This document shows positions 1-64,000 of a stretch of DNA of 64,000 nucleotides, in pieces. Within the stretch, counting starts at the first letter, position 1. Each line of letters opens with the position of its first letter. This stretch comes from Candidatus Omnitrophota bacterium. GTDB taxonomy: Bacteria > Omnitrophota > Gorgyraeia > Tantalellales > Tantalellaceae. The position numbers and the translations under genes are program-made. A model generated the notes under the pieces. That model had not been told where the DNA came from and searched no databases. It saw nothing but the letters and a program-made list of their open reading frames with translations. The DNA lies in contig JAQUQS010000001.1 in NCBI GenBank assembly GCA_028715965.1, forward strand, positions 164,188-228,187, given 5' to 3'.

Positions 1-901
1 AGATCGCGCCACACGCTATCGTAATAAAGATAAAGGGCAACATCGGCGGAGCGCCCTTGGGGGCTACATTGATCACCGGCGCTACTATTTCCGGACGGGC
101 TAACAATATCCCGAGGGCCAGAAGCGCGATGCCTATCACCAGCTGGTGCGAATTTATATAATCCCTGGGTTGAAGAAGGGTCCAGACCGGGAGTACCGAC
201 GCGACATAAGCATACACAAGAAGCAATATGACCCATATCCCGAGGGGCGGGATACCCAGTATCGAAGGCATGTGAATAGGCATGTTCACGCCTATTGCGA
301 TAGAAAGATACATGAGAGCTACGGCTATGACCGATAGTACGGTCAGGTTGCTCCCCCGCCTGTACGCAAGCCATCCCACACATACGGCTATTGGTATCTG
401 TATCCACACCGGGAATACCGACTGAGGGTACATTTCGAAGATAACGGCCATGACCATACCGAATATCGCCACCACGATCCACAATGAGAAAAAGATCAAG
501 AGCAGAAAAAGGATACGCCCTCTTTTGCCGAGCATACACCGGGAAAGTTCACCTATAGACACGCCCTTGTTCCTCGTGGACATCATGAGCGCAGCGTAAT
601 CATGGACGGCACCCGCGAATATGGACCCGATGATTATCCAGACAAGCGCGGGAAGCCACCCCCATATCACGGCTATGGCTGGCCCGACTATGGGCCCGGT
701 ACCCGCTATGGAAGCGAAGTGGTGGCCGAAAAGCACCTCTTTATTGGTAGGCACATAATCTATATCGTCCCGTAACTCCACGCTGGGGGGGACCCTTCTG
801 TCATCGGCCCTGAATACACGGTCCGCGACGAAACGGCCATAGAAGATATATGCCAGGACGAATAAAATAAGTGAAACAAATAGAATAAGTAGAGAACCCA
901 T
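1..901 (-). CDS. cstA: Carbon starvation protein A (CstA family peptide/pyruvate transporter). Only the N-terminal ~300 aa lie in the window; the gene runs off the window start.
   Basis: My own reverse-strand translation from the ATG at 901: MGSLLILFVSLILFVLAYIFYGRFVADRVF...SVELRDDIDYVPTNKEVLFGH. This matches the CstA N-terminal signature (YGRF...DYVPT(D/N)K.VLFGHHFAAIAG). It is absent from the ORF track because there is no stop inside the window. Confidence 0.8.
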   Translation of the reverse strand, partial: MGSLLILFVSLILFVLAYIFYGRFVADRVFRADDRRVPPSVELRDDIDYVPTNKEVLFGHHFASIAGTGPIVGPAIAVIWGWLPALVWIIIGSIFAGAVHDYAALMMSTRNKGVSIGELSRCMLGKRGRILFLLLIFFSLWIVVAIFGMVMAVIFEMYPQSVFPVWIQIPIAVCVGWLAYRRGSNLTVLSVIAVALMYLSIAIGVNMPIHMPSILGIPPLGIWVILLLVYAYVASVLPVWTLLQPRDYINSHQLVIGIALLALGILLARPEIVAPVINVAPKGAPPMLPFIFITIACGAI

Positions 902-1048
902 AAAAATAACCTTACTTTTTGACCGTGCCCATGCGCACGCGTATATATTATATAATAAAGGTCCCGAGTATAAAACCCTAAAAAAAACCGCCGACCATAG
1001 ATCGCATGGCCGGCGGCCTTCCCGTAGGGAGGGGACCCTTGTATATAA

Positions 1049-4000
1049 TTACGCGCGTATCAGTATCTCGTTGGTACGGTCGTATATCGCCTTCAGCTCC
1101 TGGACATCGAACGGAACTATGGGTAGCGACTGTATGAGCCTGTTAAGCGACATCACGATGACCCGTATCTCCGCGGATGTAGCCATCTCGATAAGGTCTT
1201 TCTTGGTCAGGCTTATCTTAGAGACATCCTGTCCCTGGGATATACACAGGTCAACATACTGAGCCAGGGTATATGACAGGAATTCGCTGTCCTCACTTTT
1301 ATAATTATCATTAGAGGCGATCTCGGAAAGCCGGAGCCCGAGCATAACGCTCCTGATCACACCGGTCTCGTCGTAATTAGCGCCTATGGGTGAAAGTATG
1401 GTATCCTCCGGCGACATGTTCCCTATGTGCCAGTTCCTGTCCCTGTGCCCACTGGTCGACAATGTTTCGCCCTTGAACACGGGGAAGATCGTGACCGTGT
1501 TGGCGCGCGTCCTGTTGCCGTTCACGTTCGTGAGCTCATCAGGAAGCTCCTTATATTCCAGGTCACCGTACTCTTCTCTGGAAACCTCAGTTATATTATC
1601 GGTATTGTAAAGCTCCACGAAAGCGCGTCCTCCTGAAAGAGCCTGTATATTATTGAGGAACTCTATTACCTCTTTCTTGTTCATGCTGGTATCCAGCTGC
1701 TGTTTCGGCACCCTTATAAGTTTATAACCGTTCTCCCCGGGCCTGAAGATATGGCTCAGGAACCCTACGTTATCCTCTACGAACGTTTCCATGCCTTTGT
1801 CCGGGGAAGCGGTATAGGCCTGGTCTCCCGCATCGGATATAAGTCCGCTGAGGAAAGTCAACTCATCCCCGGATATCTCCAACCCCATTGAGGCCACAGA
1901 GGTCTCCCCCTCTGTATGGTCCGAGGATAACCGTTCTATCTTGCTGTATAAAGTATCCAAGCTGATAAGACCTTTATAAAAACTTAAAAGCGTATATCCA
2001 CCGAAAATATCCGGATCCCGCTCCACCCACCTTACATTCATTTCCCCGCCATATGTCCTGAGCAGTCTGGGGCCACTGGCCACTACCGAGTCAGGGATAA
2101 GACCCGTGAAAGGAGCTGTTTTAGCATGCTCTTTTACGACCTTTTCCATGGCATCGAGCGACGTTCCGTCGTATTTATCGTTGAACTTGATCGCGTCCTC
2201 ATCCGATAACACTACGGAAATATCGTTGAACCTCAAGCCACCAAGGTTTATCACATAGTCCACATACCCCGGAAGGGCCAATGTCCAATCTCCCTGTTTT
2301 ATTTCCTGCAGGACGACATCCTCTACGCGTCCGTCGGAGGCGTATCTGACATTGACCTGCACCCCATGGCCCTCCGTAACGTATTTTATGTCCAGCTTGT
2401 TCCCCTGGAAATGCCCCGCGCCCGTGGACGTTGACTGTACGCTACCCGGAAGAGTATCATTCACGAAGAACGTCTCGTGCAATGTACTTATCTCTCCGGC
2501 ATTCGTAGCCTCCAGTATCCCCTGTGGGACCGACACGAAGCCATGGTCCATAAGATACATGACATCCTTGTCCTGTCCGTGTTCGAAAACCTGTCCGGAT
2601 ATCTTGAGTTCTTCGAGTATATTACCCTTTAATTTCGAGCTTATGGTCTCCACGCCTCTCCAATAGAAAAGAGGAGCTCCTTCCACCCTGTTATACGGCC
2701 TGACGTCCCCACCGGGAAGGTTCGCGTCCTCGAGAAAGCTCGGGCCACGCTTCTTATCGCTGGCTACGGCCATATCTCCGGCCTTTACCGTCAACCTGAC
2801 CTTCTCAGAGTTAAGCACTCCCCTCCTCATCCACGAAAGCACGGTAAGGAATTGGCCGGTCATTATCTGCATCTCACGGCTTGTACGCGCGCTATCCTCG
2901 CCGTTAGGGGAAAATTTCCGCGTTTTTTCTATTATCATCTGGGCGAAATACCTGGAATTGCCGACAGTATTATTGTCTCGTGAGTACGCTTCAAGGAGGT
3001 TGTTAAGTATTCCCGCCACTATAGGCAACCTGTTCTCGGTCACCTGGAAACCCTGGCTTGAAAATATGGTCTTTACCGCGCCCGGGACATCGCCGTTCAC
3101 CACAAGGCCAGAGGCTTCGTGGACGACTCTTTCCACGTCGTTCATCTCCGGCAATGGTTTGGATACCTCGGCAAAAAGGCTTTTGTTCCTTTGTTCCATT
3201 TTTTTCATCTTCTCTTTTGCTTCCTGCCTGGCTTCCCGTTTTCTTTTGTTGCTGATAGCCTTGCTGAATTCACGAAGATACGCCGCGGCGGTAAGCCTGG
3301 CTTCAAGCCCACGGCTGAGGCGCACGGAAGTCGCCTGGTATTCCTTCAAAGTATCATCATTATACTTGTCATGCAGAGTAAGTAAAGCCTTAAGATACGT
3401 ACTCGAGTCCGCGTCATGGATCACATATTCCTTCTCATCCTTCCATATGGTACGCGTGTTCCATTCTGACGCCCCGGGTGTTAACACGTTGCCTACTCCC
3501 GGCCGGTTAAGGTCCATAAGCAATCCCTGGGCCTGGAAAAGTCCTTCGCCGACCTTGTTATCCGTACGCAATGTCCCGACCTCTATGCCGCCGCAGGCGG
3601 ACACATCCGCCTCGGTAAATCCCGCGGCCTCGGTCGACGGATATGAATCCTGTACCTGCACGTCCGTCGCCGCCAGGAGCTGCCTCTGCTCGTCAAGGCT
3701 GAACCTGGGAACAAATACGAATCTTCCCAATGTTCTTGCTTTCCCGGGGTCCTCTGAGATCATTCTCTTTTTCATTTCGGAGATCTCACGCACAAGTTTC
3801 TTCAGGTCCTCCTTAAGTTTATCGCTATCATCGTTGTTAGATTGCACGTTCCCGTAGATGACCACCTGTACGCCTTTCATTACCAGCTCTTTCACGTTCG
3901 CGTTATCGAACGCGCCTCTTGAATCCGTTCCGGACCCCAGAGTGAAATTACCACCGTTGGTATGATTCCCACCCCTGCCGGCTTTCTCCCTGACCAGGCG

Positions 4001-6664
4001 TCCGGAATACGATACGACCATCTGGTCGTTCCGTAGCATCGCCTCACCCTCCTGTAACAAAGGAGTATCCCCGCCGCCCGGCAGACCCTCGGTGGTATAG
4101 ACATCCTTTTCCCTGGACACGCTGAGCCTCTCCTTGGCCGTTTTTTTGGTCTGGTATACCTGTTCCGCCGTAGGATGCTCTATATCCGCGTTATCGCCAA
4201 AAAGCTCCTTCATGTACCTGATGAAATATTTCATGGTGTTCCCTCTATGGTCTCCGTTGGAAACGGCCCTGAGGTCGAACTCTATGCCCATATCGCTGTA
4301 ATATCTTCTCAGGCTCTCTTTCTTCGGGTTGTTCACCCACTGGTCATATACGACCACATCGTCCCTGTGCGCGCGGGCGACCGCGCCCTGCCAATCGCTG
4401 GACCTCAGCCCGGCCGAAGCCATGTCATAATCCATTCCGAAATTCATTTCGAACAACTCACGATACCCCTGGGGTATGCCCATGAAATCCAGCACCTTGT
4501 CCCCATACCTGTCCTGGGCGTTCCGGGAATATGACTTCCTGTTGCCGTACGTATGCGTGGTGAACGCGACCGTCATTTCCCTCAGCACACGGTCCACCTC
4601 GAAACGCGGGTTTTCTTCCGCCTTTGCCAGCTGTTCCTCAAGTTGTATTTTCCTGTATACGGAAACAAGCGCTGTCTGGGAATCGTTCAAATGAAGTATA
4701 GGAGCTTTCCAGTTGGCTTTATCCTTCATTTCCCTTGCCTCTTCCCTTTTGACGAACTCGAGGGCGGCACGGGAATAAAAAACGGAGAATTCTTCCCATG
4801 TCGGAAGATACGGTGTCTTATCGGGGCTGTACGCGTTCTTGTAGTTGTACAATGAATGCGTGTAATAACTCTCACCGTTGGGCTGTATGTCCCTCACAAG
4901 ATACACTTCTATGCCAAGATCGTTCATCCCCTTACTTACAAGCACATCTACTTCCTTGCCACCCACGGTCACCTTGAATCTGTCCACCTCTTCTATCTTA
5001 CCCAGGATCGGATGGGTCAGCTGCTCCGGGTTCGTATAATCCAGTCTACGCGGATCCTGATCAGGGCTTATACGGTACTGGTAATGCGGTTCGATATGTT
5101 TAAGCCTCGCGCCGGACCCGCGCATGAGTTCCTGCATACCAGCGCCGTGATACTGCATGACCCTGGCCAATCCGCCGGCTTCGTGCCATATCTCCGGCGA
5201 TATCTGCCACAATGTCCTCCCCTCCAGCTCCCTAGCGAATTTCCTTATCCAGTTGCGGTCTATCCAGTCCTTGAACTTCTTAAAAAGCCCGTTAAGCTGT
5301 TTCATAAGGGCATCCCTGTCGATATCAGCCGGCACCAGCATCAGCAATATCTCATCCGCTATTATCATGTCACGATATTCAGAGTTTTCCGGGGCGATAA
5401 GTATCCCCATCAGCTTTTCCTGGTCGTTCTTATCGAGCAGGTTCACCGCTTTTTTAACGGAATAGCTCCTTTCCACCGGATAATGCGGTTCTCCTAAGAT
5501 CACATCGTTCATTATGGATATCGTATCCAGAAGTTCGCCCATGTCGGGGGCGTTTATCATCCTTTGAAGCTCATCCCTGAGGGAAAAAACATCATCCTTC
5601 GCCATCGCGCTCCTGATGGCCCCCGTTCTTTTGGCGGTACGGTATACAAGGTCCATCCTCGCCCTGTATGCGTCATCCGCATCATGGCCCAGCCCATATA
5701 TGTGTAGAAGCTCATCATTATCCAAAAGCTCGGTCCGTACCCCCTCGTTCTCCGGTTTAAAAATATCCTTAAGCAGTATGCTTCCTATATATATGACCCC
5801 GTCCCTTGTCCCGGCGTGGGAGATATTCGTGTGTTCCTTGTCGTCGTTCCATCCTATAGCTACGTCACCAAGAACGGCCCTGAAACGTACCGGCGCCCCG
5901 CGTATCTTATGCTCTTCCATCCATTCTCTTATGGCGACCGCCTCACGTTCGGTAAAAAGCTGGGTTATATCTATTTCTTCTCCGAGGTAAAGCTCCTGGG
6001 ACGTTATCCTGGGCACATAACCTTTTACCCATTTGATCCTTGTGGCCCTGAGCACTCCCGTATCTTCATCCAGATATACCTCAGCCACCTTACCATCCTG
6101 TATAAGTGCCTCTATCATGGGATCGGTGGAAGGCGCGTACATCCCCTTAAGATCATTGTCCAGATCGGCGGCGTCCGGACGGGTATCCTTTTCAACGAAT
6201 ACCGCGAACTTATCACCGCTCTGCCAGCGGCTATCCGTACGGGCATAGTGTTCCCCCAACCTGCCGTCACAAAGTACGGCAACGCCTTTTTCTCCTGACA
6301 GAGAAAAATATATCTCCACCCTGCCGCTTTCCTCCACGACAGAGTCTATGACTATATCCTTTTCCCGCAGGAAATCCGGAGCGGTCTTCAGATATCCAAG
6401 CAAAGCTTTCTGTACGCTTTTTTCTCTGGCCTGGGGATCAAGATAATGCTCGGCTATGGAAAAGAATATGCCAAGTATCTTCCCTTCCGAGTAGATATTG
6501 TTGCGGAAATCAGCTGACCCTTCGGTCGGAGCAAGCTTACCACATATAAGCGGAGGAGTTATGTTTATATTGTCCGTGAAACCGTATATCGTAGAGTTGA
6601 GTAGGAAAGTTAGGAGCGTGATACAGACTATCGCGCTTCGGAAAAGACCTGCTTTTTTGGGCAT
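1049..6664 (-). CDS. Giant (1871 aa) secreted or cell-surface protein of unknown function. It has an N-terminal Sec signal/anchor and no domain I can recognize with confidence.
   Basis: An uninterrupted 5.6-kb ORF. Its N-terminus MPKKAGLFRSAIVCITLLTFLLNSTIYG has signal-peptide n/h regions. A good SD precedes the ATG at 6664 (GGAAGGGGAG-5 nt-ATG). A central segment (SYPSTEAAGFTEADVSACGGIEVGTLRTDNKVGE) loosely resembles the GT-B / glycogen-phosphorylase-synthase nucleotide-binding motif but lacks the PLP lysine. Confidence 0.85.
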   Translation of the reverse strand: MPKKAGLFRSAIVCITLLTFLLNSTIYGFTDNINITPPLICGKLAPTEGSADFRNNIYSEGKILGIFFSIAEHYLDPQAREKSVQKALLGYLKTAPDFLREKDIVIDSVVEESGRVEIYFSLSGEKGVAVLCDGRLGEHYARTDSRWQSGDKFAVFVEKDTRPDAADLDNDLKGMYAPSTDPMIEALIQDGKVAEVYLDEDTGVLRATRIKWVKGYVPRITSQELYLGEEIDITQLFTEREAVAIREWMEEHKIRGAPVRFRAVLGDVAIGWNDDKEHTNISHAGTRDGVIYIGSILLKDIFKPENEGVRTELLDNDELLHIYGLGHDADDAYRARMDLVYRTAKRTGAIRSAMAKDDVFSLRDELQRMINAPDMGELLDTISIMNDVILGEPHYPVERSYSVKKAVNLLDKNDQEKLMGILIAPENSEYRDMIIADEILLMLVPADIDRDALMKQLNGLFKKFKDWIDRNWIRKFARELEGRTLWQISPEIWHEAGGLARVMQYHGAGMQELMRGSGARLKHIEPHYQYRISPDQDPRRLDYTNPEQLTHPILGKIEEVDRFKVTVGGKEVDVLVSKGMNDLGIEVYLVRDIQPNGESYYTHSLYNYKNAYSPDKTPYLPTWEEFSVFYSRAALEFVKREEAREMKDKANWKAPILHLNDSQTALVSVYRKIQLEEQLAKAEENPRFEVDRVLREMTVAFTTHTYGNRKSYSRNAQDRYGDKVLDFMGIPQGYRELFEMNFGMDYDMASAGLRSSDWQGAVARAHRDDVVVYDQWVNNPKKESLRRYYSDMGIEFDLRAVSNGDHRGNTMKYFIRYMKELFGDNADIEHPTAEQVYQTKKTAKERLSVSREKDVYTTEGLPGGGDTPLLQEGEAMLRNDQMVVSYSGRLVREKAGRGGNHTNGGNFTLGSGTDSRGAFDNANVKELVMKGVQVVIYGNVQSNNDDSDKLKEDLKKLVREISEMKKRMISEDPGKARTLGRFVFVPRFSLDEQRQLLAATDVQVQDSYPSTEAAGFTEADVSACGGIEVGTLRTDNKVGEGLFQAQGLLMDLNRPGVGNVLTPGASEWNTRTIWKDEKEYVIHDADSSTYLKALLTLHDKYNDDTLKEYQATSVRLSRGLEARLTAAAYLREFSKAISNKRKREARQEAKEKMKKMEQRNKSLFAEVSKPLPEMNDVERVVHEASGLVVNGDVPGAVKTIFSSQGFQVTENRLPIVAGILNNLLEAYSRDNNTVGNSRYFAQMIIEKTRKFSPNGEDSARTSREMQIMTGQFLTVLSWMRRGVLNSEKVRLTVKAGDMAVASDKKRGPSFLEDANLPGGDVRPYNRVEGAPLFYWRGVETISSKLKGNILEELKISGQVFEHGQDKDVMYLMDHGFVSVPQGILEATNAGEISTLHETFFVNDTLPGSVQSTSTGAGHFQGNKLDIKYVTEGHGVQVNVRYASDGRVEDVVLQEIKQGDWTLALPGYVDYVINLGGLRFNDISVVLSDEDAIKFNDKYDGTSLDAMEKVVKEHAKTAPFTGLIPDSVVASGPRLLRTYGGEMNVRWVERDPDIFGGYTLLSFYKGLISLDTLYSKIERLSSDHTEGETSVASMGLEISGDELTFLSGLISDAGDQAYTASPDKGMETFVEDNVGFLSHIFRPGENGYKLIRVPKQQLDTSMNKKEVIEFLNNIQALSGGRAFVELYNTDNITEVSREEYGDLEYKELPDELTNVNGNRTRANTVTIFPVFKGETLSTSGHRDRNWHIGNMSPEDTILSPIGANYDETGVIRSVMLGLRLSEIASNDNYKSEDSEFLSYTLAQYVDLCISQGQDVSKISLTKKDLIEMATSAEIRVIVMSLNRLIQSLPIVPFDVQELKAIYDRTNEILIRA

Positions 6665-6726
6665 GATATCTCCCCTTCCGGGTTAAGTTTCCATGACACG
6701 ATATGAGCAAAAGATCGGTCTTTCTG

Positions 6727-6760
6727 ATCGACATATTAGAATAGCGCGTGATATGTCGAT
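6727..6760. promoter_or_regulatory. Perfect 10-bp inverted repeat (ATCGACATAT-N14-ATATGTCGAT) in the AT-rich divergent intergenic region. It is a candidate operator or regulatory hairpin.
   Basis: Seen directly: atcgacatat (6727-6736) and atatgtcgat (6751-6760) are exact reverse complements. The repeat lies 65-100 bp upstream of the giant ORF start (6664), inside a ~420-bp AT-rich divergent promoter region (6665-7082). Confidence 0.4.
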
Positions 6761-7040
6761 TGGAAACATCTTAACATATTATTAATTTTTAGTCAATGAA
6801 AAAGTTTGTTTTAAGTTGCTGCTAATTCCAGACATTACAGATTACGATCACAGTATGGAACACCATTTTTTCGCATACATAAGTCATTTAATTTAAATGT
6901 TTTAAATCTATATGCATGCCGTTTCTCTCCCCTGTCGACCCAACACCTCGTTATGTTAGCACAATACATTTTAAGTATTATCTTAAAATTTACTTAACGC
7001 CATCCCGGACATCAGGAGGCATATTATATACAAGCCTATA

Positions 7041-7076
7041 CAAAATTGCAATATCCATCAGTCCTGTAGTAAAATA
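7041..7076 (+). promoter_or_regulatory. Putative sigma70-type promoter for the protease gene (TTGCAA-18-TAAAAT).
   Basis: ttgcaatatccatcagtcctgtagtaaaatac sits immediately upstream of the ATG at 7083. The -10 ends about 8 nt before the ATG and there is no SD, so the transcript may be leaderless, or the real promoter lies further upstream. Confidence 0.3.
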
Positions 7077-7082
7077 CAACTT

Positions 7083-7814
7083 ATGCAGAACCGTTCCGCA
7101 CAGATAATTATCCGGCTTTTCCTGGCCGCGCTCATCTTCGGCGTTATGACGAAAAGTTCTTATCCACTGGGAATGAGCTCGATAATAGACACCATACAAA
7201 GATCGCTAGACGCCATTGTGTTCGTAAAAGCAGAGAATGCCATAGTCGGCGATAGCGCCGATGGTCAAGGCGTGAAACTGGCGAGATTCGAGAGAAAAGG
7301 CGCCGGCATCATAGCCAGTCCTGCCGGGCTCATAATAACCAACGCCCACATCGTCAATAACGCCTCGCGTGTTCTCGTCGCGGTAAGGACCTCCTCTGTA
7401 TACAACGCCAGGGTCTTGTGGGTCTCTCAGGACAAGGACATAGCGTTCATAAAAATAGACACACCCGGTCCTCTTCCGGTAATGACACTTTCGGATTCGG
7501 ACGCGACCAGGCTCGGGGACAAGGTCTATACCGTTGGTAGTTCCGCGCTGTTCAGCGGCACCATCCAACAGGGACTTATAACCGGGATAGGCGCGAGGAC
7601 TGCACCGGATAATGGTAGCGGTAAACACATAAGCATCCTACAAACAGACCTTTCCCTGCACAGGGGCGACAGCGGCGGACCATTGATCGATAGCAATGGC
7701 AATATCCTGGGCCTGTTATTCGCTGGCAGGACGGATATCTCCGGCAAGAGCTATGCCATACCGTCCAATATCATAATGAAAGAGTTCGAAAAACTTCTGG
7801 CGTCACAAAAATAG
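7083..7814 (+). CDS. Trypsin-like (S1C/HtrA-type) serine protease without PDZ domains. It is secreted or membrane-anchored.
   Basis: The catalytic triad motifs are TNAHIV (His), DKDIAFIKID (Asp) and GDSGGPL (Ser). The hydrophobic N-terminus IIIRLFLAALIFGV suggests a signal/anchor. Confidence 0.8.
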   Translation: MQNRSAQIIIRLFLAALIFGVMTKSSYPLGMSSIIDTIQRSLDAIVFVKAENAIVGDSADGQGVKLARFERKGAGIIASPAGLIITNAHIVNNASRVLVAVRTSSVYNARVLWVSQDKDIAFIKIDTPGPLPVMTLSDSDATRLGDKVYTVGSSALFSGTIQQGLITGIGARTAPDNGSGKHISILQTDLSLHRGDSGGPLIDSNGNILGLLFAGRTDISGKSYAIPSNIIMKEFEKLLASQK

Positions 7815-7848
7815 ACCTCGCCGTATAACGCCATTTCATACTTGCCTT

Positions 7849-9240
7849 TTGTGCCGCCACGATATATCATCGTTACATATGTGGCTGGAAAAACTCTTTA
7901 AGCTCAAAGAGAACGCGACAGACATACGGACCGAGGTCCTGGCCGGCACCACTACCTTTATGACCATGGCATATATCATCTTTGTCCAACCTGCCATACT
8001 GTCACAATGCGGAATGGACTTCAACGCCGTAATGGTAGCCACCTGCGTTTCAAGCGCCATAGGCTGTTTCCTGATGGGTCTTCTGGCCAACTATCCTATA
8101 GCCCTGGCTCCTGCCATGGGCCATAACGTATATTTCGCCTTTGTCGCCTGTCCGATGATAGCCGGCATATTAGGTCCGGGCAGCGATATCGCGCCGTGGC
8201 GCGTAGCGTTAGGCGCGGTACTCTTATCAGGCATGGTCTTTATCTTCTTCTCTTTCTTCGGCATAAGAGAGCGGATCATCAAGGCCCTTCCGGTCTCCAT
8301 AAGGAACGCTATAGCTGTCGGCATAGGCCTTCTTATAACCTTGATCGGGTTCGAATGGTCGGGCCTGACCGTTCCGGACAAGTCCATCTACCTTACTCTG
8401 GGAAAGCTGAACTCGGCACCGGTGCTCTTATCTCTTTTTGGGCTCGTAGTGATATCTTCGCTGATGGCAAGAAAAGTGAGAGGGGCCATACTTATCGGAA
8501 TGGTCATTACGGCCGCGGCGGGGACCACTTGCGGGATAATCCGGTATTCCGGAATAACAAGTTCGATACCTTCCATCAGCCCCACTTTCATGAGATTGAG
8601 CTTTTCCGGCGCGCTGGATATGGGGTTCCTTGAACTTATCTTCGTGTTCTTTTTCCTGGACCTTTTCGACACGGTCGGGACGCTTATAGGCGTGTCCGAA
8701 AAAGCCGGCTTCATGAAGGACAATGAGCTTCCGAGGGCCAAACAGGCGCTTTTCGCGGACGCGACCGCTACGGTAACGGGAGCCGTGCTCGGCACTTCTA
8801 CCGTAACAAGTTATGTGGAAAGCGCTTCCGGGGTATCGCAGGGCGGCAGGACGGGACTCGCTAACGTGGTAACGGGTCTTTTAATGCTTCTGGCCCTTTT
8901 CTTCCGTCCGCTTATAGCCATGATCGGCACCAGCCACATGACCGCGGACGGCCTTCTCCTCTATCCGGTGATCTCACCGGTACTGATCATCGTTGGATGC
9001 ATGATGATGAGCTGCGTCAAAAAAATAGACTGGGACGATCTTACGGAAGCTATCCCCGCTTTTCTCACCATAGCGGTAATGCCCTTCTGTGGGTTCAGCA
9101 TAACCGAAGGCATTTCCTTCGGGTTCATCTCATATGTGATACTGAAGACCGTCTCCGGAAAGATGCGGGAAATACCGGCATTTTTATCCCTGTTCGCCGG
9201 GCTTTTCATACTAAGATATATCTTCATGTTCGCGAGATGA
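7849..9240 (+). CDS. NCS2-family nucleobase permease of the AzgA/PbuG type (adenine/guanine/hypoxanthine permease).
   Basis: A multi-TM protein (~12 predicted helices) with the characteristic LAGTTTFMTMAYIIFVQPAIL and ATVTGAVLGTSTVTSYVESASGV segments of AzgA-like permeases. The true start is probably M11 (7879, MWLEKLFKLKEN). Confidence 0.75.
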   Translation: MCRHDISSLHMWLEKLFKLKENATDIRTEVLAGTTTFMTMAYIIFVQPAILSQCGMDFNAVMVATCVSSAIGCFLMGLLANYPIALAPAMGHNVYFAFVACPMIAGILGPGSDIAPWRVALGAVLLSGMVFIFFSFFGIRERIIKALPVSIRNAIAVGIGLLITLIGFEWSGLTVPDKSIYLTLGKLNSAPVLLSLFGLVVISSLMARKVRGAILIGMVITAAAGTTCGIIRYSGITSSIPSISPTFMRLSFSGALDMGFLELIFVFFFLDLFDTVGTLIGVSEKAGFMKDNELPRAKQALFADATATVTGAVLGTSTVTSYVESASGVSQGGRTGLANVVTGLLMLLALFFRPLIAMIGTSHMTADGLLLYPVISPVLIIVGCMMMSCVKKIDWDDLTEAIPAFLTIAVMPFCGFSITEGISFGFISYVILKTVSGKMREIPAFLSLFAGLFILRYIFMFAR

Positions 9241-9260
9241 TCCCGCGAAGTTGTTCGTGT

Positions 9261-9959
9261 TCAACGCACGAGGCCCTCTATATCCTTGGTCGCCTGCCAT
9301 ATCTTTCTTATGCTATCAGCCCTTTGTTTGAAAGCGGAGAGCACTTTGGGGTCGAAATGTGAGCCGCTTTGGGTAGCGATAACATCCATCGCGTCCCGGA
9401 TATCCATAGCCCGTTTATAAGGCCTTATGGAGGTTAACGCGTCAAAAACATCCGCCAGGGCCACGATCCTTCCAAAGACAGGGATCTGGTCACCCTTCAG
9501 CCCGTTGGGATACCCGGTACCGTCATACCTTTCATGGTGTGTAAGGCAGATCTCACAAGCCGCCATCAACAACGGCGATCTGCTGCCCATAAAGATATCC
9601 GCTCCCAACTCAGCGTGTTTTTGCATTATCTCTCTTTCCTCGGGAGTAAGGCTGTCTTTTTTCTTGAGGATATTATCAGGTATCAACAGTTTGCCTATAT
9701 CATGCATGGGGCTGGCATACCTTATTATCTCAACATTATCCGCGTCAAGCCCCATACCCCTGGCTATCTCCGTGGAATAATCGACGATCCGTATAAGGTG
9801 TGTCCCCGTATCCTCGTCCTTATGCTCCGCCAGGAGGGCCATACGGAAGATCATTTCCTCATACGATCCTTTTACCGTATCATATGCCTTCCTCAGACTC
9901 TCTTCCCTTACGGGCCCGTCAGGCGGACCATTCACGCCAAAAATGCTATCGCTGTTCAT
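9261..9959 (-). CDS. Stand-alone HD-GYP domain protein (predicted c-di-GMP phosphodiesterase).
   Basis: An HD motif (PMHDIGK) and a GYP motif (HHERYDGTGYPNGL) are both present. Its start overlaps the upstream STAS gene by 14 nt. Confidence 0.8.
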   Translation of the reverse strand: MNSDSIFGVNGPPDGPVREESLRKAYDTVKGSYEEMIFRMALLAEHKDEDTGTHLIRIVDYSTEIARGMGLDADNVEIIRYASPMHDIGKLLIPDNILKKKDSLTPEEREIMQKHAELGADIFMGSRSPLLMAACEICLTHHERYDGTGYPNGLKGDQIPVFGRIVALADVFDALTSIRPYKRAMDIRDAMDVIATQSGSHFDPKVLSAFKQRADSIRKIWQATKDIEGLVR

Positions 9960-10302
9960 AGTGCCCGCCTGTCATCTGGGCCAGCGCTTCCTCCTGCGTT
10001 GGGCATATGCTTAATATCCGGTCAAGTTTGGTTATCCTGAACAAGGATTCTATCTTGGGCGGAACGTCAGATATCCTCAGGTCCCCCTCCAGGGAGCTGA
10101 TGCTCTTGGAAAAACCGGCAATTGCCGCGAGCCCCATACTGTCGATGTAATCCACCTCGCTCAGGTCTATGACCACCCTGTTGATCCCGCGCTTAATAAG
10201 TCCCCTGAATAAATTACGTATAAGGATGATACTGTCTATCATTATCTCTCCCTTGATACTGCATATCGTCACGCCGCTTCTATCATGTGTTGCTATTTTC
10301 AT
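9946..10302 (-). CDS. STAS-domain anti-sigma-factor antagonist (SpoIIAA/RsbV-like).
   Basis: The protein is 118 aa and carries the conserved phosphorylatable-serine motif VDYIDSMGLAAI in a typical STAS fold-length sequence. Confidence 0.75.
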   Translation of the reverse strand: MKIATHDRSGVTICSIKGEIMIDSIILIRNLFRGLIKRGINRVVIDLSEVDYIDSMGLAAIAGFSKSISSLEGDLRISDVPPKIESLFRITKLDRILSICPTQEEALAQMTGGHYEQR

Positions 10303-10311
10303 TTTATTCCC

Positions 10312-11751
10312 TTATACGGTGGTCGCGGTATGTTGATCGGCGTCGCTATCTGAAAATTTATAAGACATATACTCATTCCACATTTTCTCAAAACCGGTCA
10401 TCGACACGAAGAACTCTTCGTCTATAGCGTTGGCGAAGTGTGTTTTGTCTTTTATACGACCGAGCAGGCTCCGTAAACCAGGCCAGCCCCATTTGTCTAT
10501 AATGAATGAGATAGCGGCAAAAGCCGCTTGATAGTACACCTTTATCGACAACTGTTCCGAATAATCAACAAAACCCTTTTCGACAGCGCCGATCTTGAAA
10601 TATTTGCGCCCTTTTACCTCGCTGGCGAGTTCAGCCATGTTTATCGGGGCGTACCGGGCTTGTTCATATACCGCAAGGCCCTCATGTATCCATATGGGAC
10701 AATTACCGTTCGTCGTCATCGAAAGTATAGCATGAGTATATTCGTGGGCAAGTATACCCGCGAGCTCTGACTTGCTCACCCTGGGATCCACGGGCATCCG
10801 TATATTGCCGTCGAAAAAACCCCTGACTATACCGGTCTTCTGGAATATTTCCATAAAGCTGTTCGGGGTATAAAAGATTATCTTAGTATCCTGTGGCGGG
10901 TAAAAATCCAGGTCCGTGCCCACTTTTTCATATATATCCGACAAAATATCCTTGAGCTCATCTTTGTTGAAATCATAGACATCCTCGAACTCCACCTCGA
11001 AGAACGGAAGCTCGATCTTGCCGAGCCGACCGCTAAGCTCTCTTTCTTTTATGGCCTTCTCGAGTTTGTCCATTACTTCCTGGTTCTCCGGATGTGTCTG
11101 GACATATTTGGTCCAATAAAAAATGGCCTTGTCCAGCCTATCCTCCCGGTAGTGGACCTGTCCCAGGAAATCCAGGCACTCATCGCGCGGCAACATCGCG
11201 TAGGAGATGTTCAGGAGCGTAAGCGCGTTACCCATATCGTTACTGTTGTAATACTCTACGGCCTCGTTATACAGGTAGTTAGCTACGTTCTTGCGGGCCA
11301 GGTCCGACATCATGGCCAATTCCGAGGCTTTCTGCATATATTCATACGCGCCTTCACGATCGCCGGCTTCCAGCACTTTCATCGCTTCTTTAACATAGAG
11401 ATACGACAGGTTGGACAATACCCCTTTATTGGTGTTGTCCATCTCGAACGCCATTTCAAGATAATATATGGCTTTTTTTATGTTACCGGAACGGTCAAGA
11501 TAGTCTGAGTATTTGATGTATCCGTAAAGCAGGTTTTTCCTGATATCACCGCTGTCAGGAGCTCCCTCGTAAGCCTTGTGAAGGTAAAATATCGCTTTAT
11601 CATACTTACCTTCGTCTATGTACGCCTGGCCCTTCCTGACATATTCATAAAGCCCGGTACTGGATGGATCGCTCTCGCATCCCGTTATAAAAGAACACAA
11701 TAACAGGCCCGACAATACAGGCACCCACATCCTATGCATAAAATGTACCAT
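10312..11751 (-). CDS. Lipoprotein with TPR repeats and a C-terminal HExxH (peptidase MA-like) zinc-metallopeptidase motif.
   Basis: The N-terminus has a lipobox (LLLCSFITGC). TPR-like repeats occur at roughly residues 40-230 (AYIDEGKYDKAIFYLHKAYE...). The metallopeptidase motif is HEYTHAILS...IHEGLAVYEQ. Confidence 0.7.
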   Translation of the reverse strand: MVHFMHRMWVPVLSGLLLCSFITGCESDPSSTGLYEYVRKGQAYIDEGKYDKAIFYLHKAYEGAPDSGDIRKNLLYGYIKYSDYLDRSGNIKKAIYYLEMAFEMDNTNKGVLSNLSYLYVKEAMKVLEAGDREGAYEYMQKASELAMMSDLARKNVANYLYNEAVEYYNSNDMGNALTLLNISYAMLPRDECLDFLGQVHYREDRLDKAIFYWTKYVQTHPENQEVMDKLEKAIKERELSGRLGKIELPFFEVEFEDVYDFNKDELKDILSDIYEKVGTDLDFYPPQDTKIIFYTPNSFMEIFQKTGIVRGFFDGNIRMPVDPRVSKSELAGILAHEYTHAILSMTTNGNCPIWIHEGLAVYEQARYAPINMAELASEVKGRKYFKIGAVEKGFVDYSEQLSIKVYYQAAFAAISFIIDKWGWPGLRSLLGRIKDKTHFANAIDEEFFVSMTGFEKMWNEYMSYKFSDSDADQHTATTV

Positions 11752-11768
11752 AAATCAGCCCGGACCCG

Positions 11769-12149
11769 TTATCTGTCCTTTTCAAGTTCTTCTTTCTGCA
11801 TGGCGTCAAGATACGCGTCTACCTCGGCCATATCCTGAAAAACACATGTTTCGGGCAGGGCCTTGAGAATATCGAAAACTTTCTTTATCTGTGGTTGAAG
11901 GCCGGTCATCATGAACGTACCGCCTTTGCCTTCCGTTATGCGACGGGCCTTGAAAATAACGCTTAATCCGTCGCTACTTACGTAGAAAAGGCCTTTCAGG
12001 TTCATCACTAATCCCCTAAGGTCGGCAAGGCCCAGAATAGGGGCCAATCTTTCATCAAGTATCGTATAGGTATCGGAATCCAGACTGCCTTCCAGAAATA
12101 TAAGATAGATCTTGCCAGGCTGCTCTTTTATCTCTATTTCAAATGACAT
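11769..12149 (-). CDS. Second STAS-domain protein (anti-sigma-factor antagonist-like).
   Basis: The protein is 126 aa. GKIYLIFLEGSLDSDTYTILDERL...VSSDGLSVIF has the STAS pattern with a DSxG-like element. An AT-rich promoter-like region lies upstream (12150-12249). Confidence 0.6.
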   Translation of the reverse strand: MSFEIEIKEQPGKIYLIFLEGSLDSDTYTILDERLAPILGLADLRGLVMNLKGLFYVSSDGLSVIFKARRITEGKGGTFMMTGLQPQIKKVFDILKALPETCVFQDMAEVDAYLDAMQKEELEKDR

Positions 12150-12249
12150 GATGGCCTCCTCAAATTGGGTAGCGCCTTTTCATCCACAGTATACCGACAC
12201 TTTATTTTATATTAAATAAATATAAAAGTCATCCAAATAGAGCGCTCTC

Positions 12250-13197
12250 TCACATGACCGGCGGAATGGCTCCCTCAGTCTTTTTCCTGCCTTTTTCCCG
12301 CTGCGCGCGTACCCAGTCCAGCACTTTGTCGATCACCGTTCTGCGACTGGCCTCGAGCAATTGCATCCCTTTTTCGTTAAGCTCAGCTATATCATCCCAT
12401 ATTTCCCGTGATTTCAGAAGCGAGAACACTATGCTGGGCGACATGTCGGGATTGACCCCGACAAAAGTCCTTCTTGCCTCTCTCGTATACCCCGTTTTTC
12501 CCCATGGAGCGGTACTCCCCTTGAAAAGGCTCTTATTGTGGGTCTTCAAATGTATCTTTCTACCGTCACTTCCGGATATATAAGCTTCTTTCCTGGACAT
12601 ATTCTCAAGTATTTCCGGATAACGTATCGCATACCTCATCATCGCGGCAAGGTCCTCGGCCGTAGTATACTGGGCATCTTTTCTCCCGGTAGGGAGACCG
12701 GAAGCTTTAATGAAATTGGTATTGGTCATTCCGATCTCCCTGGCTTTTTCATTCATAAGTCCGGCAAAAGACCGTTCATCTCCAGAAATAGCTTCAGCTA
12801 TGGCAAAAGCCGCGTCATTCGCTGATTTTATAAGCATGGCCGAAATAAGGTCCCTTACCTTATATCTCACGCCCACCTTCAACCCTATTATGGTCGGCTC
12901 AACATGGATAACGTCCTTTCCCGGGACCACGTCATCATCAAGCCCGAGCTTCTCGATGGCCAATATACACGTCATCACCTTGGCCGTGGACGCCGGCGGG
13001 AATTTGGCTTGTGGATTCTTAGCGTACAGTATATCCCCCCGGGCGGCATCCATTATCACCGCCCCTCTTCCGTTAACCTTGACATCTATTCCATCTTCCG
13101 CGCCAAATACCTCACATGGCATTGAACTGAGAACTATAAGGATATACGCGACAATGCCCCTGACTATATCTATCCTGAGATTCTTTTCCCGCATCAT
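12250..13197 (-). CDS. dacC: D-alanyl-D-alanine carboxypeptidase (class A low-molecular-weight PBP, S11 family).
   Basis: It carries an SxxK motif (PASTAKVMT) and a KTG motif (WGKTGYT), plus an N-terminal signal peptide. The ATG overlaps the stop of the upstream radical SAM gene (ATGA). Confidence 0.8.
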   Translation of the reverse strand: MMREKNLRIDIVRGIVAYILIVLSSMPCEVFGAEDGIDVKVNGRGAVIMDAARGDILYAKNPQAKFPPASTAKVMTCILAIEKLGLDDDVVPGKDVIHVEPTIIGLKVGVRYKVRDLISAMLIKSANDAAFAIAEAISGDERSFAGLMNEKAREIGMTNTNFIKASGLPTGRKDAQYTTAEDLAAMMRYAIRYPEILENMSRKEAYISGSDGRKIHLKTHNKSLFKGSTAPWGKTGYTREARRTFVGVNPDMSPSIVFSLLKSREIWDDIAELNEKGMQLLEASRRTVIDKVLDWVRAQREKGRKKTEGAIPPVM

Positions 13198-14519
13198 AGA
13201 GTAGCCGTCGATCCTCCTTTCCTTTTTCTTCTTATCCGTTTCAGGGACGGGTTAAAATATCCGTTCATGATCGAAGGATATTCCTTCTTGATCTTCCCGA
13301 TGACCTTATCCATGCCGAGCATCTCCCGGGAAGATATGGCTACCCCCAGTTCGTTCATGTAACGTATCGGGTCGTAGTTCAAGTTCCTCCATTGTATCAT
13401 ATCCGTTCCCGGTCCCGACAGGAAGCGGGATAATGCTTTTTCTTCCCTGATCCAGTCGGAAAATCCAGGCATAACAAGGTAATTTATCGATACAAACCCT
13501 CTTTTTTTCCGCATACATCTTATCGACCGCATGACATCACCGAAAGTATATCCCACGGGCCGGTAATACGCGTTGTAATACCTCTCCTGAAAACTGTTCA
13601 CGCTGACCCTTATTGAGTCCAATCCGGCATCTATAAGCCGGGAAACCATATCGGGTCTGCTGCCGTTCGTGTTGATGTTTATTATACCCTTTGACGTCCC
13701 TTTTCTTATCAAGGATACGGCCCTCACGAGAACATCCCCGACCATCAACGGTTCCCCTTCGCATCCCTGGCCAAAACTCACCACAGGGTCAGCTACCCTG
13801 CTTATATGATGCAACGCCACTTCAGCGATCTCTTCCGGGTCCGGAACGAATTTTATCCGAGGTTGCGTGACCGAGCATTTTCCCCCTTCCTGATGGGATA
13901 TGCACCCGATACAACGCGCGTTACACAACGGGGAAGATGGAAGTGGCGCTTCATACCTGTTGAGAAAGAAATTCTTCGCGGCGGGGCATCCATAAGTAAG
14001 CGCGCACGTCTCCAGATGTCTTACCAGCCTGTTACGGGGCAATATCCTCCTCATCTTCTTCACCCCGTCGCAAAGCCCTGTCCGATCCATTCCTCCAAGC
14101 TCTTGCCTTTTTTCGCGATCAACACGTATCCCGGCGGCATAAAACCCACCTTTATAGAACGCTACGGCCGCGTAACTGAAAAGGGGAAGATGTCCCGCGC
14201 CTTTTCTCTCAACATACGAAGCGTTATAACGCAGGGTATACCCGGGGGACATGAACGCGGCAACGGCGTAACACCGCCTGGCCTTCCGGGAGAACGGATC
14301 AGTGGCGACCTCCGTCATCTGCCCGGTATCATCGCTGAAACCAACGGCACTTCTGGATGGAAGCATAAAAAGTTCGCTGTCGCTATGCAGTTTTACAAGA
14401 TCACGTGCCCTGAGCGGGAAGAAAAGACCGGACTTCATCCCGGTAGCGCGCATCCCGGGCACATCGAATATCCTGCCTTTTTCGTCAGCTACCAATAACG
14501 ATGGTATTTCCTTTTTCAT
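13194..14519 (-). CDS. Radical SAM protein of an uncharacterized subfamily, with an N-terminal extra domain.
   Basis: The CxxxCxxC motif is CNARCIGC. The ORF track extends to 14603, but a start at M29 (MKKEIPSLL, 14519) removes an 83-nt overlap with xth and leaves a 2-nt gap. Confidence 0.7.
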   Translation of the reverse strand: MKKEIPSLLVADEKGRIFDVPGMRATGMKSGLFFPLRARDLVKLHSDSELFMLPSRSAVGFSDDTGQMTEVATDPFSRKARRCYAVAAFMSPGYTLRYNASYVERKGAGHLPLFSYAAVAFYKGGFYAAGIRVDREKRQELGGMDRTGLCDGVKKMRRILPRNRLVRHLETCALTYGCPAAKNFFLNRYEAPLPSSPLCNARCIGCISHQEGGKCSVTQPRIKFVPDPEEIAEVALHHISRVADPVVSFGQGCEGEPLMVGDVLVRAVSLIRKGTSKGIININTNGSRPDMVSRLIDAGLDSIRVSVNSFQERYYNAYYRPVGYTFGDVMRSIRCMRKKRGFVSINYLVMPGFSDWIREEKALSRFLSGPGTDMIQWRNLNYDPIRYMNELGVAISSREMLGMDKVIGKIKKEYPSIMNGYFNPSLKRIRRKRKGGSTATL

Positions 14520-14520
14520 A

Positions 14521-15285
14521 TTATCGTATGCGCTCGATCTCCATGCCCACCGGGCAATGGTCCGACCCGTCCACCTCGGGCATAAGAAAAGCGTCCTTGA
14601 CATGCGGCACCATGGCGCCTGACACGAAAAAATAATCTATACGCCAGCCTACATTCCTGTCCCTGGCCCTGCTTTTATAGTCCCACCATGTATATTGTCC
14701 GGGCTGGTCGTTATAGCTCCGGAAGATATCGACATATCCGGCTTCCACCAACTTATCCATCCATTCACGCTCGATGGGAAGGAACCCGGAATAATTCTCG
14801 TTCGCCTTAGGCCTGGCAAGGTCTATCTCCTTATGGGCCGTATTGAGATCCCCGCATATTACGACCTTACGACCGGTAAAACCGCCGAGATGCTCTAGGA
14901 AATGCCTATAGAATTCCATTTTGTAATCCAGCCGGGACGCGTTCATACGCCCGTTAGGAAAATACCCGTTGATCAGCACAAAACCGCCCATATCAAGCTC
15001 AAGTACCCTGCCCTCCGTGTCGAACCCTTCCGGACCGAAGTCCGTGCTTACCGCGACCGGCTCTTCCTTCGTAAAAACACTGACACCGGCATAACCTTTT
15101 TTCTCAGGATTATTCCAGTATCTCTTATACCCCGCCCAGGTTGCCGAGAACTCCTCTACCTGCTCGGGATATGTTTTGGTCTCTTGAATACACAGGATAT
15201 CGGGGGCATTCTCGTCAAGCCACTTATTAAAGCCTTTTTTTACGATGGCCCGCAGGCCATTAACGTTCCATGAGAGTATTTTCAT
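14521..15285 (-). CDS. xth: Exodeoxyribonuclease III (AP endonuclease, Xth/ExoA family).
   Basis: The N-terminus is MKILSWNVNGLRA. The conserved ...DIFCLQETK...GDLN... and C-terminal SDHCPV motifs are present. Confidence 0.9.
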   Translation of the reverse strand: MKILSWNVNGLRAIVKKGFNKWLDENAPDILCIQETKTYPEQVEEFSATWAGYKRYWNNPEKKGYAGVSVFTKEEPVAVSTDFGPEGFDTEGRVLELDMGGFVLINGYFPNGRMNASRLDYKMEFYRHFLEHLGGFTGRKVVICGDLNTAHKEIDLARPKANENYSGFLPIEREWMDKLVEAGYVDIFRSYNDQPGQYTWWDYKSRARDRNVGWRIDYFFVSGAMVPHVKDAFLMPEVDGSDHCPVGMEIERIR

Positions 15286-15286
15286 T

Positions 15287-15943
15287 TCAGGATGGCGAAC
15301 GGCCGGGAGCGAACGCGTTATTCACTGAGGCTACATATTCCTTTATCATGCCCCCTATTGACCGGAAATCTTTTTTGTCGATCAATTCTTTTTTAAAAAC
15401 ACTCGATCCAAAAGCTACAGCGTCAGCGCCACAGGCGGCGTATTCAGCTATGTTCGCGGGCCTCACGCCCCCTACCGCCATTAGACGGACATCATTGAAA
15501 GGCCCTTTTAGTTCTTTCATGTATCCCGGCCCGAAAAGTCCGGAAGGGAATATCTTTACCATGCTGGCCCCGCAAGACCAGGCCTTGAATACCTCTCCGG
15601 GCGTTAAAGCGCCGGGGAACACCGATATACCCCTTTTCACGCATTCCCCGATTATCCCTTCATCCACGACCGGGGTCACGATAAAACCCGCCCCGGCGTC
15701 CAGCGCTGTTTCCAGCCGTTCCCGGGATGTTACGGTACCAGCACCTATCATCAGTTCTTTCCCGGACATATCTATGATCTTCCTTATCATGTCCGCGGCG
15801 CTACCTGTGTTCATCGTTACCTCAAGCGTTTTGATCCCGGAGCTCACGGCGGTCTCGATAAGAGGCTCTACCGCATCCTCCGGTATGCCCCGGACTATGG
15901 CCATCAGTGGAAAAGCGGCAAAACGCTCTAGATCGAATCTCAT
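15287..15943 (-). CDS. eda: 2-dehydro-3-deoxyphosphogluconate / 4-hydroxy-2-oxoglutarate aldolase (KDPG aldolase).
   Basis: The protein is 218 aa with ...IVRGIPEDAVEP...KTLEVTMNT...GAGTV...GFIVTP... typical of Eda. It overlaps the upstream gene by 4 nt. Confidence 0.8.
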   Translation of the reverse strand: MRFDLERFAAFPLMAIVRGIPEDAVEPLIETAVSSGIKTLEVTMNTGSAADMIRKIIDMSGKELMIGAGTVTSRERLETALDAGAGFIVTPVVDEGIIGECVKRGISVFPGALTPGEVFKAWSCGASMVKIFPSGLFGPGYMKELKGPFNDVRLMAVGGVRPANIAEYAACGADAVAFGSSVFKKELIDKKDFRSIGGMIKEYVASVNNAFAPGRSPS

Positions 15944-16890
15944 TCTATCTCCGTTGGCAGCATACTGTTGTAAAAATGAAGATAATTGTCCTTATCCGCG
16001 CCCCGCCTCAATTCCATAGCCGCCCTGGGATGTTCGTTGAACATACCGGTCAACGCGTACGGTATCAGGTATCCCCATTCAATCTTTTCCCTAAGAGGTA
16101 TGAACTCCCTGGCTATTATATCCAATATGGGGCGTATATCGAATTTCGGGTTCTTCAGGAAACCGATAAGAAGCTCCAGCGGGCAATTGCCCGCGGCCCT
16201 GCCTATCCCGTATATGGTACCATCAAGATAATTAGAACCGTCGATTATGGCCTGCACCGTATTCCCGTAGCCCAGCTGCTGGTTGTTATGCGCGTGTATC
16301 CCGACTTCCTTTGTTTTTATGTATTTTTTGTATTTGTTCACCAAGTATGTGATGTTCTCGCTGTAAAGCGCGCCAAAACTGTCCACTATATACACCGCCT
16401 TGACGGATGTTTCTTTCTCTATCTGGTCGAGGGCTTCGTCAAGTTCCGTGTCAAGAGCCCGCGATATCGCCATTATGTTTATCGTGGCTTCATATCCTTT
16501 TCCCGTCACCTCATTGGCGAGTTCAATGGCTTTATCAACGTCCCTTACATATGTGGCCACTCTCATCATATCGATCACGCTATCCTTACAGGGAAGGATG
16601 TCCTCTTTCTCAACCCGGCCTACATCCACCATCACCGAAAGTTTTGTCTCGGCATCAATGCCGTCAATCGTCCTTTTGATATCTTCCTCATCACAGAACT
16701 TCCATTTTCCGAATTTTGTCGGGGACACCAGGTTCTTCGACGCGCGATATCCTATCTCGACATAATCAACACCTGCCGCGGCGAGCGCTTTATATACTTC
16801 CCGCACAAAATCATCGTCGAAAAAATGGTCGTTTATAAGGCCGCCATCCCTGATGGTGCAGTCAACTACTTTAATTTGTTCACGATACAT
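15940..16890 (-). CDS. HMGL-like (DRE-TIM, pyruvate carboxyltransferase-domain) aldolase; 4-hydroxy-2-oxovalerate aldolase-like.
   Basis: The N-terminal VVDCTIRDGGLIND substrate motif and HAHNNQQLGYGNTVQAI (metal-binding His-x-His) are present. At 316 aa it has no C-terminal regulatory domain. Confidence 0.65.
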   Translation of the reverse strand: MYREQIKVVDCTIRDGGLINDHFFDDDFVREVYKALAAAGVDYVEIGYRASKNLVSPTKFGKWKFCDEEDIKRTIDGIDAETKLSVMVDVGRVEKEDILPCKDSVIDMMRVATYVRDVDKAIELANEVTGKGYEATINIMAISRALDTELDEALDQIEKETSVKAVYIVDSFGALYSENITYLVNKYKKYIKTKEVGIHAHNNQQLGYGNTVQAIIDGSNYLDGTIYGIGRAAGNCPLELLIGFLKNPKFDIRPILDIIAREFIPLREKIEWGYLIPYALTGMFNEHPRAAMELRRGADKDNYLHFYNSMLPTEIE

Positions 16891-16991
16891 GGTCTCTCCT
16901 CTTCGTTTTATCTTTCATCAAAAGGCAGATTATTATAGTAAATATCGGGACCCTTTGCAAACTATAAGACATACCGCCGCTTGCCGGCGCG

Positions 16992-18158
16992 TCATATCCC
17001 CCTGTCCAGTTCCATCAACATTTCTATGTGTTTTGTCCTCGGGAACATGTCGAAAAAGGCCTTGCGGCCGCATTTCCACCTGCCTCCGGATATAAGCACC
17101 TTGATATCACGCGCCAGTCTGGACGGATCGCATGACAGGTAAAATATCTTATCTATCCCTTCCGCCGTGGCCAACTTCTCCAGGAACTCCTTTTTAACAC
17201 CTATCCTCGGAGGGTCCAGGAACACAGTATTCCTTTTTCCCTTCTCCCTGGCAAAAATGTCGAAGAACACGGTCTCGGCGGTACCTTTATAGAATTTGAT
17301 ATCGCTGATATTCCCGGTCCGGGCCGTCGATTTAGCACATTCGATAGCTATACGACTTGAATCTATGCCGACTTTTCTAGTGTACCCTCCCCCTGAAAAG
17401 AAAGTAAAGAACCCCACCCCGCAGTATGGATCGAAGAACACGTGATCCTCTCCCGAGTCCCCTGTCCAATCATCGAGTTTCTGTGAGATCTTGTCGGCGA
17501 CATATTTATTGGCCTGGGAAAAGGCCTTAGGAGACATATATAGTTTCCCCCTGCCGGTATCATCAAGGTAGAACCTCTCCCCCTGAACATCGGACGACCA
17601 GACCTTCCCTTCGCTATCAACCTTGATAGTGACATCCCCGGCCTCACAGCTATCCGGGAGGGAACCTAACGCGTCATTAAGTTCTTTAGCGGCTATGCGA
17701 CATTCTTTTATCTCCAACACCTCGCGGCCTGACATATCATAGAAACCATACGCCCCTTTGGACGTCCTGTGGAGCGTTAGGCTTTTCCTATACCCCATAT
17801 CAACATCGGAAGGAACGATGTCCGGATCCAAGCCGTCACGTATCCCGGCGATCCTGGCAAAAATGTCCTTGATCTGTGATGTCTTCAATACCACCTCTTC
17901 ATCGTATTTTACATGCTGGTACTGGCATCCTCCACACGTCCCGTAATATTGACATGCCGGAGCTATCCGGTCGATCGAAGGTGTGATCATTTCCAGGATC
18001 TCCCCCTCAACAAATCCTGACGTATCCCTGGTCTCCCTGATCCTTACTTTTTCCCCCGGAAGAGCCCCTGAGACAAAACACACTTTACCGTCTATACGGC
18101 CCATGCCCTTGCCTCCGAAAACGACGGATACTATATCCACAATGTGTTCCCTGCTCAT
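16992..18158 (-). CDS. rlmD: 23S rRNA (uracil-C5)-methyltransferase of the RlmD/RumA family, with an N-terminal TRAM domain.
   Basis: A TRAM-like N-terminus is followed by the Fe-S cysteine cluster CQYYGTCGGCQYQH and a C-terminal SAM-MTase fold (FDPYCGVGFF...VFLDPPR...SCDP). Confidence 0.8.
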   Translation of the reverse strand: MSREHIVDIVSVVFGGKGMGRIDGKVCFVSGALPGEKVRIRETRDTSGFVEGEILEMITPSIDRIAPACQYYGTCGGCQYQHVKYDEEVVLKTSQIKDIFARIAGIRDGLDPDIVPSDVDMGYRKSLTLHRTSKGAYGFYDMSGREVLEIKECRIAAKELNDALGSLPDSCEAGDVTIKVDSEGKVWSSDVQGERFYLDDTGRGKLYMSPKAFSQANKYVADKISQKLDDWTGDSGEDHVFFDPYCGVGFFTFFSGGGYTRKVGIDSSRIAIECAKSTARTGNISDIKFYKGTAETVFFDIFAREKGKRNTVFLDPPRIGVKKEFLEKLATAEGIDKIFYLSCDPSRLARDIKVLISGGRWKCGRKAFFDMFPRTKHIEMLMELDRGI

Positions 18159-18177
18159 TTTTCCTTGCCTTCCCGGC

Positions 18178-18222
18178 TTTTTTAAAAAAAAGTAGGGAGC
18201 CTTCTCAGGGCAGGCTCCCTAC
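18178..18222 (-). terminator. Rho-independent terminator for the Gly/Gln-rich protein gene (10-bp perfect stem plus U-tract).
   Basis: GTAGGGAGCC-loop-GGCTCCCTAC occupies 18192-18222. On the plus strand it is immediately preceded by AAAAAAAA (18184-18191), which is a U-run after the hairpin on the minus-strand transcript. Confidence 0.7.
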
Positions 18223-18248
18223 TTACGGAAATAAGACCATATTTTGTA

Positions 18249-18677
18249 TCAGTTGCCTTTAACGCCTTCTTTCAATCCTTCTTTATACCCGTCGGTATAA
18301 CCTTTCTTATATCCATTAGAGTATCCGGCCTCATAACCATCGGAATAAGCGTTACTGGGCTCTCTGTAGGTCTGTTGTTGCTGGTACACAGGCTGCTGTT
18401 GCTGGTATGCGGGCTGCTGTTGCTGGTACGCGGGTTGGCTGCTCTTAGGCTCTTCCGTAAGACTGTCCAGAAGAGCTCCGCCAAGTATATTCACTCCCGC
18501 TCCCACCAACGCTCCCGTTCCAGCGTTACCTCCACCAGCAGCGCTTCCCGCGGCACCAGCGCCGGCACCAAGAAGCCCCTGTTTAAGGATATCCCTGCTG
18601 TCCGTAAAAGCCTCCTGACTGAACAACGTTAACGCGAATAATATCAACACTAAACAAATAAGAGACTTTCTCCCCAT
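18249..18677 (-). CDS. Small secreted low-complexity protein with a glycine-zipper segment, three QP(A/V)YQQQQ repeats and D/N/KGY repeats; function unknown.
   Basis: It has a signal peptide (MGRKSLICLVLILFALTLFSQEA), a GAGAGAAGSAAGGGNAGTGALVGAGVNILGGALL segment, a 27-bp tandem DNA repeat x3 (about 18353-18433), and a strong terminator downstream. Confidence 0.6.
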   Translation of the reverse strand: MGRKSLICLVLILFALTLFSQEAFTDSRDILKQGLLGAGAGAAGSAAGGGNAGTGALVGAGVNILGGALLDSLTEEPKSSQPAYQQQQPAYQQQQPVYQQQQTYREPSNAYSDGYEAGYSNGYKKGYTDGYKEGLKEGVKGN

Positions 18678-18793
18678 AAACTACCCTCCTTTAAGACCTG
18701 TAAGACCCATGGCTATTATACCTGTTTGGACATAACTATATTATCAAAAAAGCTCCATACGGGCAACTTAAAATGATTTGCGCCCCTACCCGG

Positions 18794-19705
18794 CTAGCAC
18801 AGGATACCCTGACGTGTCCCCCTGTTCCTGAACTCACTGTTTATACGCTCTATCACACCGGATTTATCGTCAACCCACGTCGGAGCGATCAGGTATCCCT
18901 TCTTTACGTCCGGGGCGAGCCTCAAAACAACGATATCGGGTCTTGTTCTTTCAAGAAAATCGCACACTGACAAAGCGTATTCATCTTTCTCCATGATGTG
19001 TACGCGTCCTTCAATATAATCTTTCTCCATAGGTGACCCTTTAAGCACATGTAACACATGCAATTTTATACCGTTCACCGGCAATGTGGATAACTGCCCG
19101 GCTGTGGCCATAATATCTTCCCTGGACTCCCCCGGCAGCCCCAGGATGACATGTACACCTGTGTTTATGCCGCGTTCGGCCGTTCTTATTATGGCAGTGG
19201 CGGCCTGCGCGAAATCGTGACCCCGATTGATCCGGCCGAGGGTCCTGTCATGGGACGTCTGCACGCCGTATTCCAGCCACACATCATAATCTTTCAAGTA
19301 TCCGGCGATAAGGTCCAGTTTCTCCTCATCCACACAATCCGGCCGTGTAGAAATGGACAGCCCCACTATGTCCTTGTAAGGCCTTATCACGTCATATATC
19401 CCTTTCAATTCACGCACAGGAGCGTTAGTATTACTGGCGTTCTGGAAATAGGCGATGAATTTGATCGAGCCATACTTCGCTTTCATCCTGGAAATGGACA
19501 GTTCTATCTGACCTGAAAGGCTCAGTTCCGTGGTAGCGAACTCACTGTAGCCGGATTCATTACAGAAACTGCATCCTTTGCCGTCAGCCGATCTGTGTGG
19601 ACATTCCAATCCGGCGTTAAGCCCGATCTTCCGCACTTTTGTTCCGAATCTTTTTTTCAGGTAACTGTTGAAGGAGTAATAATACATGGCGGTGGCCGCG
19701 CGCAC
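18794..19705 (-). CDS. Radical SAM protein of the TIGR01212 (YhcC-like) family.
   Basis: The protein is 303 aa. Its motif is LECPHRSADGKGCSFCNESG (CxxxxxxxCxxC variant typical of TIGR01212). Confidence 0.7.
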   Translation of the reverse strand: MRAATAMYYYSFNSYLKKRFGTKVRKIGLNAGLECPHRSADGKGCSFCNESGYSEFATTELSLSGQIELSISRMKAKYGSIKFIAYFQNASNTNAPVRELKGIYDVIRPYKDIVGLSISTRPDCVDEEKLDLIAGYLKDYDVWLEYGVQTSHDRTLGRINRGHDFAQAATAIIRTAERGINTGVHVILGLPGESREDIMATAGQLSTLPVNGIKLHVLHVLKGSPMEKDYIEGRVHIMEKDEYALSVCDFLERTRPDIVVLRLAPDVKKGYLIAPTWVDDKSGVIERINSEFRNRGTRQGILC

Positions 19706-19712
19706 TCGCGAC

Positions 19713-21599
19713 CTATCCTCCGTTCCTGTTCTTTTTCGAGCTCATCCCCCGCGTCTTCAGCATGATCATGAGGATAGAAACAGCCGCGGGTGTTACTCCG
19801 GATATACGCGATGCCTGCCCCAGAGAACGTGGTCTTATAGTTGACAGTTTCTCCCTTATCTCGTTCGAAAGTCCCTGAACGGAACCGTAATCCAGGTCAG
19901 GGGGCAGCAAAACGGTCTCCAGCTCGGAGAACCTCCGTATACGGGTATTCTCCCGGTCAATGTATCCCCGGTACTTAATATCCACCTCAAGAGCTACTTT
20001 TTCATAATATGAGAGCGCCGGCTCTCCGTCAGAAACACGGCATACGTCATCATAACCAACTCCCGGCCTTTTCAACAGGTCATATAGCGATATCCTGCAT
20101 TCCGGTGACGCCTGTCCTTTTTCCGAAAGGAACATCTTGAGCTTATCATCGGGTAACACGTATGCGGTTCTTAGTCTTTCTTTTTCCTTTTCCACTTTTT
20201 CCCGGCGGGCTTCTACCCGATCCATATATGCTGCCGGGACCAGCCCCAATCGCGCGCCGACAGGTGAAAGACGTTCATCAGCGTTATCCTCCCGTACCGT
20301 TATGCGGTATTCCACACGCGAAGTGAACATTCTGTAAGGTTCTTTTGTCCCCTTGGTAACGAGATCATCTATCAATACCCCAATATACGCCTGGGAGCGT
20401 TCAAGCACCAGTGGCCCGCGGCCCAAGACCTTTAGCGCGGCGTTTATCCCGGCCATAAGGCCCAAAGCGGCCGCTTCCTCATATCCGGTGGTGCCATTTA
20501 TCTGGCCGGCCATAAAAAGTCCGGGAACAAGCTTTGTCTCAAGCGAGGACAGAAGCTGTGTCGGGTCCACATAATCATATTCGATACCATACGCCGGCCT
20601 TATCATCCTGGCGTTCTCGAGTCCTTTTATACTGTGTAGCATGAGTTCCTGCGCGTCTACCGGAAGGCTCGTGGATATTCCATTTGGGTAGTACTCATCG
20701 ACCCCGAGACCTTCAGGCTCGATGAAAACAATATGTGAATCCCTGTCCGGGAACCTTACCACCTTGTCCTCTATGGACGGACAATACCTCACCCCGGTGG
20801 ACTTGATCTTGCCAGAATATAAGGGGGACCTGTCCAGGCTTTCCCGTATTATCCTATGCGTATCACCATTCGTTCGCGTCATGTAACAAGGTCTCTGCGG
20901 AAGAACTACCGTATCGGTCGAGAACGAGAACGGGACCACGTCCTTATCCGGGTCCTGCCGCTGCATCCGCGAAAGATCCAGACTTTTTCCGTCAAGGCGA
21001 GCAGGCGTACCGGTCTTGAAGGAATGGACCATGAAACCGTATCGCCGTAGTTCGTCAGAAAGCCCCATCGACGGCGCTTCTCCTATCCTTCCTCCCGGAA
21101 AATGTTCCAACCCTATGTGTATCAACGCGTTCATGAACGTTCCCGGTGTCAGAACAACGCTCTTCGCCCTCACTTCCCCGCCTGAACGTGTGACCACACC
21201 CCCGCACACGCCATCGTCAACGATCACACCGACGACTTCATCTTCAATGACATCAAGCCTTTTCTGGGAAAGTACATGTTCTCGCATGTAGCGGTTATAA
21301 AGTTCCCTGTCTATCTGCATACGGGAAGACCTTGCGGCGTACCCTTTGGAAGAATTAAGCATCCTGAATTGTATACAACTAGCGTCCGCGGCTTTGCCCA
21401 TCTCTCCACCAAGGGCGTCTACCTCTTTGACCAATTGCCCTTTGCCAACGCCCCCTATCGACGGGTTGCAGGAAGTATACCCTATCTTTTCACGGCTGAA
21501 CGTCAAAAGAAGGGTATCCGCCCCCAAACGCGCCGAGACAAGCGCCGCCTCACATCCGGCATGCCCGCCACCGACCACTATAACATCATATAACCCCAT
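19713..21599 (-). CDS. mnmG: tRNA uridine-5-carboxymethylaminomethyl modification enzyme MnmG (GidA).
   Basis: An FAD-binding motif [16 protein letters not shown] is present, and the protein is colinear with GidA over about 620 aa. Its likely start is M7 (21599); the ORF track extends to 21617. Confidence 0.9.
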
Positions 21600-21677
21600 A
21601 CATACCTCGAAGAACAAAACGGGTTCCGGGACCAGGCACCGTACACCTACCGCGGATCTCCTTGTTCACTTTATTTT

Positions 21678-21878
21678 TCAGCCCTTATACATCCTGATAA
21701 AATTCTCGATACTGCGATCATACGTTTTTTCCGCCGCAGCGTCAAAGTAACAGGCGGGAAGCTCTCCGTTCTTCCTGTGGTAATGGACACATTCACAACA
21801 CATACCCTTCCTGGAGCACGGATCATAAGAACAGTTACATATATCAAGATTCCTGTCTTTATTGCATTGCATGATCAA
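21678..21878 (-). CDS. Cysteine-rich small protein (66 aa, 8 Cys), probably metal-binding; function unknown. It is co-operonic with metH.
   Basis: The sequence is [45 protein letters not shown]... It starts 29 nt downstream of the metH stop on the same strand. Confidence 0.5.
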
Positions 21879-21907
21879 GCCTCCTTAACTTAACGTTCCC
21901 GGCAAGT

Positions 21908-24900
21908 TCAATACTCGGCTTTCGGATTATGCACGATAATGGCTGTGGTAGATTGTTCCGGCACCATCAGACAAGCTTCGGTAAGGTGTATATCCAGGTT
22001 CCTCTCTATCTCCAGGAGTTTGAATATCTTCTTCTGGTCTTCCAGCTCCGGCCACAAAGCATATCCCGGGCTGTACCGCCTCCCTTGATCTTCGGACAAT
22101 CCCAGTTCCTTCCTAATCCGGCTATGCACATATTCCGCCAGAGCCTCCGCCAGATGTACGCTCATCCCATGGAGAAGAAAAGACCTGGTACCATCACCGG
22201 AATCCTGCATGGCCTTTATGGCCTCGCTGATCTTACTCCCGAGAGTGACGGCCTGGAAAGCGACTATATCCCGCGGGTGGAAATATCCCGCTATTGACCT
22301 GCCTCCAGCTACACTAAAATCGATTTTTTCCGCCGGTCGTCCCAGGCCGTCCATGACATCCATAACAGTACCGTTAACGACACATTCAAAGTAGCCGTAG
22401 ACGGCCTTCATATCAAGCCACCCCTTGCGCACGCTCTCTTCTTTAAGCTCTTTGAGCATGGAACGGTATTCCTTGTCCAAAAGTTCATTTCTCCTGCCCT
22501 TGTCCGCCAGATAACTCCCCCAAGCCGCGTTAAATACCATTTTCTCATCGAGATACGTGAACACTTCGTCCAGGGGTATGTTCGCCAATACCCGTGTGCC
22601 ATAGAACGGTGGTTCCGGGATATCGTTCCCGGTCAGGACTTCGGGGGCCTTCTTTCCCTCAACCTCGGCGCGAGGCACACCTGTTGATGGTACCGTAGTC
22701 GACCTTCCCGGGCTAGTGCGCCCCTTTACGTCCGCGGAAAGCTCCATGCCCCCGTCCATCAAAGCCCGTACGATACGAAGTCCCGTAAAGGCGTCCCTCG
22801 AGTAAAAAACCCCACCCGGGTACCTGGTGCCGTCGCTCAGGACCTCTATCTCCCTGGCGAACTTTTCGTTTGTCGGAGCGCCCCCGATCATGACCGGATA
22901 ATGCAAACCAGCGTCATGCATAGCCTGGACACATGTACGCATATAACGCGCTGTGGACACAAGAAGCGCGCTAAGACCTACGGCGTCCACTTTGTTCTTT
23001 ACTGCCTCCCTTATTATGACATCGACAGGGACTTGTTTTCCCAGGTCGATCACGGTAAAACCATTATTCTCAAGTATCATCTTCACCAGGTTCTTACCGA
23101 TATCGTGCACGTCCCCGAAAACCGTGGCCAGAAGTATCTTCCCCTTTTCCCCGGACGTGCCTTTCGGCATATACACCTTAAGGTGTTCTATGGCCTTCCT
23201 CATGACCTCCGCGGATTGGAGAACGAACGGAAGCACGGTGTCCCCGCGGTCCAAGGCCTCACCAACCTTTCTCATAGCTTCCATAAGCGTACCGTTCAAG
23301 ATCTCCTCGGCACTTTTTTCCTTTAACGCTTCTTCGAGAGCGGGTATGATATTTACCTTGTCCCTGTCAAAGACGCATTTTTCTACGGATACCCGACAGG
23401 CAAGATCGGAAGAGGATACTGATCTTTCGGATCCCTTCCTATCCTGGTAACGCTCTAGTAACCTCTGCAAGGCGTCTTCCTTCTTCATGAAGATGAGGTC
23501 CTCGCAAATAGCGGCATCGTCCTTATCGATATCTTCGTACTTTACGTATTCCATGGGGTTGACAATAGCGTAATCCAGCCCCGCCTGGACCGCATGGTGA
23601 AGGAATACCATATTAAGCTTTTTCCGCGCCTCTTTAGGGAGCCCAAATGATATGTTGCTGACACCTAATATGGTAGCGGCTCCGGGACACTTCTTTTTAA
23701 AGACCCTTATCGCCTCGATAGTATCCATAGCGGAACTCGCGTATTCTTTTTCTCCCGTCCCCAGCGTGAACGTCAAGAGATCATAAAGCAGCCTACGGGG
23801 ATGTATCCCGTGTCCGTTGACCGCCATATCATACAACCTCGAAGCCACGGATACTTTCTTCTCCACGGTCTTTGCCATACCATCTTTGTCGATGGACAGG
23901 TTAACGACAAAGGCACCGTGCTTCTGGGCCAGGCTAAAAACACGATCCGCTCTCCCCCCTCCATCCTCAAGGTTCACGGAATTTATAAAAGCCGTGCCGG
24001 GATACGATTCGAGCGCACCCTTAAGGACATCCTCATCCGTCGAATCTATCATAAGCGGTGTATCCACGCTTTCGGCAAGACGCTTTACTATGCGAGAAGC
24101 GTCTTCTTTTTCCGTATCCCGCTCGGTAAGCACGGCGCATACATCCAATATATCGGCGCCGGACCTTTCCTGCGACTTGCCAAGTTCGACCAGCCCGTCC
24201 ATATCCTTCTCAATGAACATCCTTTTGGCGGCTTTCGAGCCCTGGGTATTTATCCTTTCCCCGACTTTTATAGGCCGATCCATCATGTCAACATCATAGC
24301 CACGGTAGGACCCCGCGCAGAACACGCGTGTCCGCGTATCCTTCGGTTTACGTCTTTTCAACTCTTTGCGAATGGCCTTTATGTGAAGCGGGGTCGTTCC
24401 ACAACACCCGCCTATCAGGTCTATCCTGTACTTTTCGAGGAATCCCGCCAATATCGCGGCCATCTCGTCCGGGCCAAGAGGATAAACAGTACACCCGTCA
24501 CGTTCCACGGGCAGGCCCGCGTTCGGTATACATGATATACTTACCGGACAGTTGTCGCTGAGGAACTTGATATGCGATTCCATTTCCACCGGCCCCGTAC
24601 TACAGTTTATACCTACTGACGCTGCTCCGAGAGCGCTCATTACGGCCATGACCGCGGACACCTCGGTACCCAGCAGCATCCGCCCGTTGTTCGACAACGT
24701 ACATTGCGCCAATATCGGAAGGTCTTTCCTCCTATCGCTCAATGCCGTGCGTATCCCAGCATAAGCGGCCTTCATCTCCAGGAGGTCCTGGGATGTCTCG
24801 ATAAGAACGGCATCCGCGCCACCGTCAATTATTCCCCGGGCCTGTTCGGCAAAAACTTCCGCCAGCCGCGCGTAACTGATGTTCCCTATTGTCGGATCAC

Positions 24901-25285
24901 TCGACGATGGGAGTTTGCCCGTCGGTCCGATAGACCCTACGACAAACCTGCCATGGGAAGGCGACGAATGTTCATCTGCGGCTTTACGCGCCAGAAGCGT
25001 GGCGCTCCTATTTATATCATAAACTTCTTTTTCCAGGCCATAATCGGCGAGCTTAAGGTAGTTGGCCCCGAAAGTGTTGGTTTCCACAGCGTCGGCCCCT
25101 GACGCGAAATAATCATTATGTATACGGGATACCAACCCGGGGCTGGATATTGAAAGATAGTCCATACACCCGGTCCTTCCTCCGAACATGGCCTCATCCA
25201 GCCCGATCGAAGCCGCGTATGTGCCGAACGCCCCATCCAGGAGAATGATCTCTCTCCTCATCTTATCCGCGAACGTAATGCTCAT
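21908..25285 (-). CDS. metH: Cobalamin-dependent methionine synthase MetH, full length: Hcy-binding, pterin-binding, B12-binding and AdoMet reactivation domains.
   Basis: Colinear domains are present: N-terminal Hcy S-methyltransferase (ILLDGAFGT), pterin-binding, a B12-binding DxHxxG motif (DVHDIGKNLV), and a C-terminal activation domain. Its likely start is M14 (MSITFADK, 25285), which forms an ATGA overlap with the batE stop; the ORF track extends to 25324. Confidence 0.9.
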   Translation of the reverse strand: MSITFADKMRREIILLDGAFGTYAASIGLDEAMFGGRTGCMDYLSISSPGLVSRIHNDYFASGADAVETNTFGANYLKLADYGLEKEVYDINRSATLLARKAADEHSSPSHGRFVVGSIGPTGKLPSSSDPTIGNISYARLAEVFAEQARGIIDGGADAVLIETSQDLLEMKAAYAGIRTALSDRRKDLPILAQCTLSNNGRMLLGTEVSAVMAVMSALGAASVGINCSTGPVEMESHIKFLSDNCPVSISCIPNAGLPVERDGCTVYPLGPDEMAAILAGFLEKYRIDLIGGCCGTTPLHIKAIRKELKRRKPKDTRTRVFCAGSYRGYDVDMMDRPIKVGERINTQGSKAAKRMFIEKDMDGLVELGKSQERSGADILDVCAVLTERDTEKEDASRIVKRLAESVDTPLMIDSTDEDVLKGALESYPGTAFINSVNLEDGGGRADRVFSLAQKHGAFVVNLSIDKDGMAKTVEKKVSVASRLYDMAVNGHGIHPRRLLYDLLTFTLGTGEKEYASSAMDTIEAIRVFKKKCPGAATILGVSNISFGLPKEARKKLNMVFLHHAVQAGLDYAIVNPMEYVKYEDIDKDDAAICEDLIFMKKEDALQRLLERYQDRKGSERSVSSSDLACRVSVEKCVFDRDKVNIIPALEEALKEKSAEEILNGTLMEAMRKVGEALDRGDTVLPFVLQSAEVMRKAIEHLKVYMPKGTSGEKGKILLATVFGDVHDIGKNLVKMILENNGFTVIDLGKQVPVDVIIREAVKNKVDAVGLSALLVSTARYMRTCVQAMHDAGLHYPVMIGGAPTNEKFAREIEVLSDGTRYPGGVFYSRDAFTGLRIVRALMDGGMELSADVKGRTSPGRSTTVPSTGVPRAEVEGKKAPEVLTGNDIPEPPFYGTRVLANIPLDEVFTYLDEKMVFNAAWGSYLADKGRRNELLDKEYRSMLKELKEESVRKGWLDMKAVYGYFECVVNGTVMDVMDGLGRPAEKIDFSVAGGRSIAGYFHPRDIVAFQAVTLGSKISEAIKAMQDSGDGTRSFLLHGMSVHLAEALAEYVHSRIRKELGLSEDQGRRYSPGYALWPELEDQKKIFKLLEIERNLDIHLTEACLMVPEQSTTAIIVHNPKAEY

Positions 25286-26040
25286 TTTTTTAATACTCTT
25301 TCTACCGCGGAGTCTTTTATCCACGCGGATTTCCCGTCAGAACGCCTTGCCCTGACCCATCCGTCCTTACTGTTGATTATATTCACCTTCATACCTTCGT
25401 TCAGGGTGAAGAATTTGGTGGCCGAATCAAATGGCCCGTATAGCGCCTCTACCGCCGGGACCATGACAATAGCGGACGTTCTCTCGTTCACCGCTTTATG
25501 CCAGGCCAGGAAGACATTAAAAACAAGTATTATGGAGAAACATATCAAAATTGTCCTGTGATATCGTGTAACCATCCTCCCCGTTACACCTATAGCCAAA
25601 AGAACAAGGATCACTATCATGGAAACGGACGCCACAATGGTCATCTGGTCCACGCTTAATGTTCTCTCATACACCCGTAAAGGCGTCCAGTTCCACACTC
25701 CTTTTTCCGGCACTACCTTAGCTTTTATATCGGACCTGGCGAACCTGTAATTTGCTCGTATATCAGCATCTCTTGGATCCAACGCTAACGCCCTCTCATA
25801 GTTAAGGATGGCCTTGCCCAGATTTCCCGATTTGAAATATGCCCCCGCCAGGTTGTAATATATGTTAGGGCTTTTCTTCCCGGAGGACAGTATCTTCTCG
25901 TATCCGGCTATCGCCCCGGACCAATCAGCCTGTTCATACTTATCGTTAGCGGACGAGAAAAGTTCGGCCGTTGTCTCCGCCAGGCCTCTACCGGCGGTCA
26001 ACATCAAAATAGCCAGAGATAGTACGATCATCTTCTTCAT
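25282..26040 (-). CDS. batE: BatE-like protein (TPR repeats, TM segment, C-terminal SH3b-like domain) of the aerotolerance-type Bat operon.
   Basis: It has a signal peptide, TPR motifs (YYNLAGAYFKSGNLGKAILNYERALALDP), an internal TM segment, and a C-terminal GMKVNIINSKDGWVRARRSDGKSAWIKDSAV (SH3b-like). It is the last gene of the Bat cluster. Confidence 0.65.
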   Translation of the reverse strand: MKKMIVLSLAILMLTAGRGLAETTAELFSSANDKYEQADWSGAIAGYEKILSSGKKSPNIYYNLAGAYFKSGNLGKAILNYERALALDPRDADIRANYRFARSDIKAKVVPEKGVWNWTPLRVYERTLSVDQMTIVASVSMIVILVLLAIGVTGRMVTRYHRTILICFSIILVFNVFLAWHKAVNERTSAIVMVPAVEALYGPFDSATKFFTLNEGMKVNIINSKDGWVRARRSDGKSAWIKDSAVERVLKK

Positions 26041-27887
26041 ATCTTTATCTTCTCCAGATATACCAGTAATTTTTTGGTTTTTTCAAGTGTTTCCCGGCCA
26101 TCCTTTTTATCCGGATCGAACGCCGCGTATCTGGCCATTTCGCACTTGGCTAGCACCTCTCCGAGCATGGATATTATTTCGCCACCCTTTTGAGTTCCTT
26201 CCACCCTGGCCCTCACGGCATCGACCGTTACATTACCCTTAGGCAGGTCAAGCTTACCCGACACGTATTCTCCAAGCGCCTTGGTAAGAGTATCATAGAA
26301 CAACTCCATATCGCCTTTCTTCAGATAGGATTCGGCTTTCGAGATACCTTTCTTGGCTTTTCCCGGGGCCTTGGTAAAACGGGCATATTTCTTGTCGGTA
26401 CGCATTTTCTCGCTTTTGCGGTATGCCCCAAAAAATATACCGAACAGGACAAGCACAAGTAAGTGCCCGGGCAAAAATAATGGGTTCCTGTATAGATATC
26501 CGCCTATCGGGCTTACTTCCCCGGTATCATCCTTGATATGTATGATATCCTGCCCTATTTTTTCCTGCGGGTAGAATACCTGTTCTTTACCCGAAAGCGT
26601 TACCATCTTTACACTGTTCTCGGTCCCGGACGGTTTCATTACCGAGATCGGGAAAGGTCCCTTCTTTATGGTCTTGTATCTGCCTGAAGCGGGATTAAAA
26701 AAGCTGAAAGAGACCTCGGGTATTTCAGTTACTTTGTCGCTCTTAGGTATTATTACTTGTTCGTATACTTTCTTGTTCGTTTCCCTGGAAACATCCGGTT
26801 CATATGTCTTAAGGTCGTCCGTAATGTTAACACTGGGAGAAGTGACCGTATCCATGTTCCCGGAACCGGAGATAATGGTCTTTAATACCACGGGATCCCC
26901 GACATTGACTTTGATGGGATCTATGGACGCATCCATATCGAAATACCCTACAGCGCCCTTAAAGTCCAACGGCTTACCTTCAGACGGGAAAGGTAATACC
27001 GACACATTAAGCCCTTTCGACTCGAGTTCCACTGGATAAACATCATATCCGCCAAAAGCACTATCGAAGAAATCGTCATTAAAAACGCTCATGCCGAACA
27101 GGGAGGATCTTCTGCGCGAGACCTGTTTCCTCACCAGCATTTTGCAATTAAGCCTGGCCGGACCGATCTCATATTCCCCTTCTTTTATGGCGAAGATGTT
27201 CTGCCTGAAAACAAGTACTTCATATCTACGTCCGCCCACTGTCTCCTGGGTCCTTTGCGGCTCATTGAAATCCTCCCCGGAAAAACCTTCATGAGCATAA
27301 GCCGGGAATTCTATATCCCTCAGGCCCACTCCATCCACGTAAAGTTTTATGGTGAGTATCGCCGATTCGTTGACATAAAGGCTGTTCTTGTCTATGCTCA
27401 TGGAAAGGAATATATTATCACCGGTATAAGCGGGTACGGAGGTAGCGTCCGGGACACTGGACATCGGGGGTTGTCCGGCCTGCTGGGTCACGGCGGGTTT
27501 ACCCGTTATGGAGAGGTCGAGCGCCGGAGCTTCATATACCTTACCTCCCTGTTCGGCCCGGAACGGGCCTATTTTATAAGTGCCTTCCCTGCGTGGAAAG
27601 ACCAGATACGTATGTGTGATCGATCGTGACATCTTCCCGTTCACAATGGTCATGCTGGTGGTCGGTCCTATGTACTTTATGTTAAGACCATCCACCTGCG
27701 GGATATCAGGCGCGTCCACATCCTGCGCTCCCCTGAACTCCAGGTAAAGGTATAGGGGGTTACCGACCGAAGCCGTGCTTCTCTCTATCCTGGCGTTGAA
27801 GGCCATTCCCTCTTGTGCCCATCCCGGCAGGACATGGCCCAACAGAAAAACGAATATCAGCGATAATAACCGTGCTTTTTTCATCAC
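26037..27887 (-). CDS. batD: BatD-like protein (616 aa, secreted or outer-membrane associated).
   Basis: It has a signal peptide (MMKKARLLSLIFVFLLGHVLPGWAQ), the size and position typical of BatD between BatC and BatE, and a C-terminal TM segment. It overlaps batE by 4 nt. Confidence 0.65.
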   Translation of the reverse strand: MMKKARLLSLIFVFLLGHVLPGWAQEGMAFNARIERSTASVGNPLYLYLEFRGAQDVDAPDIPQVDGLNIKYIGPTTSMTIVNGKMSRSITHTYLVFPRREGTYKIGPFRAEQGGKVYEAPALDLSITGKPAVTQQAGQPPMSSVPDATSVPAYTGDNIFLSMSIDKNSLYVNESAILTIKLYVDGVGLRDIEFPAYAHEGFSGEDFNEPQRTQETVGGRRYEVLVFRQNIFAIKEGEYEIGPARLNCKMLVRKQVSRRRSSLFGMSVFNDDFFDSAFGGYDVYPVELESKGLNVSVLPFPSEGKPLDFKGAVGYFDMDASIDPIKVNVGDPVVLKTIISGSGNMDTVTSPSVNITDDLKTYEPDVSRETNKKVYEQVIIPKSDKVTEIPEVSFSFFNPASGRYKTIKKGPFPISVMKPSGTENSVKMVTLSGKEQVFYPQEKIGQDIIHIKDDTGEVSPIGGYLYRNPLFLPGHLLVLVLFGIFFGAYRKSEKMRTDKKYARFTKAPGKAKKGISKAESYLKKGDMELFYDTLTKALGEYVSGKLDLPKGNVTVDAVRARVEGTQKGGEIISMLGEVLAKCEMARYAAFDPDKKDGRETLEKTKKLLVYLEKIKI

Positions 27888-27940
27888 ACCTCTTGATCCA
27901 CCGTAAGTATTCTCCTATCCAAGACCCTCTTATATCATCG

Positions 27941-28906
27941 CTACCAATCCCTGACGACCGGAGGGCTCCCGGACCTGCGTGCTTTCTTTTCCTCCGCCCG
28001 CATCCTGGACTCTTCTTCTTCCTGTGACCTGAGCAGCATCTCGGCCTCGTCCCTGGTCATCCTGCCTTCGGACCCAAATCCTTCCGAGGACTGCTCTTGC
28101 TGGTCTTGCCCGTTATCATTACCCGACCCAGCTCCGGGCTGGGGGCCTTCTTCTTCATCCCGGTTTTCCTCATTTTTATTCTGCTGTTGCCCACCGGACT
28201 GTCGCTGGTCTTCCTGGTCCTTCTGCTGTTGCTGGTCCTGCTGATCCTGCTGCTCTTCCTGGTCCTTCTGCTGTTGCTGGTCCTGCTGATCCTTCTGCTT
28301 TTCCTGGTTCTTCTGCTGTTGCTGGTCCTGCTGATCGTTCTGCTTTTCCTGGTTCTTCTTCTGTTGCTGGTCCTGCTGATCCTGCTGCTTTTCCTGGTCC
28401 TTCTGCTGTTGCTGATCCTGTTGCTGGCTCTCTAACGTTTCTATTTTTTTACGTGTATACTCAAAATTGAATTTAGCGTCCATATCCTCCGGAGCCAGTT
28501 CAACAGCTCTTTTAAAATATTCCAGGGATTCCTTATACCCGGCTATAGCCTTTGCCGGCGAGCTTTTTTCGGCCTTCTCCGCCTGGCGATATCGTGAATT
28601 TCCTATGTTGTATATAGCCTTGTCCTCTATCTTTTCATCTCCGGCTGACATGGATCCAAGGAACGCTTTTTCCGCCTCCCCGTATTTACCCTCTTTATAC
28701 AAGACCGCGCCACGGTTGTACTCTATACCAGGCTGGTCCTTCCCGCTTGAAATAGCTTTATCGTATTCCTTGAGCGCTTCTTCATATTTCTCATCTTTAT
28801 ATAACCGGTCAGCCCTGCCCAGATCACCGCCGGCAAAACACAACCCCGCGTGCATACACACCATAAGCGCGCACAGGTATATGGTGGACGTAATAGACCT
28901 TCTCAT
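27941..28906 (-). CDS. batC: BatC-like TPR protein with a long acidic, Gln-rich repetitive C-terminal region.
   Basis: It has a signal peptide, TPR repeats (YNRGAVLYKEGKYGEAEKAF...), then roughly 90 aa of QQQKDQEKQ(Q/N)DQQDQ repeats. Confidence 0.65.
   Translation of the reverse strand: MRRSITSTIYLCALMVCMHAGLCFAGGDLGRADRLYKDEKYEEALKEYDKAISSGKDQPGIEYNRGAVLYKEGKYGEAEKAFLGSMSAGDEKIEDKAIYNIGNSRYRQAEKAEKSSPAKAIAGYKESLEYFKRAVELAPEDMDAKFNFEYTRKKIETLESQQQDQQQQKDQEKQQDQQDQQQKKNQEKQNDQQDQQQQKNQEKQKDQQDQQQQKDQEEQQDQQDQQQQKDQEDQRQSGGQQQNKNEENRDEEEGPQPGAGSGNDNGQDQQEQSSEGFGSEGRMTRDEAEMLLRSQEEEESRMRAEEKKARRSGSPPVVRDW
28207..28430. repeat. In-frame 45-bp tandem repeat (about 5 copies) inside batC, encoding 15-aa Q/D/K/E units.
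   Basis: Seen directly: ttcctggtccttctgctgttgctggtcctgctgatcctgctgctc recurs with a few substitutions (28207-28430). Confidence 0.8.
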
Positions 28907-28922
28907 TTTACCCTCTATATCT

Positions 28923-29936
28923 TCAATTGACGATGTTTTTTCTTCTGTCTCCCAGGAACACCTCTATCAAAAGCAGGAACCCGGCGATAAATAACGGCAG
29001 CTGGAACCTTTCATAATAGCGTTTTTCCATCCTACTCTTGAATTCCTCTTTTTCAAGCCCGGCAAGTTTTTTCTCGTATATAAGGTCCAGCCCGAACTCC
29101 GCCCCGGTAGCTCTTACATACATACCTCCCGTCTGAAGGGCTATTGACTGAAGCACGTCCTCCCTGAGACGGGTCTTGACCACATTACCTTCCATATCCT
29201 TAAGAAAAGATGTCTTGCCCGTACCCGCGTCCCGGACAGGAACAAGTTCCCCTTCTTCCGAGCCGATACCCACACAATATATGTTGATCCCGGCCACCTT
29301 GGCTTTTTGCACGGCTTTATCGACACCACCCTCAAGGTCCTCTCCGTCGGTTATGATTATCAGTATCTTATTCTCTTTTTTCTCCTTCTCATAACTTTCG
29401 ATGGCTTTATATATCGCCTCCGAGATGGATGTTCCCCCCATCGGTATCGTATCTACACTTATATCATCAAGCGCCAGCAGGAACCCGTCATAGTCAATGG
29501 TCAAAGGGCATTGAAGAAAAGCCGACCCTGAAAAAGCTATAAGCCCCAACCTGTCACCCTTGAGTTTCTTGACCATATCCTTGACAGCCAGTTTGGCACG
29601 CTCCAACCGGTTAGGCCTTACGTCTTCAGCGAGCATACTTTTCGAGGTATCCAGCGCTATTATTATATCTATGCCCTGTTTTTTCACTTCCTTCCATTCG
29701 AATCCCCATTGGGGACGCATAAGCGCCATCGCGATGAAAAATAACGCGGCAAGTTTTATGATATCCTTTCTTTTCCGGCGCGAATTGTCATATGAAGCGG
29801 CTATTTCAGCTAAAAGACCTTTTTCGGCGAAACGTTCCAGCGTGCTCTTCCTGCGGCCGGAAGAAAGAATAAAGAACACCGCTACCGCCGGTAACAGCCA
29901 TAAAAGAACACTCATTTGCGGCGCGCCGAACATCAT
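28923..29936 (-). CDS. batB: BatB-like von Willebrand factor A domain membrane protein.
   Basis: It has N-terminal TM helices and a VWA MIDAS motif (IIALDTSKSM ... ITDGED). Confidence 0.75.
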   Translation of the reverse strand: MMFGAPQMSVLLWLLPAVAVFFILSSGRRKSTLERFAEKGLLAEIAASYDNSRRKRKDIIKLAALFFIAMALMRPQWGFEWKEVKKQGIDIIIALDTSKSMLAEDVRPNRLERAKLAVKDMVKKLKGDRLGLIAFSGSAFLQCPLTIDYDGFLLALDDISVDTIPMGGTSISEAIYKAIESYEKEKKENKILIIITDGEDLEGGVDKAVQKAKVAGINIYCVGIGSEEGELVPVRDAGTGKTSFLKDMEGNVVKTRLREDVLQSIALQTGGMYVRATGAEFGLDLIYEKKLAGLEKEEFKSRMEKRYYERFQLPLFIAGFLLLIEVFLGDRRKNIVN

Positions 29937-29937
29937 G

Positions 29938-30942
29938 TTAAGGTAACCTCCTGAATAAAGTATCGGACAATATTATCTCCGCCAGGAAGAGCGCCAAAGC
30001 CGGGACCAGTAGATACGGGAACAACTCCTTGAAAATGTTGAACCCGGTCTCTTCTATCGGGGTCTTCTCCAGCTTATCTATCTCATCATATATGCGTTCC
30101 AGTGATTCCGTATCGGTCGCCCTGTAATATTTACCGCCGGTAACATCCGCTATTTCCCCGAGAAGCTCTTCATCTATCTCGACCTCCATAGGTCGTAAGA
30201 CCGTATTCCCGAACCTGTCTTCCACAGGATAGGGGGCCATCCCCCTGGTCCCGGCGCCTATCGTGTACACCCTGACACCTAATGCCTTGGCGGCTTCAGC
30301 GGCTACCATCGGGGATATTGTCCCGGCGTTGTTCCGTCCATCGGTAAGCAATATCACGATCTTCTGCTTTGTCTTGGTATCCTTCAACCGGTTAAGCGCG
30401 GCGCTTATAGCCGAACCTATCGCGGTACCGTCCTTCATCATGCCTATCTGTACCCTGTCCAGGTTCTCCTCAAGCCAATTATGGTCGAGTGTAAGAGGAC
30501 AGACCGTGTACGCCAGGCCCGCGAAAGCGACCAGGCCTATCCTGTCGTTCGGCCTTCTCTGCACAAAAGAATCAACTACCTTTTTGACCACTTCAAGCCG
30601 GTCAACCCGGCGCTTGTTGATCTCGAAATCCATAGCGCGCATACTCGTTGAGGTATCCACCGCCAGCACGATATCGATACCTTCCACGTATATATGTGTC
30701 TCTTCCAGTATGGTTTGGGGCCGGGAACCGGCGGCTAGCACAAGTATTATGGCCAGGAGTCTGAGATGCCGGACCTTAGCGCTTAATCTGCTCCTCAGCG
30801 TGGGCTTTATCCCGCCGATCACCGTGTTGTTGGAGAACCTGATAAAGCTCCTTTTCCCGGAACGCATATGGTCAAGCACCAGATACAGGGCTATGACCGG
30901 GGGTATGGATAAAAGGACAAGGGGAGAAGCCAGACGCATCAT
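29938..30942 (-). CDS. batA: BatA-like von Willebrand factor A domain membrane protein.
   Basis: It has N-terminal TM helices, the MIDAS motif VLAVDTSTSM ... LLTDGRNNAG, and a C-terminal TM segment. Confidence 0.75.
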   Translation of the reverse strand: MMRLASPLVLLSIPPVIALYLVLDHMRSGKRSFIRFSNNTVIGGIKPTLRSRLSAKVRHLRLLAIILVLAAGSRPQTILEETHIYVEGIDIVLAVDTSTSMRAMDFEINKRRVDRLEVVKKVVDSFVQRRPNDRIGLVAFAGLAYTVCPLTLDHNWLEENLDRVQIGMMKDGTAIGSAISAALNRLKDTKTKQKIVILLTDGRNNAGTISPMVAAEAAKALGVRVYTIGAGTRGMAPYPVEDRFGNTVLRPMEVEIDEELLGEIADVTGGKYYRATDTESLERIYDEIDKLEKTPIEETGFNIFKELFPYLLVPALALFLAEIILSDTLFRRLP

Positions 30943-31904
30943 GCCGTTCCCCTTTCTTCTTCCTCACCCTTTTTTGTCTGGTCCACAAGGTCCATGGCTG
31001 ACTTGAAACTGTCTATTATATCGATAGGCCTAGGGGCGAATTTCGCGAACTTTACCATATCACAATGCGAAAGGAACTCCTTTAGAAGACGCTTGTGTTC
31101 CGGGAACAGGTCATCCGTATTTTTCAAGAATGAAAGGAACTCTTCCGTTGTCATTTCAGGGGCCTTGTACGAGAAACGCGCCTCCAGGTACCGCCTTATT
31201 ATATCGGATAACTCGGTATAATATTCGTCCACGAATCCCTTCGATGGAAGCTCCTTTGCTTTCAGTTCCTCCAGCCTCTTATACGCTCTCTCATGCGGAG
31301 GCATGATATTGTCCAAACTGGCCTCACGCAATACGACCCGGAAGCGCCTTATTGCTGCGCGTAGCGCCAATGCCGCGAGTACTGATACAACGAGCAATAC
31401 CGATACAAGAAGAAAATAGTTCCTGAACACGATAAGTCCCTTGATATCCCGTATATCCTTGCTGTCCGGCAGTAGTGTGGTCTGGACATCAATATCCAGA
31501 CCGGCGGATGAGGTCTCATTCCACTTGTCAGCACCCTTTGCCCGGTATCTTACTTTTACGGAAGGGATATGGTACTTACCCGCGGCAAAGCTCCTGAGCA
31601 CATAAACATATCCGGGGACTTTGCCCCATAAAGGACCTTCTTTTTCCGGATATGCCCTTACGAGCTCCATACCTTCCGGCATACCAATCTTCTCGGGGAA
31701 TTCCACATCCATCTTTTTCCCTCCGGGAAAGAAGACCTCGAGCCTGACATCGTCCCCGATGAATATATCCTCTTTCGAGAGCCTGACATCAAGATCCGTA
31801 CCGGTCTTCCCCTGGCAAAAAGATATCCCGCAGCATAAAACGACCAACAGGCTCATGACCCCGCGTATAATGGCTTTACTACTCAGGCTTCCTATTTTTA
31901 TCAC
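30939..31904 (-). CDS. Membrane protein of the MoxR/Bat operon (DUF4381-like position between the DUF58 gene and batA).
   Basis: It has a signal peptide, a central TM segment (LLVSVLLVVSVLAALALRA), a conserved operon position, and a 4-nt overlap with batA. Confidence 0.55.
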   Translation of the reverse strand: MIKIGSLSSKAIIRGVMSLLVVLCCGISFCQGKTGTDLDVRLSKEDIFIGDDVRLEVFFPGGKKMDVEFPEKIGMPEGMELVRAYPEKEGPLWGKVPGYVYVLRSFAAGKYHIPSVKVRYRAKGADKWNETSSAGLDIDVQTTLLPDSKDIRDIKGLIVFRNYFLLVSVLLVVSVLAALALRAAIRRFRVVLREASLDNIMPPHERAYKRLEELKAKELPSKGFVDEYYTELSDIIRRYLEARFSYKAPEMTTEEFLSFLKNTDDLFPEHKRLLKEFLSHCDMVKFAKFAPRPIDIIDSFKSAMDLVDQTKKGEEEERGTA

Positions 31905-31919
31905 GCTTACATACCTCTT

Positions 31920-32822
31920 TTATCGTCTGATAAACCGTTTTTCACGTGTCCTGAAAAACCTTATCAAAGGCTCAACATACGACCTGTCCGTGGACAACTC
32001 TATGTGGTCCACGTTCACCGACCTGAAAAGCCGGCGCGCGCGCTCCCTTATCTCACGGTTCTCCCTGCGGAACATATCCCTGACAGCGGGCGAAGACGTG
32101 TCTACGACCGCCCTTAGTCCGGTTTCGGCGTCCCGGAGCTCCAACAAGCCCGCGTTCGTAAGCTCGGCTTCCGACGGGTCTTCTACCGTAACGGCTATTA
32201 CATCATGTTTTTTATTGGTTATCGAAAGTGTTTTCCGGAAATCATCTGAGTAGAAATCAGACACAAGAAAGACTATCGCCCGCCGGTGAGCCACTTTATT
32301 AAGATGGTTCAGGACCTTGTTTATATCGGTATGGGTCCCTGCTGGTCTATTATGCAATGCCTCCCTTATCACACGAAGCACGTGTTTCATTCCCTTACGG
32401 GGCGGCACGAACTTTTCGACCCTGTCCGTGAACGTGAGCATACCTACCTTGTCGTTGTTCTTTATGGCGGAGAATGCTATGACCGAACAAAGTTCCGCGG
32501 CAAGCTCACTTTTCATGCGTCCCCTTGTCCCGAACCGGCAGGACATGGACACATCAAGAAGGATCATTATGGTAAGTTCCCTCTCCTCCACGAATTTCTT
32601 GATATAAGGATGCCCCATGCGCGCCGTGACGTTCCAGTCTATTGAACGTATCTCGTCTCCCGGAGTGTATTCCCTGACCTCGTCGAACTCCATCCCCACG
32701 CCCTTGAACACACTCTGGTACTGACCAGCGAACACATCCGTTACTTTTCTCGAGGTAGTTATCTGTATCCGTCTTATCTTGCGTATGGTCTCTTTAGGTA
32801 TCATAATGAGCTCCCCGCGCAA
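31920..32822 (-). CDS. DUF58-family protein (MoxR-associated, VWA-like fold).
   Basis: The characteristic DUF58 motifs are ...QYQSVFKGVGMEFDEVREYTPGDEIRSIDWNVTAR... and ILLDVSMSCRFGT. The alternative start M7 is at 32804. Confidence 0.8.
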   Translation of the reverse strand: MRGELIMIPKETIRKIRRIQITTSRKVTDVFAGQYQSVFKGVGMEFDEVREYTPGDEIRSIDWNVTARMGHPYIKKFVEERELTIMILLDVSMSCRFGTRGRMKSELAAELCSVIAFSAIKNNDKVGMLTFTDRVEKFVPPRKGMKHVLRVIREALHNRPAGTHTDINKVLNHLNKVAHRRAIVFLVSDFYSDDFRKTLSITNKKHDVIAVTVEDPSEAELTNAGLLELRDAETGLRAVVDTSSPAVRDMFRRENREIRERARRLFRSVNVDHIELSTDRSYVEPLIRFFRTREKRFIRR

Positions 32823-32855
32823 AAATGATCACTTTATGGTCCGATACGCGGACCG

Positions 32856-33848
32856 TTATGGTACTTCTATCTCGTCGAATATCTTTTTTACTATGTCTTC
32901 CGCGGTCTTGTCTTCCGCTTCGGCCTCATAACTCGGTATGACCCTGTGGCGCAGGACATCCGGCCCTATCGACTTAACATCCTGTGGGGTCACATATCCC
33001 CTGCGCTGCACGAAAGCGTAAGCTTTTGCCGCTATAGCCAGGTTTATACTGGCTCTCGGCGAAGCACCGTAATCGATCAGTCCCTCAAGGTCCTTGATCC
33101 CGTATTCGCCCGGGGTACGGGTAGCGAAGACTATATCAACGATGTATCTTTCTATTTTTTCGTCCATATATATCTCATTCACTACCTTTCTGGCCTCAAG
33201 TATCCTTTCCGGCGATACTACGGGCTTTACGTCTATATGCCTGTCCGTGTTGGCCATCCGTTTGAGTATCTTATGCTCCTCCTCTTTGGAGGGGTAGCCG
33301 ATATTTATCTTCAGCATGAACCTGTCTACCTGGGCCTCGGGCAAGGGATATGTACCCTCCTGCTCTATCGGGTTCTGTGTGGCCAGCACCAGGAAAGGTT
33401 CTTCAAGTTTGTACGTGTTCTCACCTATGGTCACCTGCTTTTCCTGCATAGCTTCCAGAAGTGCGCTTTGGACTTTCGCGGGCGCCCTGTTTATCTCATC
33501 GGCAAGTATTATGTTAGAGAATATAGGGCCTTTTTTAGTGGTGAAAGTACCGTCCTTGGGACTATAGACCAATGTACCGATAAGGTCCGCGGGCAAAAGG
33601 TCCGGCGTGAATTGGAGTCTCTGGAACTTTGTGCTTATGGCGGAGGACAGCACCCTCACCGAGAGGGTCTTGGCCAGTCCAGGGACCCCTTCTATCAATA
33701 CATGGCCGTTGGCGAGAAGCCCGACCATTAACCTCTGTATGAGGTAATCCTGTCCGACTATCACTTTACGTATCTCGGCAAGTAGTTCATCAACAAAAAG
33801 ACTTTCATTCTGTACTTTTTCGTTTATTGCTGTTATGCCCTGGGACAT
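32856..33848 (-). CDS. moxR: MoxR-family AAA+ ATPase (first gene of the aerotolerance-type operon).
   Basis: Walker A is HVLIEGVPGLAKT and Walker B is LADEINRAPAKVQSALLEAM, as in MoxR. A strong SD (AAGGAGGT-5 nt-ATG) supports the start at 33848 (MSQGITAI); the ORF track's longer N-terminus runs into AT-rich promoter DNA. Confidence 0.85.
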   Translation of the reverse strand: MSQGITAINEKVQNESLFVDELLAEIRKVIVGQDYLIQRLMVGLLANGHVLIEGVPGLAKTLSVRVLSSAISTKFQRLQFTPDLLPADLIGTLVYSPKDGTFTTKKGPIFSNIILADEINRAPAKVQSALLEAMQEKQVTIGENTYKLEEPFLVLATQNPIEQEGTYPLPEAQVDRFMLKINIGYPSKEEEHKILKRMANTDRHIDVKPVVSPERILEARKVVNEIYMDEKIERYIVDIVFATRTPGEYGIKDLEGLIDYGASPRASINLAIAAKAYAFVQRRGYVTPQDVKSIGPDVLRHRVIPSYEAEAEDKTAEDIVKKIFDEIEVP

Positions 33849-33870
33849 CTCAACCTCCTTGCTTATATTT

Positions 33871-33905
33871 TTACAGTATAATATTGATACTATACAACAA
33901 ATAAA
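33871..33905 (-). promoter_or_regulatory. Putative promoter of the moxR-bat operon (TATACT/TATTAT -10 region with an upstream TTGTTG/TTGTAT -35 candidate).
   Basis: AT-rich sequence ttgttgtatagtatcaatattatactgtaa (minus strand) lies immediately upstream of the moxR SD. The exact boxes are ambiguous. Confidence 0.35.
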
Positions 33906-33954
33906 AACCTTTTTCAAGAAGACGTGTTAACGACTATTTTTATTTACGTTAATA

Positions 33955-35961
33955 TTATTGAGAGAAGAAGTTACGGACTTCAGAGGCATCCCGTACCAGC
34001 CGGCAACCGGGTATGCCGTTAAGGAACCTCGACCCATAAGGCCGGGTAAGTATCCTCGGATCCAACACGACCACTACACCACGATCACTCTCCGACCTTA
34101 TCAACCGTCCAAAGCCTTGCTTGAACATCATTACAGCCCTGGGGACCTGATAAGCGTAAAAAGGGTCCTGCCCTTCCTGCCTGATACGATCCATCCGGGC
34201 AAGAGCGACAGGCTCATTAGGAACGGGGAACGGCAAACGGGTCAGGACGACACATTCCAACGCTCTTCCGGGGACATCCACCCCTTGCCAGAAAGTCGAA
34301 GTTCCCATCAAGATCGAGTCCCTTACCTGCTTGAACACGTCGAGCAATACATATCGCGGCAGTTCGCCTTGTTTAAGTATCTTTACGTCCTCCCTCTCCT
34401 CCCTTATGGCGCCTGAAATCTGGTTCAGCATTTCATAACTCGTAAAGAGTACGAACATCCTCCCCTTCAATATGTCATAGATCTCCAGGACATGGTCCTT
34501 GACCTGTTCCCGAAATTTTCCGGCGGCGTCATTCGGGTCACTGATATTCCGCGGAACATATAAAAGCACCTGGTTCTCGTGGTCGAACGGGGAGTTCAAT
34601 ACAAGTTCCGCCGCGTCGCTTATCCCCAATCTTGAGCGGATAAACCCGAAATCGGCCTTTCCGTGACCATCCGGGCTCGTAAGTGTTGCTGATGTAAGGA
34701 CCACGGGCGCTACCCTGCTAAAAAAAGCCCTTTCCATCTCTTCGCCCACATCGATCGGAGCACTTCTGAAAAAAACCTCTATAACGCCTTTTTTTTCGCG
34801 TGTTTCGGCCCAATACACATGTCTTATGTCCTCCTGGCCCGTTATGAACACCATATCCGTGGCCAGTCCGGCGCACTCCGCGCTGAGCGCGCTCGCCCTT
34901 TCAGGCATTTCTTCCAGAAAAGATATCCTGGCGCTATCCCTCCCATAAAATATCATGTCACAGGCCCGCCTTAATCCGTCGGCAAGGTCGACAAGACCGT
35001 CACGTAACTCACTAACGCTGAACATCTCAGGAGAGAACGAATATGGCCCGCTTCCCCTGCCGGTGAACATGCCGGCCGCGTGCGCGAAGAAACGTTCCGC
35101 GTATTTTTCCGTCATGGCCAGGCCCTCTTCAAGCTCCGTCACGTTCTCGAAAGAGTCTTTTAATATCCCCTTGCCTTCCTTGATGAAGTTCTTTATCTCC
35201 TTGAATAACCGTTCTGCGGTAACGCTTCCGGTACTGTGTGAAAAATGTGATGTGGCTACATCTTCCAGCATATGGGCCTCATCAAAGACCAGGGCATCAT
35301 ATTCGGGAAGTATCCTGCCGGACGCGGCATCATCGGAAAAGACCAGGGCGTGATTAGCCACCAGTATATGGGAATTCTCCTGCTCTATCCTGGCTTTTCG
35401 ATAAGAACAGGAATCAGCGAACTGGCAGGCCCTCTGATGGCAGAGGCCGGACACCCGGCAAAATTCCGCCCAGACAGATGTGGTCGGCTGAAAGTCCAGG
35501 TCAGTTACCAGGCCGGAACGGGTATGTCTGGCCCACTCGATTATTCTTTCGGCTTCCTCCCTCTTTTTTCTGGACCTTGAGAACCTTGAACCGTCATATC
35601 CCTGGACTCTTCTGGCGCAGACATAGTTCTCTGATCCCATACATAAAGCGTACCGCAGGCGATCATTTATCGTATCCCTGAGAAAAGGCAGGTCTTTGAC
35701 ATATAACTGTGCCTGCAAGGCCTTCGTATATGTAGACACCACTACTTTTTTATTCTCACGTACGGCCCACTCCGTAAAAGGCACAAGATATGCCAGGCTC
35801 TTCCCGACCCCGGTACCAGCTTCCACTATCAGGTTATTCCCGAGCGATATCGCCTCTTCTATGGCGGACGCCATTTCCAGCTGTTGAGGCCTTAACTGGT
35901 AATTCTTCAAGGATCCGGACAGGGACCCTTTTTCGGAAAATACGGATTCACTATAATTCAT
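33955..35961 (-). CDS. dinG: DinG/Rad3-family ATP-dependent DNA helicase (DEAD_2 plus Helicase_C_2).
   Basis: Walker A is EAGTGVGKSLAYLVP, the DEAH box is VFDEAHMLED, an Fe-S-like Cys cluster is CMGSENYVCARR...C...C, and C-terminal helicase motifs are present (LMGTSTFWQGVD...). Confidence 0.8.
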   Translation of the reverse strand: MNYSESVFSEKGSLSGSLKNYQLRPQQLEMASAIEEAISLGNNLIVEAGTGVGKSLAYLVPFTEWAVRENKKVVVSTYTKALQAQLYVKDLPFLRDTINDRLRYALCMGSENYVCARRVQGYDGSRFSRSRKKREEAERIIEWARHTRSGLVTDLDFQPTTSVWAEFCRVSGLCHQRACQFADSCSYRKARIEQENSHILVANHALVFSDDAASGRILPEYDALVFDEAHMLEDVATSHFSHSTGSVTAERLFKEIKNFIKEGKGILKDSFENVTELEEGLAMTEKYAERFFAHAAGMFTGRGSGPYSFSPEMFSVSELRDGLVDLADGLRRACDMIFYGRDSARISFLEEMPERASALSAECAGLATDMVFITGQEDIRHVYWAETREKKGVIEVFFRSAPIDVGEEMERAFFSRVAPVVLTSATLTSPDGHGKADFGFIRSRLGISDAAELVLNSPFDHENQVLLYVPRNISDPNDAAGKFREQVKDHVLEIYDILKGRMFVLFTSYEMLNQISGAIREEREDVKILKQGELPRYVLLDVFKQVRDSILMGTSTFWQGVDVPGRALECVVLTRLPFPVPNEPVALARMDRIRQEGQDPFYAYQVPRAVMMFKQGFGRLIRSESDRGVVVVLDPRILTRPYGSRFLNGIPGCRLVRDASEVRNFFSQ

Positions 35962-36056
35962 TGGTTTCTTTCAGCAAGACATACGGAACATGTTCCAAAA
36001 TATTAATGGGCCGATGATAACACTTTCCGGGATACGGTTCAGGGGCGTTTGACGGC

Positions 36057-36545
36057 TCAATATACGATCGTCCCCGGGGTGTTCTTCCATTCCACCAGTA
36101 TAGCCATGCATTCTTCCCGCATGAAACCCGGTTCGATACGGACGGGTGAAAGACCTTTTTCCTTCATGTGCATCGACGATATACACAATTCATTGAAACC
36201 CAGCTTCTTCACGTCCTCTATGTCTGTCCCATAAACAAGGCGTTCTATCCTGGCCCAGTGTATGGCCGCGAAACACATTGGACATGGTTCGGTCGTGGAA
36301 TATATGACACATCCGGACAGGTCGTGGCTACCTATTTCCCCGGCGGCCAGGGATATCGCGTTGATCTCGGCGTGCCGTGTAGGGTCTTTTTGCTCAAGTA
36401 CGGAGTTATGCGCGGAAGCTATGATCTTCCCGTCCTTTACCAGTACCGCGCCGAAAGGCCCGCCACTGCCACCTCTTATCCCATTAAGCGCTTCCTGTAT
36501 CGCCACATTCATGGCTTTGTGGTCATCCACTTCGTTCCTTCTCAT
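36057..36545 (-). CDS. CMP/dCMP-type zinc deaminase, guanine deaminase (GuaD)-like.
   Basis: The HAEINAI...TTEPCPMCFAAIHWARIERLVYG zinc-binding H(A)E...PCxxC motifs are present, with an overall close resemblance to Bacillus GuaD (about 160 aa). Confidence 0.7.
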   Translation of the reverse strand: MRRNEVDDHKAMNVAIQEALNGIRGGSGGPFGAVLVKDGKIIASAHNSVLEQKDPTRHAEINAISLAAGEIGSHDLSGCVIYSTTEPCPMCFAAIHWARIERLVYGTDIEDVKKLGFNELCISSMHMKEKGLSPVRIEPGFMREECMAILVEWKNTPGTIVY

Positions 36546-36919
36546 TTCTCCAGTTTGCTCCTTATATCCTTAAGCACTTTATCTATCCTGTCTATTCTCC
36601 ACTCAAGGGACGACAATATCCAGAACTGGAAATGGTTGAGCCTCATATAAGATTCCAGGAAGTATACGAGCTTTAGCGACAAGAGCAATATGCCAAGCTC
36701 TATCATGAAAAAACGTATCTTGCCGCCGTACAATATCGATAGGGCGAATATCACGAGTACAAGGGTTATGAATATTACGTTTATCAGGCGGGCCCGGTCC
36801 GAAGGAACGCCCCCGATCTTTCCTATTATCTTCCTTACGTTCTCTTTCTCCTGCTCAAAACTGCGTATAGCGTCTTCCAGCTCCGTTTCCTGGTCCGTCT
36901 TGCTGTAATGTTCTTTCAT
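36542..36919 (-). CDS. Small two-TM membrane protein of unknown function (last gene of the exbBD-TPR-VWA module).
   Basis: The sequence is MKEHYSKTDQETELEDAIRSFEQEKENV... with two hydrophobic helices. An SD (GGAAGGA) precedes the ATG at 36919; the ORF track's longer start (36997) lacks one. Confidence 0.5.
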   Translation of the reverse strand: MKEHYSKTDQETELEDAIRSFEQEKENVRKIIGKIGGVPSDRARLINVIFITLVLVIFALSILYGGKIRFFMIELGILLLSLKLVYFLESYMRLNHFQFWILSSLEWRIDRIDKVLKDIRSKLEK

Positions 36920-36945
36920 GATGTCCTTCCATTCCTTATTTTGTT

Positions 36946-37115
36946 TTTTTCTCGGTCGTGGACACGTCGTGTTTCTTATCGTTCTCGGTGGCCACAAGGA
37001 CAGTGGCCGCGGCCCCCGCCCCGGCCAGGAACCAGAGCGGAGCGCATCCCGCGCTTGTCATGACATATGAAATAAGGACCAAACCTCCCACGAATATCCT
37101 TGCTCTCGTCACCAT
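36946..37115 (-). CDS. Possible unannotated small hydrophobic or lipoprotein-like ORF (56 aa), below the ORF-track length cutoff.
   Basis: My reading of the minus strand gives MVTRARIFVGGLVLISYVMTSAGCAPLWFLAGAGAAATVLVATENDKKHDVSTTEKKTK*. It starts 11 nt after the VWA-gene stop, preceded by AAAGGGGA. A lipobox-like SAGC is present. Confidence 0.3.
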
Positions 37116-37126
37116 TATCCCCTTTC

Positions 37127-38806
37127 TCAGTCCTTCCCCGTATCGTCGAGGTCATAGGAAGTATTTATCCCGAATCTTTCGCAAAGTGCGCTTATCTCGT
37201 TCTTGAGCCCTACCGGATCCCCCAGCCCCATGCTATCCCGGCTTATGAGGTAATATATCCTGCGAAAAGCCCATTGCCTGGCGATATCCTTATCCCCCGG
37301 GGAAGCGTCTTTCAACGATTTGGCGAAAATGAACTCTTTCGTCGCGCCTTTTATCTCTCCCAGTAGCTGCATGGAAAATATGTCCTCTTCCCCGTAGCGG
37401 CCATATATGGCGAACGGCTTTCCCATGTAAAAATCAGTAAGATATTTCGGGAAGATCTCATCTTGACGCAGGCCGTTGGACCTATAACGTACGTTTATCA
37501 GCAGCGGGTCCTTGATCTCCCTGTAGAACCCCACAAAAGCCGTGTCAATGTCGGCGTTCGACGACGCGAATCCGCTCCAGGCCCTGTTCTGGTAAGATAT
37601 GAACTCCAGAAGATATCGATTGACCCGGCTGCCGCCGCCGAAACAGAAAATCGGTCTTTTCATATCGTTAGACCGCGTTATCTCCTGTATGATATTACGC
37701 GAATCGACAAGACCTGTCGTGGGTCGTCCGTCGCTTATAAGTATAACATATGATGGAACGGACCGCATTGGTTCCTGTGTAATATCCAGAAGGGCCCTTT
37801 CCACATTGGTCTGCCCGGTGGATTCCAGGTCCCTTATGAACGACCTGGCGCTTTCGACCGTCCTTTCCGTACACCTTAACGGGGTCTCACTGAACTTTAT
37901 CACGTTGCCCTTGAACGATAATATGTTGAACGTATCTCCCGGATTGAATATCTGGATAGCGTTCCATAGCCCTTTTTTTATCTCCGCTAGTTTCTGCTCG
38001 GTTATGCTCTTCGAAGAATCAACAAGGAAAAGCACTTCTTTTGGCATGACCTGCAGGTCCCCTGTCCTTTTTACGTTTATAAGAACGCGGAAAAAATTCT
38101 CTCCCGTACCCGGGTCATGATACGTCTTGAGGTCAACGTCAAGATACGGGCTTATGTCCCCGTAATCCCCTATACGCGACGGCCCCTTGCTGGCGGACAC
38201 TTCTTTGGATACAGGATCGGGAGAGGTCTTTAGCAGTGGCTCCGGCAATGGTGTGGACATGCCTTTCCCCGGGGGAGAAATGCTTGAGATCTCCGATGAT
38301 CTGAGCTCACCTGGGACCCCGTCTTCCCCTGCCGGGGCTTTTACCATGCCTCCTGAGACAAATTCACCGGCAATATGTCTTCTTTCCGATGTTATGCGTC
38401 TACTGGACTTCTTGGCCTCGGCCTTTATCACGTCCGGCAATTCCATCTTTCTGCTCAAACTTCCCGACACATCCTCCCTGTCGGCCGCCTTCATTTCATG
38501 CTTTTTCTTTTCTATGGCCTCACCCTCCAACTTCGCCACTGGCATGACCTTCTCGAACAGTACTTCATCGATACCTGTTGTCTCATGCGACATCTTAATG
38601 GCAGGCTGGGTATCATCTTCTTCCCGCGCTATGGAAATATCCCCGGCGCGGCCCTCCAATCCGCGGATACGGAAAAGTTTCTGCGACGCGATGATCGCGT
38701 GTTTAACCCCGGCAAGTCTTATATACGGGCTTACCGCCACGAATATGACGTGCAGCAGTATGGACGCTATCAAGGCAAGATAAAGGGTCCTAGTTCTTCT
38801 TGTCAT
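37127..38806 (-). CDS. Membrane-anchored VWA-domain protein with a TonB/TolA-like N-terminal anchor (SxxxH motif), a charged and Pro-containing linker, a VWA domain and a ~200-aa C-terminal region.
   Basis: The N-terminus is MTRRTRTLYLALIASILLHVIFVAVSPY (S-ILL-H, as in TonB SHLS / TolA). The linker is ...SSISPPGKGMSTPLPEPLLKTSPDPVSKE. The VWA region is VLFLVDSSKSITE...LISDGRPTTG. It overlaps the upstream TPR gene by 17 nt. Confidence 0.75.
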   Translation of the reverse strand: MTRRTRTLYLALIASILLHVIFVAVSPYIRLAGVKHAIIASQKLFRIRGLEGRAGDISIAREEDDTQPAIKMSHETTGIDEVLFEKVMPVAKLEGEAIEKKKHEMKAADREDVSGSLSRKMELPDVIKAEAKKSSRRITSERRHIAGEFVSGGMVKAPAGEDGVPGELRSSEISSISPPGKGMSTPLPEPLLKTSPDPVSKEVSASKGPSRIGDYGDISPYLDVDLKTYHDPGTGENFFRVLINVKRTGDLQVMPKEVLFLVDSSKSITEQKLAEIKKGLWNAIQIFNPGDTFNILSFKGNVIKFSETPLRCTERTVESARSFIRDLESTGQTNVERALLDITQEPMRSVPSYVILISDGRPTTGLVDSRNIIQEITRSNDMKRPIFCFGGGSRVNRYLLEFISYQNRAWSGFASSNADIDTAFVGFYREIKDPLLINVRYRSNGLRQDEIFPKYLTDFYMGKPFAIYGRYGEEDIFSMQLLGEIKGATKEFIFAKSLKDASPGDKDIARQWAFRRIYYLISRDSMGLGDPVGLKNEISALCERFGINTSYDLDDTGKD

Positions 38807-41144
38807 CTATCTCTTCTATTCTCTTCTTTGCGTTGGAGGAAAAAGAGCTGTCCGGATATCTACCTATCAGCTCCTTCAGCACTTTCACCGCCTCTACCTC
38901 GTCACCCGCTTCATAAAAAGCTTCCCCTGCCCGGAACAAGGCTTCCGAGCATAGTCCCTTATCTTCGTACAATATGGCCACCATCATGTAGTTTTTCGCG
39001 GCTTCCCTGTTATCCTTCTTAGCGGCGTATATCCTTCCCATTTCGAACCGTACGAGCGCCCCGGTCTTGTTGTCCCTGTCCGATGTAAGGGCTTTCTCGA
39101 GCTCTACAATGGCCTTGTCCATTTCCCCCTTATTGTACAGGGCCTTACCCATGCCGAGATAAGCTCGCCCGGCATATGGCGTACCTTCACCTTTTTCGGA
39201 TATATCCTTATATAGCTTGAACGCCTTGTCATTCTCCCCGGAACACAGGAATACCTGGGCCCTTAGGTAAGCTATACCCGTATCGGAGGCCCGTCCCGGA
39301 TATTCTTCTACGAGCCTGTCCAGGGCCGTCATGGCCTTTTCCCGATCACATTCTTCGGCGTAAAATTCCGCCACCCACTGGTATATGCCTTCAGGCATCC
39401 TGTACGCGGTCCGGGTGGAGATCAGCCCATAATACACGTCTGCCGCCCCGGCATGGTCACCTTCCTGGAAAAGGGAATACGCCTTTGCTTCGGCGGCCTT
39501 GTCCGCCAGGTCGGATGTATCCTTTATCGTATCGAAATTCTCTACCGACAGGGCCCATTCCTTCTTTGCTTGATACGCTTTCCCCATAGCGTACATGACC
39601 GCGTCGCCGACCCGGGTATCGGGATACTCCGCCAGGAGCCCCTTGTAACACTCTATGCTCTTGTCATATTCCTGGGCACCTAGATACGCTTTGCCCATCT
39701 GGTAAAGCACGTTCTCCCGGAGAGGACTGTCCTTGTACCTGTTCAAAAAATCCTCACAATCCCGCGCGGCGTCATTAAAAAGCTCGAGGGAGATCTTCTC
39801 TTCCACCGATCTCAATATAGCCACAGGCGCTCTTTCTTCCGATGGGTCGTTCTTGGCGAAAAGATCCAGGTATTTCGTGGCTTTTTCATGGTCATTGAGC
39901 TCGGAAGATAACCACCCGGCCTCATAAAGCGCGTCGCCATAATACCTGCTGGATGGATATCCCGATAACACTTTCTCGAAACTCGAGAGAGCTTCTTTCT
40001 TGTCCCCTTTCCGGGTAAGGATCTTACCCTTGAGATACAATGCCTCACTCAAGTCCTCATCCCCTGTCCCAGGAAAACTCCCGACCTTCAACAGGGCTTC
40101 CGGGTCTTTATCCATGCGATAAAGGACCCATGCCAGATCTAGCGTAGATCTTTTGCCGGACACGGTCTCGGGATATTCCTTTTCGTTCTTCGAGAAAAAA
40201 CGCGCCGCCTCCACGTACCTGTCATCGTTGAAACAGCTCACGCCAGCCGCGTAGATCATTTTTGAGCGGATGTCCCTGTCTGAAACCCTGTCAAGGGCGC
40301 CATCAACGAACGCCGCTGTCTCAGCCCCATTACCTTCCCGGCTGATACAGGAAACCAAGCCCAAAGCCGCCCTGTCAAGGACCGTGGGCGGCATTTCCTC
40401 CCCCTCCATAAGTTCGTTATATATCTGTCCGGCCAGGGAAGTCTTGTCCATCGCGTAATACGCCCCGGCAGCGTAGAGTTTGGCCTGGTATTTAGACTCG
40501 CTTTCGGGAAAAAGTCCCGCTGCCGATAGATAAGCCTCCGCCTCTTTCCCGTATTCTTTCCTTCCGTCGTATATCCCTCCCAGGGACATGTATGCATATG
40601 GAGCATATTCACTGTCTCCGTACCTTGACACAAAACCTTCTAGGGCCGTCATGGCCTTTTCGGTCTTTCCCTGTTTATCATATCCGGACGCGAGATAGAA
40701 CCTGGCGGACTCTTCGACATCATCCTCCTCTCCCGAAGATATGAGGCGTGAGAATACCCTTTCGGAATCCGCGTAATCCCCCTTCATGTAGTATGACTGC
40801 CCCTTACGCAGGACCATTTCCCTTGAGAACGCGCTCCCAGGGCTGGCGTTCAGGATCTCGTCACAATATGACAGGGTCTCGTCATATTGCCCGGACAGAA
40901 AATAGCTCTCTACGATCCTGTACTCGGCCAGATCCTTGTGGGCCGACCCCGGATATTCCGACAAGAACCCCTTATACCCTTCTATGGCCATATCATACAT
41001 GCCCCGAGAGAAAAGACCGTTAGCGAAATCCAGTTCCTCCACCTCGTTCCCTGCCCTGTCGCCCGCGGCATAACCCGTGTATTGCGCCATGACCGGGAAC
41101 AAAAAGATCGCGGCCACCAGATACAGTCGTCCTATTCTTCTCAT
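38790..41144 (-). CDS. Large periplasmic TPR-repeat protein (784 aa, more than 15 TPR units) with a signal peptide.
   Basis: The signal peptide is MRRIGRLYLVAAIFLFPVMAQ. Repeated TPR signatures follow (AEYRIVESYFLSGQYDETL..., AYLRAQVFLCSGENDKAFKLY..., ALFRAGEAFYEAGDEVEAVKVLKELIGRYP). Its start overlaps the exbD stop (ATGA). Confidence 0.8.
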   Translation of the reverse strand: MRRIGRLYLVAAIFLFPVMAQYTGYAAGDRAGNEVEELDFANGLFSRGMYDMAIEGYKGFLSEYPGSAHKDLAEYRIVESYFLSGQYDETLSYCDEILNASPGSAFSREMVLRKGQSYYMKGDYADSERVFSRLISSGEEDDVEESARFYLASGYDKQGKTEKAMTALEGFVSRYGDSEYAPYAYMSLGGIYDGRKEYGKEAEAYLSAAGLFPESESKYQAKLYAAGAYYAMDKTSLAGQIYNELMEGEEMPPTVLDRAALGLVSCISREGNGAETAAFVDGALDRVSDRDIRSKMIYAAGVSCFNDDRYVEAARFFSKNEKEYPETVSGKRSTLDLAWVLYRMDKDPEALLKVGSFPGTGDEDLSEALYLKGKILTRKGDKKEALSSFEKVLSGYPSSRYYGDALYEAGWLSSELNDHEKATKYLDLFAKNDPSEERAPVAILRSVEEKISLELFNDAARDCEDFLNRYKDSPLRENVLYQMGKAYLGAQEYDKSIECYKGLLAEYPDTRVGDAVMYAMGKAYQAKKEWALSVENFDTIKDTSDLADKAAEAKAYSLFQEGDHAGAADVYYGLISTRTAYRMPEGIYQWVAEFYAEECDREKAMTALDRLVEEYPGRASDTGIAYLRAQVFLCSGENDKAFKLYKDISEKGEGTPYAGRAYLGMGKALYNKGEMDKAIVELEKALTSDRDNKTGALVRFEMGRIYAAKKDNREAAKNYMMVAILYEDKGLCSEALFRAGEAFYEAGDEVEAVKVLKELIGRYPDSSFSSNAKKRIEEIDDKKN

Positions 41145-41569
41145 TTCTTGTCCTTTTCACGTATAGTAGCGAAAGAAACGTTCCATATCCCGCTGGAAGC
41201 GCAAATGTCCAATACTTTTATGACGTCCTTATGAAGAGTGTCCCTGTCCGCCCTGATTATCACGGGCTGGTTCTTATAAAGCTCCGCCACCCGTACCAGC
41301 ATGTCCCGGAGCGCGGCGTGGTCCAGCTCCCTCTGGTTAACGACTATCGTGCCATCCTGACGTATGTTTATTATTATTTCACCTGCCGTACGTTTCATAT
41401 CCGTGGACTTTTCGGCGACCGGTACGGTGATGTTTATCTCACTCTCAAGCTGGTAAAATACCGACGCGGACATGAAAAAGATGAGAAGAAGGAATACGAT
41501 ATCTATGAGCGGAGCCATTTGTATCTGGGGGCCCGTCTGCTTTGCTTCCTTTACGGACGAAAGATCCAT
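41141..41569 (-). CDS. exbD: ExbD/TolR-family biopolymer transport protein.
   Basis: It is 142 aa with the N-terminal motif APLIDIVFLLLIFFM (the conserved TM Asp-containing segment of ExbD/TolR). Confidence 0.85.
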   Translation of the reverse strand: MDLSSVKEAKQTGPQIQMAPLIDIVFLLLIFFMSASVFYQLESEINITVPVAEKSTDMKRTAGEIIINIRQDGTIVVNQRELDHAALRDMLVRVAELYKNQPVIIRADRDTLHKDVIKVLDICASSGIWNVSFATIREKDKK

Positions 41570-41591
41570 CTATGTCTCCTTTTCTGCCGTA

Positions 41592-42338
41592 TCAGCGTTT
41601 AATGTTCTTCTTTACCAGAAGGTGGTACAGGTCTCCTGACACGTCTTCAAGCCGGGCTATGACCCCTTGGACCTTTCCCCTGAAAAAAGAATAAAAGATC
41701 ATCGACGGTATCGCTATCATAAGTCCCGCGGCTGTGGTAACCATAGCTTTTGATATCCCGCTGGCAAGTAGTATGGGTTTAACTGACCCGGTCTGGAACG
41801 CGATAACATTGAAAGCCTGTATCATACCTATGACCGTACCCAGGAGGCCCACCATGGGAGCTATAGACGCTATATCTGCCAGGTAACTTATCTTCTGCCA
41901 CAGGTCTTCCACGGCCCGCCGGCCCGCGTCCTGTATGGCCTCTTTTATTATAGGCTCTTCCTTTCCTACACGGGTAAGTCCCGCCAGAAGCACATCCGAT
42001 ATAAGGTTGTTATTATTCTCGCATATCATCTTTGCCTCCTGGAACCCGCTCCTTTCGATGACCGATACGGTCTTCTCGAAAAATGTGTCCGGGATAAGTT
42101 TTTCTTTCTTGATCATTACCGTGTAATATATGATGAGCCCGACCGCGGCTATCGATAAAAATCCCAGCACCACCATCACCCATCCCCCGGACTGGATTAT
42201 CTGCCACAAGGTCATCCCGTTCTCCGCGTCGGACGCGTCGGGGATATATTGCGAGACGGCTCCCTGGGCTGTTGCTTCCATTGTCATTATTACGTTCATT
42301 AAGCAGAAAAATACGGCGGTTCTCTTACGGATATTCAT
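41592..42338 (-). CDS. exbB: MotA/TolQ/ExbB-family proton channel with an N-terminal signal/periplasmic extension.
   Basis: The C-terminal TM2/TM3 signature is ...IASIAPMVGLLGTVIGMIQAF...SGISKAMVTTAAGLMIAIPS. A strong SD (AGGAGGT-6 nt) supports the start at 42338; the ORF track extends to 42392. Confidence 0.85.
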   Translation of the reverse strand: MNIRKRTAVFFCLMNVIMTMEATAQGAVSQYIPDASDAENGMTLWQIIQSGGWVMVVLGFLSIAAVGLIIYYTVMIKKEKLIPDTFFEKTVSVIERSGFQEAKMICENNNNLISDVLLAGLTRVGKEEPIIKEAIQDAGRRAVEDLWQKISYLADIASIAPMVGLLGTVIGMIQAFNVIAFQTGSVKPILLASGISKAMVTTAAGLMIAIPSMIFYSFFRGKVQGVIARLEDVSGDLYHLLVKKNIKR

Positions 42339-42430
42339 CCCCTGACCTCCTGTTTGATCTTTGGCGGGATACATAACAAGGCAAAAAGACATATCATGGT
42401 CATGCAGTCCTTCCTGGTATATTTCATAGA

Positions 42431-42460
42431 ATTATACATTTTTGTAAGGCTATGTGTAAA
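42431..42460 (-). promoter_or_regulatory. Sigma70-type promoter for the exbB-exbD-TPR-VWA module (TTTACA-18-TGTATAAT).
   Basis: On the minus strand it reads TTTACACATAGCCTTACAAAAATGTATAAT. A perfect TATAAT with an extended TG lies about 95 nt upstream of the exbB ATG. Confidence 0.55.
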
Positions 42461-42479
42461 GGAATAACTGGCTCATGTA

Positions 42480-43202
42480 TCATACGAAGATCACAGTGCC
42501 GGCGTCAAAAAGCGGCGCGCTATGGACCTCAAGGCTGATGACCCCGGCCCGGGAGAACATTTCCTTGATGCGGAGGCCGTCAGGGTGGGTCAGGAGGTCC
42601 CCCGCGATAAAGACCCTGCCGTCCGGGAGCGTTCCACTGGCGCCTCCGATCAGACCATACTTCTCTCCAGGCAGTTCTACCCCGCCCGCGGATACCAACC
42701 CGGCCGTAATGCCCCTTTTTTGGGCCTCAAGGTATATTCCTTTATCCGAAGTCACTATATGCCGGTCGTCAAGGACAAGAGTGGAACATCTCGCGTACCC
42801 CTGAGGTACATGTACGAAGTCCAACCCCGCTTCCAGGCCGAGTTCTTTTATTACCGGGTCCGTGTGTTCCAGGTTGTGGAACATGAACCTCCCTATCTTT
42901 ACCGCGTTATATGAACATGTGCGGGGATACTTCCCGTCAGGCACCTTGCTCCCAGGGACCGTCCTTATCCCGTTACGCCTGAAAATATCCGTATATGTGT
43001 GGTCTATACCCGGGGCGTGTACAACAAGGTCTTCCCTTAACTTGAAAAAGAATATATCCGGGTGCCCGGATATTGAGGCATAGACCGTTTCCCTGCCAAA
43101 TGCTTTTGACGAAGAGAACTCTACGGGGTCGACATCCGGCAGCCCGGCGGACATCCCGGAAATATAAACTCCCGGCATACGTTCGTCATATAGCGCTTTC
43201 AT
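42480..43202 (-). CDS. Conserved hypothetical protein (240 aa) encoded directly downstream of a radical SAM gene; family not recognized.
   Basis: An uninterrupted ORF with coding-like composition lies adjacent to the rSAM stop with a 0-nt gap. No motif was confidently assigned. Confidence 0.5.
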   Translation of the reverse strand: MKALYDERMPGVYISGMSAGLPDVDPVEFSSSKAFGRETVYASISGHPDIFFFKLREDLVVHAPGIDHTYTDIFRRNGIRTVPGSKVPDGKYPRTCSYNAVKIGRFMFHNLEHTDPVIKELGLEAGLDFVHVPQGYARCSTLVLDDRHIVTSDKGIYLEAQKRGITAGLVSAGGVELPGEKYGLIGGASGTLPDGRVFIAGDLLTHPDGLRIKEMFSRAGVISLEVHSAPLFDAGTVIFV

Positions 43203-44306
43203 TCAACGCAGGCCTTTCATAAGTCCTTCCGGGAGCACAGCCGATGCCAGGTGTTCCCGGTCCAGACAACGTGTGCCGTTACGGCCCACAATGTTCATGG
43301 ACCCTCTCGCTAAAGAGGGATCTTTTCTGAGCGTGACCCCTTTATCCGAGACAAGGCTTTTCAGCACAGCCGCGTTCTGGCCCATATATCCGTATAGATA
43401 AGGCTCATCCGACGGGTTGAAGCATAATTCGTGTATGTCGGGCATCTCCTTGAACGTGTATCTCAAGGCATATCCATATAGTAGACTTTCAGCCTTGGCC
43501 CTGAACGACTCATGGAACGGTCCAGCGACAAGCTCCGCCCCGGAAAGCAGGTCCTCTGAAGGGTGCAGGCCGCATCTTATCACTTTCATCCCGCTCGCCT
43601 CGAAAAAGAGAATAAGGTGCGCCGCCCGCATGACCGCCTCATCTTCGGGCAATGGGCAGTAAGAACCTTCCCTGAACAGCCTTTCCATCTCTGTACCTTT
43701 TATCACTACGGCCGGATATATACGGACTTCATCCGCCCCGGCCTTACGGGCATATACAGCGGAATGGTATTCTTCTTCCCTTCCGCTCTCGGGAAGTCCC
43801 AGCATCAATTGATGGGTAAGGCCAAGTCCCGCTTTTTTCACGATCTTTGAGGCGACTTCCGAATCATGCGCGGTATGGCCTCTCTGGCATGCCTTGAGGA
43901 CCCTGTCCGACATTGACTGCACTCCAAGCTCCACGCGTATTACTCCCATGTTCCCGAGAAACGAGGTCTTTCCCTCATCTATATTGTCCGGGCGGGTGGA
44001 AACCCTTATGCCTTTTATCCTTCCGCTGTCCAAAAAACCCTTAACACTGACCAGGAGGTGTTCCTGCAGGTCTACCGGCAGAGCGGTGAACGTCCCACCG
44101 AAAAAACCTACCTCTATCCAGGCATCGCGTTCTCTTATCGTGGACAGGTATTTTTCCACTACGGCAGGTATATCAGGGACCTTTGTCTCTTCCTGACCCG
44201 ATATCTTGTCCTGGTCACAAAAAATACACTTACACGGGCATCCCTTATGCGGGATAAAGAACGGGATCGTGTATCGTTTTTTCCGTCTATCGCTCGACAT
44301 ACTCAA
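43203..44306 (-). CDS. Radical SAM protein (ELP3/COG1243-like radical SAM core without an acetyltransferase domain).
   Basis: The motif FIPHKGCPCKCIFCDQ (CxxxCxxC in the ELP3-like context) and a downstream GGTFTALP segment are present. It overlaps maf by 20 nt. Confidence 0.7.
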   Translation of the reverse strand: MSMSSDRRKKRYTIPFFIPHKGCPCKCIFCDQDKISGQEETKVPDIPAVVEKYLSTIRERDAWIEVGFFGGTFTALPVDLQEHLLVSVKGFLDSGRIKGIRVSTRPDNIDEGKTSFLGNMGVIRVELGVQSMSDRVLKACQRGHTAHDSEVASKIVKKAGLGLTHQLMLGLPESGREEEYHSAVYARKAGADEVRIYPAVVIKGTEMERLFREGSYCPLPEDEAVMRAAHLILFFEASGMKVIRCGLHPSEDLLSGAELVAGPFHESFRAKAESLLYGYALRYTFKEMPDIHELCFNPSDEPYLYGYMGQNAAVLKSLVSDKGVTLRKDPSLARGSMNIVGRNGTRCLDREHLASAVLPEGLMKGLR

Positions 44307-44880
44307 GGATATCCTCGCCTATTTTGCCGAACAACTCACGCAGCTTTATCATTGGCAGTCCCAGGACATTGAAAAAGGACCCTTTTATGTCATCGAAAAG
44401 CATGGACCCTGCCCCTTCTATAGTGAACCCTCCGGCCTTATCATACGGGCCTAGTATATCGAAGAACATATCCGCATCCTTTTTATTCAATTTTACGGTG
44501 CGTATGGTGGTCCTTTCAACCCCTGACGCCATCTTACCGGTCGTAGTATCCATTACACACAGGCCGGTATACACATCCACGCGCCTGCCGGAGAAACCAA
44601 GGAGAAGTCTCTTGGCTTCCACCTTGTTCCCGGGTTTTCCGATAAGCCTGTCTCCACACACCACAAGTGTATCCGCCCCGATGACCACAGTACCGTGGGC
44701 CATACTCGAAGCTACGGCTTTTGTCTTCCTCTTTGCGTTCTCGATAACTATCTTTCTGACCCCGGATGCTTTCCCGGATATTTCCGGCACATGGCTCGGA
44801 ACGACCCTACACCTGATACCGCACTCCGACAATATGTTCTTCCGCCGCTTCGAGGCGGATGCCAGGACTATTTTTCTCAT
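44287..44880 (-). CDS. maf: Maf-like nucleoside triphosphate pyrophosphatase (septum formation protein Maf).
   Basis: The protein is 197 aa with N-terminal IVLASASKRRKNIL and ...IGADTLV..., the Maf family signature. Confidence 0.85.
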   Translation of the reverse strand: MRKIVLASASKRRKNILSECGIRCRVVPSHVPEISGKASGVRKIVIENAKRKTKAVASSMAHGTVVIGADTLVVCGDRLIGKPGNKVEAKRLLLGFSGRRVDVYTGLCVMDTTTGKMASGVERTTIRTVKLNKKDADMFFDILGPYDKAGGFTIEGAGSMLFDDIKGSFFNVLGLPMIKLRELFGKIGEDILEYVER

Positions 44881-44893
44881 TCTCCTCCAGTGA

Positions 44894-45922
44894 TCATTGT
44901 TCTTTTATATACAGTTTCCGGCCATCCAGGGATAATGCCTCCAGGAACCCACGCAAAGCTTCCTTCCCCGGGGATATCCGGCCGTATCTTTTCATGACAA
45001 AGTCAATGTTCTTATACCGCCTGAGGTACCAGGTAATGTATTTGTACATGCGGCTCTTCGCCAGGGCGCTGTCATAATGTTCCAGGGACAGGAGGTAATG
45101 CTCGGCTATGATATTCTTCAGTTTCCTGAACCCGGGATCGGGTCTTTCCTCTTTACCGGATAGAACGCGCCTTATGTCATCGAATATCCATGGCTTTCCT
45201 AATGCCCCTCGCGCTACATATACCCCGTCGCACCCCGTCAATGATATGGTTTCCATCGCGCTCTGGGCCGAAAAGATGTTTCCACTCGCGAAAACCGGGA
45301 TAGACACCGCCTCCTTGACCTCTTTCACAATATTGTGGTCGGCACCCCCCCGGTACATCTGCTCCCTGGTCCGTGGATGCACACATATGGCCCTGGCACC
45401 GGCTTCCTCCACCATACGCGCGACCTTAAGGTAGTTCATCTCTGATGGGCCCCATCCGCTCCTGATCTTCACCGTGACCGGGATGTTGACCGCGCCGACC
45501 ACATGTCCCACCATTTTCGCCAGTTTTTCCGGCTCCTTAAGAAGCGCTGACCCTTTCCCCCCTTTTATGACCTTGCGCGCGGGACATCCTGCGTTTATAT
45601 CTATCACGGGAAAGCCCTTCTCCTCGCACAATCTGGCCACATCCACCATTTTTGTTATATCCTGCCCGACAAGCTGGACCCCGATCGGCCTGTCTTCCGG
45701 CAGTATATCCAGCATCTTGAATGATTTTTTGTTCCGGTATACTATGCCGTTCACGTCTATCATCTCAGTAAAGGCGAATTTACAACCGTATTTGCGTGAT
45801 ATCAAACGGAAAGGTACATCCGTGATCCCGGACATGGGCGCCAATACGGCTTTTGCTTTTATCATCTCGCTGATAATGTTCTTTTTCACTCTTACCGGTC
45901 TTCCTTTTCGGCCCGTGGCCAC
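44894..45922 (-). CDS. dus: tRNA-dihydrouridine synthase (DusB-like).
   Basis: The N-terminal LAPMSGITDVPFR motif and a TIM-barrel FMN-binding pattern (VDINAGCP...VTVKIR) are present. Confidence 0.85.
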   Translation of the reverse strand: MATGRKGRPVRVKKNIISEMIKAKAVLAPMSGITDVPFRLISRKYGCKFAFTEMIDVNGIVYRNKKSFKMLDILPEDRPIGVQLVGQDITKMVDVARLCEEKGFPVIDINAGCPARKVIKGGKGSALLKEPEKLAKMVGHVVGAVNIPVTVKIRSGWGPSEMNYLKVARMVEEAGARAICVHPRTREQMYRGGADHNIVKEVKEAVSIPVFASGNIFSAQSAMETISLTGCDGVYVARGALGKPWIFDDIRRVLSGKEERPDPGFRKLKNIIAEHYLLSLEHYDSALAKSRMYKYITWYLRRYKNIDFVMKRYGRISPGKEALRGFLEALSLDGRKLYIKEQ

Positions 45923-45926
45923 GGAT

Positions 45927-46421
45927 TCACAGACCCAGTTCCTTTTTCATCGCCCTGTTAATGTCTTCCCGGGCCTTACTGCTTATCCTCTTACCTTCCA
46001 CTGGCGGCCCCTGTTCCTTTCGCTTTATGCGCGAATATAGCTCTTCGACAGACAGCCTGTTGGCGCCGTATACACGTGAGTGATTTATTATATAGTTGTC
46101 ATTAGATACTACCGTAACGTTCCCGGTCGAAGAGTGTCTCCTGATCATCTCGATCACCTTATCGTCGCCTTTGCCCGTGGACGAAAAGACAGAAACCCCT
46201 CCGCTGGACATGTTCATCCGGTCAAGGTATCTGTACCGGTCATCCCCGTCAAAGACCACTTTCACCTGATGGATATCGCCCCTTGACCCCGCGAATTCAC
46301 GACTAAGCCTGACAACAGCGTTCCTCGCCCCTTCCAGGTCTTTTTCGGCCATACGGCGCGTTGCATGTAAGGCATGTATCACGTTATAACCGTCAACCAC
46401 CAGGGTGTTCTTCTTCTTCAC
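45927..46421 (-). CDS. NYN-domain (YacP/Rae1-like) predicted ribonuclease.
   Basis: The protein is 164 aa. LVVDGYNVIH...VFDGDD...VTVVSND matches the acidic NYN/PIN-like active-site pattern. Confidence 0.65.
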   Translation of the reverse strand: MKKKNTLVVDGYNVIHALHATRRMAEKDLEGARNAVVRLSREFAGSRGDIHQVKVVFDGDDRYRYLDRMNMSSGGVSVFSSTGKGDDKVIEMIRRHSSTGNVTVVSNDNYIINHSRVYGANRLSVEELYSRIKRKEQGPPVEGKRISSKAREDINRAMKKELGL

Positions 46422-46726
46422 TTTTCTTTTTCTCCATCCCTTACGATATCTATACGCATCTTCCGTATCACGTTCCCGAAAACATCGTTGATGATCTCAC
46501 GGCGCACATAATAGTATATATGTTTGCCCTGTTTCCGGTAATCGACCAGGTCGCAGTTCTTAAGTATATGAAGGTGGTGTGATATGGTAGGCTGGGATAT
46601 ATTGAACTCGGCACATATATCATTTACGCTCTTCTCGTCCGCCCCCAGCATATCCAGTATCTCCTGCCTGGTCTTATCCGCAAGCGCTTTGAATATCTTC
46701 ACGAGATCATATTCCGTCATATCCAC
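46418..46726 (-). CDS. ArsR/SmtB-family winged-helix transcriptional regulator.
   Basis: The protein is 102 aa with a helix-turn-helix (SQPTISHHLHILKNCDLVDYRKQGKHIYY). It overlaps the NYN gene by 4 nt. Confidence 0.8.
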   Translation of the reverse strand: MDMTEYDLVKIFKALADKTRQEILDMLGADEKSVNDICAEFNISQPTISHHLHILKNCDLVDYRKQGKHIYYYVRREIINDVFGNVIRKMRIDIVRDGEKEK

Positions 46727-46744
46727 GCCCCTTTTCGAAGTACA

Positions 46745-47401
46745 TCACTTGATCGCTATCCTGACTATAAGATCCCCCTTGTGCCTGCAACACGGACATT
46801 CCTTCCCCTGTCCCCGTAGCCTCATCTTCTGTCCCGCCTTTGTCCCCGGAGGTATGGATAATGTTATGTTCTTTCCGCTGGACATCTTGAATTTCGCCTC
46901 CCCGCCTTTTTTGGCCAGGTCCGACGGTATCGGAAGGTCCGCCATAACATCACTGTCGAACTCCTCCCTGCCGCCGGAAAACCCCCGGGCATTCGCCGCG
47001 CCACCGCCTGAGTAGAAGAACGTCCTTGTCTGTCCGCCGCGACGCCGAGACCCGGAAGAGAATATATCCCCGAAAATATCACTGAAAATGGAATCCGACG
47101 AAAAACCGCCTCCCTGCGAAAAATGCCTGGAAAATTCGGAGAAATCAAACCCCTGTGAAGAGGAAAAATTTCCCGTATAGGCACCCATTTTCCTGAGCTG
47201 GTCGTATTCTTTCCGCCGTTTAGGATCCCCCAACGCGTAATATGCTTCTGAAATGCTTTTGAACCTCTCCTCAGCCTGCTTATCACCCGGGTTCTTGTCT
47301 GGATGGTATTTCAGCGCGAGTTTCCTGTACACCTTTTTTATCTCGGCGTCACTCGCCTTCTCGTCCACCCCAAGCACTTTGTAATAATCTTCTGAGCTCA
47401 T
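46745..47401 (-). CDS. J-domain protein (DnaJ/CbpA-like; J domain plus G/F-rich region plus a short C-terminal DnaJ-CTD-like segment, no zinc-finger repeats).
   Basis: The J domain is [37 protein letters not shown] Gly/Phe/Ser-rich middle region and a C-terminal [18 protein letters not shown]...GDLIVRIAI follow. Confidence 0.8.
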
Positions 47402-47413
47402 GCAACGTCTCCT

Positions 47414-50020
47414 TTATGAAGCGTTCTCCCTCTTATGTTCGAAAGTGAACACCGCTCTTTTCACATCGTACCCTATATGCAATTCGTCGCCGTCCTTTAT
47501 GTTCCCGCTCAACATCTCGAGCGCTATTCTATCCTGTATCTCTCTTTGTATCAACCGTTTTAACGGACGTGCCCCGTTATCCGGGTCATACCCGCGTAAC
47601 GCCAGTTCTTTTTTTGCCTCCAGATCGAAGAACGCCTTAATGTCCCTTCCAGCCAACCGCTGGACCACTGTATGTAGCTCGAGATCCACGATATTAAGTA
47701 TGTCCTCTTCCGAAAGTTTATTGAAGATCACCACCTCGTCCAGACGGTTAAGGAATTCCGGTCTGAAATGCTTCTTGAGCTGTTCCATGACCGACCTTTC
47801 AATATCCGCCTGGGAGTTGCTTTTATCGGAATAATACTGCCATCCTATATTGGACGTCATTATGATGATAGCGTTCTTGAAATCCACCAAATGGCCTTGA
47901 TTATCGGTCAATCTGCCGTCATCCAGTATCTGCAACAAGACATTGAAAACATCATGATGGGCCTTTTCTATCTCATCCAGGAGAATAACACAATATGGAC
48001 GTCTTCTGACCTTTTCCGTCAGCTGTCCGCCTTCCTCGTACCCCACATATCCCGGAGGCGCCCCAATAAGCCGTGAGACCGAATGCTTTTCCATATATTC
48101 CGACATATCTATCCTTATCATAGCCTCGGTATCGTTGAAAAGGAACCATGCCAGTGTCCTGGCCATATGTGTTTTTCCTACCCCCGTAGGCCCCAGGAAG
48201 ATGAAGGACCCTATGGGCTTGTCGGGATCGGCCAACCCGCTCCTGGAACGCCTCACAGCGTTGGATATCCTGTTTACAGCGTCGTCCTGGCCTATGATCC
48301 TTTCTTTCAGGGCATCTTCCATATGTACGAGCTTTTCCACCTCTGATTCCAGGAGCTTGGAGACCGGTATGCCCGTCCACTGAGCGACCACCCGGGCTAT
48401 ATCCTCGCCATCCACTTCCTCCTTTAGCATAATATTATCTTTCTGTACTTTCGCCAAGGTCTCCGTCTCGTCCTTGAGTTCTTTTTCAAGGGTTACAAGT
48501 GTCCCGTACCTTATTTCGGACACTTTTGCCAGGTTGTTCTCTTTTTCCGCGGCGGACTCCTGCGCTTTTGCCAGATCTATCTGTTCTTTTACCCTCCTTA
48601 TCCGGCTGATGCTCTCCTTTTCTTTCTCCCAGTGTTTTTTCTTGATAGCCAGATCATCTCTGAGCCGGGTAAGTTCGTTATTAACGGCGTCTATCTTGTT
48701 CTGCCCACCGGAGCTTTTTTTCTCTTTTTTGAGCGCCTGAGCCTCTATCTCAAGCTGCATTATCCGGCGTTGTATCTGGTCTATTTCCGTAGGAACGCTA
48801 TCGATCTCTATGCGGAGCTTGGACGCGGCCTCGTCCACCAGGTCTATCGCTTTATCCGGCAGGAACCTCGATGTTATATACCTGTCGGAAAGCTTAGCGG
48901 CCGCTACGATCGCCGAATCGGCTATTCGTACACCATGGTGGACCTCATATTTCTCCTTCAGCCCGCGCAATATCGCTATCGTATTATCTACTGACGGTTC
49001 TCCGATGAATATCTGCTGGAACCTTCGCTCGAGGGCCTTATCTTTCTCCACATACTTCCTGTATTCATCAAGCGTTGTGGCCCCTATACACCTGAGTTCT
49101 CCACGCGCCAGGGCGGGTTTAAGCATATTCGACGCGTCCATAGCCCCTTCGGCCCCACCGGCACCCACCAGCGTATGCAGTTCATCAATGAAAAGAATGA
49201 CCTCTCCCTCTTTCCTTTTTATCTCGCTCAAGACCGCTTTTAGCCTGTCTTCGAACTCTCCCCGGAACTTTGCCCCCGCTATCAAAGCGCCTAGGTCAAG
49301 CGCGATTATCCTTTTATCCCTGAGCTTGGTCGGCACATCCCCGGAGGATATCCTGCTGGCAAGACCCTCTACCACGGCCGTCTTGCCGGTACCGGGGTCA
49401 CCTATAAGAACAGGGTTGTTCTTGGTCCTGCGTGAAAGAACATGTATCATACGGCGTATTTCCTCGTCCCTTCCTATGACCGGGTCAAGTTTCCCGAGAT
49501 CGGCAAGTTCTACCAGGTCCCGGCCATATTTTTCCAGGGCCTGGTATTTACCTTCAGGGTCCTCATCATTCACCGTATGCCCACCTCTTATCGACTCGAG
49601 GGTCCTGAGTACATTATCCCGTGTGATATGGAATGATGCCAACAGGCCAGAGATACCCGATGGCGCGTTTTCCACAATGGCCAGGAGCAAATGCTCCACG
49701 CTTACATAGGCGTCCTTCATTTTTCCAGCTTCTTTCTCCGCTGAAGAAATCACCTCATTCATCTCCCTTGAAAAATACGGTTGGGAAGCGGCTCCACTTA
49801 TACGTGGTTTACCCGCTAGGAGACTGTCCAGCTCTTTCCTTATGTTATATGGATCGCTCCCTATCTTACTTATAACGCTAACACAGGTCCCTGTATCATC
49901 GCTCAAAAGCGCGTATAATAGATGCTCCGGACCTACTTCCTGGTGTCCTCTTTCGACCGCTTCATTCAGCGCACCCCTGAGCGCTTCCTGGGCTTTTACC
50001 GTGAATTTATCCGTTTTCAT
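47414..50020 (-). CDS. clpB: Chaperone ClpB (Hsp100 disaggregase).
   Basis: Two AAA+ modules ([15 protein letters not shown]; [15 protein letters not shown]) and a long coiled-coil middle domain are present. An SD (AGGGGA-8 nt) supports the start at M12 (50020); the ORF track extends to 50053. Confidence 0.95.
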
Positions 50021-50059
50021 ATATATCTTCCCCTTTCTAGAATATATAGACATATTTAC

Positions 50060-50088
50060 ATCTATCTATATGATACATCAAAAAACGC
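50060..50088 (-). promoter_or_regulatory. Sigma70 consensus-like promoter for clpB (TTGACA-17-TATCAT).
   Basis: On the minus strand it reads TTGACAAAAAGCGTTTTTTGATGTATCAT. The -10 ends about 35 nt upstream of the clpB M12 ATG, inside a 76-bp intergenic region. Confidence 0.6.
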
Positions 50089-50129
50089 TTTTTGTCAATA
50101 CGATCTCGAAAATATCAGGAAAGAGGTCT

Positions 50130-50684
50130 TTAGTGGTTCTTGCTGAAGCAATCCCTCATGAACACTTTTACTATACGATCATTGACCATGGAAATGCTGT
50201 CATTCTGGCCCATCTCTTTGGAGGTAACGGTGGCCTTGATACGTCTTGACCACAGTTCCTTCCCAGAAGGACCGTCCCATACGGTAAAAACCGCCGTCAT
50301 GCGCGCGTAGTTCTCGTTAGTTACCATATCCAGGACGATAGGACCTATACCGGCAATATTATCAACCGGGTCCTTGTCGGTCCAGAACATCTCATCTATC
50401 GAGCTTTCTATCACGATATCGGCAGATGCCTTGTCTTCAATGACCTTGAAGTTTATGGTCATCCTGGTGGTTAAAGCGTTCTCCAATGTCCTTTTCAGGT
50501 TTTTCTCGTCCGCTATACTGGTCGCGGTCAGGTCTTTTATATCATCAACGTATACCTTGACCTGATCTTTTTCGGTCAACACATTATACAAGTTCCCAAC
50601 CGCCCTTCGCGCCAAAGCTTCTCCGGTCATACATGTAAGCATGAACATGGCAGAAACCGCTATTGCAAAGGACCTCATCATCAT
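50130..50684 (-). CDS. Secreted or periplasmic hypothetical protein (184 aa).
   Basis: It has a signal peptide (MMMRSFAIAVSAMFMLTCMTGEALA) and lies 1 nt downstream of the Lon-like gene stop. No motif was recognized. Confidence 0.5.
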   Translation of the reverse strand: MMMRSFAIAVSAMFMLTCMTGEALARRAVGNLYNVLTEKDQVKVYVDDIKDLTATSIADEKNLKRTLENALTTRMTINFKVIEDKASADIVIESSIDEMFWTDKDPVDNIAGIGPIVLDMVTNENYARMTAVFTVWDGPSGKELWSRRIKATVTSKEMGQNDSISMVNDRIVKVFMRDCFSKNH

Positions 50685-50685
50685 A

Positions 50686-53157
50686 TCACCTCCGCTTACG
50701 GTTAGGGCTTTTCTCTTCTTTTTTTTCCTTACGTTTTTTCGCCTTCTTCCCAGCGGAACCTGTGGAACCGGAAGTTTTAGCGAACTTCCTGTTATAATCA
50801 GTAAGTTTCTTATTTACAAGATAGAATATGCTGCCGCGTGAATATTTACCGTCCTTGTCCTTTTTTCCGGCCGGTTTCCCGGTAAGTATCTCTATCCCCT
50901 CCTCTACGGTCGCCACCGCCCAGATATTGAACCTGCCCTTCTTTACGGCGTCCACCACCTCATCTTTCAGCATCAGGTGTTTTACGTTGGATTCCGGGAT
51001 TATCACACCCGGGCCGTCTTTCAGGCCCTTTAATTTACACACATGGTAGAACCCTTCTATCTTCTCGTTTATCCCTCCGACCGGCTGTATGAAGCCATGC
51101 TGGTTCATGGAACCTGTAACGGCTATGCTCTGCTTTATCGGCACTCCCGACAGGGATGACAGGATGCAATACGCCTCGGTACTGGACGCGGAATCCCCGT
51201 CCACTCCATCATAATTCTGCTCAAAACATATACTGGCGCTTAACGTAAGCGGTGCATCTTGCGCGAATTTTTCACCCAGGTACCCGCTAAGTATCAACAC
51301 TCCCTTAGAATGTATGCTCCCGCCCATTTTCACCTGACGCTCTATATCTACCACGCCGGATTTACCCATATATGTACTAACCGTTATCCTGGACGGTTTC
51401 CCGAACATATACTCACCCATATCATATACAGCAAGACCGTTCACCTGCCCGACCACGGCTTTTTCGGTATCTATCATGATGATATTACGGTTTATAAGCT
51501 CTCCTATCTTCTCCTCTATAAGGTTGGAACGATACACTTTCTCATGGATCGCCTTCTCAACATGATGTGAATCCACGCATTTTGCGCCATCTTTTCCCGC
51601 CCAGTAATCGGCCTCTCTCAATATGTCCGCTATATCCAGGAACCTGGCGCTCAATTTTTCCTGGTCGCTGGTAAGTCTTGAACCATATTCGACTATCCTG
51701 GCTACCGCTTTCCTGTCAAAAGATCTTAGCCCCTCTTCTTCGCACCGCACCTTGATAAAAGCGGCGTATTTGTTTATCTTCTCGGCATCTCGCCCCATTT
51801 GCACGTCAAAATCCGCCTTGACCTTGAACATCTTCCTGAAATCCTCGTCGAACATGTACAAAAGCTGATATAGCCTGGAAGAGCCTATCATTATTATCTT
51901 AATGTCACATGGTATGGGTTTGGGTTTAAGGCTGGTAGTACTTATCAGGCGGAACTGCTCGTTTATGTCCTCGACCTTTATCTCGCTGTTCCTGATAACA
52001 CGCTTTAGCGCGTCCCACGCCATGAAACTCGTGAGCACATCCATCGCCTGGAGTATCAAATATCCACCGTTAGCCTTATGCAGGGCCCCGGGAGCTATCA
52101 TGGTAAAATCCGTTGTCATGGAACCGAACTGGGAAACATATTCTATTCGTCCCAGCAGGTTATAATAATTGGGGTTCGCCTCCAGTATCACCGGCGCCCC
52201 TTTCGAATGCCGGTGATCCACGAGCAGATTGACATCATATTGCTGGAAAACGTTCTTCTTGGACTGGCTCTTCCCCGGCACCCCCCCGAAAATCTGGAAC
52301 TGGGAATCCTGTTCCTCTTCCTTGAAAATATCGATATGTTTTACGATATCCTCCTGTACATGGTTGAGATATTCGGTTATGTCCTCGAATTCACGATACT
52401 TGAACCTTAACTCATCCATCACGTGTTTCACGGCAAAAAGCGCGACCTCTCTCTCCAGGTCCTTTATCTGGCTCTTCGCCGCTTTTTCCATGGTCCTCAC
52501 TTCGGCAAGCACCTGTTCAATCTTTATATGCAGCTCGTTCTTTTTCTTGTCGATCTTCTCTTTTTTCTTGTCCGTAAGCTGTTCAAACTCTTCGGTGCTC
52601 ATCGCCCTTTCGCCCACCCGCGGGACCAGAATGACCCCGGTGGCGGATTGTTTCAACACGAATCCCTCCTCATAGGCGCCATTCTCTATCTCCTCGATCG
52701 TGGTATCCCGCCGCTTTTTATACTCCTTAAGGAGTTCCTGCTTCCGTGTCTCATAGTCTTCGCTCTCAAAAGCGCGCGGTATCTCCACTTTCAGCTCATC
52801 CACAAGTTCTTCCATGTCTTTCTTGAAGATTATCCCACGTCCCGCGGGCAATCGTATGGCTATCGGCTCATACTCGTTTATAAAATTATATATATATATC
52901 CAGTCATCCGGCGGGGCCTGTTTACCCGCTATATCGTTGACCGCTTTCTTTACAAGCGTATTCCGTCCTGTCCCGGTGGCTCCACAAACAAATATATTGT
53001 ACCCTTTGGACCTTATATTAAGCCCGAAGTCCACCGAGTTAACCCCTCTCTCCTGGTGTACCGGCTCATGTTCAAAATCAAAATCTTCCGTGCTTTTGAA
53101 CGGGAACTCGGACGGGTCACACATCTTCTTAAGGTCGCTCGACTTGAGTTTTCTCAT
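50686..53157 (-). CDS. Lon-related ATP-dependent protease (COG1067/LonB-like: AAA+ module plus C-terminal S16 Ser-Lys protease domain), soluble.
   Basis: The Walker A is FVCGATGTGRNTL. The C-terminal catalytic motif is DGVDGDSASSTEAYCILSSLSGVPI...VTGSMNQHG. A strong SD (AAGGAGAG-6 nt) supports the start at M16 (53157). Confidence 0.75.
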   Translation of the reverse strand: MRKLKSSDLKKMCDPSEFPFKSTEDFDFEHEPVHQERGVNSVDFGLNIRSKGYNIFVCGATGTGRNTLVKKAVNDIAGKQAPPDDWIYIYNFINEYEPIAIRLPAGRGIIFKKDMEELVDELKVEIPRAFESEDYETRKQELLKEYKKRRDTTIEEIENGAYEEGFVLKQSATGVILVPRVGERAMSTEEFEQLTDKKKEKIDKKKNELHIKIEQVLAEVRTMEKAAKSQIKDLEREVALFAVKHVMDELRFKYREFEDITEYLNHVQEDIVKHIDIFKEEEQDSQFQIFGGVPGKSQSKKNVFQQYDVNLLVDHRHSKGAPVILEANPNYYNLLGRIEYVSQFGSMTTDFTMIAPGALHKANGGYLILQAMDVLTSFMAWDALKRVIRNSEIKVEDINEQFRLISTTSLKPKPIPCDIKIIMIGSSRLYQLLYMFDEDFRKMFKVKADFDVQMGRDAEKINKYAAFIKVRCEEEGLRSFDRKAVARIVEYGSRLTSDQEKLSARFLDIADILREADYWAGKDGAKCVDSHHVEKAIHEKVYRSNLIEEKIGELINRNIIMIDTEKAVVGQVNGLAVYDMGEYMFGKPSRITVSTYMGKSGVVDIERQVKMGGSIHSKGVLILSGYLGEKFAQDAPLTLSASICFEQNYDGVDGDSASSTEAYCILSSLSGVPIKQSIAVTGSMNQHGFIQPVGGINEKIEGFYHVCKLKGLKDGPGVIIPESNVKHLMLKDEVVDAVKKGRFNIWAVATVEEGIEILTGKPAGKKDKDGKYSRGSIFYLVNKKLTDYNRKFAKTSGSTGSAGKKAKKRKEKKEEKSPNRKRR

Positions 53158-53202
53158 GCCATTCTCTCCTTCATATGTTCTTTGGCCTGGCGGCGAATTC
53201 AA

Positions 53203-53388
53203 TTAAAGTTTCATAAAAAAATCGAAGAACGGGTCCTCGGACCTTTTTGACATCTTTTTGTACCTGTAGCTCATGAGTGTTATGGTCACACCGGCAAAGA
53301 TCAGGAGCAACGCCACAATAAGCGAAAGCAATGGAGGGTACAATGCTATCAATACGCCGCTCACCAGTATCAATATCCCTAATGCCAT
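53203..53388 (-). CDS. Small two-helix membrane protein (61 aa).
   Basis: MALGILILVSGVLIALYPPLLSLIVALLLIFAGVTITLMSYRYKK has a two-TM hairpin pattern. It lies directly upstream of, and abuts, the Lon-like gene. Confidence 0.45.
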   Translation of the reverse strand: MALGILILVSGVLIALYPPLLSLIVALLLIFAGVTITLMSYRYKKMSKRSEDPFFDFFMKL

Positions 53389-53489
53389 ATCGCCCCTTCC
53401 CGGAATAAGTATATTCCATAAGTTAAAAATATCTTATTTTGCCGCCTATTACAAGTATACCCAAAGTTATTAAGTATGGAAGTGATATC

Positions 53490-54446
53490 TCAGGCCGGGA
53501 ACATATTGAACGCGGCCACCCACAGCGGGATGGTCACCAGCGAAAGAACATGGGTATAGAACACGGTACCTGAAAGGAATTCGTTATCCGCGCCCGTAAA
53601 ACTCCCTATGGCCACAAGGGACACCGCGGACGGCATCATACTTTCCAGGAGCAGAAAGAACTTCATGTCCCGCGGGAACCCGACCAGCATAAGTACCGGG
53701 AAGATGACAGCGGGCACTACCAACAGTTTGACCAGGCTGGCTACCAGCATTACCCGCTTCCTCTTCGGGGCAAACACCTTATAACGACACAGATAGAACC
53801 CCAAAAGGAGCATAGCTACAGGATATGACGCGGCCCCCAGCTTGAGAAGAGGATCGGCCACGATATCCGGGACCGCCCCCTTGCCGACCACCGCTACCCA
53901 TATAAGAGAGAGGACCGTAGCCATCACTGGCGGGTTGAGTATGTTATGTATTTTTACTTTTCCGCCATTACCTCCGGAGAGGAAGACCGGTATCACGGAC
54001 CATATTATGAGGTTGAACCCCTGTATGAACAGGAACGTGTATATAAGCAGTTTTTCCGACATCATGCCGGCAAAAGAGAATGTGATAAGGGTTATCGGGA
54101 GGTACCCGCAGTTCTGGAACCCGGTAACACATACGAATTCTCTCCACGGGACGCCCTTGCCCATGAACAATAGCGTTATCCTGCCTGAGACCATGCCCAC
54201 GAAGCAGAACACTACGGACACCAAAGGAAATATCCACCACAGGGGGTATTCGGCAAAACTAAAATGAGATGTGGTCTTTGATATTATAAGCGCCGGAAAG
54301 AATATCCATATGAGGAGCAGGCTCATCCTGTCGGTGAAATTATCATCCACCAGCTTGAAAAAATACATGGCGTAACCCGTAAAAGCCAGCAGGAATATCT
54401 TGGTTATAGTGGACGCTACTACGCCAAATGAGATATCAAATTCCAT
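53490..54446 (-). CDS. Auxin efflux carrier (AEC) family transporter.
   Basis: It is a 318-aa polytopic membrane protein with the internal-repeat topology typical of AEC/malate-permease-like transporters. Confidence 0.6.
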   Translation of the reverse strand: MEFDISFGVVASTITKIFLLAFTGYAMYFFKLVDDNFTDRMSLLLIWIFFPALIISKTTSHFSFAEYPLWWIFPLVSVVFCFVGMVSGRITLLFMGKGVPWREFVCVTGFQNCGYLPITLITFSFAGMMSEKLLIYTFLFIQGFNLIIWSVIPVFLSGGNGGKVKIHNILNPPVMATVLSLIWVAVVGKGAVPDIVADPLLKLGAASYPVAMLLLGFYLCRYKVFAPKRKRVMLVASLVKLLVVPAVIFPVLMLVGFPRDMKFFLLLESMMPSAVSLVAIGSFTGADNEFLSGTVFYTHVLSLVTIPLWVAAFNMFPA

Positions 54447-54471
54447 CTAAAATTCACCTGTACTTGCGCTG

Positions 54472-55761
54472 TTAAGAACCGGGCTTACCTAGTAGCCGGA
54501 ACATCTTCTTTTTGTAGGCCTCCACCCCGGGCTGATCGAAGGGGTTAACACCCAGCATATATCCGGAGACCGCTACCGCCTTTTCAAAAAAATAGAATAG
54601 TTGTCCGAGATAATAAGCGTTCTTTTCCGGCATGGCGATAGTAAGATTAGGTACGCCGCCTTCAAAATGCGCTTCGGCCGTGGCTTCATACGCTTTCCTG
54701 TTTATGAAACCCAGGTCCCTGCCTTCGAGATAATTCAGGCCGTCCAGGTCCTCATCGTCATGTGGTATGGCACATCCCGTGTTTTCCGTCTCTACGGTCA
54801 GGAATGTTTCGAAAATATTACGCTCCCCCTCTTGTATAAGCTGTCCCATTGAATGCAGATCAGTGGAGAAGTCACACGCGGCCGGGAATATACCGTGGCC
54901 GGACTTGCCCTCACTTTCGCCAAAAAGCTGCTTCCACCACTCCGAGACATAATGCAGATATGTATGGAAGGACGAAAGTATCTCTATTTTTTTTTCTCTG
55001 TCATAAAGCACTTTACGTATAACGGCATACCGGTAACTAAGGTTCCTGTCAATATCACATGTAGAGGTAATATCCGCCATGTCCGCGGCACCCTTGATCA
55101 TTTTGCTGATATCTATCCCGGCGAAAGCCATGGGTAGAAGTCCTACCGGGGTCAGGACCGAGAACCTTCCGCCGACATCGTCCGGAATAACGAATGTCTT
55201 ATACCCTTCTCTATCCGCCAGTTTCTTGAGAGCCCCTCTGGCCGAATCCGTGGTGCATACCACCCTGTCCCTCAGGCCTGAATGCCCGTATTTCTTCCGC
55301 AGGGCCTCCTGCAGGCACCTGAAGGCTATAGCGGGCTCTGTAGTGGTCCCGGATTTGGATATGACATTAATGGACACTTCCGCGTTCTCGAGCCTCTCCA
55401 GTATTTTCAGCAGATGTTCGCCCGAGATATTGTTCCCCGCGAACATGACGTTCTTCCATACACTGGATGGGGATAAAGCCCCGATAGCAGCCCTTGCCCC
55501 CAGATACGATCCACCTATACCAACGACGACCATTACACTGGAGATCTTTTTCAGCGCGCTCGCGGTCGTGACTATATCTTCAACAAGACATTCGGGAGTG
55601 TTTTTCGGCAGGTCCATCCACCCCAGGAAACCGTTCCCTGGACCGTTACGGCCCTCAAGCATTGAATGGGCTCTATCAAGAAGAGGGACGACTTTTTCCA
55701 TGTCTTTCCCGGAAACCGCTCCTTCCAGAAAATGAGTATCAAGCACGAGCGTTCTTTCCAT
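54472..55761 (-). CDS. pgi: Glucose-6-phosphate isomerase.
   Basis: The SIS-domain motifs VVVGIGGSYLGARA and ...SKSGTT...E are present; at 429 aa it is the bacterial short form. Confidence 0.85.
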   Translation of the reverse strand: MERTLVLDTHFLEGAVSGKDMEKVVPLLDRAHSMLEGRNGPGNGFLGWMDLPKNTPECLVEDIVTTASALKKISSVMVVVGIGGSYLGARAAIGALSPSSVWKNVMFAGNNISGEHLLKILERLENAEVSINVISKSGTTTEPAIAFRCLQEALRKKYGHSGLRDRVVCTTDSARGALKKLADREGYKTFVIPDDVGGRFSVLTPVGLLPMAFAGIDISKMIKGAADMADITSTCDIDRNLSYRYAVIRKVLYDREKKIEILSSFHTYLHYVSEWWKQLFGESEGKSGHGIFPAACDFSTDLHSMGQLIQEGERNIFETFLTVETENTGCAIPHDDEDLDGLNYLEGRDLGFINRKAYEATAEAHFEGGVPNLTIAMPEKNAYYLGQLFYFFEKAVAVSGYMLGVNPFDQPGVEAYKKKMFRLLGKPGS

Positions 55762-55786
55762 TATTCCCTCCTACCCGGAATGAAAG

Positions 55787-56578
55787 TTATTCTCCTTCTT
55801 TAAGCCTCCTGAACACATTATAGAACCCGGATAGCTTTGCCTCAAAATGAAGCGGTTGCACCGTATCTGAGTTCGTCACCTTAACGCGTTTAAGCTCATA
55901 GACATCCTCATTGGCCGTTGAAAGCCCCCGGTTGGTGGTGCAGGCACCTTTATACCCGGCCTTTTTCACCATGTCCTTTATGCCATCATTGAACCCGCCG
56001 GTCGGATAACAGAAGAAGTCAACCTCCCGCCCTGTCATCCTCTGGATATCGTCCTTAGCCCCATAGATCTCCTCTTTTAACTTAGCGTTATCCTTTATCG
56101 AGGGTAGATACACATTGTTGCGCGTATGCGCCCCGAAAGAGATATCGTTCCTCATCATGAGCCTTATCTGTTCCCAGGTCAAATAGCCTTCCCGTTTGTC
56201 CACATATCCGCTTATCATGAAAATAGTGGCTGGCATACCATATTGCGACAGGACCGGAAAAGCATATAGATAATTATCCTCGAAACCATCATCGAACGTG
56301 ACCACTACCGTCCTGGGGACATATCTCTCCCCCTTGTTTATGTGTGCCACGAGATCCTTCAGGGATATTACGCTGTATCCTTTATCGCGAAGATACTGCA
56401 TCTGTCTCGCGAAATTCTTAGGCGTCACGTTAAGGGTGCTGGCCTTATCCTTGCTCACAGAATGGTACATAAGTATCGGCGTGGTCCTACGGGGAGACAT
56501 GTAGGCGAAATAGAATATCACGGCCAAAATAGCCGTAAAGACCGGTATAGCCACGAGAACTTTAGTTATTTTACGCAT
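55787..56578 (-). CDS. Polysaccharide deacetylase (NodB-homology, CE4 family).
   Basis: The motifs VVTFDDGFEDNY (DD metal-binding) and H-containing NodB motifs are present, with an N-terminal TM anchor. An SD (AGAGGGG) supports the start at M8 (56578). Confidence 0.8.
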   Translation of the reverse strand: MRKITKVLVAIPVFTAILAVIFYFAYMSPRRTTPILMYHSVSKDKASTLNVTPKNFARQMQYLRDKGYSVISLKDLVAHINKGERYVPRTVVVTFDDGFEDNYLYAFPVLSQYGMPATIFMISGYVDKREGYLTWEQIRLMMRNDISFGAHTRNNVYLPSIKDNAKLKEEIYGAKDDIQRMTGREVDFFCYPTGGFNDGIKDMVKKAGYKGACTTNRGLSTANEDVYELKRVKVTNSDTVQPLHFEAKLSGFYNVFRRLKEGE

Positions 56579-56614
56579 AAACCCCTCTTCTCGCGTCACG
56601 CGAATGTGAACATA

Positions 56615-56800
56615 TCATGATATGCTTATAGCGTTGACCGGGCATTGTTCCGCGGCCCGTCCAGCGATATCCAGCATATCATCCTGAACATCCTCCACTA
56701 AAGCTACGGCCTTATCCCCTTCCATGCGAAAGACCTCCGGGGATATCCCGACACACAACCCGCAACCTATGCATATATCGTGATCGACCTTTGCCTTCAT
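56615..56800 (-). CDS. Small 4Fe-4S ferredoxin (61 aa).
   Basis: The cluster cysteines are CIGCGLC...C(P), ending ...AAEQCPVNAISI. Confidence 0.75.
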   Translation of the reverse strand: MKAKVDHDICIGCGLCVGISPEVFRMEGDKAVALVEDVQDDMLDIAGRAAEQCPVNAISIS

Positions 56801-56864
56801 ACCTTATCCTCTTTGTTCATTCTATCAGAAGCCCCTTACACTGTCCACGCATTACAACACCCCG

Positions 56865-57272
56865 CTACAGGTCCCATACCGACCAACTGCCCCCGCCAAG
56901 GGAAACTATCGTGACACATGCCCCGAAAAGAACAGCCCTGTATTCAAGGAGATTGCTCTGGAGAAAAACACCATATCCCAGGTCTATTTTCCAGAATTGG
57001 ACCACCACTATGATAAGCAGCAATGTCGCCGCATAACGGGAAAAAATACCGAAAACCAGGAACATACCGGCGATGAGCTCAATGCCGCCCCACACCACGG
57101 CCACCATATACGCCTGCGAAAGCCCCAATCCCTCCACAAGTTTTACCGTGCCTTCCAATCCGACACCATCGAACATGCCAAAAAGTTTCTGCGCGCCGTG
57201 ATAAAAGAAGATCACGCCCACTACCGATCTTAATACGAATAATGAAAAATTCAATAATGTCTCTTTTTTCAT
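56865..57272 (-). CDS. DoxX-family membrane protein.
   Basis: The protein is 135 aa with 3-4 TM helices. LFVLRSVVGVIFFYHGAQKLFG is the DoxX signature. Confidence 0.7.
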   Translation of the reverse strand: MKKETLLNFSLFVLRSVVGVIFFYHGAQKLFGMFDGVGLEGTVKLVEGLGLSQAYMVAVVWGGIELIAGMFLVFGIFSRYAATLLLIIVVVQFWKIDLGYGVFLQSNLLEYRAVLFGACVTIVSLGGGSWSVWDL

Positions 57273-57340
57273 GAAAACCTCTCATATGTTATATCTTATA
57301 ATTTTATTCCAAATCACACGAAAAGCAAATTCTTTAATGC

Positions 57341-58051
57341 GTGACCAATGCAGCAGATCCGGCAGAACAGTTGTCTTATATACATATGTCGATATTCCCG
57401 CATATGCTTATCAATATACTGTTCGATAGCGCCTGCCATATATGCGGCGCGCGCCTTTACCAGGAAAAGGACCCCGTGTGCTCAAAATGCCTTGCCACGC
57501 TCAACTCGTCCGCCTTCTTGCCGCCATTACACACACAACACACAGAATATGTATTGTCACGTTTTGCCTATAGGGGCATATCCGCTAAATATGTAAAACT
57601 CTTCAAGTACCACATTGGCCAAAAAATGACCGGGTCAATGAGGTCTTGCATCCGGGGATCAGCCATTCTTAAGGAACTTATGAGGATACACCCGGATATC
57701 ATCGTAAGCGTCCCCCCCAGCCCGATAAAACGCCTGAAAGGCGTCTTCGACCCCGTTAGCTGCTTTTCAGGGATAGTATCCGACCTTTTGGGTGTTCCTG
57801 TAGCAGCCCATGCCCTGGTAAAAAAACGAATGACCGCGCATCAGACACGGTTAGGAAGATCTCGCAGGATCTCGAACCTTTACGGTGCCTTCTCCGTTAT
57901 TGATAAAAACCTGATAGACAGTAAGAGAATATTGCTTGTTGACGACGTTATAACCACTGGCACCACTATGGATACATGCGCCAGTGAGCTTTTGAAACAT
58001 GGGGCCTTATCCATTCACGGGTTCACACTTGCCCGGGCCGGACATTATTGA
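57341..58051 (+). CDS. comF: ComF-family phosphoribosyltransferase-domain protein (ComFC-like).
   Basis: An N-terminal zinc ribbon (CHICGARL...CSKC) and a C-terminal PRTase motif ILLVDDVITTGTTMD are present. Its start may be an internal Met (57386 or 57404). Confidence 0.8.
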   Translation: MTNAADPAEQLSYIHMSIFPHMLINILFDSACHICGARLYQEKDPVCSKCLATLNSSAFLPPLHTQHTEYVLSRFAYRGISAKYVKLFKYHIGQKMTGSMRSCIRGSAILKELMRIHPDIIVSVPPSPIKRLKGVFDPVSCFSGIVSDLLGVPVAAHALVKKRMTAHQTRLGRSRRISNLYGAFSVIDKNLIDSKRILLVDDVITTGTTMDTCASELLKHGALSIHGFTLARAGHY

Positions 58052-59143
58052 TCAACTACGCTTGTTTATCATATAGATACCGAACAGGGCAAAAATGATA
58101 TTACTCGCCCATGCGGCCACGGGGGGAGAAAGAGCGCCTCCCTTACCCAACGCCAGGGATACGGCCATCAGGGGCAGAGAGAGCATGGCCACGGCTATCC
58201 CACGCGCCATGCCTATAAGCGCGCTGGACCTGCCTGTGTCTATACTGAAAGGCACTCCCACTAGTACTGTTATCATGGCCATGAACGGAAAAGAAAGTTT
58301 ATAATTGAGGTCTACGCGGAGCCGTCTCAGGGTAAGGGACCCTTTATGGGTAAAAGCCTTTATGTAACTCTTGAGCTTAGCGTACCCCATGAACCTCGGA
58401 TCCCATTGATTTACCACAAAGTCCTTTGGGGATTCCTCAATGGGCAGTTTCCTTATTTTCTGCACTCTGGGATTACCTATGAAATTCCCGTCCGGTCCCA
58501 CTTCGAACGATACAACGTCCTCCCCAAGCCAGTATCCTTCGCTGCGCCATCTTACCACGCGGGCGCTTATCTTCTCGGTTATGTTCTGGTCATTGTCCTG
58601 CCTGTGTATTATGACATTATTGAACATCTTTGATGCCGGGTAAAAGGCCTCGGCGTATATTATCTGGTCGCCCCTTCCATAAACAGCTATATTCTCTATT
58701 TTATTCTTCTCCCTTTTCGCGTCAGAACTTTCAAGCTCCTCTTTCCTTATTATATTCGCTTTCTGCATATTGGACGGTACGAACCGGTCATTCACTATGA
58801 ACGTTGCTATGCAGACTACGAATGTTACCGCGACCACCGGCCTGACCATCCTCCATAGGCTTATGCCGCTGGTTATGACAGCTGTCACCTCGTGGTTCTT
58901 GCTTAACGTATTGAAGACATACACAGAGGAGAGAAGGGCCGCGAATGGCACCATATTCACGAAAGCGAAAGGCGCTAGATAAAAATAGAAAGCAAGTATG
59001 CTTCCGAGCGGGATGTTATGCTTGAAAATGTCGTCTATGAACCCCAGTATATCCCCTATTATGCCGAGTATTATCAACAGGAGTATACAGAACATGAAAG
59101 CGCTGAGGAAACTTTTGATTATGTATTTTTCTATTATACGCAT
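58052..59143 (-). CDS. lptG: LPS export ABC transporter permease, LptF/LptG (YjgP/YjgQ) family; second gene of the pair, so LptG-like.
   Basis: It is a 363-aa six-TM protein with a periplasmic beta-jellyroll insert between TM3 and TM4, in tandem with its paralog. Confidence 0.7.
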   Translation of the reverse strand: MRIIEKYIIKSFLSAFMFCILLLIILGIIGDILGFIDDIFKHNIPLGSILAFYFYLAPFAFVNMVPFAALLSSVYVFNTLSKNHEVTAVITSGISLWRMVRPVVAVTFVVCIATFIVNDRFVPSNMQKANIIRKEELESSDAKREKNKIENIAVYGRGDQIIYAEAFYPASKMFNNVIIHRQDNDQNITEKISARVVRWRSEGYWLGEDVVSFEVGPDGNFIGNPRVQKIRKLPIEESPKDFVVNQWDPRFMGYAKLKSYIKAFTHKGSLTLRRLRVDLNYKLSFPFMAMITVLVGVPFSIDTGRSSALIGMARGIAVAMLSLPLMAVSLALGKGGALSPPVAAWASNIIFALFGIYMINKRS

Positions 59144-59158
59144 TGATCGTCCCGCGCC

Positions 59159-60289
59159 TTAGCGTGTAGATATCTTGTAGAACAAAACTATCCCCAGGGA
59201 AGCCAGGATTATATCGGATGACCAGACTCCCGCCCACGGAGGTATTATGCCTCTTATGGCCAGCGCTATTCCGCTAAGCATGATGCTCCAGTATACCAGA
59301 AAAAGACCTATGGCCAGCCCAAAACCTATGAATTTCTCCCGCCTATGCGTAGTTATGGCCAGCGGCATGCCCACTATGACAAAAACAAGATTAGAGAAGG
59401 CAAGCGCTATCTTCTTGTGCATCTCTATACGCAACGGGATCACGTCTATGGAATCCCTTTCAAGGGTATTGATCTCATCCTTCAGCTCTTTGATGCTCTT
59501 TTCTCGTGATTTCTTCTGTATATCATCCGGATCCGTCACATCACCCAGATTCAATGTCATGTAATAATCCTTGAAGGATATTTTATAGAACTCATCGGGA
59601 TTATTAGCGGATATTTCGTCCGCCGTACCGTCTGAAAGCCACAATTTTACACTGCCCTGTTCAGGCATCGATATGACCTTCCCCCTCTTAGCTATTATGG
59701 TCCTGGTCGGCTTATCTTTCTGCGGCTGGTATATCCTTATGTTCCTAAGCGTGTCCCCTTCCACTTCATGTATGAAAATTATGTAATCCTGGAAACCTTT
59801 GACAAAGACTCCGGGTTCCAACATGGCCGTGGGGTGTTTTATCCCTATGGTCTTGAGGAGCTTTCTCGCCTCGAATTCCGCCTGCGGCAACATCTTATCA
59901 TTAAGGGGCATGCTCATGAGGCTGATAATGAACCCGCATATCACCACGGGGATCACTACCTTGTAGAGATTTACCCCGCTAGTCCTCAGGGTAGTGATCT
60001 CGTTATCGCCTGAAAGCCTGCCAAACCCCAGAAGGACTGCGGACAGTACCGATATCGGTATGGTAAAAATAAGCACATATGGTAGGAAATAGAGGAATAC
60101 CCTGGCCACCTGGGACGCTTCTACCCCCTTGTTCATGACCATATCCACGGTCTGAACGATGTTACCCGCCGCAAGTATCACGGTAGATATGAATAGCGAC
60201 GCTATGAACGGGCCGCCGAGCTCTCTTAACGTGTATCTTGTTATTATCCTCATATTATACCGGGTATGTCCCGAAGTATCCGTCGTCAC
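59159..60289 (-). CDS. lptF: LPS export ABC transporter permease, LptF/LptG (YjgP/YjgQ) family; first gene of the pair, so LptF-like.
   Basis: It is 376 aa with the same architecture, and is paired with the adjacent paralog as in lptFG operons. Confidence 0.7.
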   Translation of the reverse strand: MTTDTSGHTRYNMRIITRYTLRELGGPFIASLFISTVILAAGNIVQTVDMVMNKGVEASQVARVFLYFLPYVLIFTIPISVLSAVLLGFGRLSGDNEITTLRTSGVNLYKVVIPVVICGFIISLMSMPLNDKMLPQAEFEARKLLKTIGIKHPTAMLEPGVFVKGFQDYIIFIHEVEGDTLRNIRIYQPQKDKPTRTIIAKRGKVISMPEQGSVKLWLSDGTADEISANNPDEFYKISFKDYYMTLNLGDVTDPDDIQKKSREKSIKELKDEINTLERDSIDVIPLRIEMHKKIALAFSNLVFVIVGMPLAITTHRREKFIGFGLAIGLFLVYWSIMLSGIALAIRGIIPPWAGVWSSDIILASLGIVLFYKISTR

Positions 60290-60306
60290 GCCCCTTCAGC
60301 GTACCA

Positions 60307-61290
60307 TCATATTGAAAGCATCCTGGTAAGTGTATACAGATAAGAATTGCGTTCCATATCGGTGTCCCTGTCAAAACAGGCTTTTTCATACGGAATAAGC
60401 TTCAGCTTGTTGCCCTGTATACCTACCATTTTGCCCGTATGTCCTTTGATAAGCGCTTCTACCGCAAAAGCTCCCATCTCCGAGGCCAGGACCCTGTCCG
60501 GAGCGTTCGGGGACCCTCCACGCTGGACATGACCTAGAGTTATCCCCCGGGTCTCGTAACCTGTCGCTTTTTTGATCTTTTTAGAGATGGTCTGGGCATC
60601 CGAGTACCCTTCTGAAACGACTATGATCCAGCTCCTCTTTCCCTTTTTCTCGGCTTTTCTGATATCAGCGGCTATCTGCTTGATCGTGACCTTGCTCCCC
60701 GGGTATAGGACCTCCTCCGCCCCGCCTGCCAAGCCGGCCATAACGGCAATATACGGTTCCCGCCTCCCCATGACCTCCACCACGAAAATACGTTCCATAC
60801 TCGTCACGGTATCCCTTATCTTGTCGATCGCGTCCAGAACGGTATCCACGGATGTATGTGCCCCTATCGTATAATCCGTGTGCCCCAGGTCATTATCAAT
60901 AGTACCTGGAAGACCTATACTGCGTATTTTCCATTTTTCCTGGAGAACAAGCGCTCCCTGCAAGGACCCGTTCCCGCCATTGATAACAAGTGCGTCTATG
61001 CCATTATCCTGGATGACCTTTACCGCCTTCGCCTGGCCTTTCCCGGTCATGAATTCCTTTGAACGTGACGTTTTTAATATAGTACCTCCCAGGCCAAGGA
61101 TATTACTTACGCTGCGGGAATTCATCTGCATGAGCTCTCCGCTCATAAGCCCCTCGTACCCCCTCATTATCCCGACCACTTCAAGGCCTTCATAAACGGC
61201 TTTACGCACGACACTGCGGGTCGCCGCGTTCATGCCAGGGGAATCCCCCCCTGAAGTAAGTACCCCGATCTTTTTTATCTTGCCCCGCAT
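60307..61290 (-). CDS. pfkA: ATP-dependent 6-phosphofructokinase.
   Basis: The motifs are IGVLTSGGDSPGMNAA, ...GGNGS..., and the substrate-binding MGR / RxxR pattern. Confidence 0.9.
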   Translation of the reverse strand: MRGKIKKIGVLTSGGDSPGMNAATRSVVRKAVYEGLEVVGIMRGYEGLMSGELMQMNSRSVSNILGLGGTILKTSRSKEFMTGKGQAKAVKVIQDNGIDALVINGGNGSLQGALVLQEKWKIRSIGLPGTIDNDLGHTDYTIGAHTSVDTVLDAIDKIRDTVTSMERIFVVEVMGRREPYIAVMAGLAGGAEEVLYPGSKVTIKQIAADIRKAEKKGKRSWIIVVSEGYSDAQTISKKIKKATGYETRGITLGHVQRGGSPNAPDRVLASEMGAFAVEALIKGHTGKMVGIQGNKLKLIPYEKACFDRDTDMERNSYLYTLTRMLSI

Positions 61291-61332
61291 ATTTCTATCC
61301 TCCTTAAAAGGCGAAAGGACCTCCGCTTATGG

Positions 61333-62736
61333 TCAATATCTGTAATGATCCGGCTTGTACGGTCCGGCCTCAGGGACACCGATATACTCTGCCTGTGATC
61401 TCGTGAGCCTGGTAAGCTTGACCCCTATCCTGTCCAGGTGAAGCCTTGCGACCTCTTCATCAAGGTGTTTCGGCAGACGATATACTTCTTTACGGTACTT
61501 ATCCCGATTGTTCCACAATTCTATCTGCGCCAGCACTTGGTTAGTAAAAGAGTTCGACATGACAAAGGACGGGTGCCCCATAGCGCACCCGAGGTTCACA
61601 AGGCGTCCTTCCGCGAGAAGGAAGATCTCTTTCCCGTCCGGAAAGATATATTTATCAACTTGCGGCTTAATGTTCACCTTCTTGATAGCCGGGTATTTCT
61701 CCAGTTTATCGACCTGTATCTCATTGTCAAAATGCCCTATATTACATATTATGGCCTGGTCTTTCATTCTCTTCATATGCTCAATGGTTATTACGTCCTT
61801 GTTGCCCGTAGCCGTGACATAAATATCCGCTTGCCCGAGCGTGTCCTCGACCGTAGCGACCTCAAAACCTTCCATAGCGGCCTGCAACGCGCAGATAGGG
61901 TCGATCTCCGTAACTATGACCCTCGCGCCAAAAGCCTTCAGGGAGTGGCTTGAACCTTTCCCGACATCACCATACCCGCATACAACGGCCACTTTCCCGG
62001 CGACCATGACATCCATGGCCCTTTTGAGCCCATCACCCAGGGATTCACGGCATCCGTACAGATTATCGAATTTTGATTTGGTCACCGAGTCGTTCACGTT
62101 CATGGCCGGCACCAGGAGTTCCCCTTTTTCCATCATCTGATAAAGCCGGTGTACACCGGTGGTCGTTTCTTCCGACACACCCTTCCATTCACTGGTCATA
62201 GCCGTCCATTTGCCAGGCGTAGCTTTGAGGGATCTTTTCAATGCCTTGTAAAGCTCCACCTCGTCCGCCCCGTGGGCCTCTCTATCCAGTACGGAGGCGT
62301 CTTCTTCCGCCCTTTTCCCCAGATGTAACATCAACGTAGCGTCCCCCCCGTCATCCACAATAAGCTGGGGACCTTTCCCCCCGGGAAAAGTAAGCGCCTG
62401 TTCCGTACACCACCAGTATTCCTCCAGCGTCTCCCCCTTCCAGGCAAAAACGGGGACACCCGACGCGGCTATCGCCGCTGCGGCATGGTCCTGTGTAGAA
62501 AAGATATTGCAACTTGCCCAGCGCACATCCGCCCCAAGCGCGGTAAGGGTTTCTATAAGGACCGCTGTCTGTATGGTCATATGCAGCGAACCACTTATCC
62601 TCACCCCGGCAAGAGGACGTTCTTTTGAGTATTTTTCACGTACCGCCATAAGGCCCGGCATCTCATGCTGCGCTATCTCTATCTCTTTCCTGCCGAACCC
62701 GGCAAGCCCCATGTCCTTCACTTTGTTATCCGGCAT
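61333..62736 (-). CDS. ahcY: Adenosylhomocysteinase (S-adenosyl-L-homocysteine hydrolase).
   Basis: The protein is 467 aa. An NAD-binding motif [15 protein letters not shown] and conserved ...[15 protein letters not shown]... are present. Confidence 0.9.
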
Positions 62737-62757
62737 CGCTCTCCCCTCTATATATCG

Positions 62758-63903
62758 CTACTTAGCCGCTTTTTTTACCGCGCCCGCCATATCCGTCTCT
62801 TCCCATGTAAAGCCTTGCTCTTTTCGCCCAAAATGTCCATAAGCGGCGGTCTTCAGGTATATAGGACGGCGCAACTTCAGTTTTTCGATTATCCCTCCCG
62901 GAGTAAGGTCAAAGGTCTTACGTACGATCTTCACGATCTCTTCCTCCGATATCTTTCCCGTACCGAACGTGTTCACCATCACACTGACAGGCTCCGCTAC
63001 CCCTATGGCATAAGCGAACTGTATCTCGCATTTACCCGCTATCCCGGAGGCCACGATATTCTTGGCCACGTATCTGGCCATATAAGACGCCGACCTGTCG
63101 ACCTTTGACGGGTCCTTGCCGCTGAAAGCGCCACCACCATGGCTTCCAACACCACCATAAGTATCTACTATTATCTTCCTGCCGGTCACACCTGTATCCC
63201 CATGCGGACCGCCGACCTCAAACCTGCCTGTCGGGTTTATGAATATCTTGGTGTTCTTATCCATAAGTTTCGCCGGGACCACGCGCTTTATCACAAGCTC
63301 CTTCATGTCACGGTGTATCTTGCTCATCTTGGTCTTTTCATCATGATGCGCGCTTACCACTATGGCTTCTATCCTTTTTGGTTTCCCGTCGTGGTATTCC
63401 ACGGTTACCTGGCTCTTTCCGTCCGGCCTCAGATAATCCACAAGTTTTTCCTTCCGTATCTTGGAAAGCTGCCTGGTAAGCTCATGGGCCAGGGTTATCG
63501 GCATGGGCATCAGCTCTTTCGTCTCATCGGTGGCATAACCGAACATCATACCCTGGTCACCCGCGCCTCCGACATCCACACCCATGGCGATATCGGGGGA
63601 CTGCTCCTGTATGGACGTTATTACCCCACTTGTAAGATAATCAAAGCCATAGTTCGCGTTGGTATATCCTATATCTTTTATCGTCTGCCTCACTATCCTG
63701 GGGATATCAACATAACTTGACGTCGTTATCTCTCCCGCGACCACGGTAAGCCCGGTAGTGACCATAGTCTCACACGCGACCCTGCCCGATGGGTCCTCCT
63801 TCATTATGCTGTCAAGTATGGCATCGGATATCTGATCGCATACTTTATCTGGATGTCCCTCGGTAACGCTTTCAGAAGTAAAAAGATATTTGCTGCTCTT
63901 CAT
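62758..63903 (-). CDS. metK: S-adenosylmethionine synthetase.
   Basis: The N-terminal [24 protein letters not shown] and [17 protein letters not shown] motifs are present. Confidence 0.95.
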
Positions 63904-64000
63904 GTCGTGATCTCTCCTTTTTTATAGTTACGCCGCTCCTCCGCGGGCCTATTCGCCCGACAGCTCCCTCTGCCGGTACTCAATATCAGCTTTCTCAAGT

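Follow-up and report, generated by a model that had tools for sequence, protein, structure and literature searches.

For decades, to our knowledge, an ExbB/ExbD-type motor was known to reach across the periplasm only through the Ton and Tol systems. In the Agl-Glt system of Myxococcus, a TolQ/TolR-type motor, TPR proteins and a VWA domain, the same elements as in the locus analyzed here, are brought together in one envelope-spanning machine. The VWA adhesin of that system, CglB, is an outer-membrane lipoprotein without the inner-membrane TonB-like helix that anchors the VWA protein of our locus, and Glt relies on transducers of the TonB-C type and on numerous other components that our locus lacks.

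More recently, Williams-Jones et al. (Mol Biol Evol 2025, PMC12204202) proposed computationally that membrane-tethered vWA proteins of the PVC group are 'force transducers'. Their genes adjoin tolQ/tolR and TPR genes, with Tichowtungia aerotolerans as the prototype; in AF3 models, the conserved His lies at the motor site used by TonB and TolA, and a gliding-type role was suggested for the class (PMC12204202). The TPH-vWA family of the same study has TolQ-only loci with no exbD/tolR and a proton-binding Asp in the VWA helix. Omnitrophota is not among the phyla listed for the vWA class, and the 'Omnitrophica' entry in that paper is a canonical tol-pal locus in Hinthialibacteria. A search for literature linking Omnitrophota or Omnitrophica ExbB, TolQ or TonB with von Willebrand found nothing.

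Here we analyzed a window of 64 kb, the whole stretch of DNA introduced above, from a Candidatus Omnitrophota bacterium. A sequence-only reading had described six of its genes as one motor-energized unit not matching a described system. Because the same architecture had been proposed for the PVC group, the claim of novelty does not hold, and the Omnitrophota module is a variant of an already proposed, uncharacterized class. Its four-gene core is probably a Ton/Tol-like force-transduction module.

Gene layout and transcription unit

All six minus-strand ORFs were found where the sequence-only reading had placed them. The ExbD and TPR genes share 4 nt (ATGA, 41141-41144), the TPR and VWA genes share 17 nt (38790-38806), and a 59-aa ORF begins 11 nt past the VWA stop, in agreement with the overlaps and gap reported previously. 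The gene that follows encodes a protein with two TM segments and most likely starts at ATG 36919, 16 nt past the stop of the small ORF. At the other end, the open frame of the ExbB-like gene reaches 42392, but the start is probably ATG 42338, which is preceded by GGAGG and gives a protein of 248 aa with a signal-peptide-like N-terminus. This placement corrects the earlier one.

A promoter-like site, TTTACA-18 nt-TATAAT, lies 5′ of the ExbB-like gene (42431..42460, minus strand) and is a consensus match only. It agrees with the consensus at 11/12 positions and is the top-scoring site in 35900-42700; this is the site that had been taken as the unit's own promoter. The number of promoter-like sites in the region, however, is not above that in shuffled sequences (10 versus 7.3 ± 3.0). 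Because TG abuts the −10 hexamer, the site is not a canonical TGnTATAAT extended −10. The next gene after the two-TM gene encodes a deaminase (36057-36545, minus strand) and overlaps the two-TM gene's stop by ATGA, with no terminator-like site between the two. This indicates that the transcription unit probably extends past the six genes into housekeeping genes.

Conservation of a four-gene unit

The motor pair and the TPR gene were directly upstream of the VWA gene in 60 of the 62 related loci that had enough upstream sequence, and the flanking genes varied. Of the 60 loci in which upstream sequence reached at least 3.9 kb, 59 had the order ExbB, one ExbD, TPR, immediately followed by VWA; L091 was one further locus with the motor pair and TPR upstream of VWA. 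The linkage held across 32-48% identity and changing flanks, and the family is conserved in at least 136 species-level genomes. The exbB-exbD-TPR-VWA linkage noted in the single locus is thus a conserved one, and the four genes are inherited together across Omnitrophota. Flanks include heme and glycosyltransferase genes in L002, where the module comes after a giant ORF of 5242 aa; a complete TBDR-ExbB-ExbD-TonB set in L004, where the module is preceded by PKD-repeat and 1075-aa TPR proteins; sugar-nucleotide genes in L091; and housekeeping genes in the window, L001 and L091.

The last two genes behaved differently from the first four. The 59-aa hydrophobic protein (36936..37115, minus strand), which has a lipobox-like SAGC, was encoded directly downstream of VWA in seven closely related loci (39-62% identity by tblastn) but in distant loci no counterpart was detected in the stretch past VWA, which covered up to 7-10 kb. 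Within the closest subclade, the 125-aa two-TM protein (36542..36919, minus strand) was found in 12 loci at 41-74% identity (ten of them at 54-74%) and is better conserved there than the VWA protein (41-46%); in loci at greater distance, its gene did not appear downstream of VWA. Neither protein matched a family in Pfam, NCBIfam or PADLOC. Their membership in the module is uncertain, and the proposal of a single six-gene unit stands for the first four genes but is rejected for these two lineage-specific neighbors.

No TonB_C, TolA, TolB or Pal domain was detected among the ORFs of at least 120 aa in the window, consistent with the earlier statement that no canonical tonB or tolA flanks the cluster. 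The conserved four-gene unit includes no outer-membrane partner gene, which weighs against the module reading. The presence of LptF/LptG in the window indicates an LPS outer membrane. Zorya or another MotAB-like defence system was rejected, as none of the six proteins had a PADLOC match (0/6).

A dedicated ExbB/ExbD motor pair

The ExbB/TolQ-like proton-channel subunit (41592..42338, minus strand) has three TM segments after its N-terminus and matched Pfam MotA_ExbB (E = 5e-31). Its top NCBIfam match was tolQ at 89.9 bits, far below the equivalog cut-off of 221 bits, and its exbB score (61.8 bits) was also far under the corresponding cut-off. The 142-aa ExbD/TolR-like subunit (41141..41569, minus strand) carries the essential TM aspartate D23 in PLIDIVF and matched Pfam ExbD (E = 1e-27); in NCBIfam it scored 63.5 bits against tolR, with a cut-off of 127.3 bits, versus 49.5 bits against ExbD_2. 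There is one ExbD gene in the module, and a second was found in 0/59 loci with the motor pair upstream of VWA. By homology, the pair would form a 5:2 proton-driven stator.

The identity of the module ExbB was 38-64% to its counterparts elsewhere but 31% to the ExbB that is linked to TonB in L004; the corresponding values for ExbD were 50-53% and 26%. Judged by these identities, the module's ExbB and ExbD each form an orthologous set across loci, separate from the paralogues that accompany TonB in the same genome. An ExbB/ExbD-type motor combined with a TonB-like organization of anchor and linker could also serve as an import energizer, in which the VWA head replaces TonB-C and opens a transporter through MIDAS binding of an acidic 'box'; a TonB-dependent receptor is indeed encoded ~300 bp downstream in L004. 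That receptor has its own ExbB-ExbD-TonB set, however, the module has no neighboring gene for an outer-membrane receptor in the window, L001, L002, L088 or L091, and TolQ/TolR models give the motor subunits higher scores than ExbB/ExbD models do. We regard an import function as very improbable.

TonB/TolA-type anchor and disordered linker of the VWA protein

The candidate force transducer is the 559-aa VWA protein (37127..38806, minus strand; Pfam VWA_3/VWA at residues 257-419), which belongs to a family of 550-600 aa found mainly in Omnitrophota. The AF2 model comprises a TM helix (residues 3-28), a disordered stretch (45-212) and a confident globular head (213-552). The helix (38723..38800, minus strand; pLDDT 89-97) bears the TonB/TolA-type signature S15-x3-H19. 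In the alignment of VWA homologues (alignment A1), conservation of H19 reaches at least 90%, and the majority of sequences have S at position 15; [S/A]xxxH within the hydrophobic N-terminus was present in 113 of 117 full-length homologues, which bears out the anchor proposed earlier. The L and second S of the SHLS motif are not kept, and H+7 is mostly S or A, not L. The pattern agrees with TolA TM helices in the PMC12204202 supplement, such as STLIH and STSLH. Three of the four homologues without [S/A]xxxH are truncated gene calls.

The periplasmic linker (residues 29-212; 38171..38722, minus strand) is mainly charged and predicted to be disordered, with pLDDT <50 at residues 45-96, 111-122 and 137-212. 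It has ~183 disordered residues, and the family median linker length is 182 aa. The spacer had been described as Pro-rich, which applies to its distal part (9 Pro in the 48 residues 165-212) but not to the whole (13 in 183, or 7%). In the segment just past the helix, FRxKxV, F45 is at least 90% conserved in alignment A1, and by position this segment is a candidate 'motor box'. The AF2 monomer has no β-strand there, which weighs against the proposed mechanism.

The helix could instead be a plain anchor if TPR and VWA formed an inner-membrane-anchored periplasmic complex without using the motor, with ExbB/ExbD as mere operon neighbors. The L090 clade, in which TPR and VWA remain paired although the motor is not adjacent, and L086, the most distant homologue, in which VWA stands alone, point in this direction and weigh against the module reading; the 17-nt TPR/VWA overlap is also the tightest coupling in the cluster. 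This possibility is nevertheless quite improbable given the motor linkage in 60/62 loci, its persistence at 32-48% identity with changing flanks, the dedicated ExbB/ExbD paralogue, and a polar TM His placed exactly four residues after S/A in nearly all homologues.

An ITIH-type head with an invariant MIDAS

The globular head (residues 213-552; 37151..38170, minus strand) consists of a VWA domain within an integrin/ITIH-type hybrid β-sandwich, followed by three helices. The MIDAS residues D263-x-S265-x-S267 (38006-38020), T333 and D359 are invariant in alignment A1. The head profile matched the inter-alpha-inhibitor heavy chains ITIH4 and ITIH1 across VWA and the downstream region (E = 2e-42 and 4e-41, respectively), and the top Foldseek match in the PDB was ITIH1 (6fpy, E = 4e-25 over 359 columns); the ITIH1 domain map used for comparison was that of PMC7170535. 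The ~200-aa C-terminal region previously called unknown is therefore recognizable as an ITIH-type hybrid domain plus three-helix bundle. TonB_C (PF03544) had no match in the protein at E ≤0.01, and the earlier view that the protein has neither a TonB_C nor a TolA-III domain was correct. VIT-VWA proteins are the nearest sequence outgroup and, like ITIH proteins, share the VWA, hybrid domain and helices; their VIT β-sandwich (PF08487) is missing here, with the TM helix and disordered linker instead, so the protein does not have the ITIH/VIT-VWA architecture. Other fold matches of the head include integrin β3, pilus tip adhesins and TRAP.

The MoxR/Bat aerotolerance system is encoded 3 kb downstream by a complete MoxR-DUF58-x-BatA-BatB-TPR-BatD-TPR/SH3 operon (25282-33917), which is likewise downstream in the closest relatives, and the VWA protein might be a BatA/BatB-type component of that system. 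Pairwise comparison with the BatA and BatB of the window, however, gave E values of 0.05 and 0.004 over the generic VWA core only, the BatA N-terminal domain (PF07584) had no match, and the nearest outgroups are VIT-VWA proteins. Deaminase and DinG-like helicase genes stand between the module and the MoxR/Bat cluster, which is downstream in the closest subclade only and not in the distant loci that keep the four-gene module. These results contradict the Bat reading, which we consider extremely improbable: the protein is not a BatA/BatB paralogue lacking conserved exbBD linkage, which would have refuted the motor-energized proposal.

Adhesion is a classic function of MIDAS/VWA heads, and the structural matches to integrin β3, pilus tip adhesins and TRAP are in keeping with motor-driven adhesion or surface motility, in which the head or a partner that it pulls on would act like CglB coupled to the Agl motor in gliding, or with attachment of these very small cells to hosts or prey. 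The gliding-type role suggested for the class (PMC12204202) and the position of the module after the giant ORF in L002 and after the PKD-repeat and TPR proteins in L004 point the same way. The head is tethered to the inner membrane, however; the module has no conserved neighbors encoding a secretin, an outer-membrane channel or Glt-like proteins, and its association with giant proteins does not hold in the window, L001 and L091, where the flanks are housekeeping genes. Adhesion or motility is therefore an unlikely role.

A secreted TPR solenoid encoded between motor and candidate transducer

The TPR gene (38790..41144, minus strand) encodes a 784-aa secreted all-TPR solenoid, with a predicted signal peptide followed by ~20 helical hairpins, and sits between ExbD and VWA in loci covering that stretch. 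The AF2 model has 42 helices at a mean pLDDT of 88.7. The protein matched 28 TPR-type Pfam families, and its repeats are CpoB/YbgF-like and BamD-like (BamD subfamily, 145 bits). Although the tol_pal_ybgF score (TIGR02795) of 198 bits exceeds the cut-off of 90.1, it is summed over five repeated stretches of the 784-aa solenoid; the protein is CpoB-like in its repeats and is not a CpoB orthologue. In L061 and L075, tblastn matched just the first ~180 residues, and a word-indexed homologue search returned only about six orthologues. The fold search retrieved generic long TPR scaffolds (Ctr9, Ski3, IFT-A); a Campylobacter flagellar-motor periplasmic scaffold (9hmf) at rank 21 is suggestive but not specific.

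Comparison with the proposed PVC vWA transducers

The Omnitrophota module and the PVC vWA transducers have in common an inner-membrane TM helix with S-x3-H, a disordered linker, a VWA-fold C-terminal domain and synteny with a tolQ/tolR-like motor and a TPR gene. In our protein, the conserved His is of the SHLS type (S15-x3-H19, with L and the second S lost), the VWA-fold head takes the place of TonB-C/TolA-III, and synteny with the motor and TPR genes extends to 60/62 loci. The module has one tolR/exbD gene and one transducer, in contrast to the heterologous tolR/exbD pair and two transducers of the PVC prototype, and its order is Q-R-TPR-vWA, with TPR between motor and transducer, unlike the PVC layout. 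The MIDAS is invariant in the ITIH-type head here, whereas the Tichowtungia proteins read DANKL/DADKR there. When the A1 profile was compared with the two Tichowtungia sequences, transcribed from the PMC12204202 supplement, it scored 19.9 and 13.5 bits over the first VWA strands only; the TM helices aligned with the same S-x3-H. BLASTP gave E = 0.012. On this sequence comparison, the relation between the proteins would be very distant at best. The module does not resemble the TPH-vWA family, since it has an ExbD gene with D23 and a VWA helix with His and without Asp.

Discussion

Conserved linkage, the anchor signature and a recognized head together give good support to the motor-energized mechanism put forward in the sequence-only reading. 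What remains of that proposal is a conserved unit with a TonB/TolA-type anchor and a non-Bat head; its six-gene extent and undescribed status do not. As in TonB-ExbB-ExbD, an ExbB/ExbD-type motor is combined with a single N-terminal helix bearing S-x3-H and a long non-globular periplasmic spacer. Unlike TonB, the VWA protein lacks a TonB_C domain and has a charged, disordered spacer in place of a Pro-rich one; the module also lacks linkage to a TonB-dependent receptor, and its motor paralogues differ from the TonB-linked ones of the same genome. The module is like Tol-Pal in that its motor subunits score best against TolQ/TolR, its TPR protein is made of CpoB/YbgF-like units and its anchor sequence resembles that of TolA; it differs in that TolA domain III, TolB and Pal are absent among window ORFs of at least 120 aa and its TPR protein has 784 aa versus ~260 aa for CpoB.

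In the mechanism that we propose, the His-bearing helix would dock peripherally on the ExbB pentamer in the manner of TonB and TolA, and the FRxKxV segment just past the helix would contact ExbD as a 'motor box'. The linker would let the head reach across the periplasm, where the MIDAS site may capture an acidic residue of a partner and the TPR solenoid may serve as a co-receptor or scaffold. Proton flow through the motor would then pull on the bound partner through the hybrid domain.

As for the physiological role, we weakly favor Tol-like envelope or outer-membrane maintenance, which is suggested by the best scores being to TolQ/TolR, the CpoB-like TPR units, the housekeeping flanks and the wide spread in the phylum. 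We do not put this more strongly because the scores against TolQ/TolR fall far short of the equivalog cut-offs and neither TolB nor Pal is encoded nearby. A more specific version is a long shot: because the linker enters the head via the hybrid domain that holds the VWA domain, pulling would swing the hybrid domain, and the module might be a motor-driven counterpart of integrin activation in which the MIDAS toggles between low and high affinity. Such force-gated catch-and-release on a TPR-held envelope partner could replace TolA-TolB-Pal in outer-membrane tethering or constriction in Omnitrophota.

A metal-dependent adhesion domain as a third head type would mean a different grip, by coordination of an acidic residue rather than by β-strand addition. 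The Omnitrophota family offers a clean test case, with a single motor pair, TPR protein and transducer, an invariant MIDAS site and a head that matches a solved structure. S15, H19, F45, D263, S265 and S267 are suited to mutation, and the TPR protein and VWA head form a defined pair for binding studies. Omnitrophota is a phylum of very small, partly host-dependent cells, and the module may explain how these cells maintain or use their outer membrane.

Results

All six minus-strand open reading frames that the sequence-only reading had joined into one unit were found where it placed them, the four ExbB-ExbD-TPR-VWA genes occupying 37127-42338, and the couplings it described were present: the ExbD and TPR genes overlap as ATGA, the TPR and VWA genes share 17 nt, and a 59-aa ORF starts 11 nt past the VWA stop. 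The gene for a 125-aa two-TM protein (36542-36919, minus strand) most likely starts at ATG 36919, 16 nt past the 59-aa ORF. The most likely ExbB start is the minus-strand ATG at 42338, which GGAGG precedes. The proposed consensus promoter (TTTACA-18-TATAAT, 42460-42431, minus strand) matched 11 of 12 positions and was the best in the region, but such sites were not enriched over shuffled sequences; its TG lies outside the canonical extended -10 position. At the other end, a TadA/cytidine-deaminase-like gene (36057-36545, minus strand) overlaps the two-TM gene stop by ATGA and no terminator-like site was found between these two genes, suggesting that the transcript probably runs past the 3′ boundary originally drawn. 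The same overlap, and the fact that the deaminase gene lies 3′ of the module in most of the close relatives, point to a housekeeping gene being co-transcribed with it.

A homologue scan using one genome per species yielded 136 genomes with a relative of the VWA protein; the best 80 were nearly all from Omnitrophota. The linkage to motor genes on which the original proposal depended recurred across genomes, with ExbB and a single ExbD upstream in 59 of the 60 loci whose sequence extends 3.9 kb or more upstream of VWA. By tblastn, ExbD and VWA are separated by a TPR gene in those loci, and one further locus (L091) had the four-gene arrangement. The linkage persisted down to 31-33% identity (loci L004 and L088), and flanking genes varied. 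Two exceptions were a TPR-VWA pair without an adjacent motor in one clade (L090) and the most distant VWA homologue, which stands alone (L086). Because the 59-aa and two-TM genes lie 3′ of VWA in the closest subclade only, the six-gene unit was reduced: judged from gene neighbourhoods, the conserved core is four genes. The closest subclade also retains deaminase, DinG and MoxR/Bat genes downstream. Within that subclade, the two-TM protein was 54-74% identical in 10 of 12 loci (41% and a partial match in the remaining two), clearly better conserved than the adjoining VWA (41-46%) and TPR (32-39%) proteins; it matched no family in Pfam, NCBIfam or PADLOC.

The ExbB and ExbD proteins matched Pfam MotA_ExbB (E = 5e-31) and ExbD (E = 1e-27), respectively. 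ExbB carries GLLGTV and TTxxGL motifs and ExbD the TM aspartate (PLIDIVF). Both scored higher against TolQ/TolR than against ExbB/ExbD in NCBIfam, far under every equivalog cut-off. At L004, the module ExbB and ExbD were 48% and 53% identical to those of the window, nearer than the TonB-linked paralogues of the same locus (31% and 26%); by these identities, the module has its own dedicated motor paralogue.

The VWA protein of this Candidatus Omnitrophota window was 100% identical to an NCBI MAG protein. Its AF2 model has a TM helix at residues 3-28 (pLDDT about 90), a low-confidence, disordered stretch at 45-212 and a confident head at 213-552. The TM helix (...ALIAS15ILLH19VIFVAVS...) bears out the proposed TonB/TolA-type anchor. 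In the family alignment H19 was at least 90% conserved and S15 was the majority residue, and [S/A]xxxH occurred in the hydrophobic N-terminus of 113 of 117 full-length homologues, three of the four exceptions being truncated gene calls. S15-x3-H19 is the first half of SHLS, the motor-binding motif of TonB and TolA (PMC12204202), and agrees with the TolA helices printed in the supplement of that paper. Just past the helix, an FRxKxV segment (F45 at least 90% conserved) occupies the position of the TonB/TolA 'motor box'; no strand was predicted there in the AF2 monomer. The spacer (about 183 residues; family median 182) is charged; it had been called Pro-rich, which holds for its last quarter only. 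Many family members carry the motif (D/E)PEEGMPGFTP just before the head (alignment columns ~270-285), in an otherwise variable linker, with a degenerate form (PPGKGMSTP) at residues ~175-190 of the window protein. This short conserved motif may act as a docking peptide, the TPR protein being one conceivable partner.

In the head, MIDAS residues D263, S265, S267, T333 and D359 were invariant across 40 diverse homologues. The C-terminal region, previously taken as unknown, proved recognisable: the family profile spanned the VWA domain and everything downstream against ITIH4 (E = 2e-42) and ITIH1 (E = 4e-41), and the best fold match of the head was ITIH1 (E = 4e-25, 359 columns). In this MIDAS-competent, integrin/ITIH-like head the elements follow one another as in ITIH1: two strands, VWA, four strands and three helices. 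Unlike ITIH and bacterial VIT-VWA proteins, the window protein has no VIT sandwich, whose place the TM helix and linker occupy; by sequence, VIT-VWA proteins form the nearest outgroup.

A complete Bat/MoxR aerotolerance-type operon (25282-33917, minus strand) lies near the module, separated from it by the deaminase and DinG-like helicase genes. It encodes MoxR AAA_3, DUF58, a 321-aa protein without a family match, two BatA/BatB-type VWA proteins, a TPR protein, BatD and a TPR+SH3 protein. We rejected the VWA protein as a Bat component: the window BatA/BatB proteins matched it at E = 0.05 and 0.004 over the generic VWA core only, the BatA N-terminal domain was absent, and distant loci had no Bat genes near the module. 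The module-Bat adjacency is kept in the closest relatives only.

The TPR protein has a signal-peptide-like N-terminus and matched two models repeatedly, CpoB/YbgF in five stretches and BamD in six. Its AF2 model is a continuous solenoid of 42 helices (mean pLDDT 88.7) whose fold matches were generic long TPR scaffolds. Among these was the Campylobacter jejuni flagellar-motor periplasmic scaffold (9hmf chains K and L), chain K giving the lowest rmsd (14.7) of the long alignments.

Genes for a DUF6873 protein and a radical SAM protein lie immediately upstream of the module (42480-44306, minus strand). The pair is also upstream in L001, and by tblastn most of the other close relatives have DUF6873 upstream as well. 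In L001 a PilZ-domain gene (3992-4333), absent in the window, separates ExbB from the DUF6873 gene, which may be coincidental or hint at a c-di-GMP input. A full TBDR-ExbB-ExbD-TonB-ABC uptake cluster lies directly downstream of the module in L004 (9974-13557), and a giant ORF of 5242 aa precedes it in L002 (1-4132). Elsewhere in the window, a 1871-aa ORF (1049-6664, minus strand) had as its sole Pfam match a weak starch-synthase-type glycosyltransferase domain (residues 489-762). Nearly all genes of the window lie on the minus strand, and GC skew stays negative over its whole length, the cumulative value dropping steadily to -4.9; this fits a single replichore in which genes are strongly co-oriented.

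Discussion

The module is real and conserved, and its mechanistic reading as an energized envelope system is well supported. Its architecture fits a class proposed in 2025 by Williams-Jones et al. and is therefore no longer undescribed. Members of that class are tethered to the inner membrane and combine an SHLS helix with a disordered, motor-box-containing linker and a vWA domain at the C-terminus; in AF3 models from that study the conserved His sits at the TonB/TolA site of the motor (PMC12204202). The window module is a distinct variant whose details set it apart from the published family. Scored with the Omnitrophota profile, the Tichowtungia prototype sequences taken from the supplement reached no more than 14-20 bits, and they have DANKL/DADKR where the Omnitrophota family has DxSxS. 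The Omnitrophota module also differs from the Tichowtungia type in having one tolR, one transducer and the order Q-R-TPR-vWA. Omnitrophota is not among the phyla listed for the class (PMC12204202), and our literature search found no other paper on it. The concept is already published, and the host is uncultured.

We infer that the VWA TM helix would dock onto the ExbB pentamer, the post-TM segment would engage ExbD and the linker would bridge the periplasm. The head may bind a partner at an acidic residue, either on the TPR solenoid or jointly with it, and proton flow would then pull on the bound partner via the hybrid domain of the head. Adhesion or motility is a possible role for such a device, as is TonB-like import. 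We favour, with low confidence, a Tol-like envelope function, because of the TolQ/TolR and CpoB-like affinities, the housekeeping genes that flank the module in the window, its wide spread in the phylum and an LPS outer membrane, indicated by the presence of LptF/LptG.

Follow-up and report, generated by a model that had tools for sequence, protein, structure and literature searches.

A 559-aa VWA protein encoded in a 64,000-nucleotide stretch of Candidatus Omnitrophota DNA (the whole stretch analysed, referred to hereafter as the window) is probably the force-transducing subunit of a four-gene, PMF-driven envelope machine, analogous to TonB and TolA. The four-gene machine is conserved across the Omnitrophota and has a sister family in the Hydrogenedentota. 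A preliminary description of this DNA had interpreted the VWA protein as motor-coupled; this interpretation is supported by the evidence presented here, from which we infer direct binding to the motor. 'vWA force transducers' have already been proposed (Williams-Jones et al., Mol Biol Evol 2025, msaf138, PMC12204202). As these were published for other phyla, the cassette in the window represents a new lineage of the proposed machine.

The VWA gene is the last of a four-gene motor cassette

The cassette has the order exbB-exbD-TPR-VWA, with overlapping genes, all on the minus strand. Its components, and a promoter candidate, are as follows.

42431..42460, minus strand: sigma-70-like promoter candidate upstream of exbB, TTTACA-18-TATAAT, 11/12 matches (consensus match only)
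41592..42392, minus strand: exbB/tolQ-like motor subunit, 266-aa ORF (PF01618, E 5e-31)
41141..41569, minus strand: exbD/tolR-like motor subunit, single copy (PF02472, E 1e-27)
38790..41144, minus strand: TPR protein, 784 aa, periplasmic (TIGR02795, signal peptide)
37127..38806, minus strand: 559-aa VWA protein, putative force transducer (ORF, Pfam, AF2, Foldseek)

At its start the TPR gene shares 4 nt with the stop end of exbD, and at its stop it shares 17 nt with the start of the VWA gene. The real start of exbB is likely to be the ATG at 42338, giving a 248-aa form with a signal-peptide-like N-terminus. A 151-aa membrane ORF lying downstream (36542-36997) was conserved only in the closest relatives, and was therefore placed outside the core cassette.

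Roles have been described for ExbD D25, for ExbB T148 and T181, and for the TM1 Ser that contacts the Ser-His hub of TonB/TolA (PMC12905483). The transmembrane Asp of ExbD (PLIDIVFLLLIFFM) was present, with the D25 equivalent found in 61/61 sequences. Equivalents of T148 (60/61) and T181 (61/61) were likewise kept in ExbB, as was the TM1 Ser (S34 equivalent, 59/59); W38 was not conserved. The position of E. coli E176 was Lys in 61/61, and the motor itself is thus atypical, its ExbB being without the TM3 Glu of ExbB/TolQ.

The TPR protein is built from five CpoB/YbgF-like modules, and TIGR02795 (tol_pal_ybgF) matched it in 5 stretches with 198 bits against a cutoff of 90.1. It has a Sec signal peptide, with a lipobox in only 6/66 orthologs. 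Since this signal peptide is cleavable and the protein has no membrane helix, it cannot dock on the motor.

The anchor helix carries a conserved Ser/Ala-x3-His face

The following features were assigned to the VWA protein.

38723..38785, minus strand: N-terminal transmembrane helix, residues 8-28 (LYLALIASILLHVIFVAVSPY, by direct translation)
38764..38750, minus strand: SILLH within the anchor helix (direct translation)
38762-38764, minus strand: S15 codon (direct translation)
38750-38752, minus strand: H19 codon (direct translation)
38165..38719, minus strand: disordered charged linker, 185 residues (30-214), including a Pro-rich patch (AF2 pLDDT, composition)
38657..38674, minus strand: candidate motor box F45-R-I-R-G-L50 (conservation; putative function)
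37142..38164, minus strand: folded periplasmic head, residues 215-555 (AF2 pLDDT >90)

The preliminary description had reported a Ser-x3-His pair within a single N-terminal TM helix, and this pair was present in the translated 559-aa ORF. It is formed by S15 and H19; the S16/H20 given originally is the numbering of E. coli TonB. The helix is preceded by a basic cytoplasmic stub, MTRRTRT, and was modelled by AF2 at residues 3-28 with a pLDDT of 87-97. Among 51 large ORFs in the window, 25 of which contained a hydrophobic 19-mer, the VWA protein was the sole case of SxxxH inside a hydrophobic segment.

Conservation in homologs had been set beforehand as a test of the motif, and the Ser/Ala and His positions were indeed kept. 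The SxxxH of the anchor was retained down to ~30% identity, and when 45 sequences (22-47% identity) were aligned without anchoring, H19 was conserved at a level of at least 90%. Among the Omnitrophota homologs the His was nearly invariant. Anchored counts were made on 114 usable sequences of the 120 homologs listed, a usable sequence being one with a hydrophobic-helix His. At His-4 these had Ser (84/114) or Ala (30/114) and nothing else, and in the Omnitrophota the Ser/Ala split tracked subfamilies. Conservation along the helix peaked sharply at a 100-degree period, the conserved face comprising positions -8, -4 (S/A), 0 (H), +3 (F/L), +7 (S/A), +10 (I) and +14 (G).

The Ser-x3-His register is common to TonB (S16/H20), TolA (S18/H22) and the VWA protein (S15/H19). 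The complete SHLS motif, which had also been invoked, was matched only at its S and H. In TonB/TolA the motif would need Leu at His+7, where Ser (61/114) or Ala (29/114) was found; His+11 was variable, the Ser expected there not being conserved. Other aspects of the architecture are similar. Like the E. coli proteins, the VWA protein crosses the membrane with one helix, leaving a basic stub in the cytoplasm and the rest of the chain in the periplasm. There a putative beta-strand-like motif ~21-28 residues past the His is followed by a long flexible spacer. Its gene is linked to exbBD/tolQR as theirs are.

A match of the N-terminus to TonB/TolA was not obtained when sought by profile. When 51 N-termini were combined in a profile and run against the PDB with E values up to 10, 0 TonB/TolA chains were returned; the region is probably too short for such a search to be informative. 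Light-harvesting alpha chains and an adhesion GPCR helix ranked highest, none of them at a significant level. Homology of the helix to TonB/TolA is therefore not demonstrable by sequence statistics.

A disordered linker joins the anchor to a VWA head whose MIDAS is intact

AF2 pLDDT was below 50 over residues 48-213 of the protein. The spacer had been described as charged and Pro-containing, as in TonB. The linker does include the Pro-containing stretch SSISPPGKGMSTPLPEPLLKTSPDPVSKE, and ~33% of all 185 residues are charged, but only 7% are Pro, so that the linker as a whole is not proline-rich in the manner of TonB.

A candidate motor box, a concept that comes from PMC12204202, was located in the linker from His+26 to His+31, with the alternating pattern F-[RHN]-[LIV]-x-x-V. 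In an alignment with the E. coli proteins, F45-L50 lined up with TonB ISVTMV and TolA IDAVMV. Conservation of F45 was at least 90% in the unanchored alignment and 82% by anchored count. The AF2 monomer had no strand at the proposed box.

In the AF2 model the head combines beta strands with a VWA domain and, at the C-terminus, a beta-sandwich/helical domain. Pfam VWA_3, VWA and VWA_2 matched residues 257-419 (PF13768, VWA_3, E 6e-14). The MIDAS is intact, with D263, S265 and S267 (DSSKS, 38006-38020, minus strand), T333 and D359, and these residues were invariant in 45 sequences. The VWA cargo with its DSSKS motif, as first described, was thus confirmed by translation of 38020..38006 together with the Pfam VWA matches. 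The claim that a TonB C-terminal domain is lacking was also correct: neither Pfam nor NCBIfam gave a TonB_C or TolA match. In contrast to TonB/TolA, the head is a VWA/MIDAS module, which presumably captures its ligand through a metal ion and not by strand augmentation. The possibility that the MIDAS ligand is an acidic 'EEFDF' box near the N-terminus of the TPR protein was considered and dropped as unsupported, since the conserved DFANGLFSRG simply opens the first TPR repeat.

Foldseek identified 6fpy (inter-alpha-inhibitor heavy chain 1, ITIH1) as the best PDB match of the head (E 1.8e-24, 359 columns, 21% identity), the common fold being a VWA domain with intact MIDAS plus a C-terminal domain. 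A partial match to the TIGR03788 sortase targets was also found (105 bits against a 552-bit cutoff). Unlike those proteins the VWA protein has no sortase signal, and unlike VIT/VWA_3 proteins it has no VIT domain in the Pfam search, with only two short strands before the VWA domain in the model. Neither the motor-type N-terminal anchor nor the operon context is shared with ITIH/VIT/VWA_3 proteins; both are particular to the family of the VWA protein.

The cassette is conserved in Omnitrophota and Hydrogenedentota

Synteny was counted at 55 loci, each with >4.3 kb of upstream DNA. An ExbB gene, exactly one ExbD gene and a TPR gene were found upstream, on the same strand and in the same order, at 53 of them. 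Co-occurrence of the VWA gene with exbBD, which the preliminary description had regarded as decisive, is thus the rule; the two exceptions are remote relatives from other lineages, at ~22% identity. The remote relatives P0119 and P0120 keep SxxxH without exbBD nearby. The synteny was kept in the remote members P0106 and P0114. A low-sensitivity tblastn search of 1.14 Mb of cassette flanks found no TonB, TolA, TolB or Pal, and no second ExbB/ExbD was found in these flanks. Giant surface-protein genes were observed close to the cassette at two loci (L002 and L003), such neighbours not being conserved elsewhere.

The sister family of the Hydrogenedentota keeps the four-gene cassette. In 34 of its 122 members (~28%) the anchor His is replaced by Tyr, and in some others by Phe, Asn or Gln. 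The cassette is still kept in the Tyr-type members, indicating that the His itself is not indispensable. ExbB TM1 was alike in Tyr-type and His-type Hydrogenedentota, a comparison of only two Tyr-type loci with two or three His-type loci.

Comparison with the published vWA force transducers

The prototype of these transducers is provided by transducers 1 and 2 of Tichowtungia aerotolerans (PVC group), and in the AF3 models published for that analogous system the helix of the transducer occupies the motor site used by TonB/TolA (PMC12204202). The idea of a domain swap on a TonB/TolA chassis, reached from the window's sequence, agrees with this published proposal. Omnitrophota proper and Hydrogenedentota are not among the vWA-transducer phyla of PMC12204202, in which the sole 'Omnitrophica' entry is Hinthialibacteria OLB16, with a conventional TolA.

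The two systems are alike in several respects. The Tichowtungia transducer has its own Ser-x3-His (S31/H35, at least 90% conserved in its family), and the helices are in register, S15 with S31 and H19 with H35. In both proteins a disordered linker, for which a motor box has been proposed, leads to a C-terminal domain of vWA fold, and ITIH1 is the best PDB match of this domain in each case (E 1.8e-24 for the window, 9e-6 for Tichowtungia). Both loci have a tolQ-like gene, one or more tolR-like genes and a large TPR gene. The motor proteins of Tichowtungia are ~37% identical to those of the window, nearer than those of E. coli, and the signal-peptide-like N-terminus of ExbB is common to both.

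At the level of sequence, however, the family of the window appears to be different from that of the Tichowtungia prototype. BLASTP of the two transducers gave 23% identity over 104 residues, with a pairwise E of 0.006 that is not significant at database scale, and hhalign of the two families gave 95.6% probability over only 107 VWA-core columns. Searches started from either family did not retrieve the other. The prototype family has no Pfam VWA match and a degenerate MIDAS (e.g. DANKL in T2, and no D359 equivalent). Its locus has two different ExbD genes, whereas window-type cassettes have exactly one (53/53), and two or three paralogous transducers, whereas the window has one. Gene order is TPR-x-ExbB-ExbD-ExbD-vWA-vWA in Tichowtungia and ExbB-ExbD-TPR-VWA in the window, and Lys at the ExbB E176 position also sets the window's family apart from the prototype.

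A proposed machine and alternative readings

In the machine that we propose, the anchor helix would dock outside the ExbB pentamer, packing its Ser/His face against TM1 in the manner of TonB and TolA. The motor box, F45-R-I-R-G-L, would act as a strand that engages the periplasmic domain of ExbD, and proton flow through ExbB5-ExbD2 would exert a pull on the ~185-residue flexible linker. At its far end the ITIH/integrin-like VWA head may grip a ligand through a MIDAS metal-ion bond to an acidic residue. Its ligand may be the TPR protein encoded alongside it, or a component of the outer membrane or cell wall, and the cassette could serve in envelope tethering at division or in surface adhesion.

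As to role, this explanation may be refined, without contradiction, by supposing that the cassette is a counterpart of Tol-Pal, acting in outer-membrane tethering or constriction at division, with VWA/MIDAS replacing the contact between TolA domain III, TolB and Pal. We regard this refinement as possible, though unlikely. The best NCBIfam matches of ExbB and ExbD are TolQ and TolR, respectively, but both score below the family cutoffs. The five YbgF/CpoB-type modules of the TPR protein are consistent with such a role, as E. coli CpoB matches the TPR gene in 41 loci, and so is the finding that a relative is encoded by 212 or more species-representative genomes. Two loci of the Hydrogenedentota have the cassette immediately downstream of ftsZ; this adjacency is absent from the window and from the Omnitrophota loci examined. 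Against the refinement, TolB and Pal were not found near any locus in the cassette flanks searched and, according to a preprint, TonB C-terminal-domain proteins occur in some Omnitrophota. It is more doubtful that the cassette is the main phylum-wide envelope force system of Omnitrophota and Hydrogenedentota, a division-linked Tol-Pal replacement that is both MIDAS-coupled and His-to-Tyr-tolerant.

A role in surface adhesion, gliding or prey attachment, with the VWA head engaging an outer-membrane or surface adhesin (compare Myxococcus Agl-Glt and the VWA adhesin CglB), was suggested by the authors of PMC12204202 for their system, and appears distinctly unlikely here. VWA/MIDAS domains are typical adhesion modules, the head is integrin/ITIH-like, and the Omnitrophota are host-dependent according to a preprint. 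However, none of the cassette genes encodes an outer-membrane component, and the giant surface-protein genes that might otherwise favour this role are not conserved neighbours. Furthermore, the VWA protein has its anchor in the inner membrane and just ~185 residues of linker beyond it, so that it cannot itself be surface-exposed.

The protein might instead be a passive, membrane-anchored scaffold or sensor in the periplasm, of the BatA/BatB type, its polar face serving self-association or another partner, while ExbBD energises the TPR protein or an unlinked TonB. BatA and BatB are, like it, membrane-anchored VWA proteins encoded with TPR proteins, and a complete Bat operon lies in the window (33917..25282), 3 kb downstream of the cassette. 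A link between the cassette and this Bat/MoxR operon was rejected, since Bat genes are not beside the cassette in other genomes. Bat operons run on the MoxR ATPase rather than on ExbBD, the N-terminal helices of BatA and BatB in the window are without SxxxH, and the BatA N-terminal domain (PF07584) was not found by Pfam in the 559-aa protein. The lack of a statistically demonstrable likeness of the helix to TonB/TolA, the replacement of the His in the sister family, and the retention of SxxxH by P0119 and P0120 would each fit a passive protein. Against this, synteny and reading-frame overlap are kept across two phyla, the TPR protein has no membrane helix with which to dock on the motor, and the cassette and its flanks offer no other transducer candidate. 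We consider a passive role highly unlikely and retain force transduction as the preferred reading.

An anti-phage defence function (e.g. of the Zorya-type MotAB kind) was rejected, as PADLOC gave 0 matches for any of the four cassette proteins.

Implications

What the 5:2 proton motors of the ExbBD/TolQR/MotAB class power is understood in only a few cases, namely the import of nutrients, stabilisation of the envelope, rotation of flagella, and gliding. If the proposal is true, a motor-coupled VWA head would be a new kind of output for these motors. The cassette of the window is simpler than the Tichowtungia prototype, having only a single motor, ExbD, transducer and TPR partner, and the intact MIDAS of its VWA protein leaves ligand capture open to testing by single point mutations. 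The natural His/Tyr polymorphism of the Hydrogenedentota informs the old question of the function of His20 in TonB. The cassette occurs almost throughout two phyla that have received little study, whose members are very small or host-dependent bacteria.

The VWA protein belongs to a four-gene ExbB-ExbD-TPR cassette

The window is from a Candidatus Omnitrophota genome. Its VWA protein matches, at 100% identity, a MAG protein at NCBI labelled just 'VWA domain-containing protein'. The gene lies in a cassette of four minus-strand genes arranged head to tail:

42392..41592, minus strand, exbB/tolQ-like gene (PF01618)
41569..41141, minus strand, exbD/tolR-like gene (PF02472)
41144..38790, minus strand, gene for a 784-aa TPR protein with five YbgF/CpoB-type modules
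38806..37127, minus strand, gene for the 559-aa VWA protein (Pfam VWA_3/VWA)

The TPR start overlaps the exbD stop by 4 nt, the VWA start overlaps the TPR stop by 17 nt, and a promoter candidate with a good match to a sigma-70-like consensus is located directly upstream of exbB. Because the TPR protein carries a cleavable Sec signal and in most cases no lipobox, the VWA protein is the one membrane-anchored candidate partner that the cassette offers.

Immediately upstream of exbB is a gene for a DUF6873 protein (42480-43202, minus strand; E 4e-56), which does not belong to the cassette in other genomes, and beyond it are radical SAM, Maf, Dus and NYN/YacP genes. Just 3' of the VWA gene, a 151-aa small membrane-protein ORF with a TTG start (36542-36997, minus strand; called elsewhere as 59 + 125 aa) has no family match; homologs 3' of the cassette were confined to the closest Omnitrophota relatives (54-73% identity). 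A DinG-like helicase gene and a deaminase gene separate the cassette from a complete Bat-type operon 3 kb downstream (25282-33917, minus strand), which encodes a MoxR AAA_3 ATPase, DUF58, a family-less 321-aa protein, BatA-like and BatB-like VWA proteins, a TPR protein, BatD and a BatE-like TPR+SH3 protein. The 1871-aa ORF at 1049-6664 (minus strand) has a hydrophobic segment at its N-terminus, and its sole Pfam match is a weak one to Glyco_transf_5 (starch synthase catalytic domain; residues 489-762).

The Ser/His anchor is conserved beyond chance

Translation confirmed the Ser-x3-His spacing in the N-terminal helix (LYLALIASILLHVIFVAVSPY, residues 8-28), where the two residues are S15 and H19. 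The basic stub MTRRTRT ahead of it is consistent with an anchored N-in, C-out topology rather than with cleavage as a signal peptide. AlphaFold2 gave a confident helix at 3-28, disorder at 48-213 and a confident folded head at 215-555. The likeness to the SHLS motif drawn in the preliminary description holds for the Ser and the His, but not for the other two of the four residues. The disordered linker is charged and has the Pro-containing patch, but at only 7% Pro it lacks the proline richness of TonB. Starting 26 residues past the His, a motif F-[RHN]-[LIV]-x-x-V is conserved, in the same place as ISVTMV of TonB and IDAVMV of TolA; the motor box of these two proteins is the element that binds ExbD/TolR (PMC12204202).

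Among the 51 large ORFs of the window, only that of the VWA protein has SxxxH within a hydrophobic segment. The motif was present in the first 60 residues of 96 of the 120 homologs listed (identity down to ~22%), the rest being mostly AxxxH or N-terminally truncated. When 45 diverse members were aligned without anchoring, only H19 and F45 reached >=90% conservation within the N-terminal region, and when sequences were anchored on the His, position -4 was Ser (84) or Ala (30) and no other residue. Helix conservation followed a sharp 100-degree period, defining a face at -8, -4, 0, +3, +7, +10 and +14 that has the -4/0/+7 register in common with the TonB/TolA motif. The preliminary description had allowed that the match might be coincidental if homologs lacked these positions; they retain them, and we conclude from these several results that the motif exceeds chance.

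The VWA gene co-occurs with a motor that appears functional

A scan of species-representative genomes yielded at least 212 loci with a relative, of which 80 were kept, nearly all labelled Omnitrophota or bins mislabelled 'Planctomycetia'. Where more than 4.3 kb of upstream DNA was available (55 loci), 53 shared the gene order and strand of the window, each with ExbB, the TPR gene and one ExbD only, confirming the association with exbBD; the two exceptions are ~22%-identity relatives from other lineages. Remote members (P0106, P0114) keep the cassette. The 1.14 Mb of cassette flanks contained no second motor pair and no TonB/TolA/TolB/Pal-like gene. Giant ORFs (>5242 aa and >4156 aa) adjoin or lie near the cassette or a remote relative at two loci (L002 1-6132; L003 17853-21773), and are not conserved at others.

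Motor residues were conserved almost throughout: ExbD D25 (61/61), ExbB T148 (60/61), ExbB T181 (61/61) and the ExbB TM1 Ser (59/59), which in E. coli cryo-EM structures touches the Ser/His hub of TonB and TolA (PMC12905483). Judged by its residues, the motor looks functional.

The TM3 residue equivalent to E. coli ExbB E176 / TolQ E173 (GIAEAL) is Lys (GISKAM) in the window's exbB (41592-42392) and in 61/61 Omnitrophota orthologs (loci L004-L083). Hydrogenedentota have K, Q or S at this position, and Tichowtungia has Glu. ExbB TM1 Trp38 is likewise not conserved.

A sister family in Hydrogenedentota varies at the anchor His

In a full-library profile search the VWA family proved large (>150 clusters at 50% identity, E below 1e-115). 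The Ser/His signature was missing from 21 of 126 full-length representatives, mostly through Tyr at the His position. Tracing one of these 21 led to a sister family in Candidatus Hydrogenedentes (L093, L094, L095; proteins P0380-P0491), which has the same ExbB-ExbD-TPR-VWA cassette, with a TPR protein 24% identical to the window's over ~750 residues. Across 122 members, the 'His' column contained H 80, Y 34, F 3, N 2, Q 1 and E 1, and the 'Ser' column S 60 and A 53; Ser at -8 was nearly invariant. Tyr-type loci retain the cassette. This pattern indicates that the contact face is conserved and that a protonatable His is not strictly required. In E. coli, the TonB variant H20N is reportedly functional, which would fit a protonatable His that is not strictly required.

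At two Hydrogenedentota loci (L094 1-3081; L095 1-3128), the cassette immediately follows ftsZ and a T2SSE-like ATPase gene on its upstream side, a weak hint at a division-linked, Tol-like role. A Tol-Pal-like envelope function of the cassette is compatible with our observations.

Relationship to the published vWA force transducers

The idea of a VWA head on a TonB/TolA-type chassis restates what a 2025 paper proposed for other phyla (PMC12204202). Members of the published class have the SHLS His in their helix, then a disordered linker that includes a motor box, and a vWA head; in AF3 models the helix sits at the site used by TonB/TolA, and no phenotypes are known (PMC12204202). The 'Omnitrophica' entry in its supplement is represented by Hinthialibacteria OLB16, with a conventional TolA (PMC12204202).

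The Tichowtungia prototype was reconstructed from that supplement and confirmed in the database (P0121, 100% identity). The window's VWA protein falls outside its sequence family: BLASTP gave only a marginal 104-residue match, profile-profile alignment covered only 107 VWA-core columns, and reciprocal searches with the two families each failed to retrieve the other. Unlike the window family, the Tichowtungia family has no Pfam VWA match and a degenerate MIDAS site, and at its locus the genes are arranged differently and include two ExbDs and several paralogous transducers. Clear ties exist too: the helices align in register (S15 = S31, H19 = H35), the motor proteins are ~37% identical, and human inter-alpha-inhibitor heavy chain 1 (ITIH1) is the best structural match of both heads, though a weak one for Tichowtungia. 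By its architecture we therefore assign the cassette to the published class, within which it is a distinct variant.

The prototype locus (L091, Tichowtungia aerotolerans CP047593.1) also encodes a third paralog beyond the two published transducers (809-3154; 781 aa, same SxxxH anchor, AAAVSIVVHILLILLAGS). Two large TPR genes are found there as well, along with two genes that lack annotation (110 aa and 262 aa).

The head and a proposed mechanism

The MIDAS motif DSSKS was verified by translation at residues 263-267, and D263, S265, S267, T333 and D359 are invariant across the 45 aligned sequences. The top solved-structure match of the head was ITIH1 (6fpy; E 1.8e-24, 359 columns, 21% identity), whose MIDAS module is integrin-like. 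By this resemblance, the head may bind an acidic residue on its ligand in a metal-ion-dependent manner. An adhesion-related function of the cassette is also compatible.

Architecture, conservation and synteny all support a VWA head on an energy-transduction chassis. We consider it probable that the VWA protein is a TonB/TolA-analogous transducer on ExbB5-ExbD2. Its anchor would dock on the motor through the Ser/His helix face and the candidate motor box, and PMF-derived force would pass along the flexible linker to a MIDAS-bound ligand. That the VWA protein is a passive scaffold is unlikely. New here are a distinct lineage that bears a MIDAS site, is ITIH-like and has a single ExbD, its occurrence across both Omnitrophota and Hydrogenedentota, a systematic loss of Glu from ExbB TM3, and natural His/Tyr variation in the anchor.
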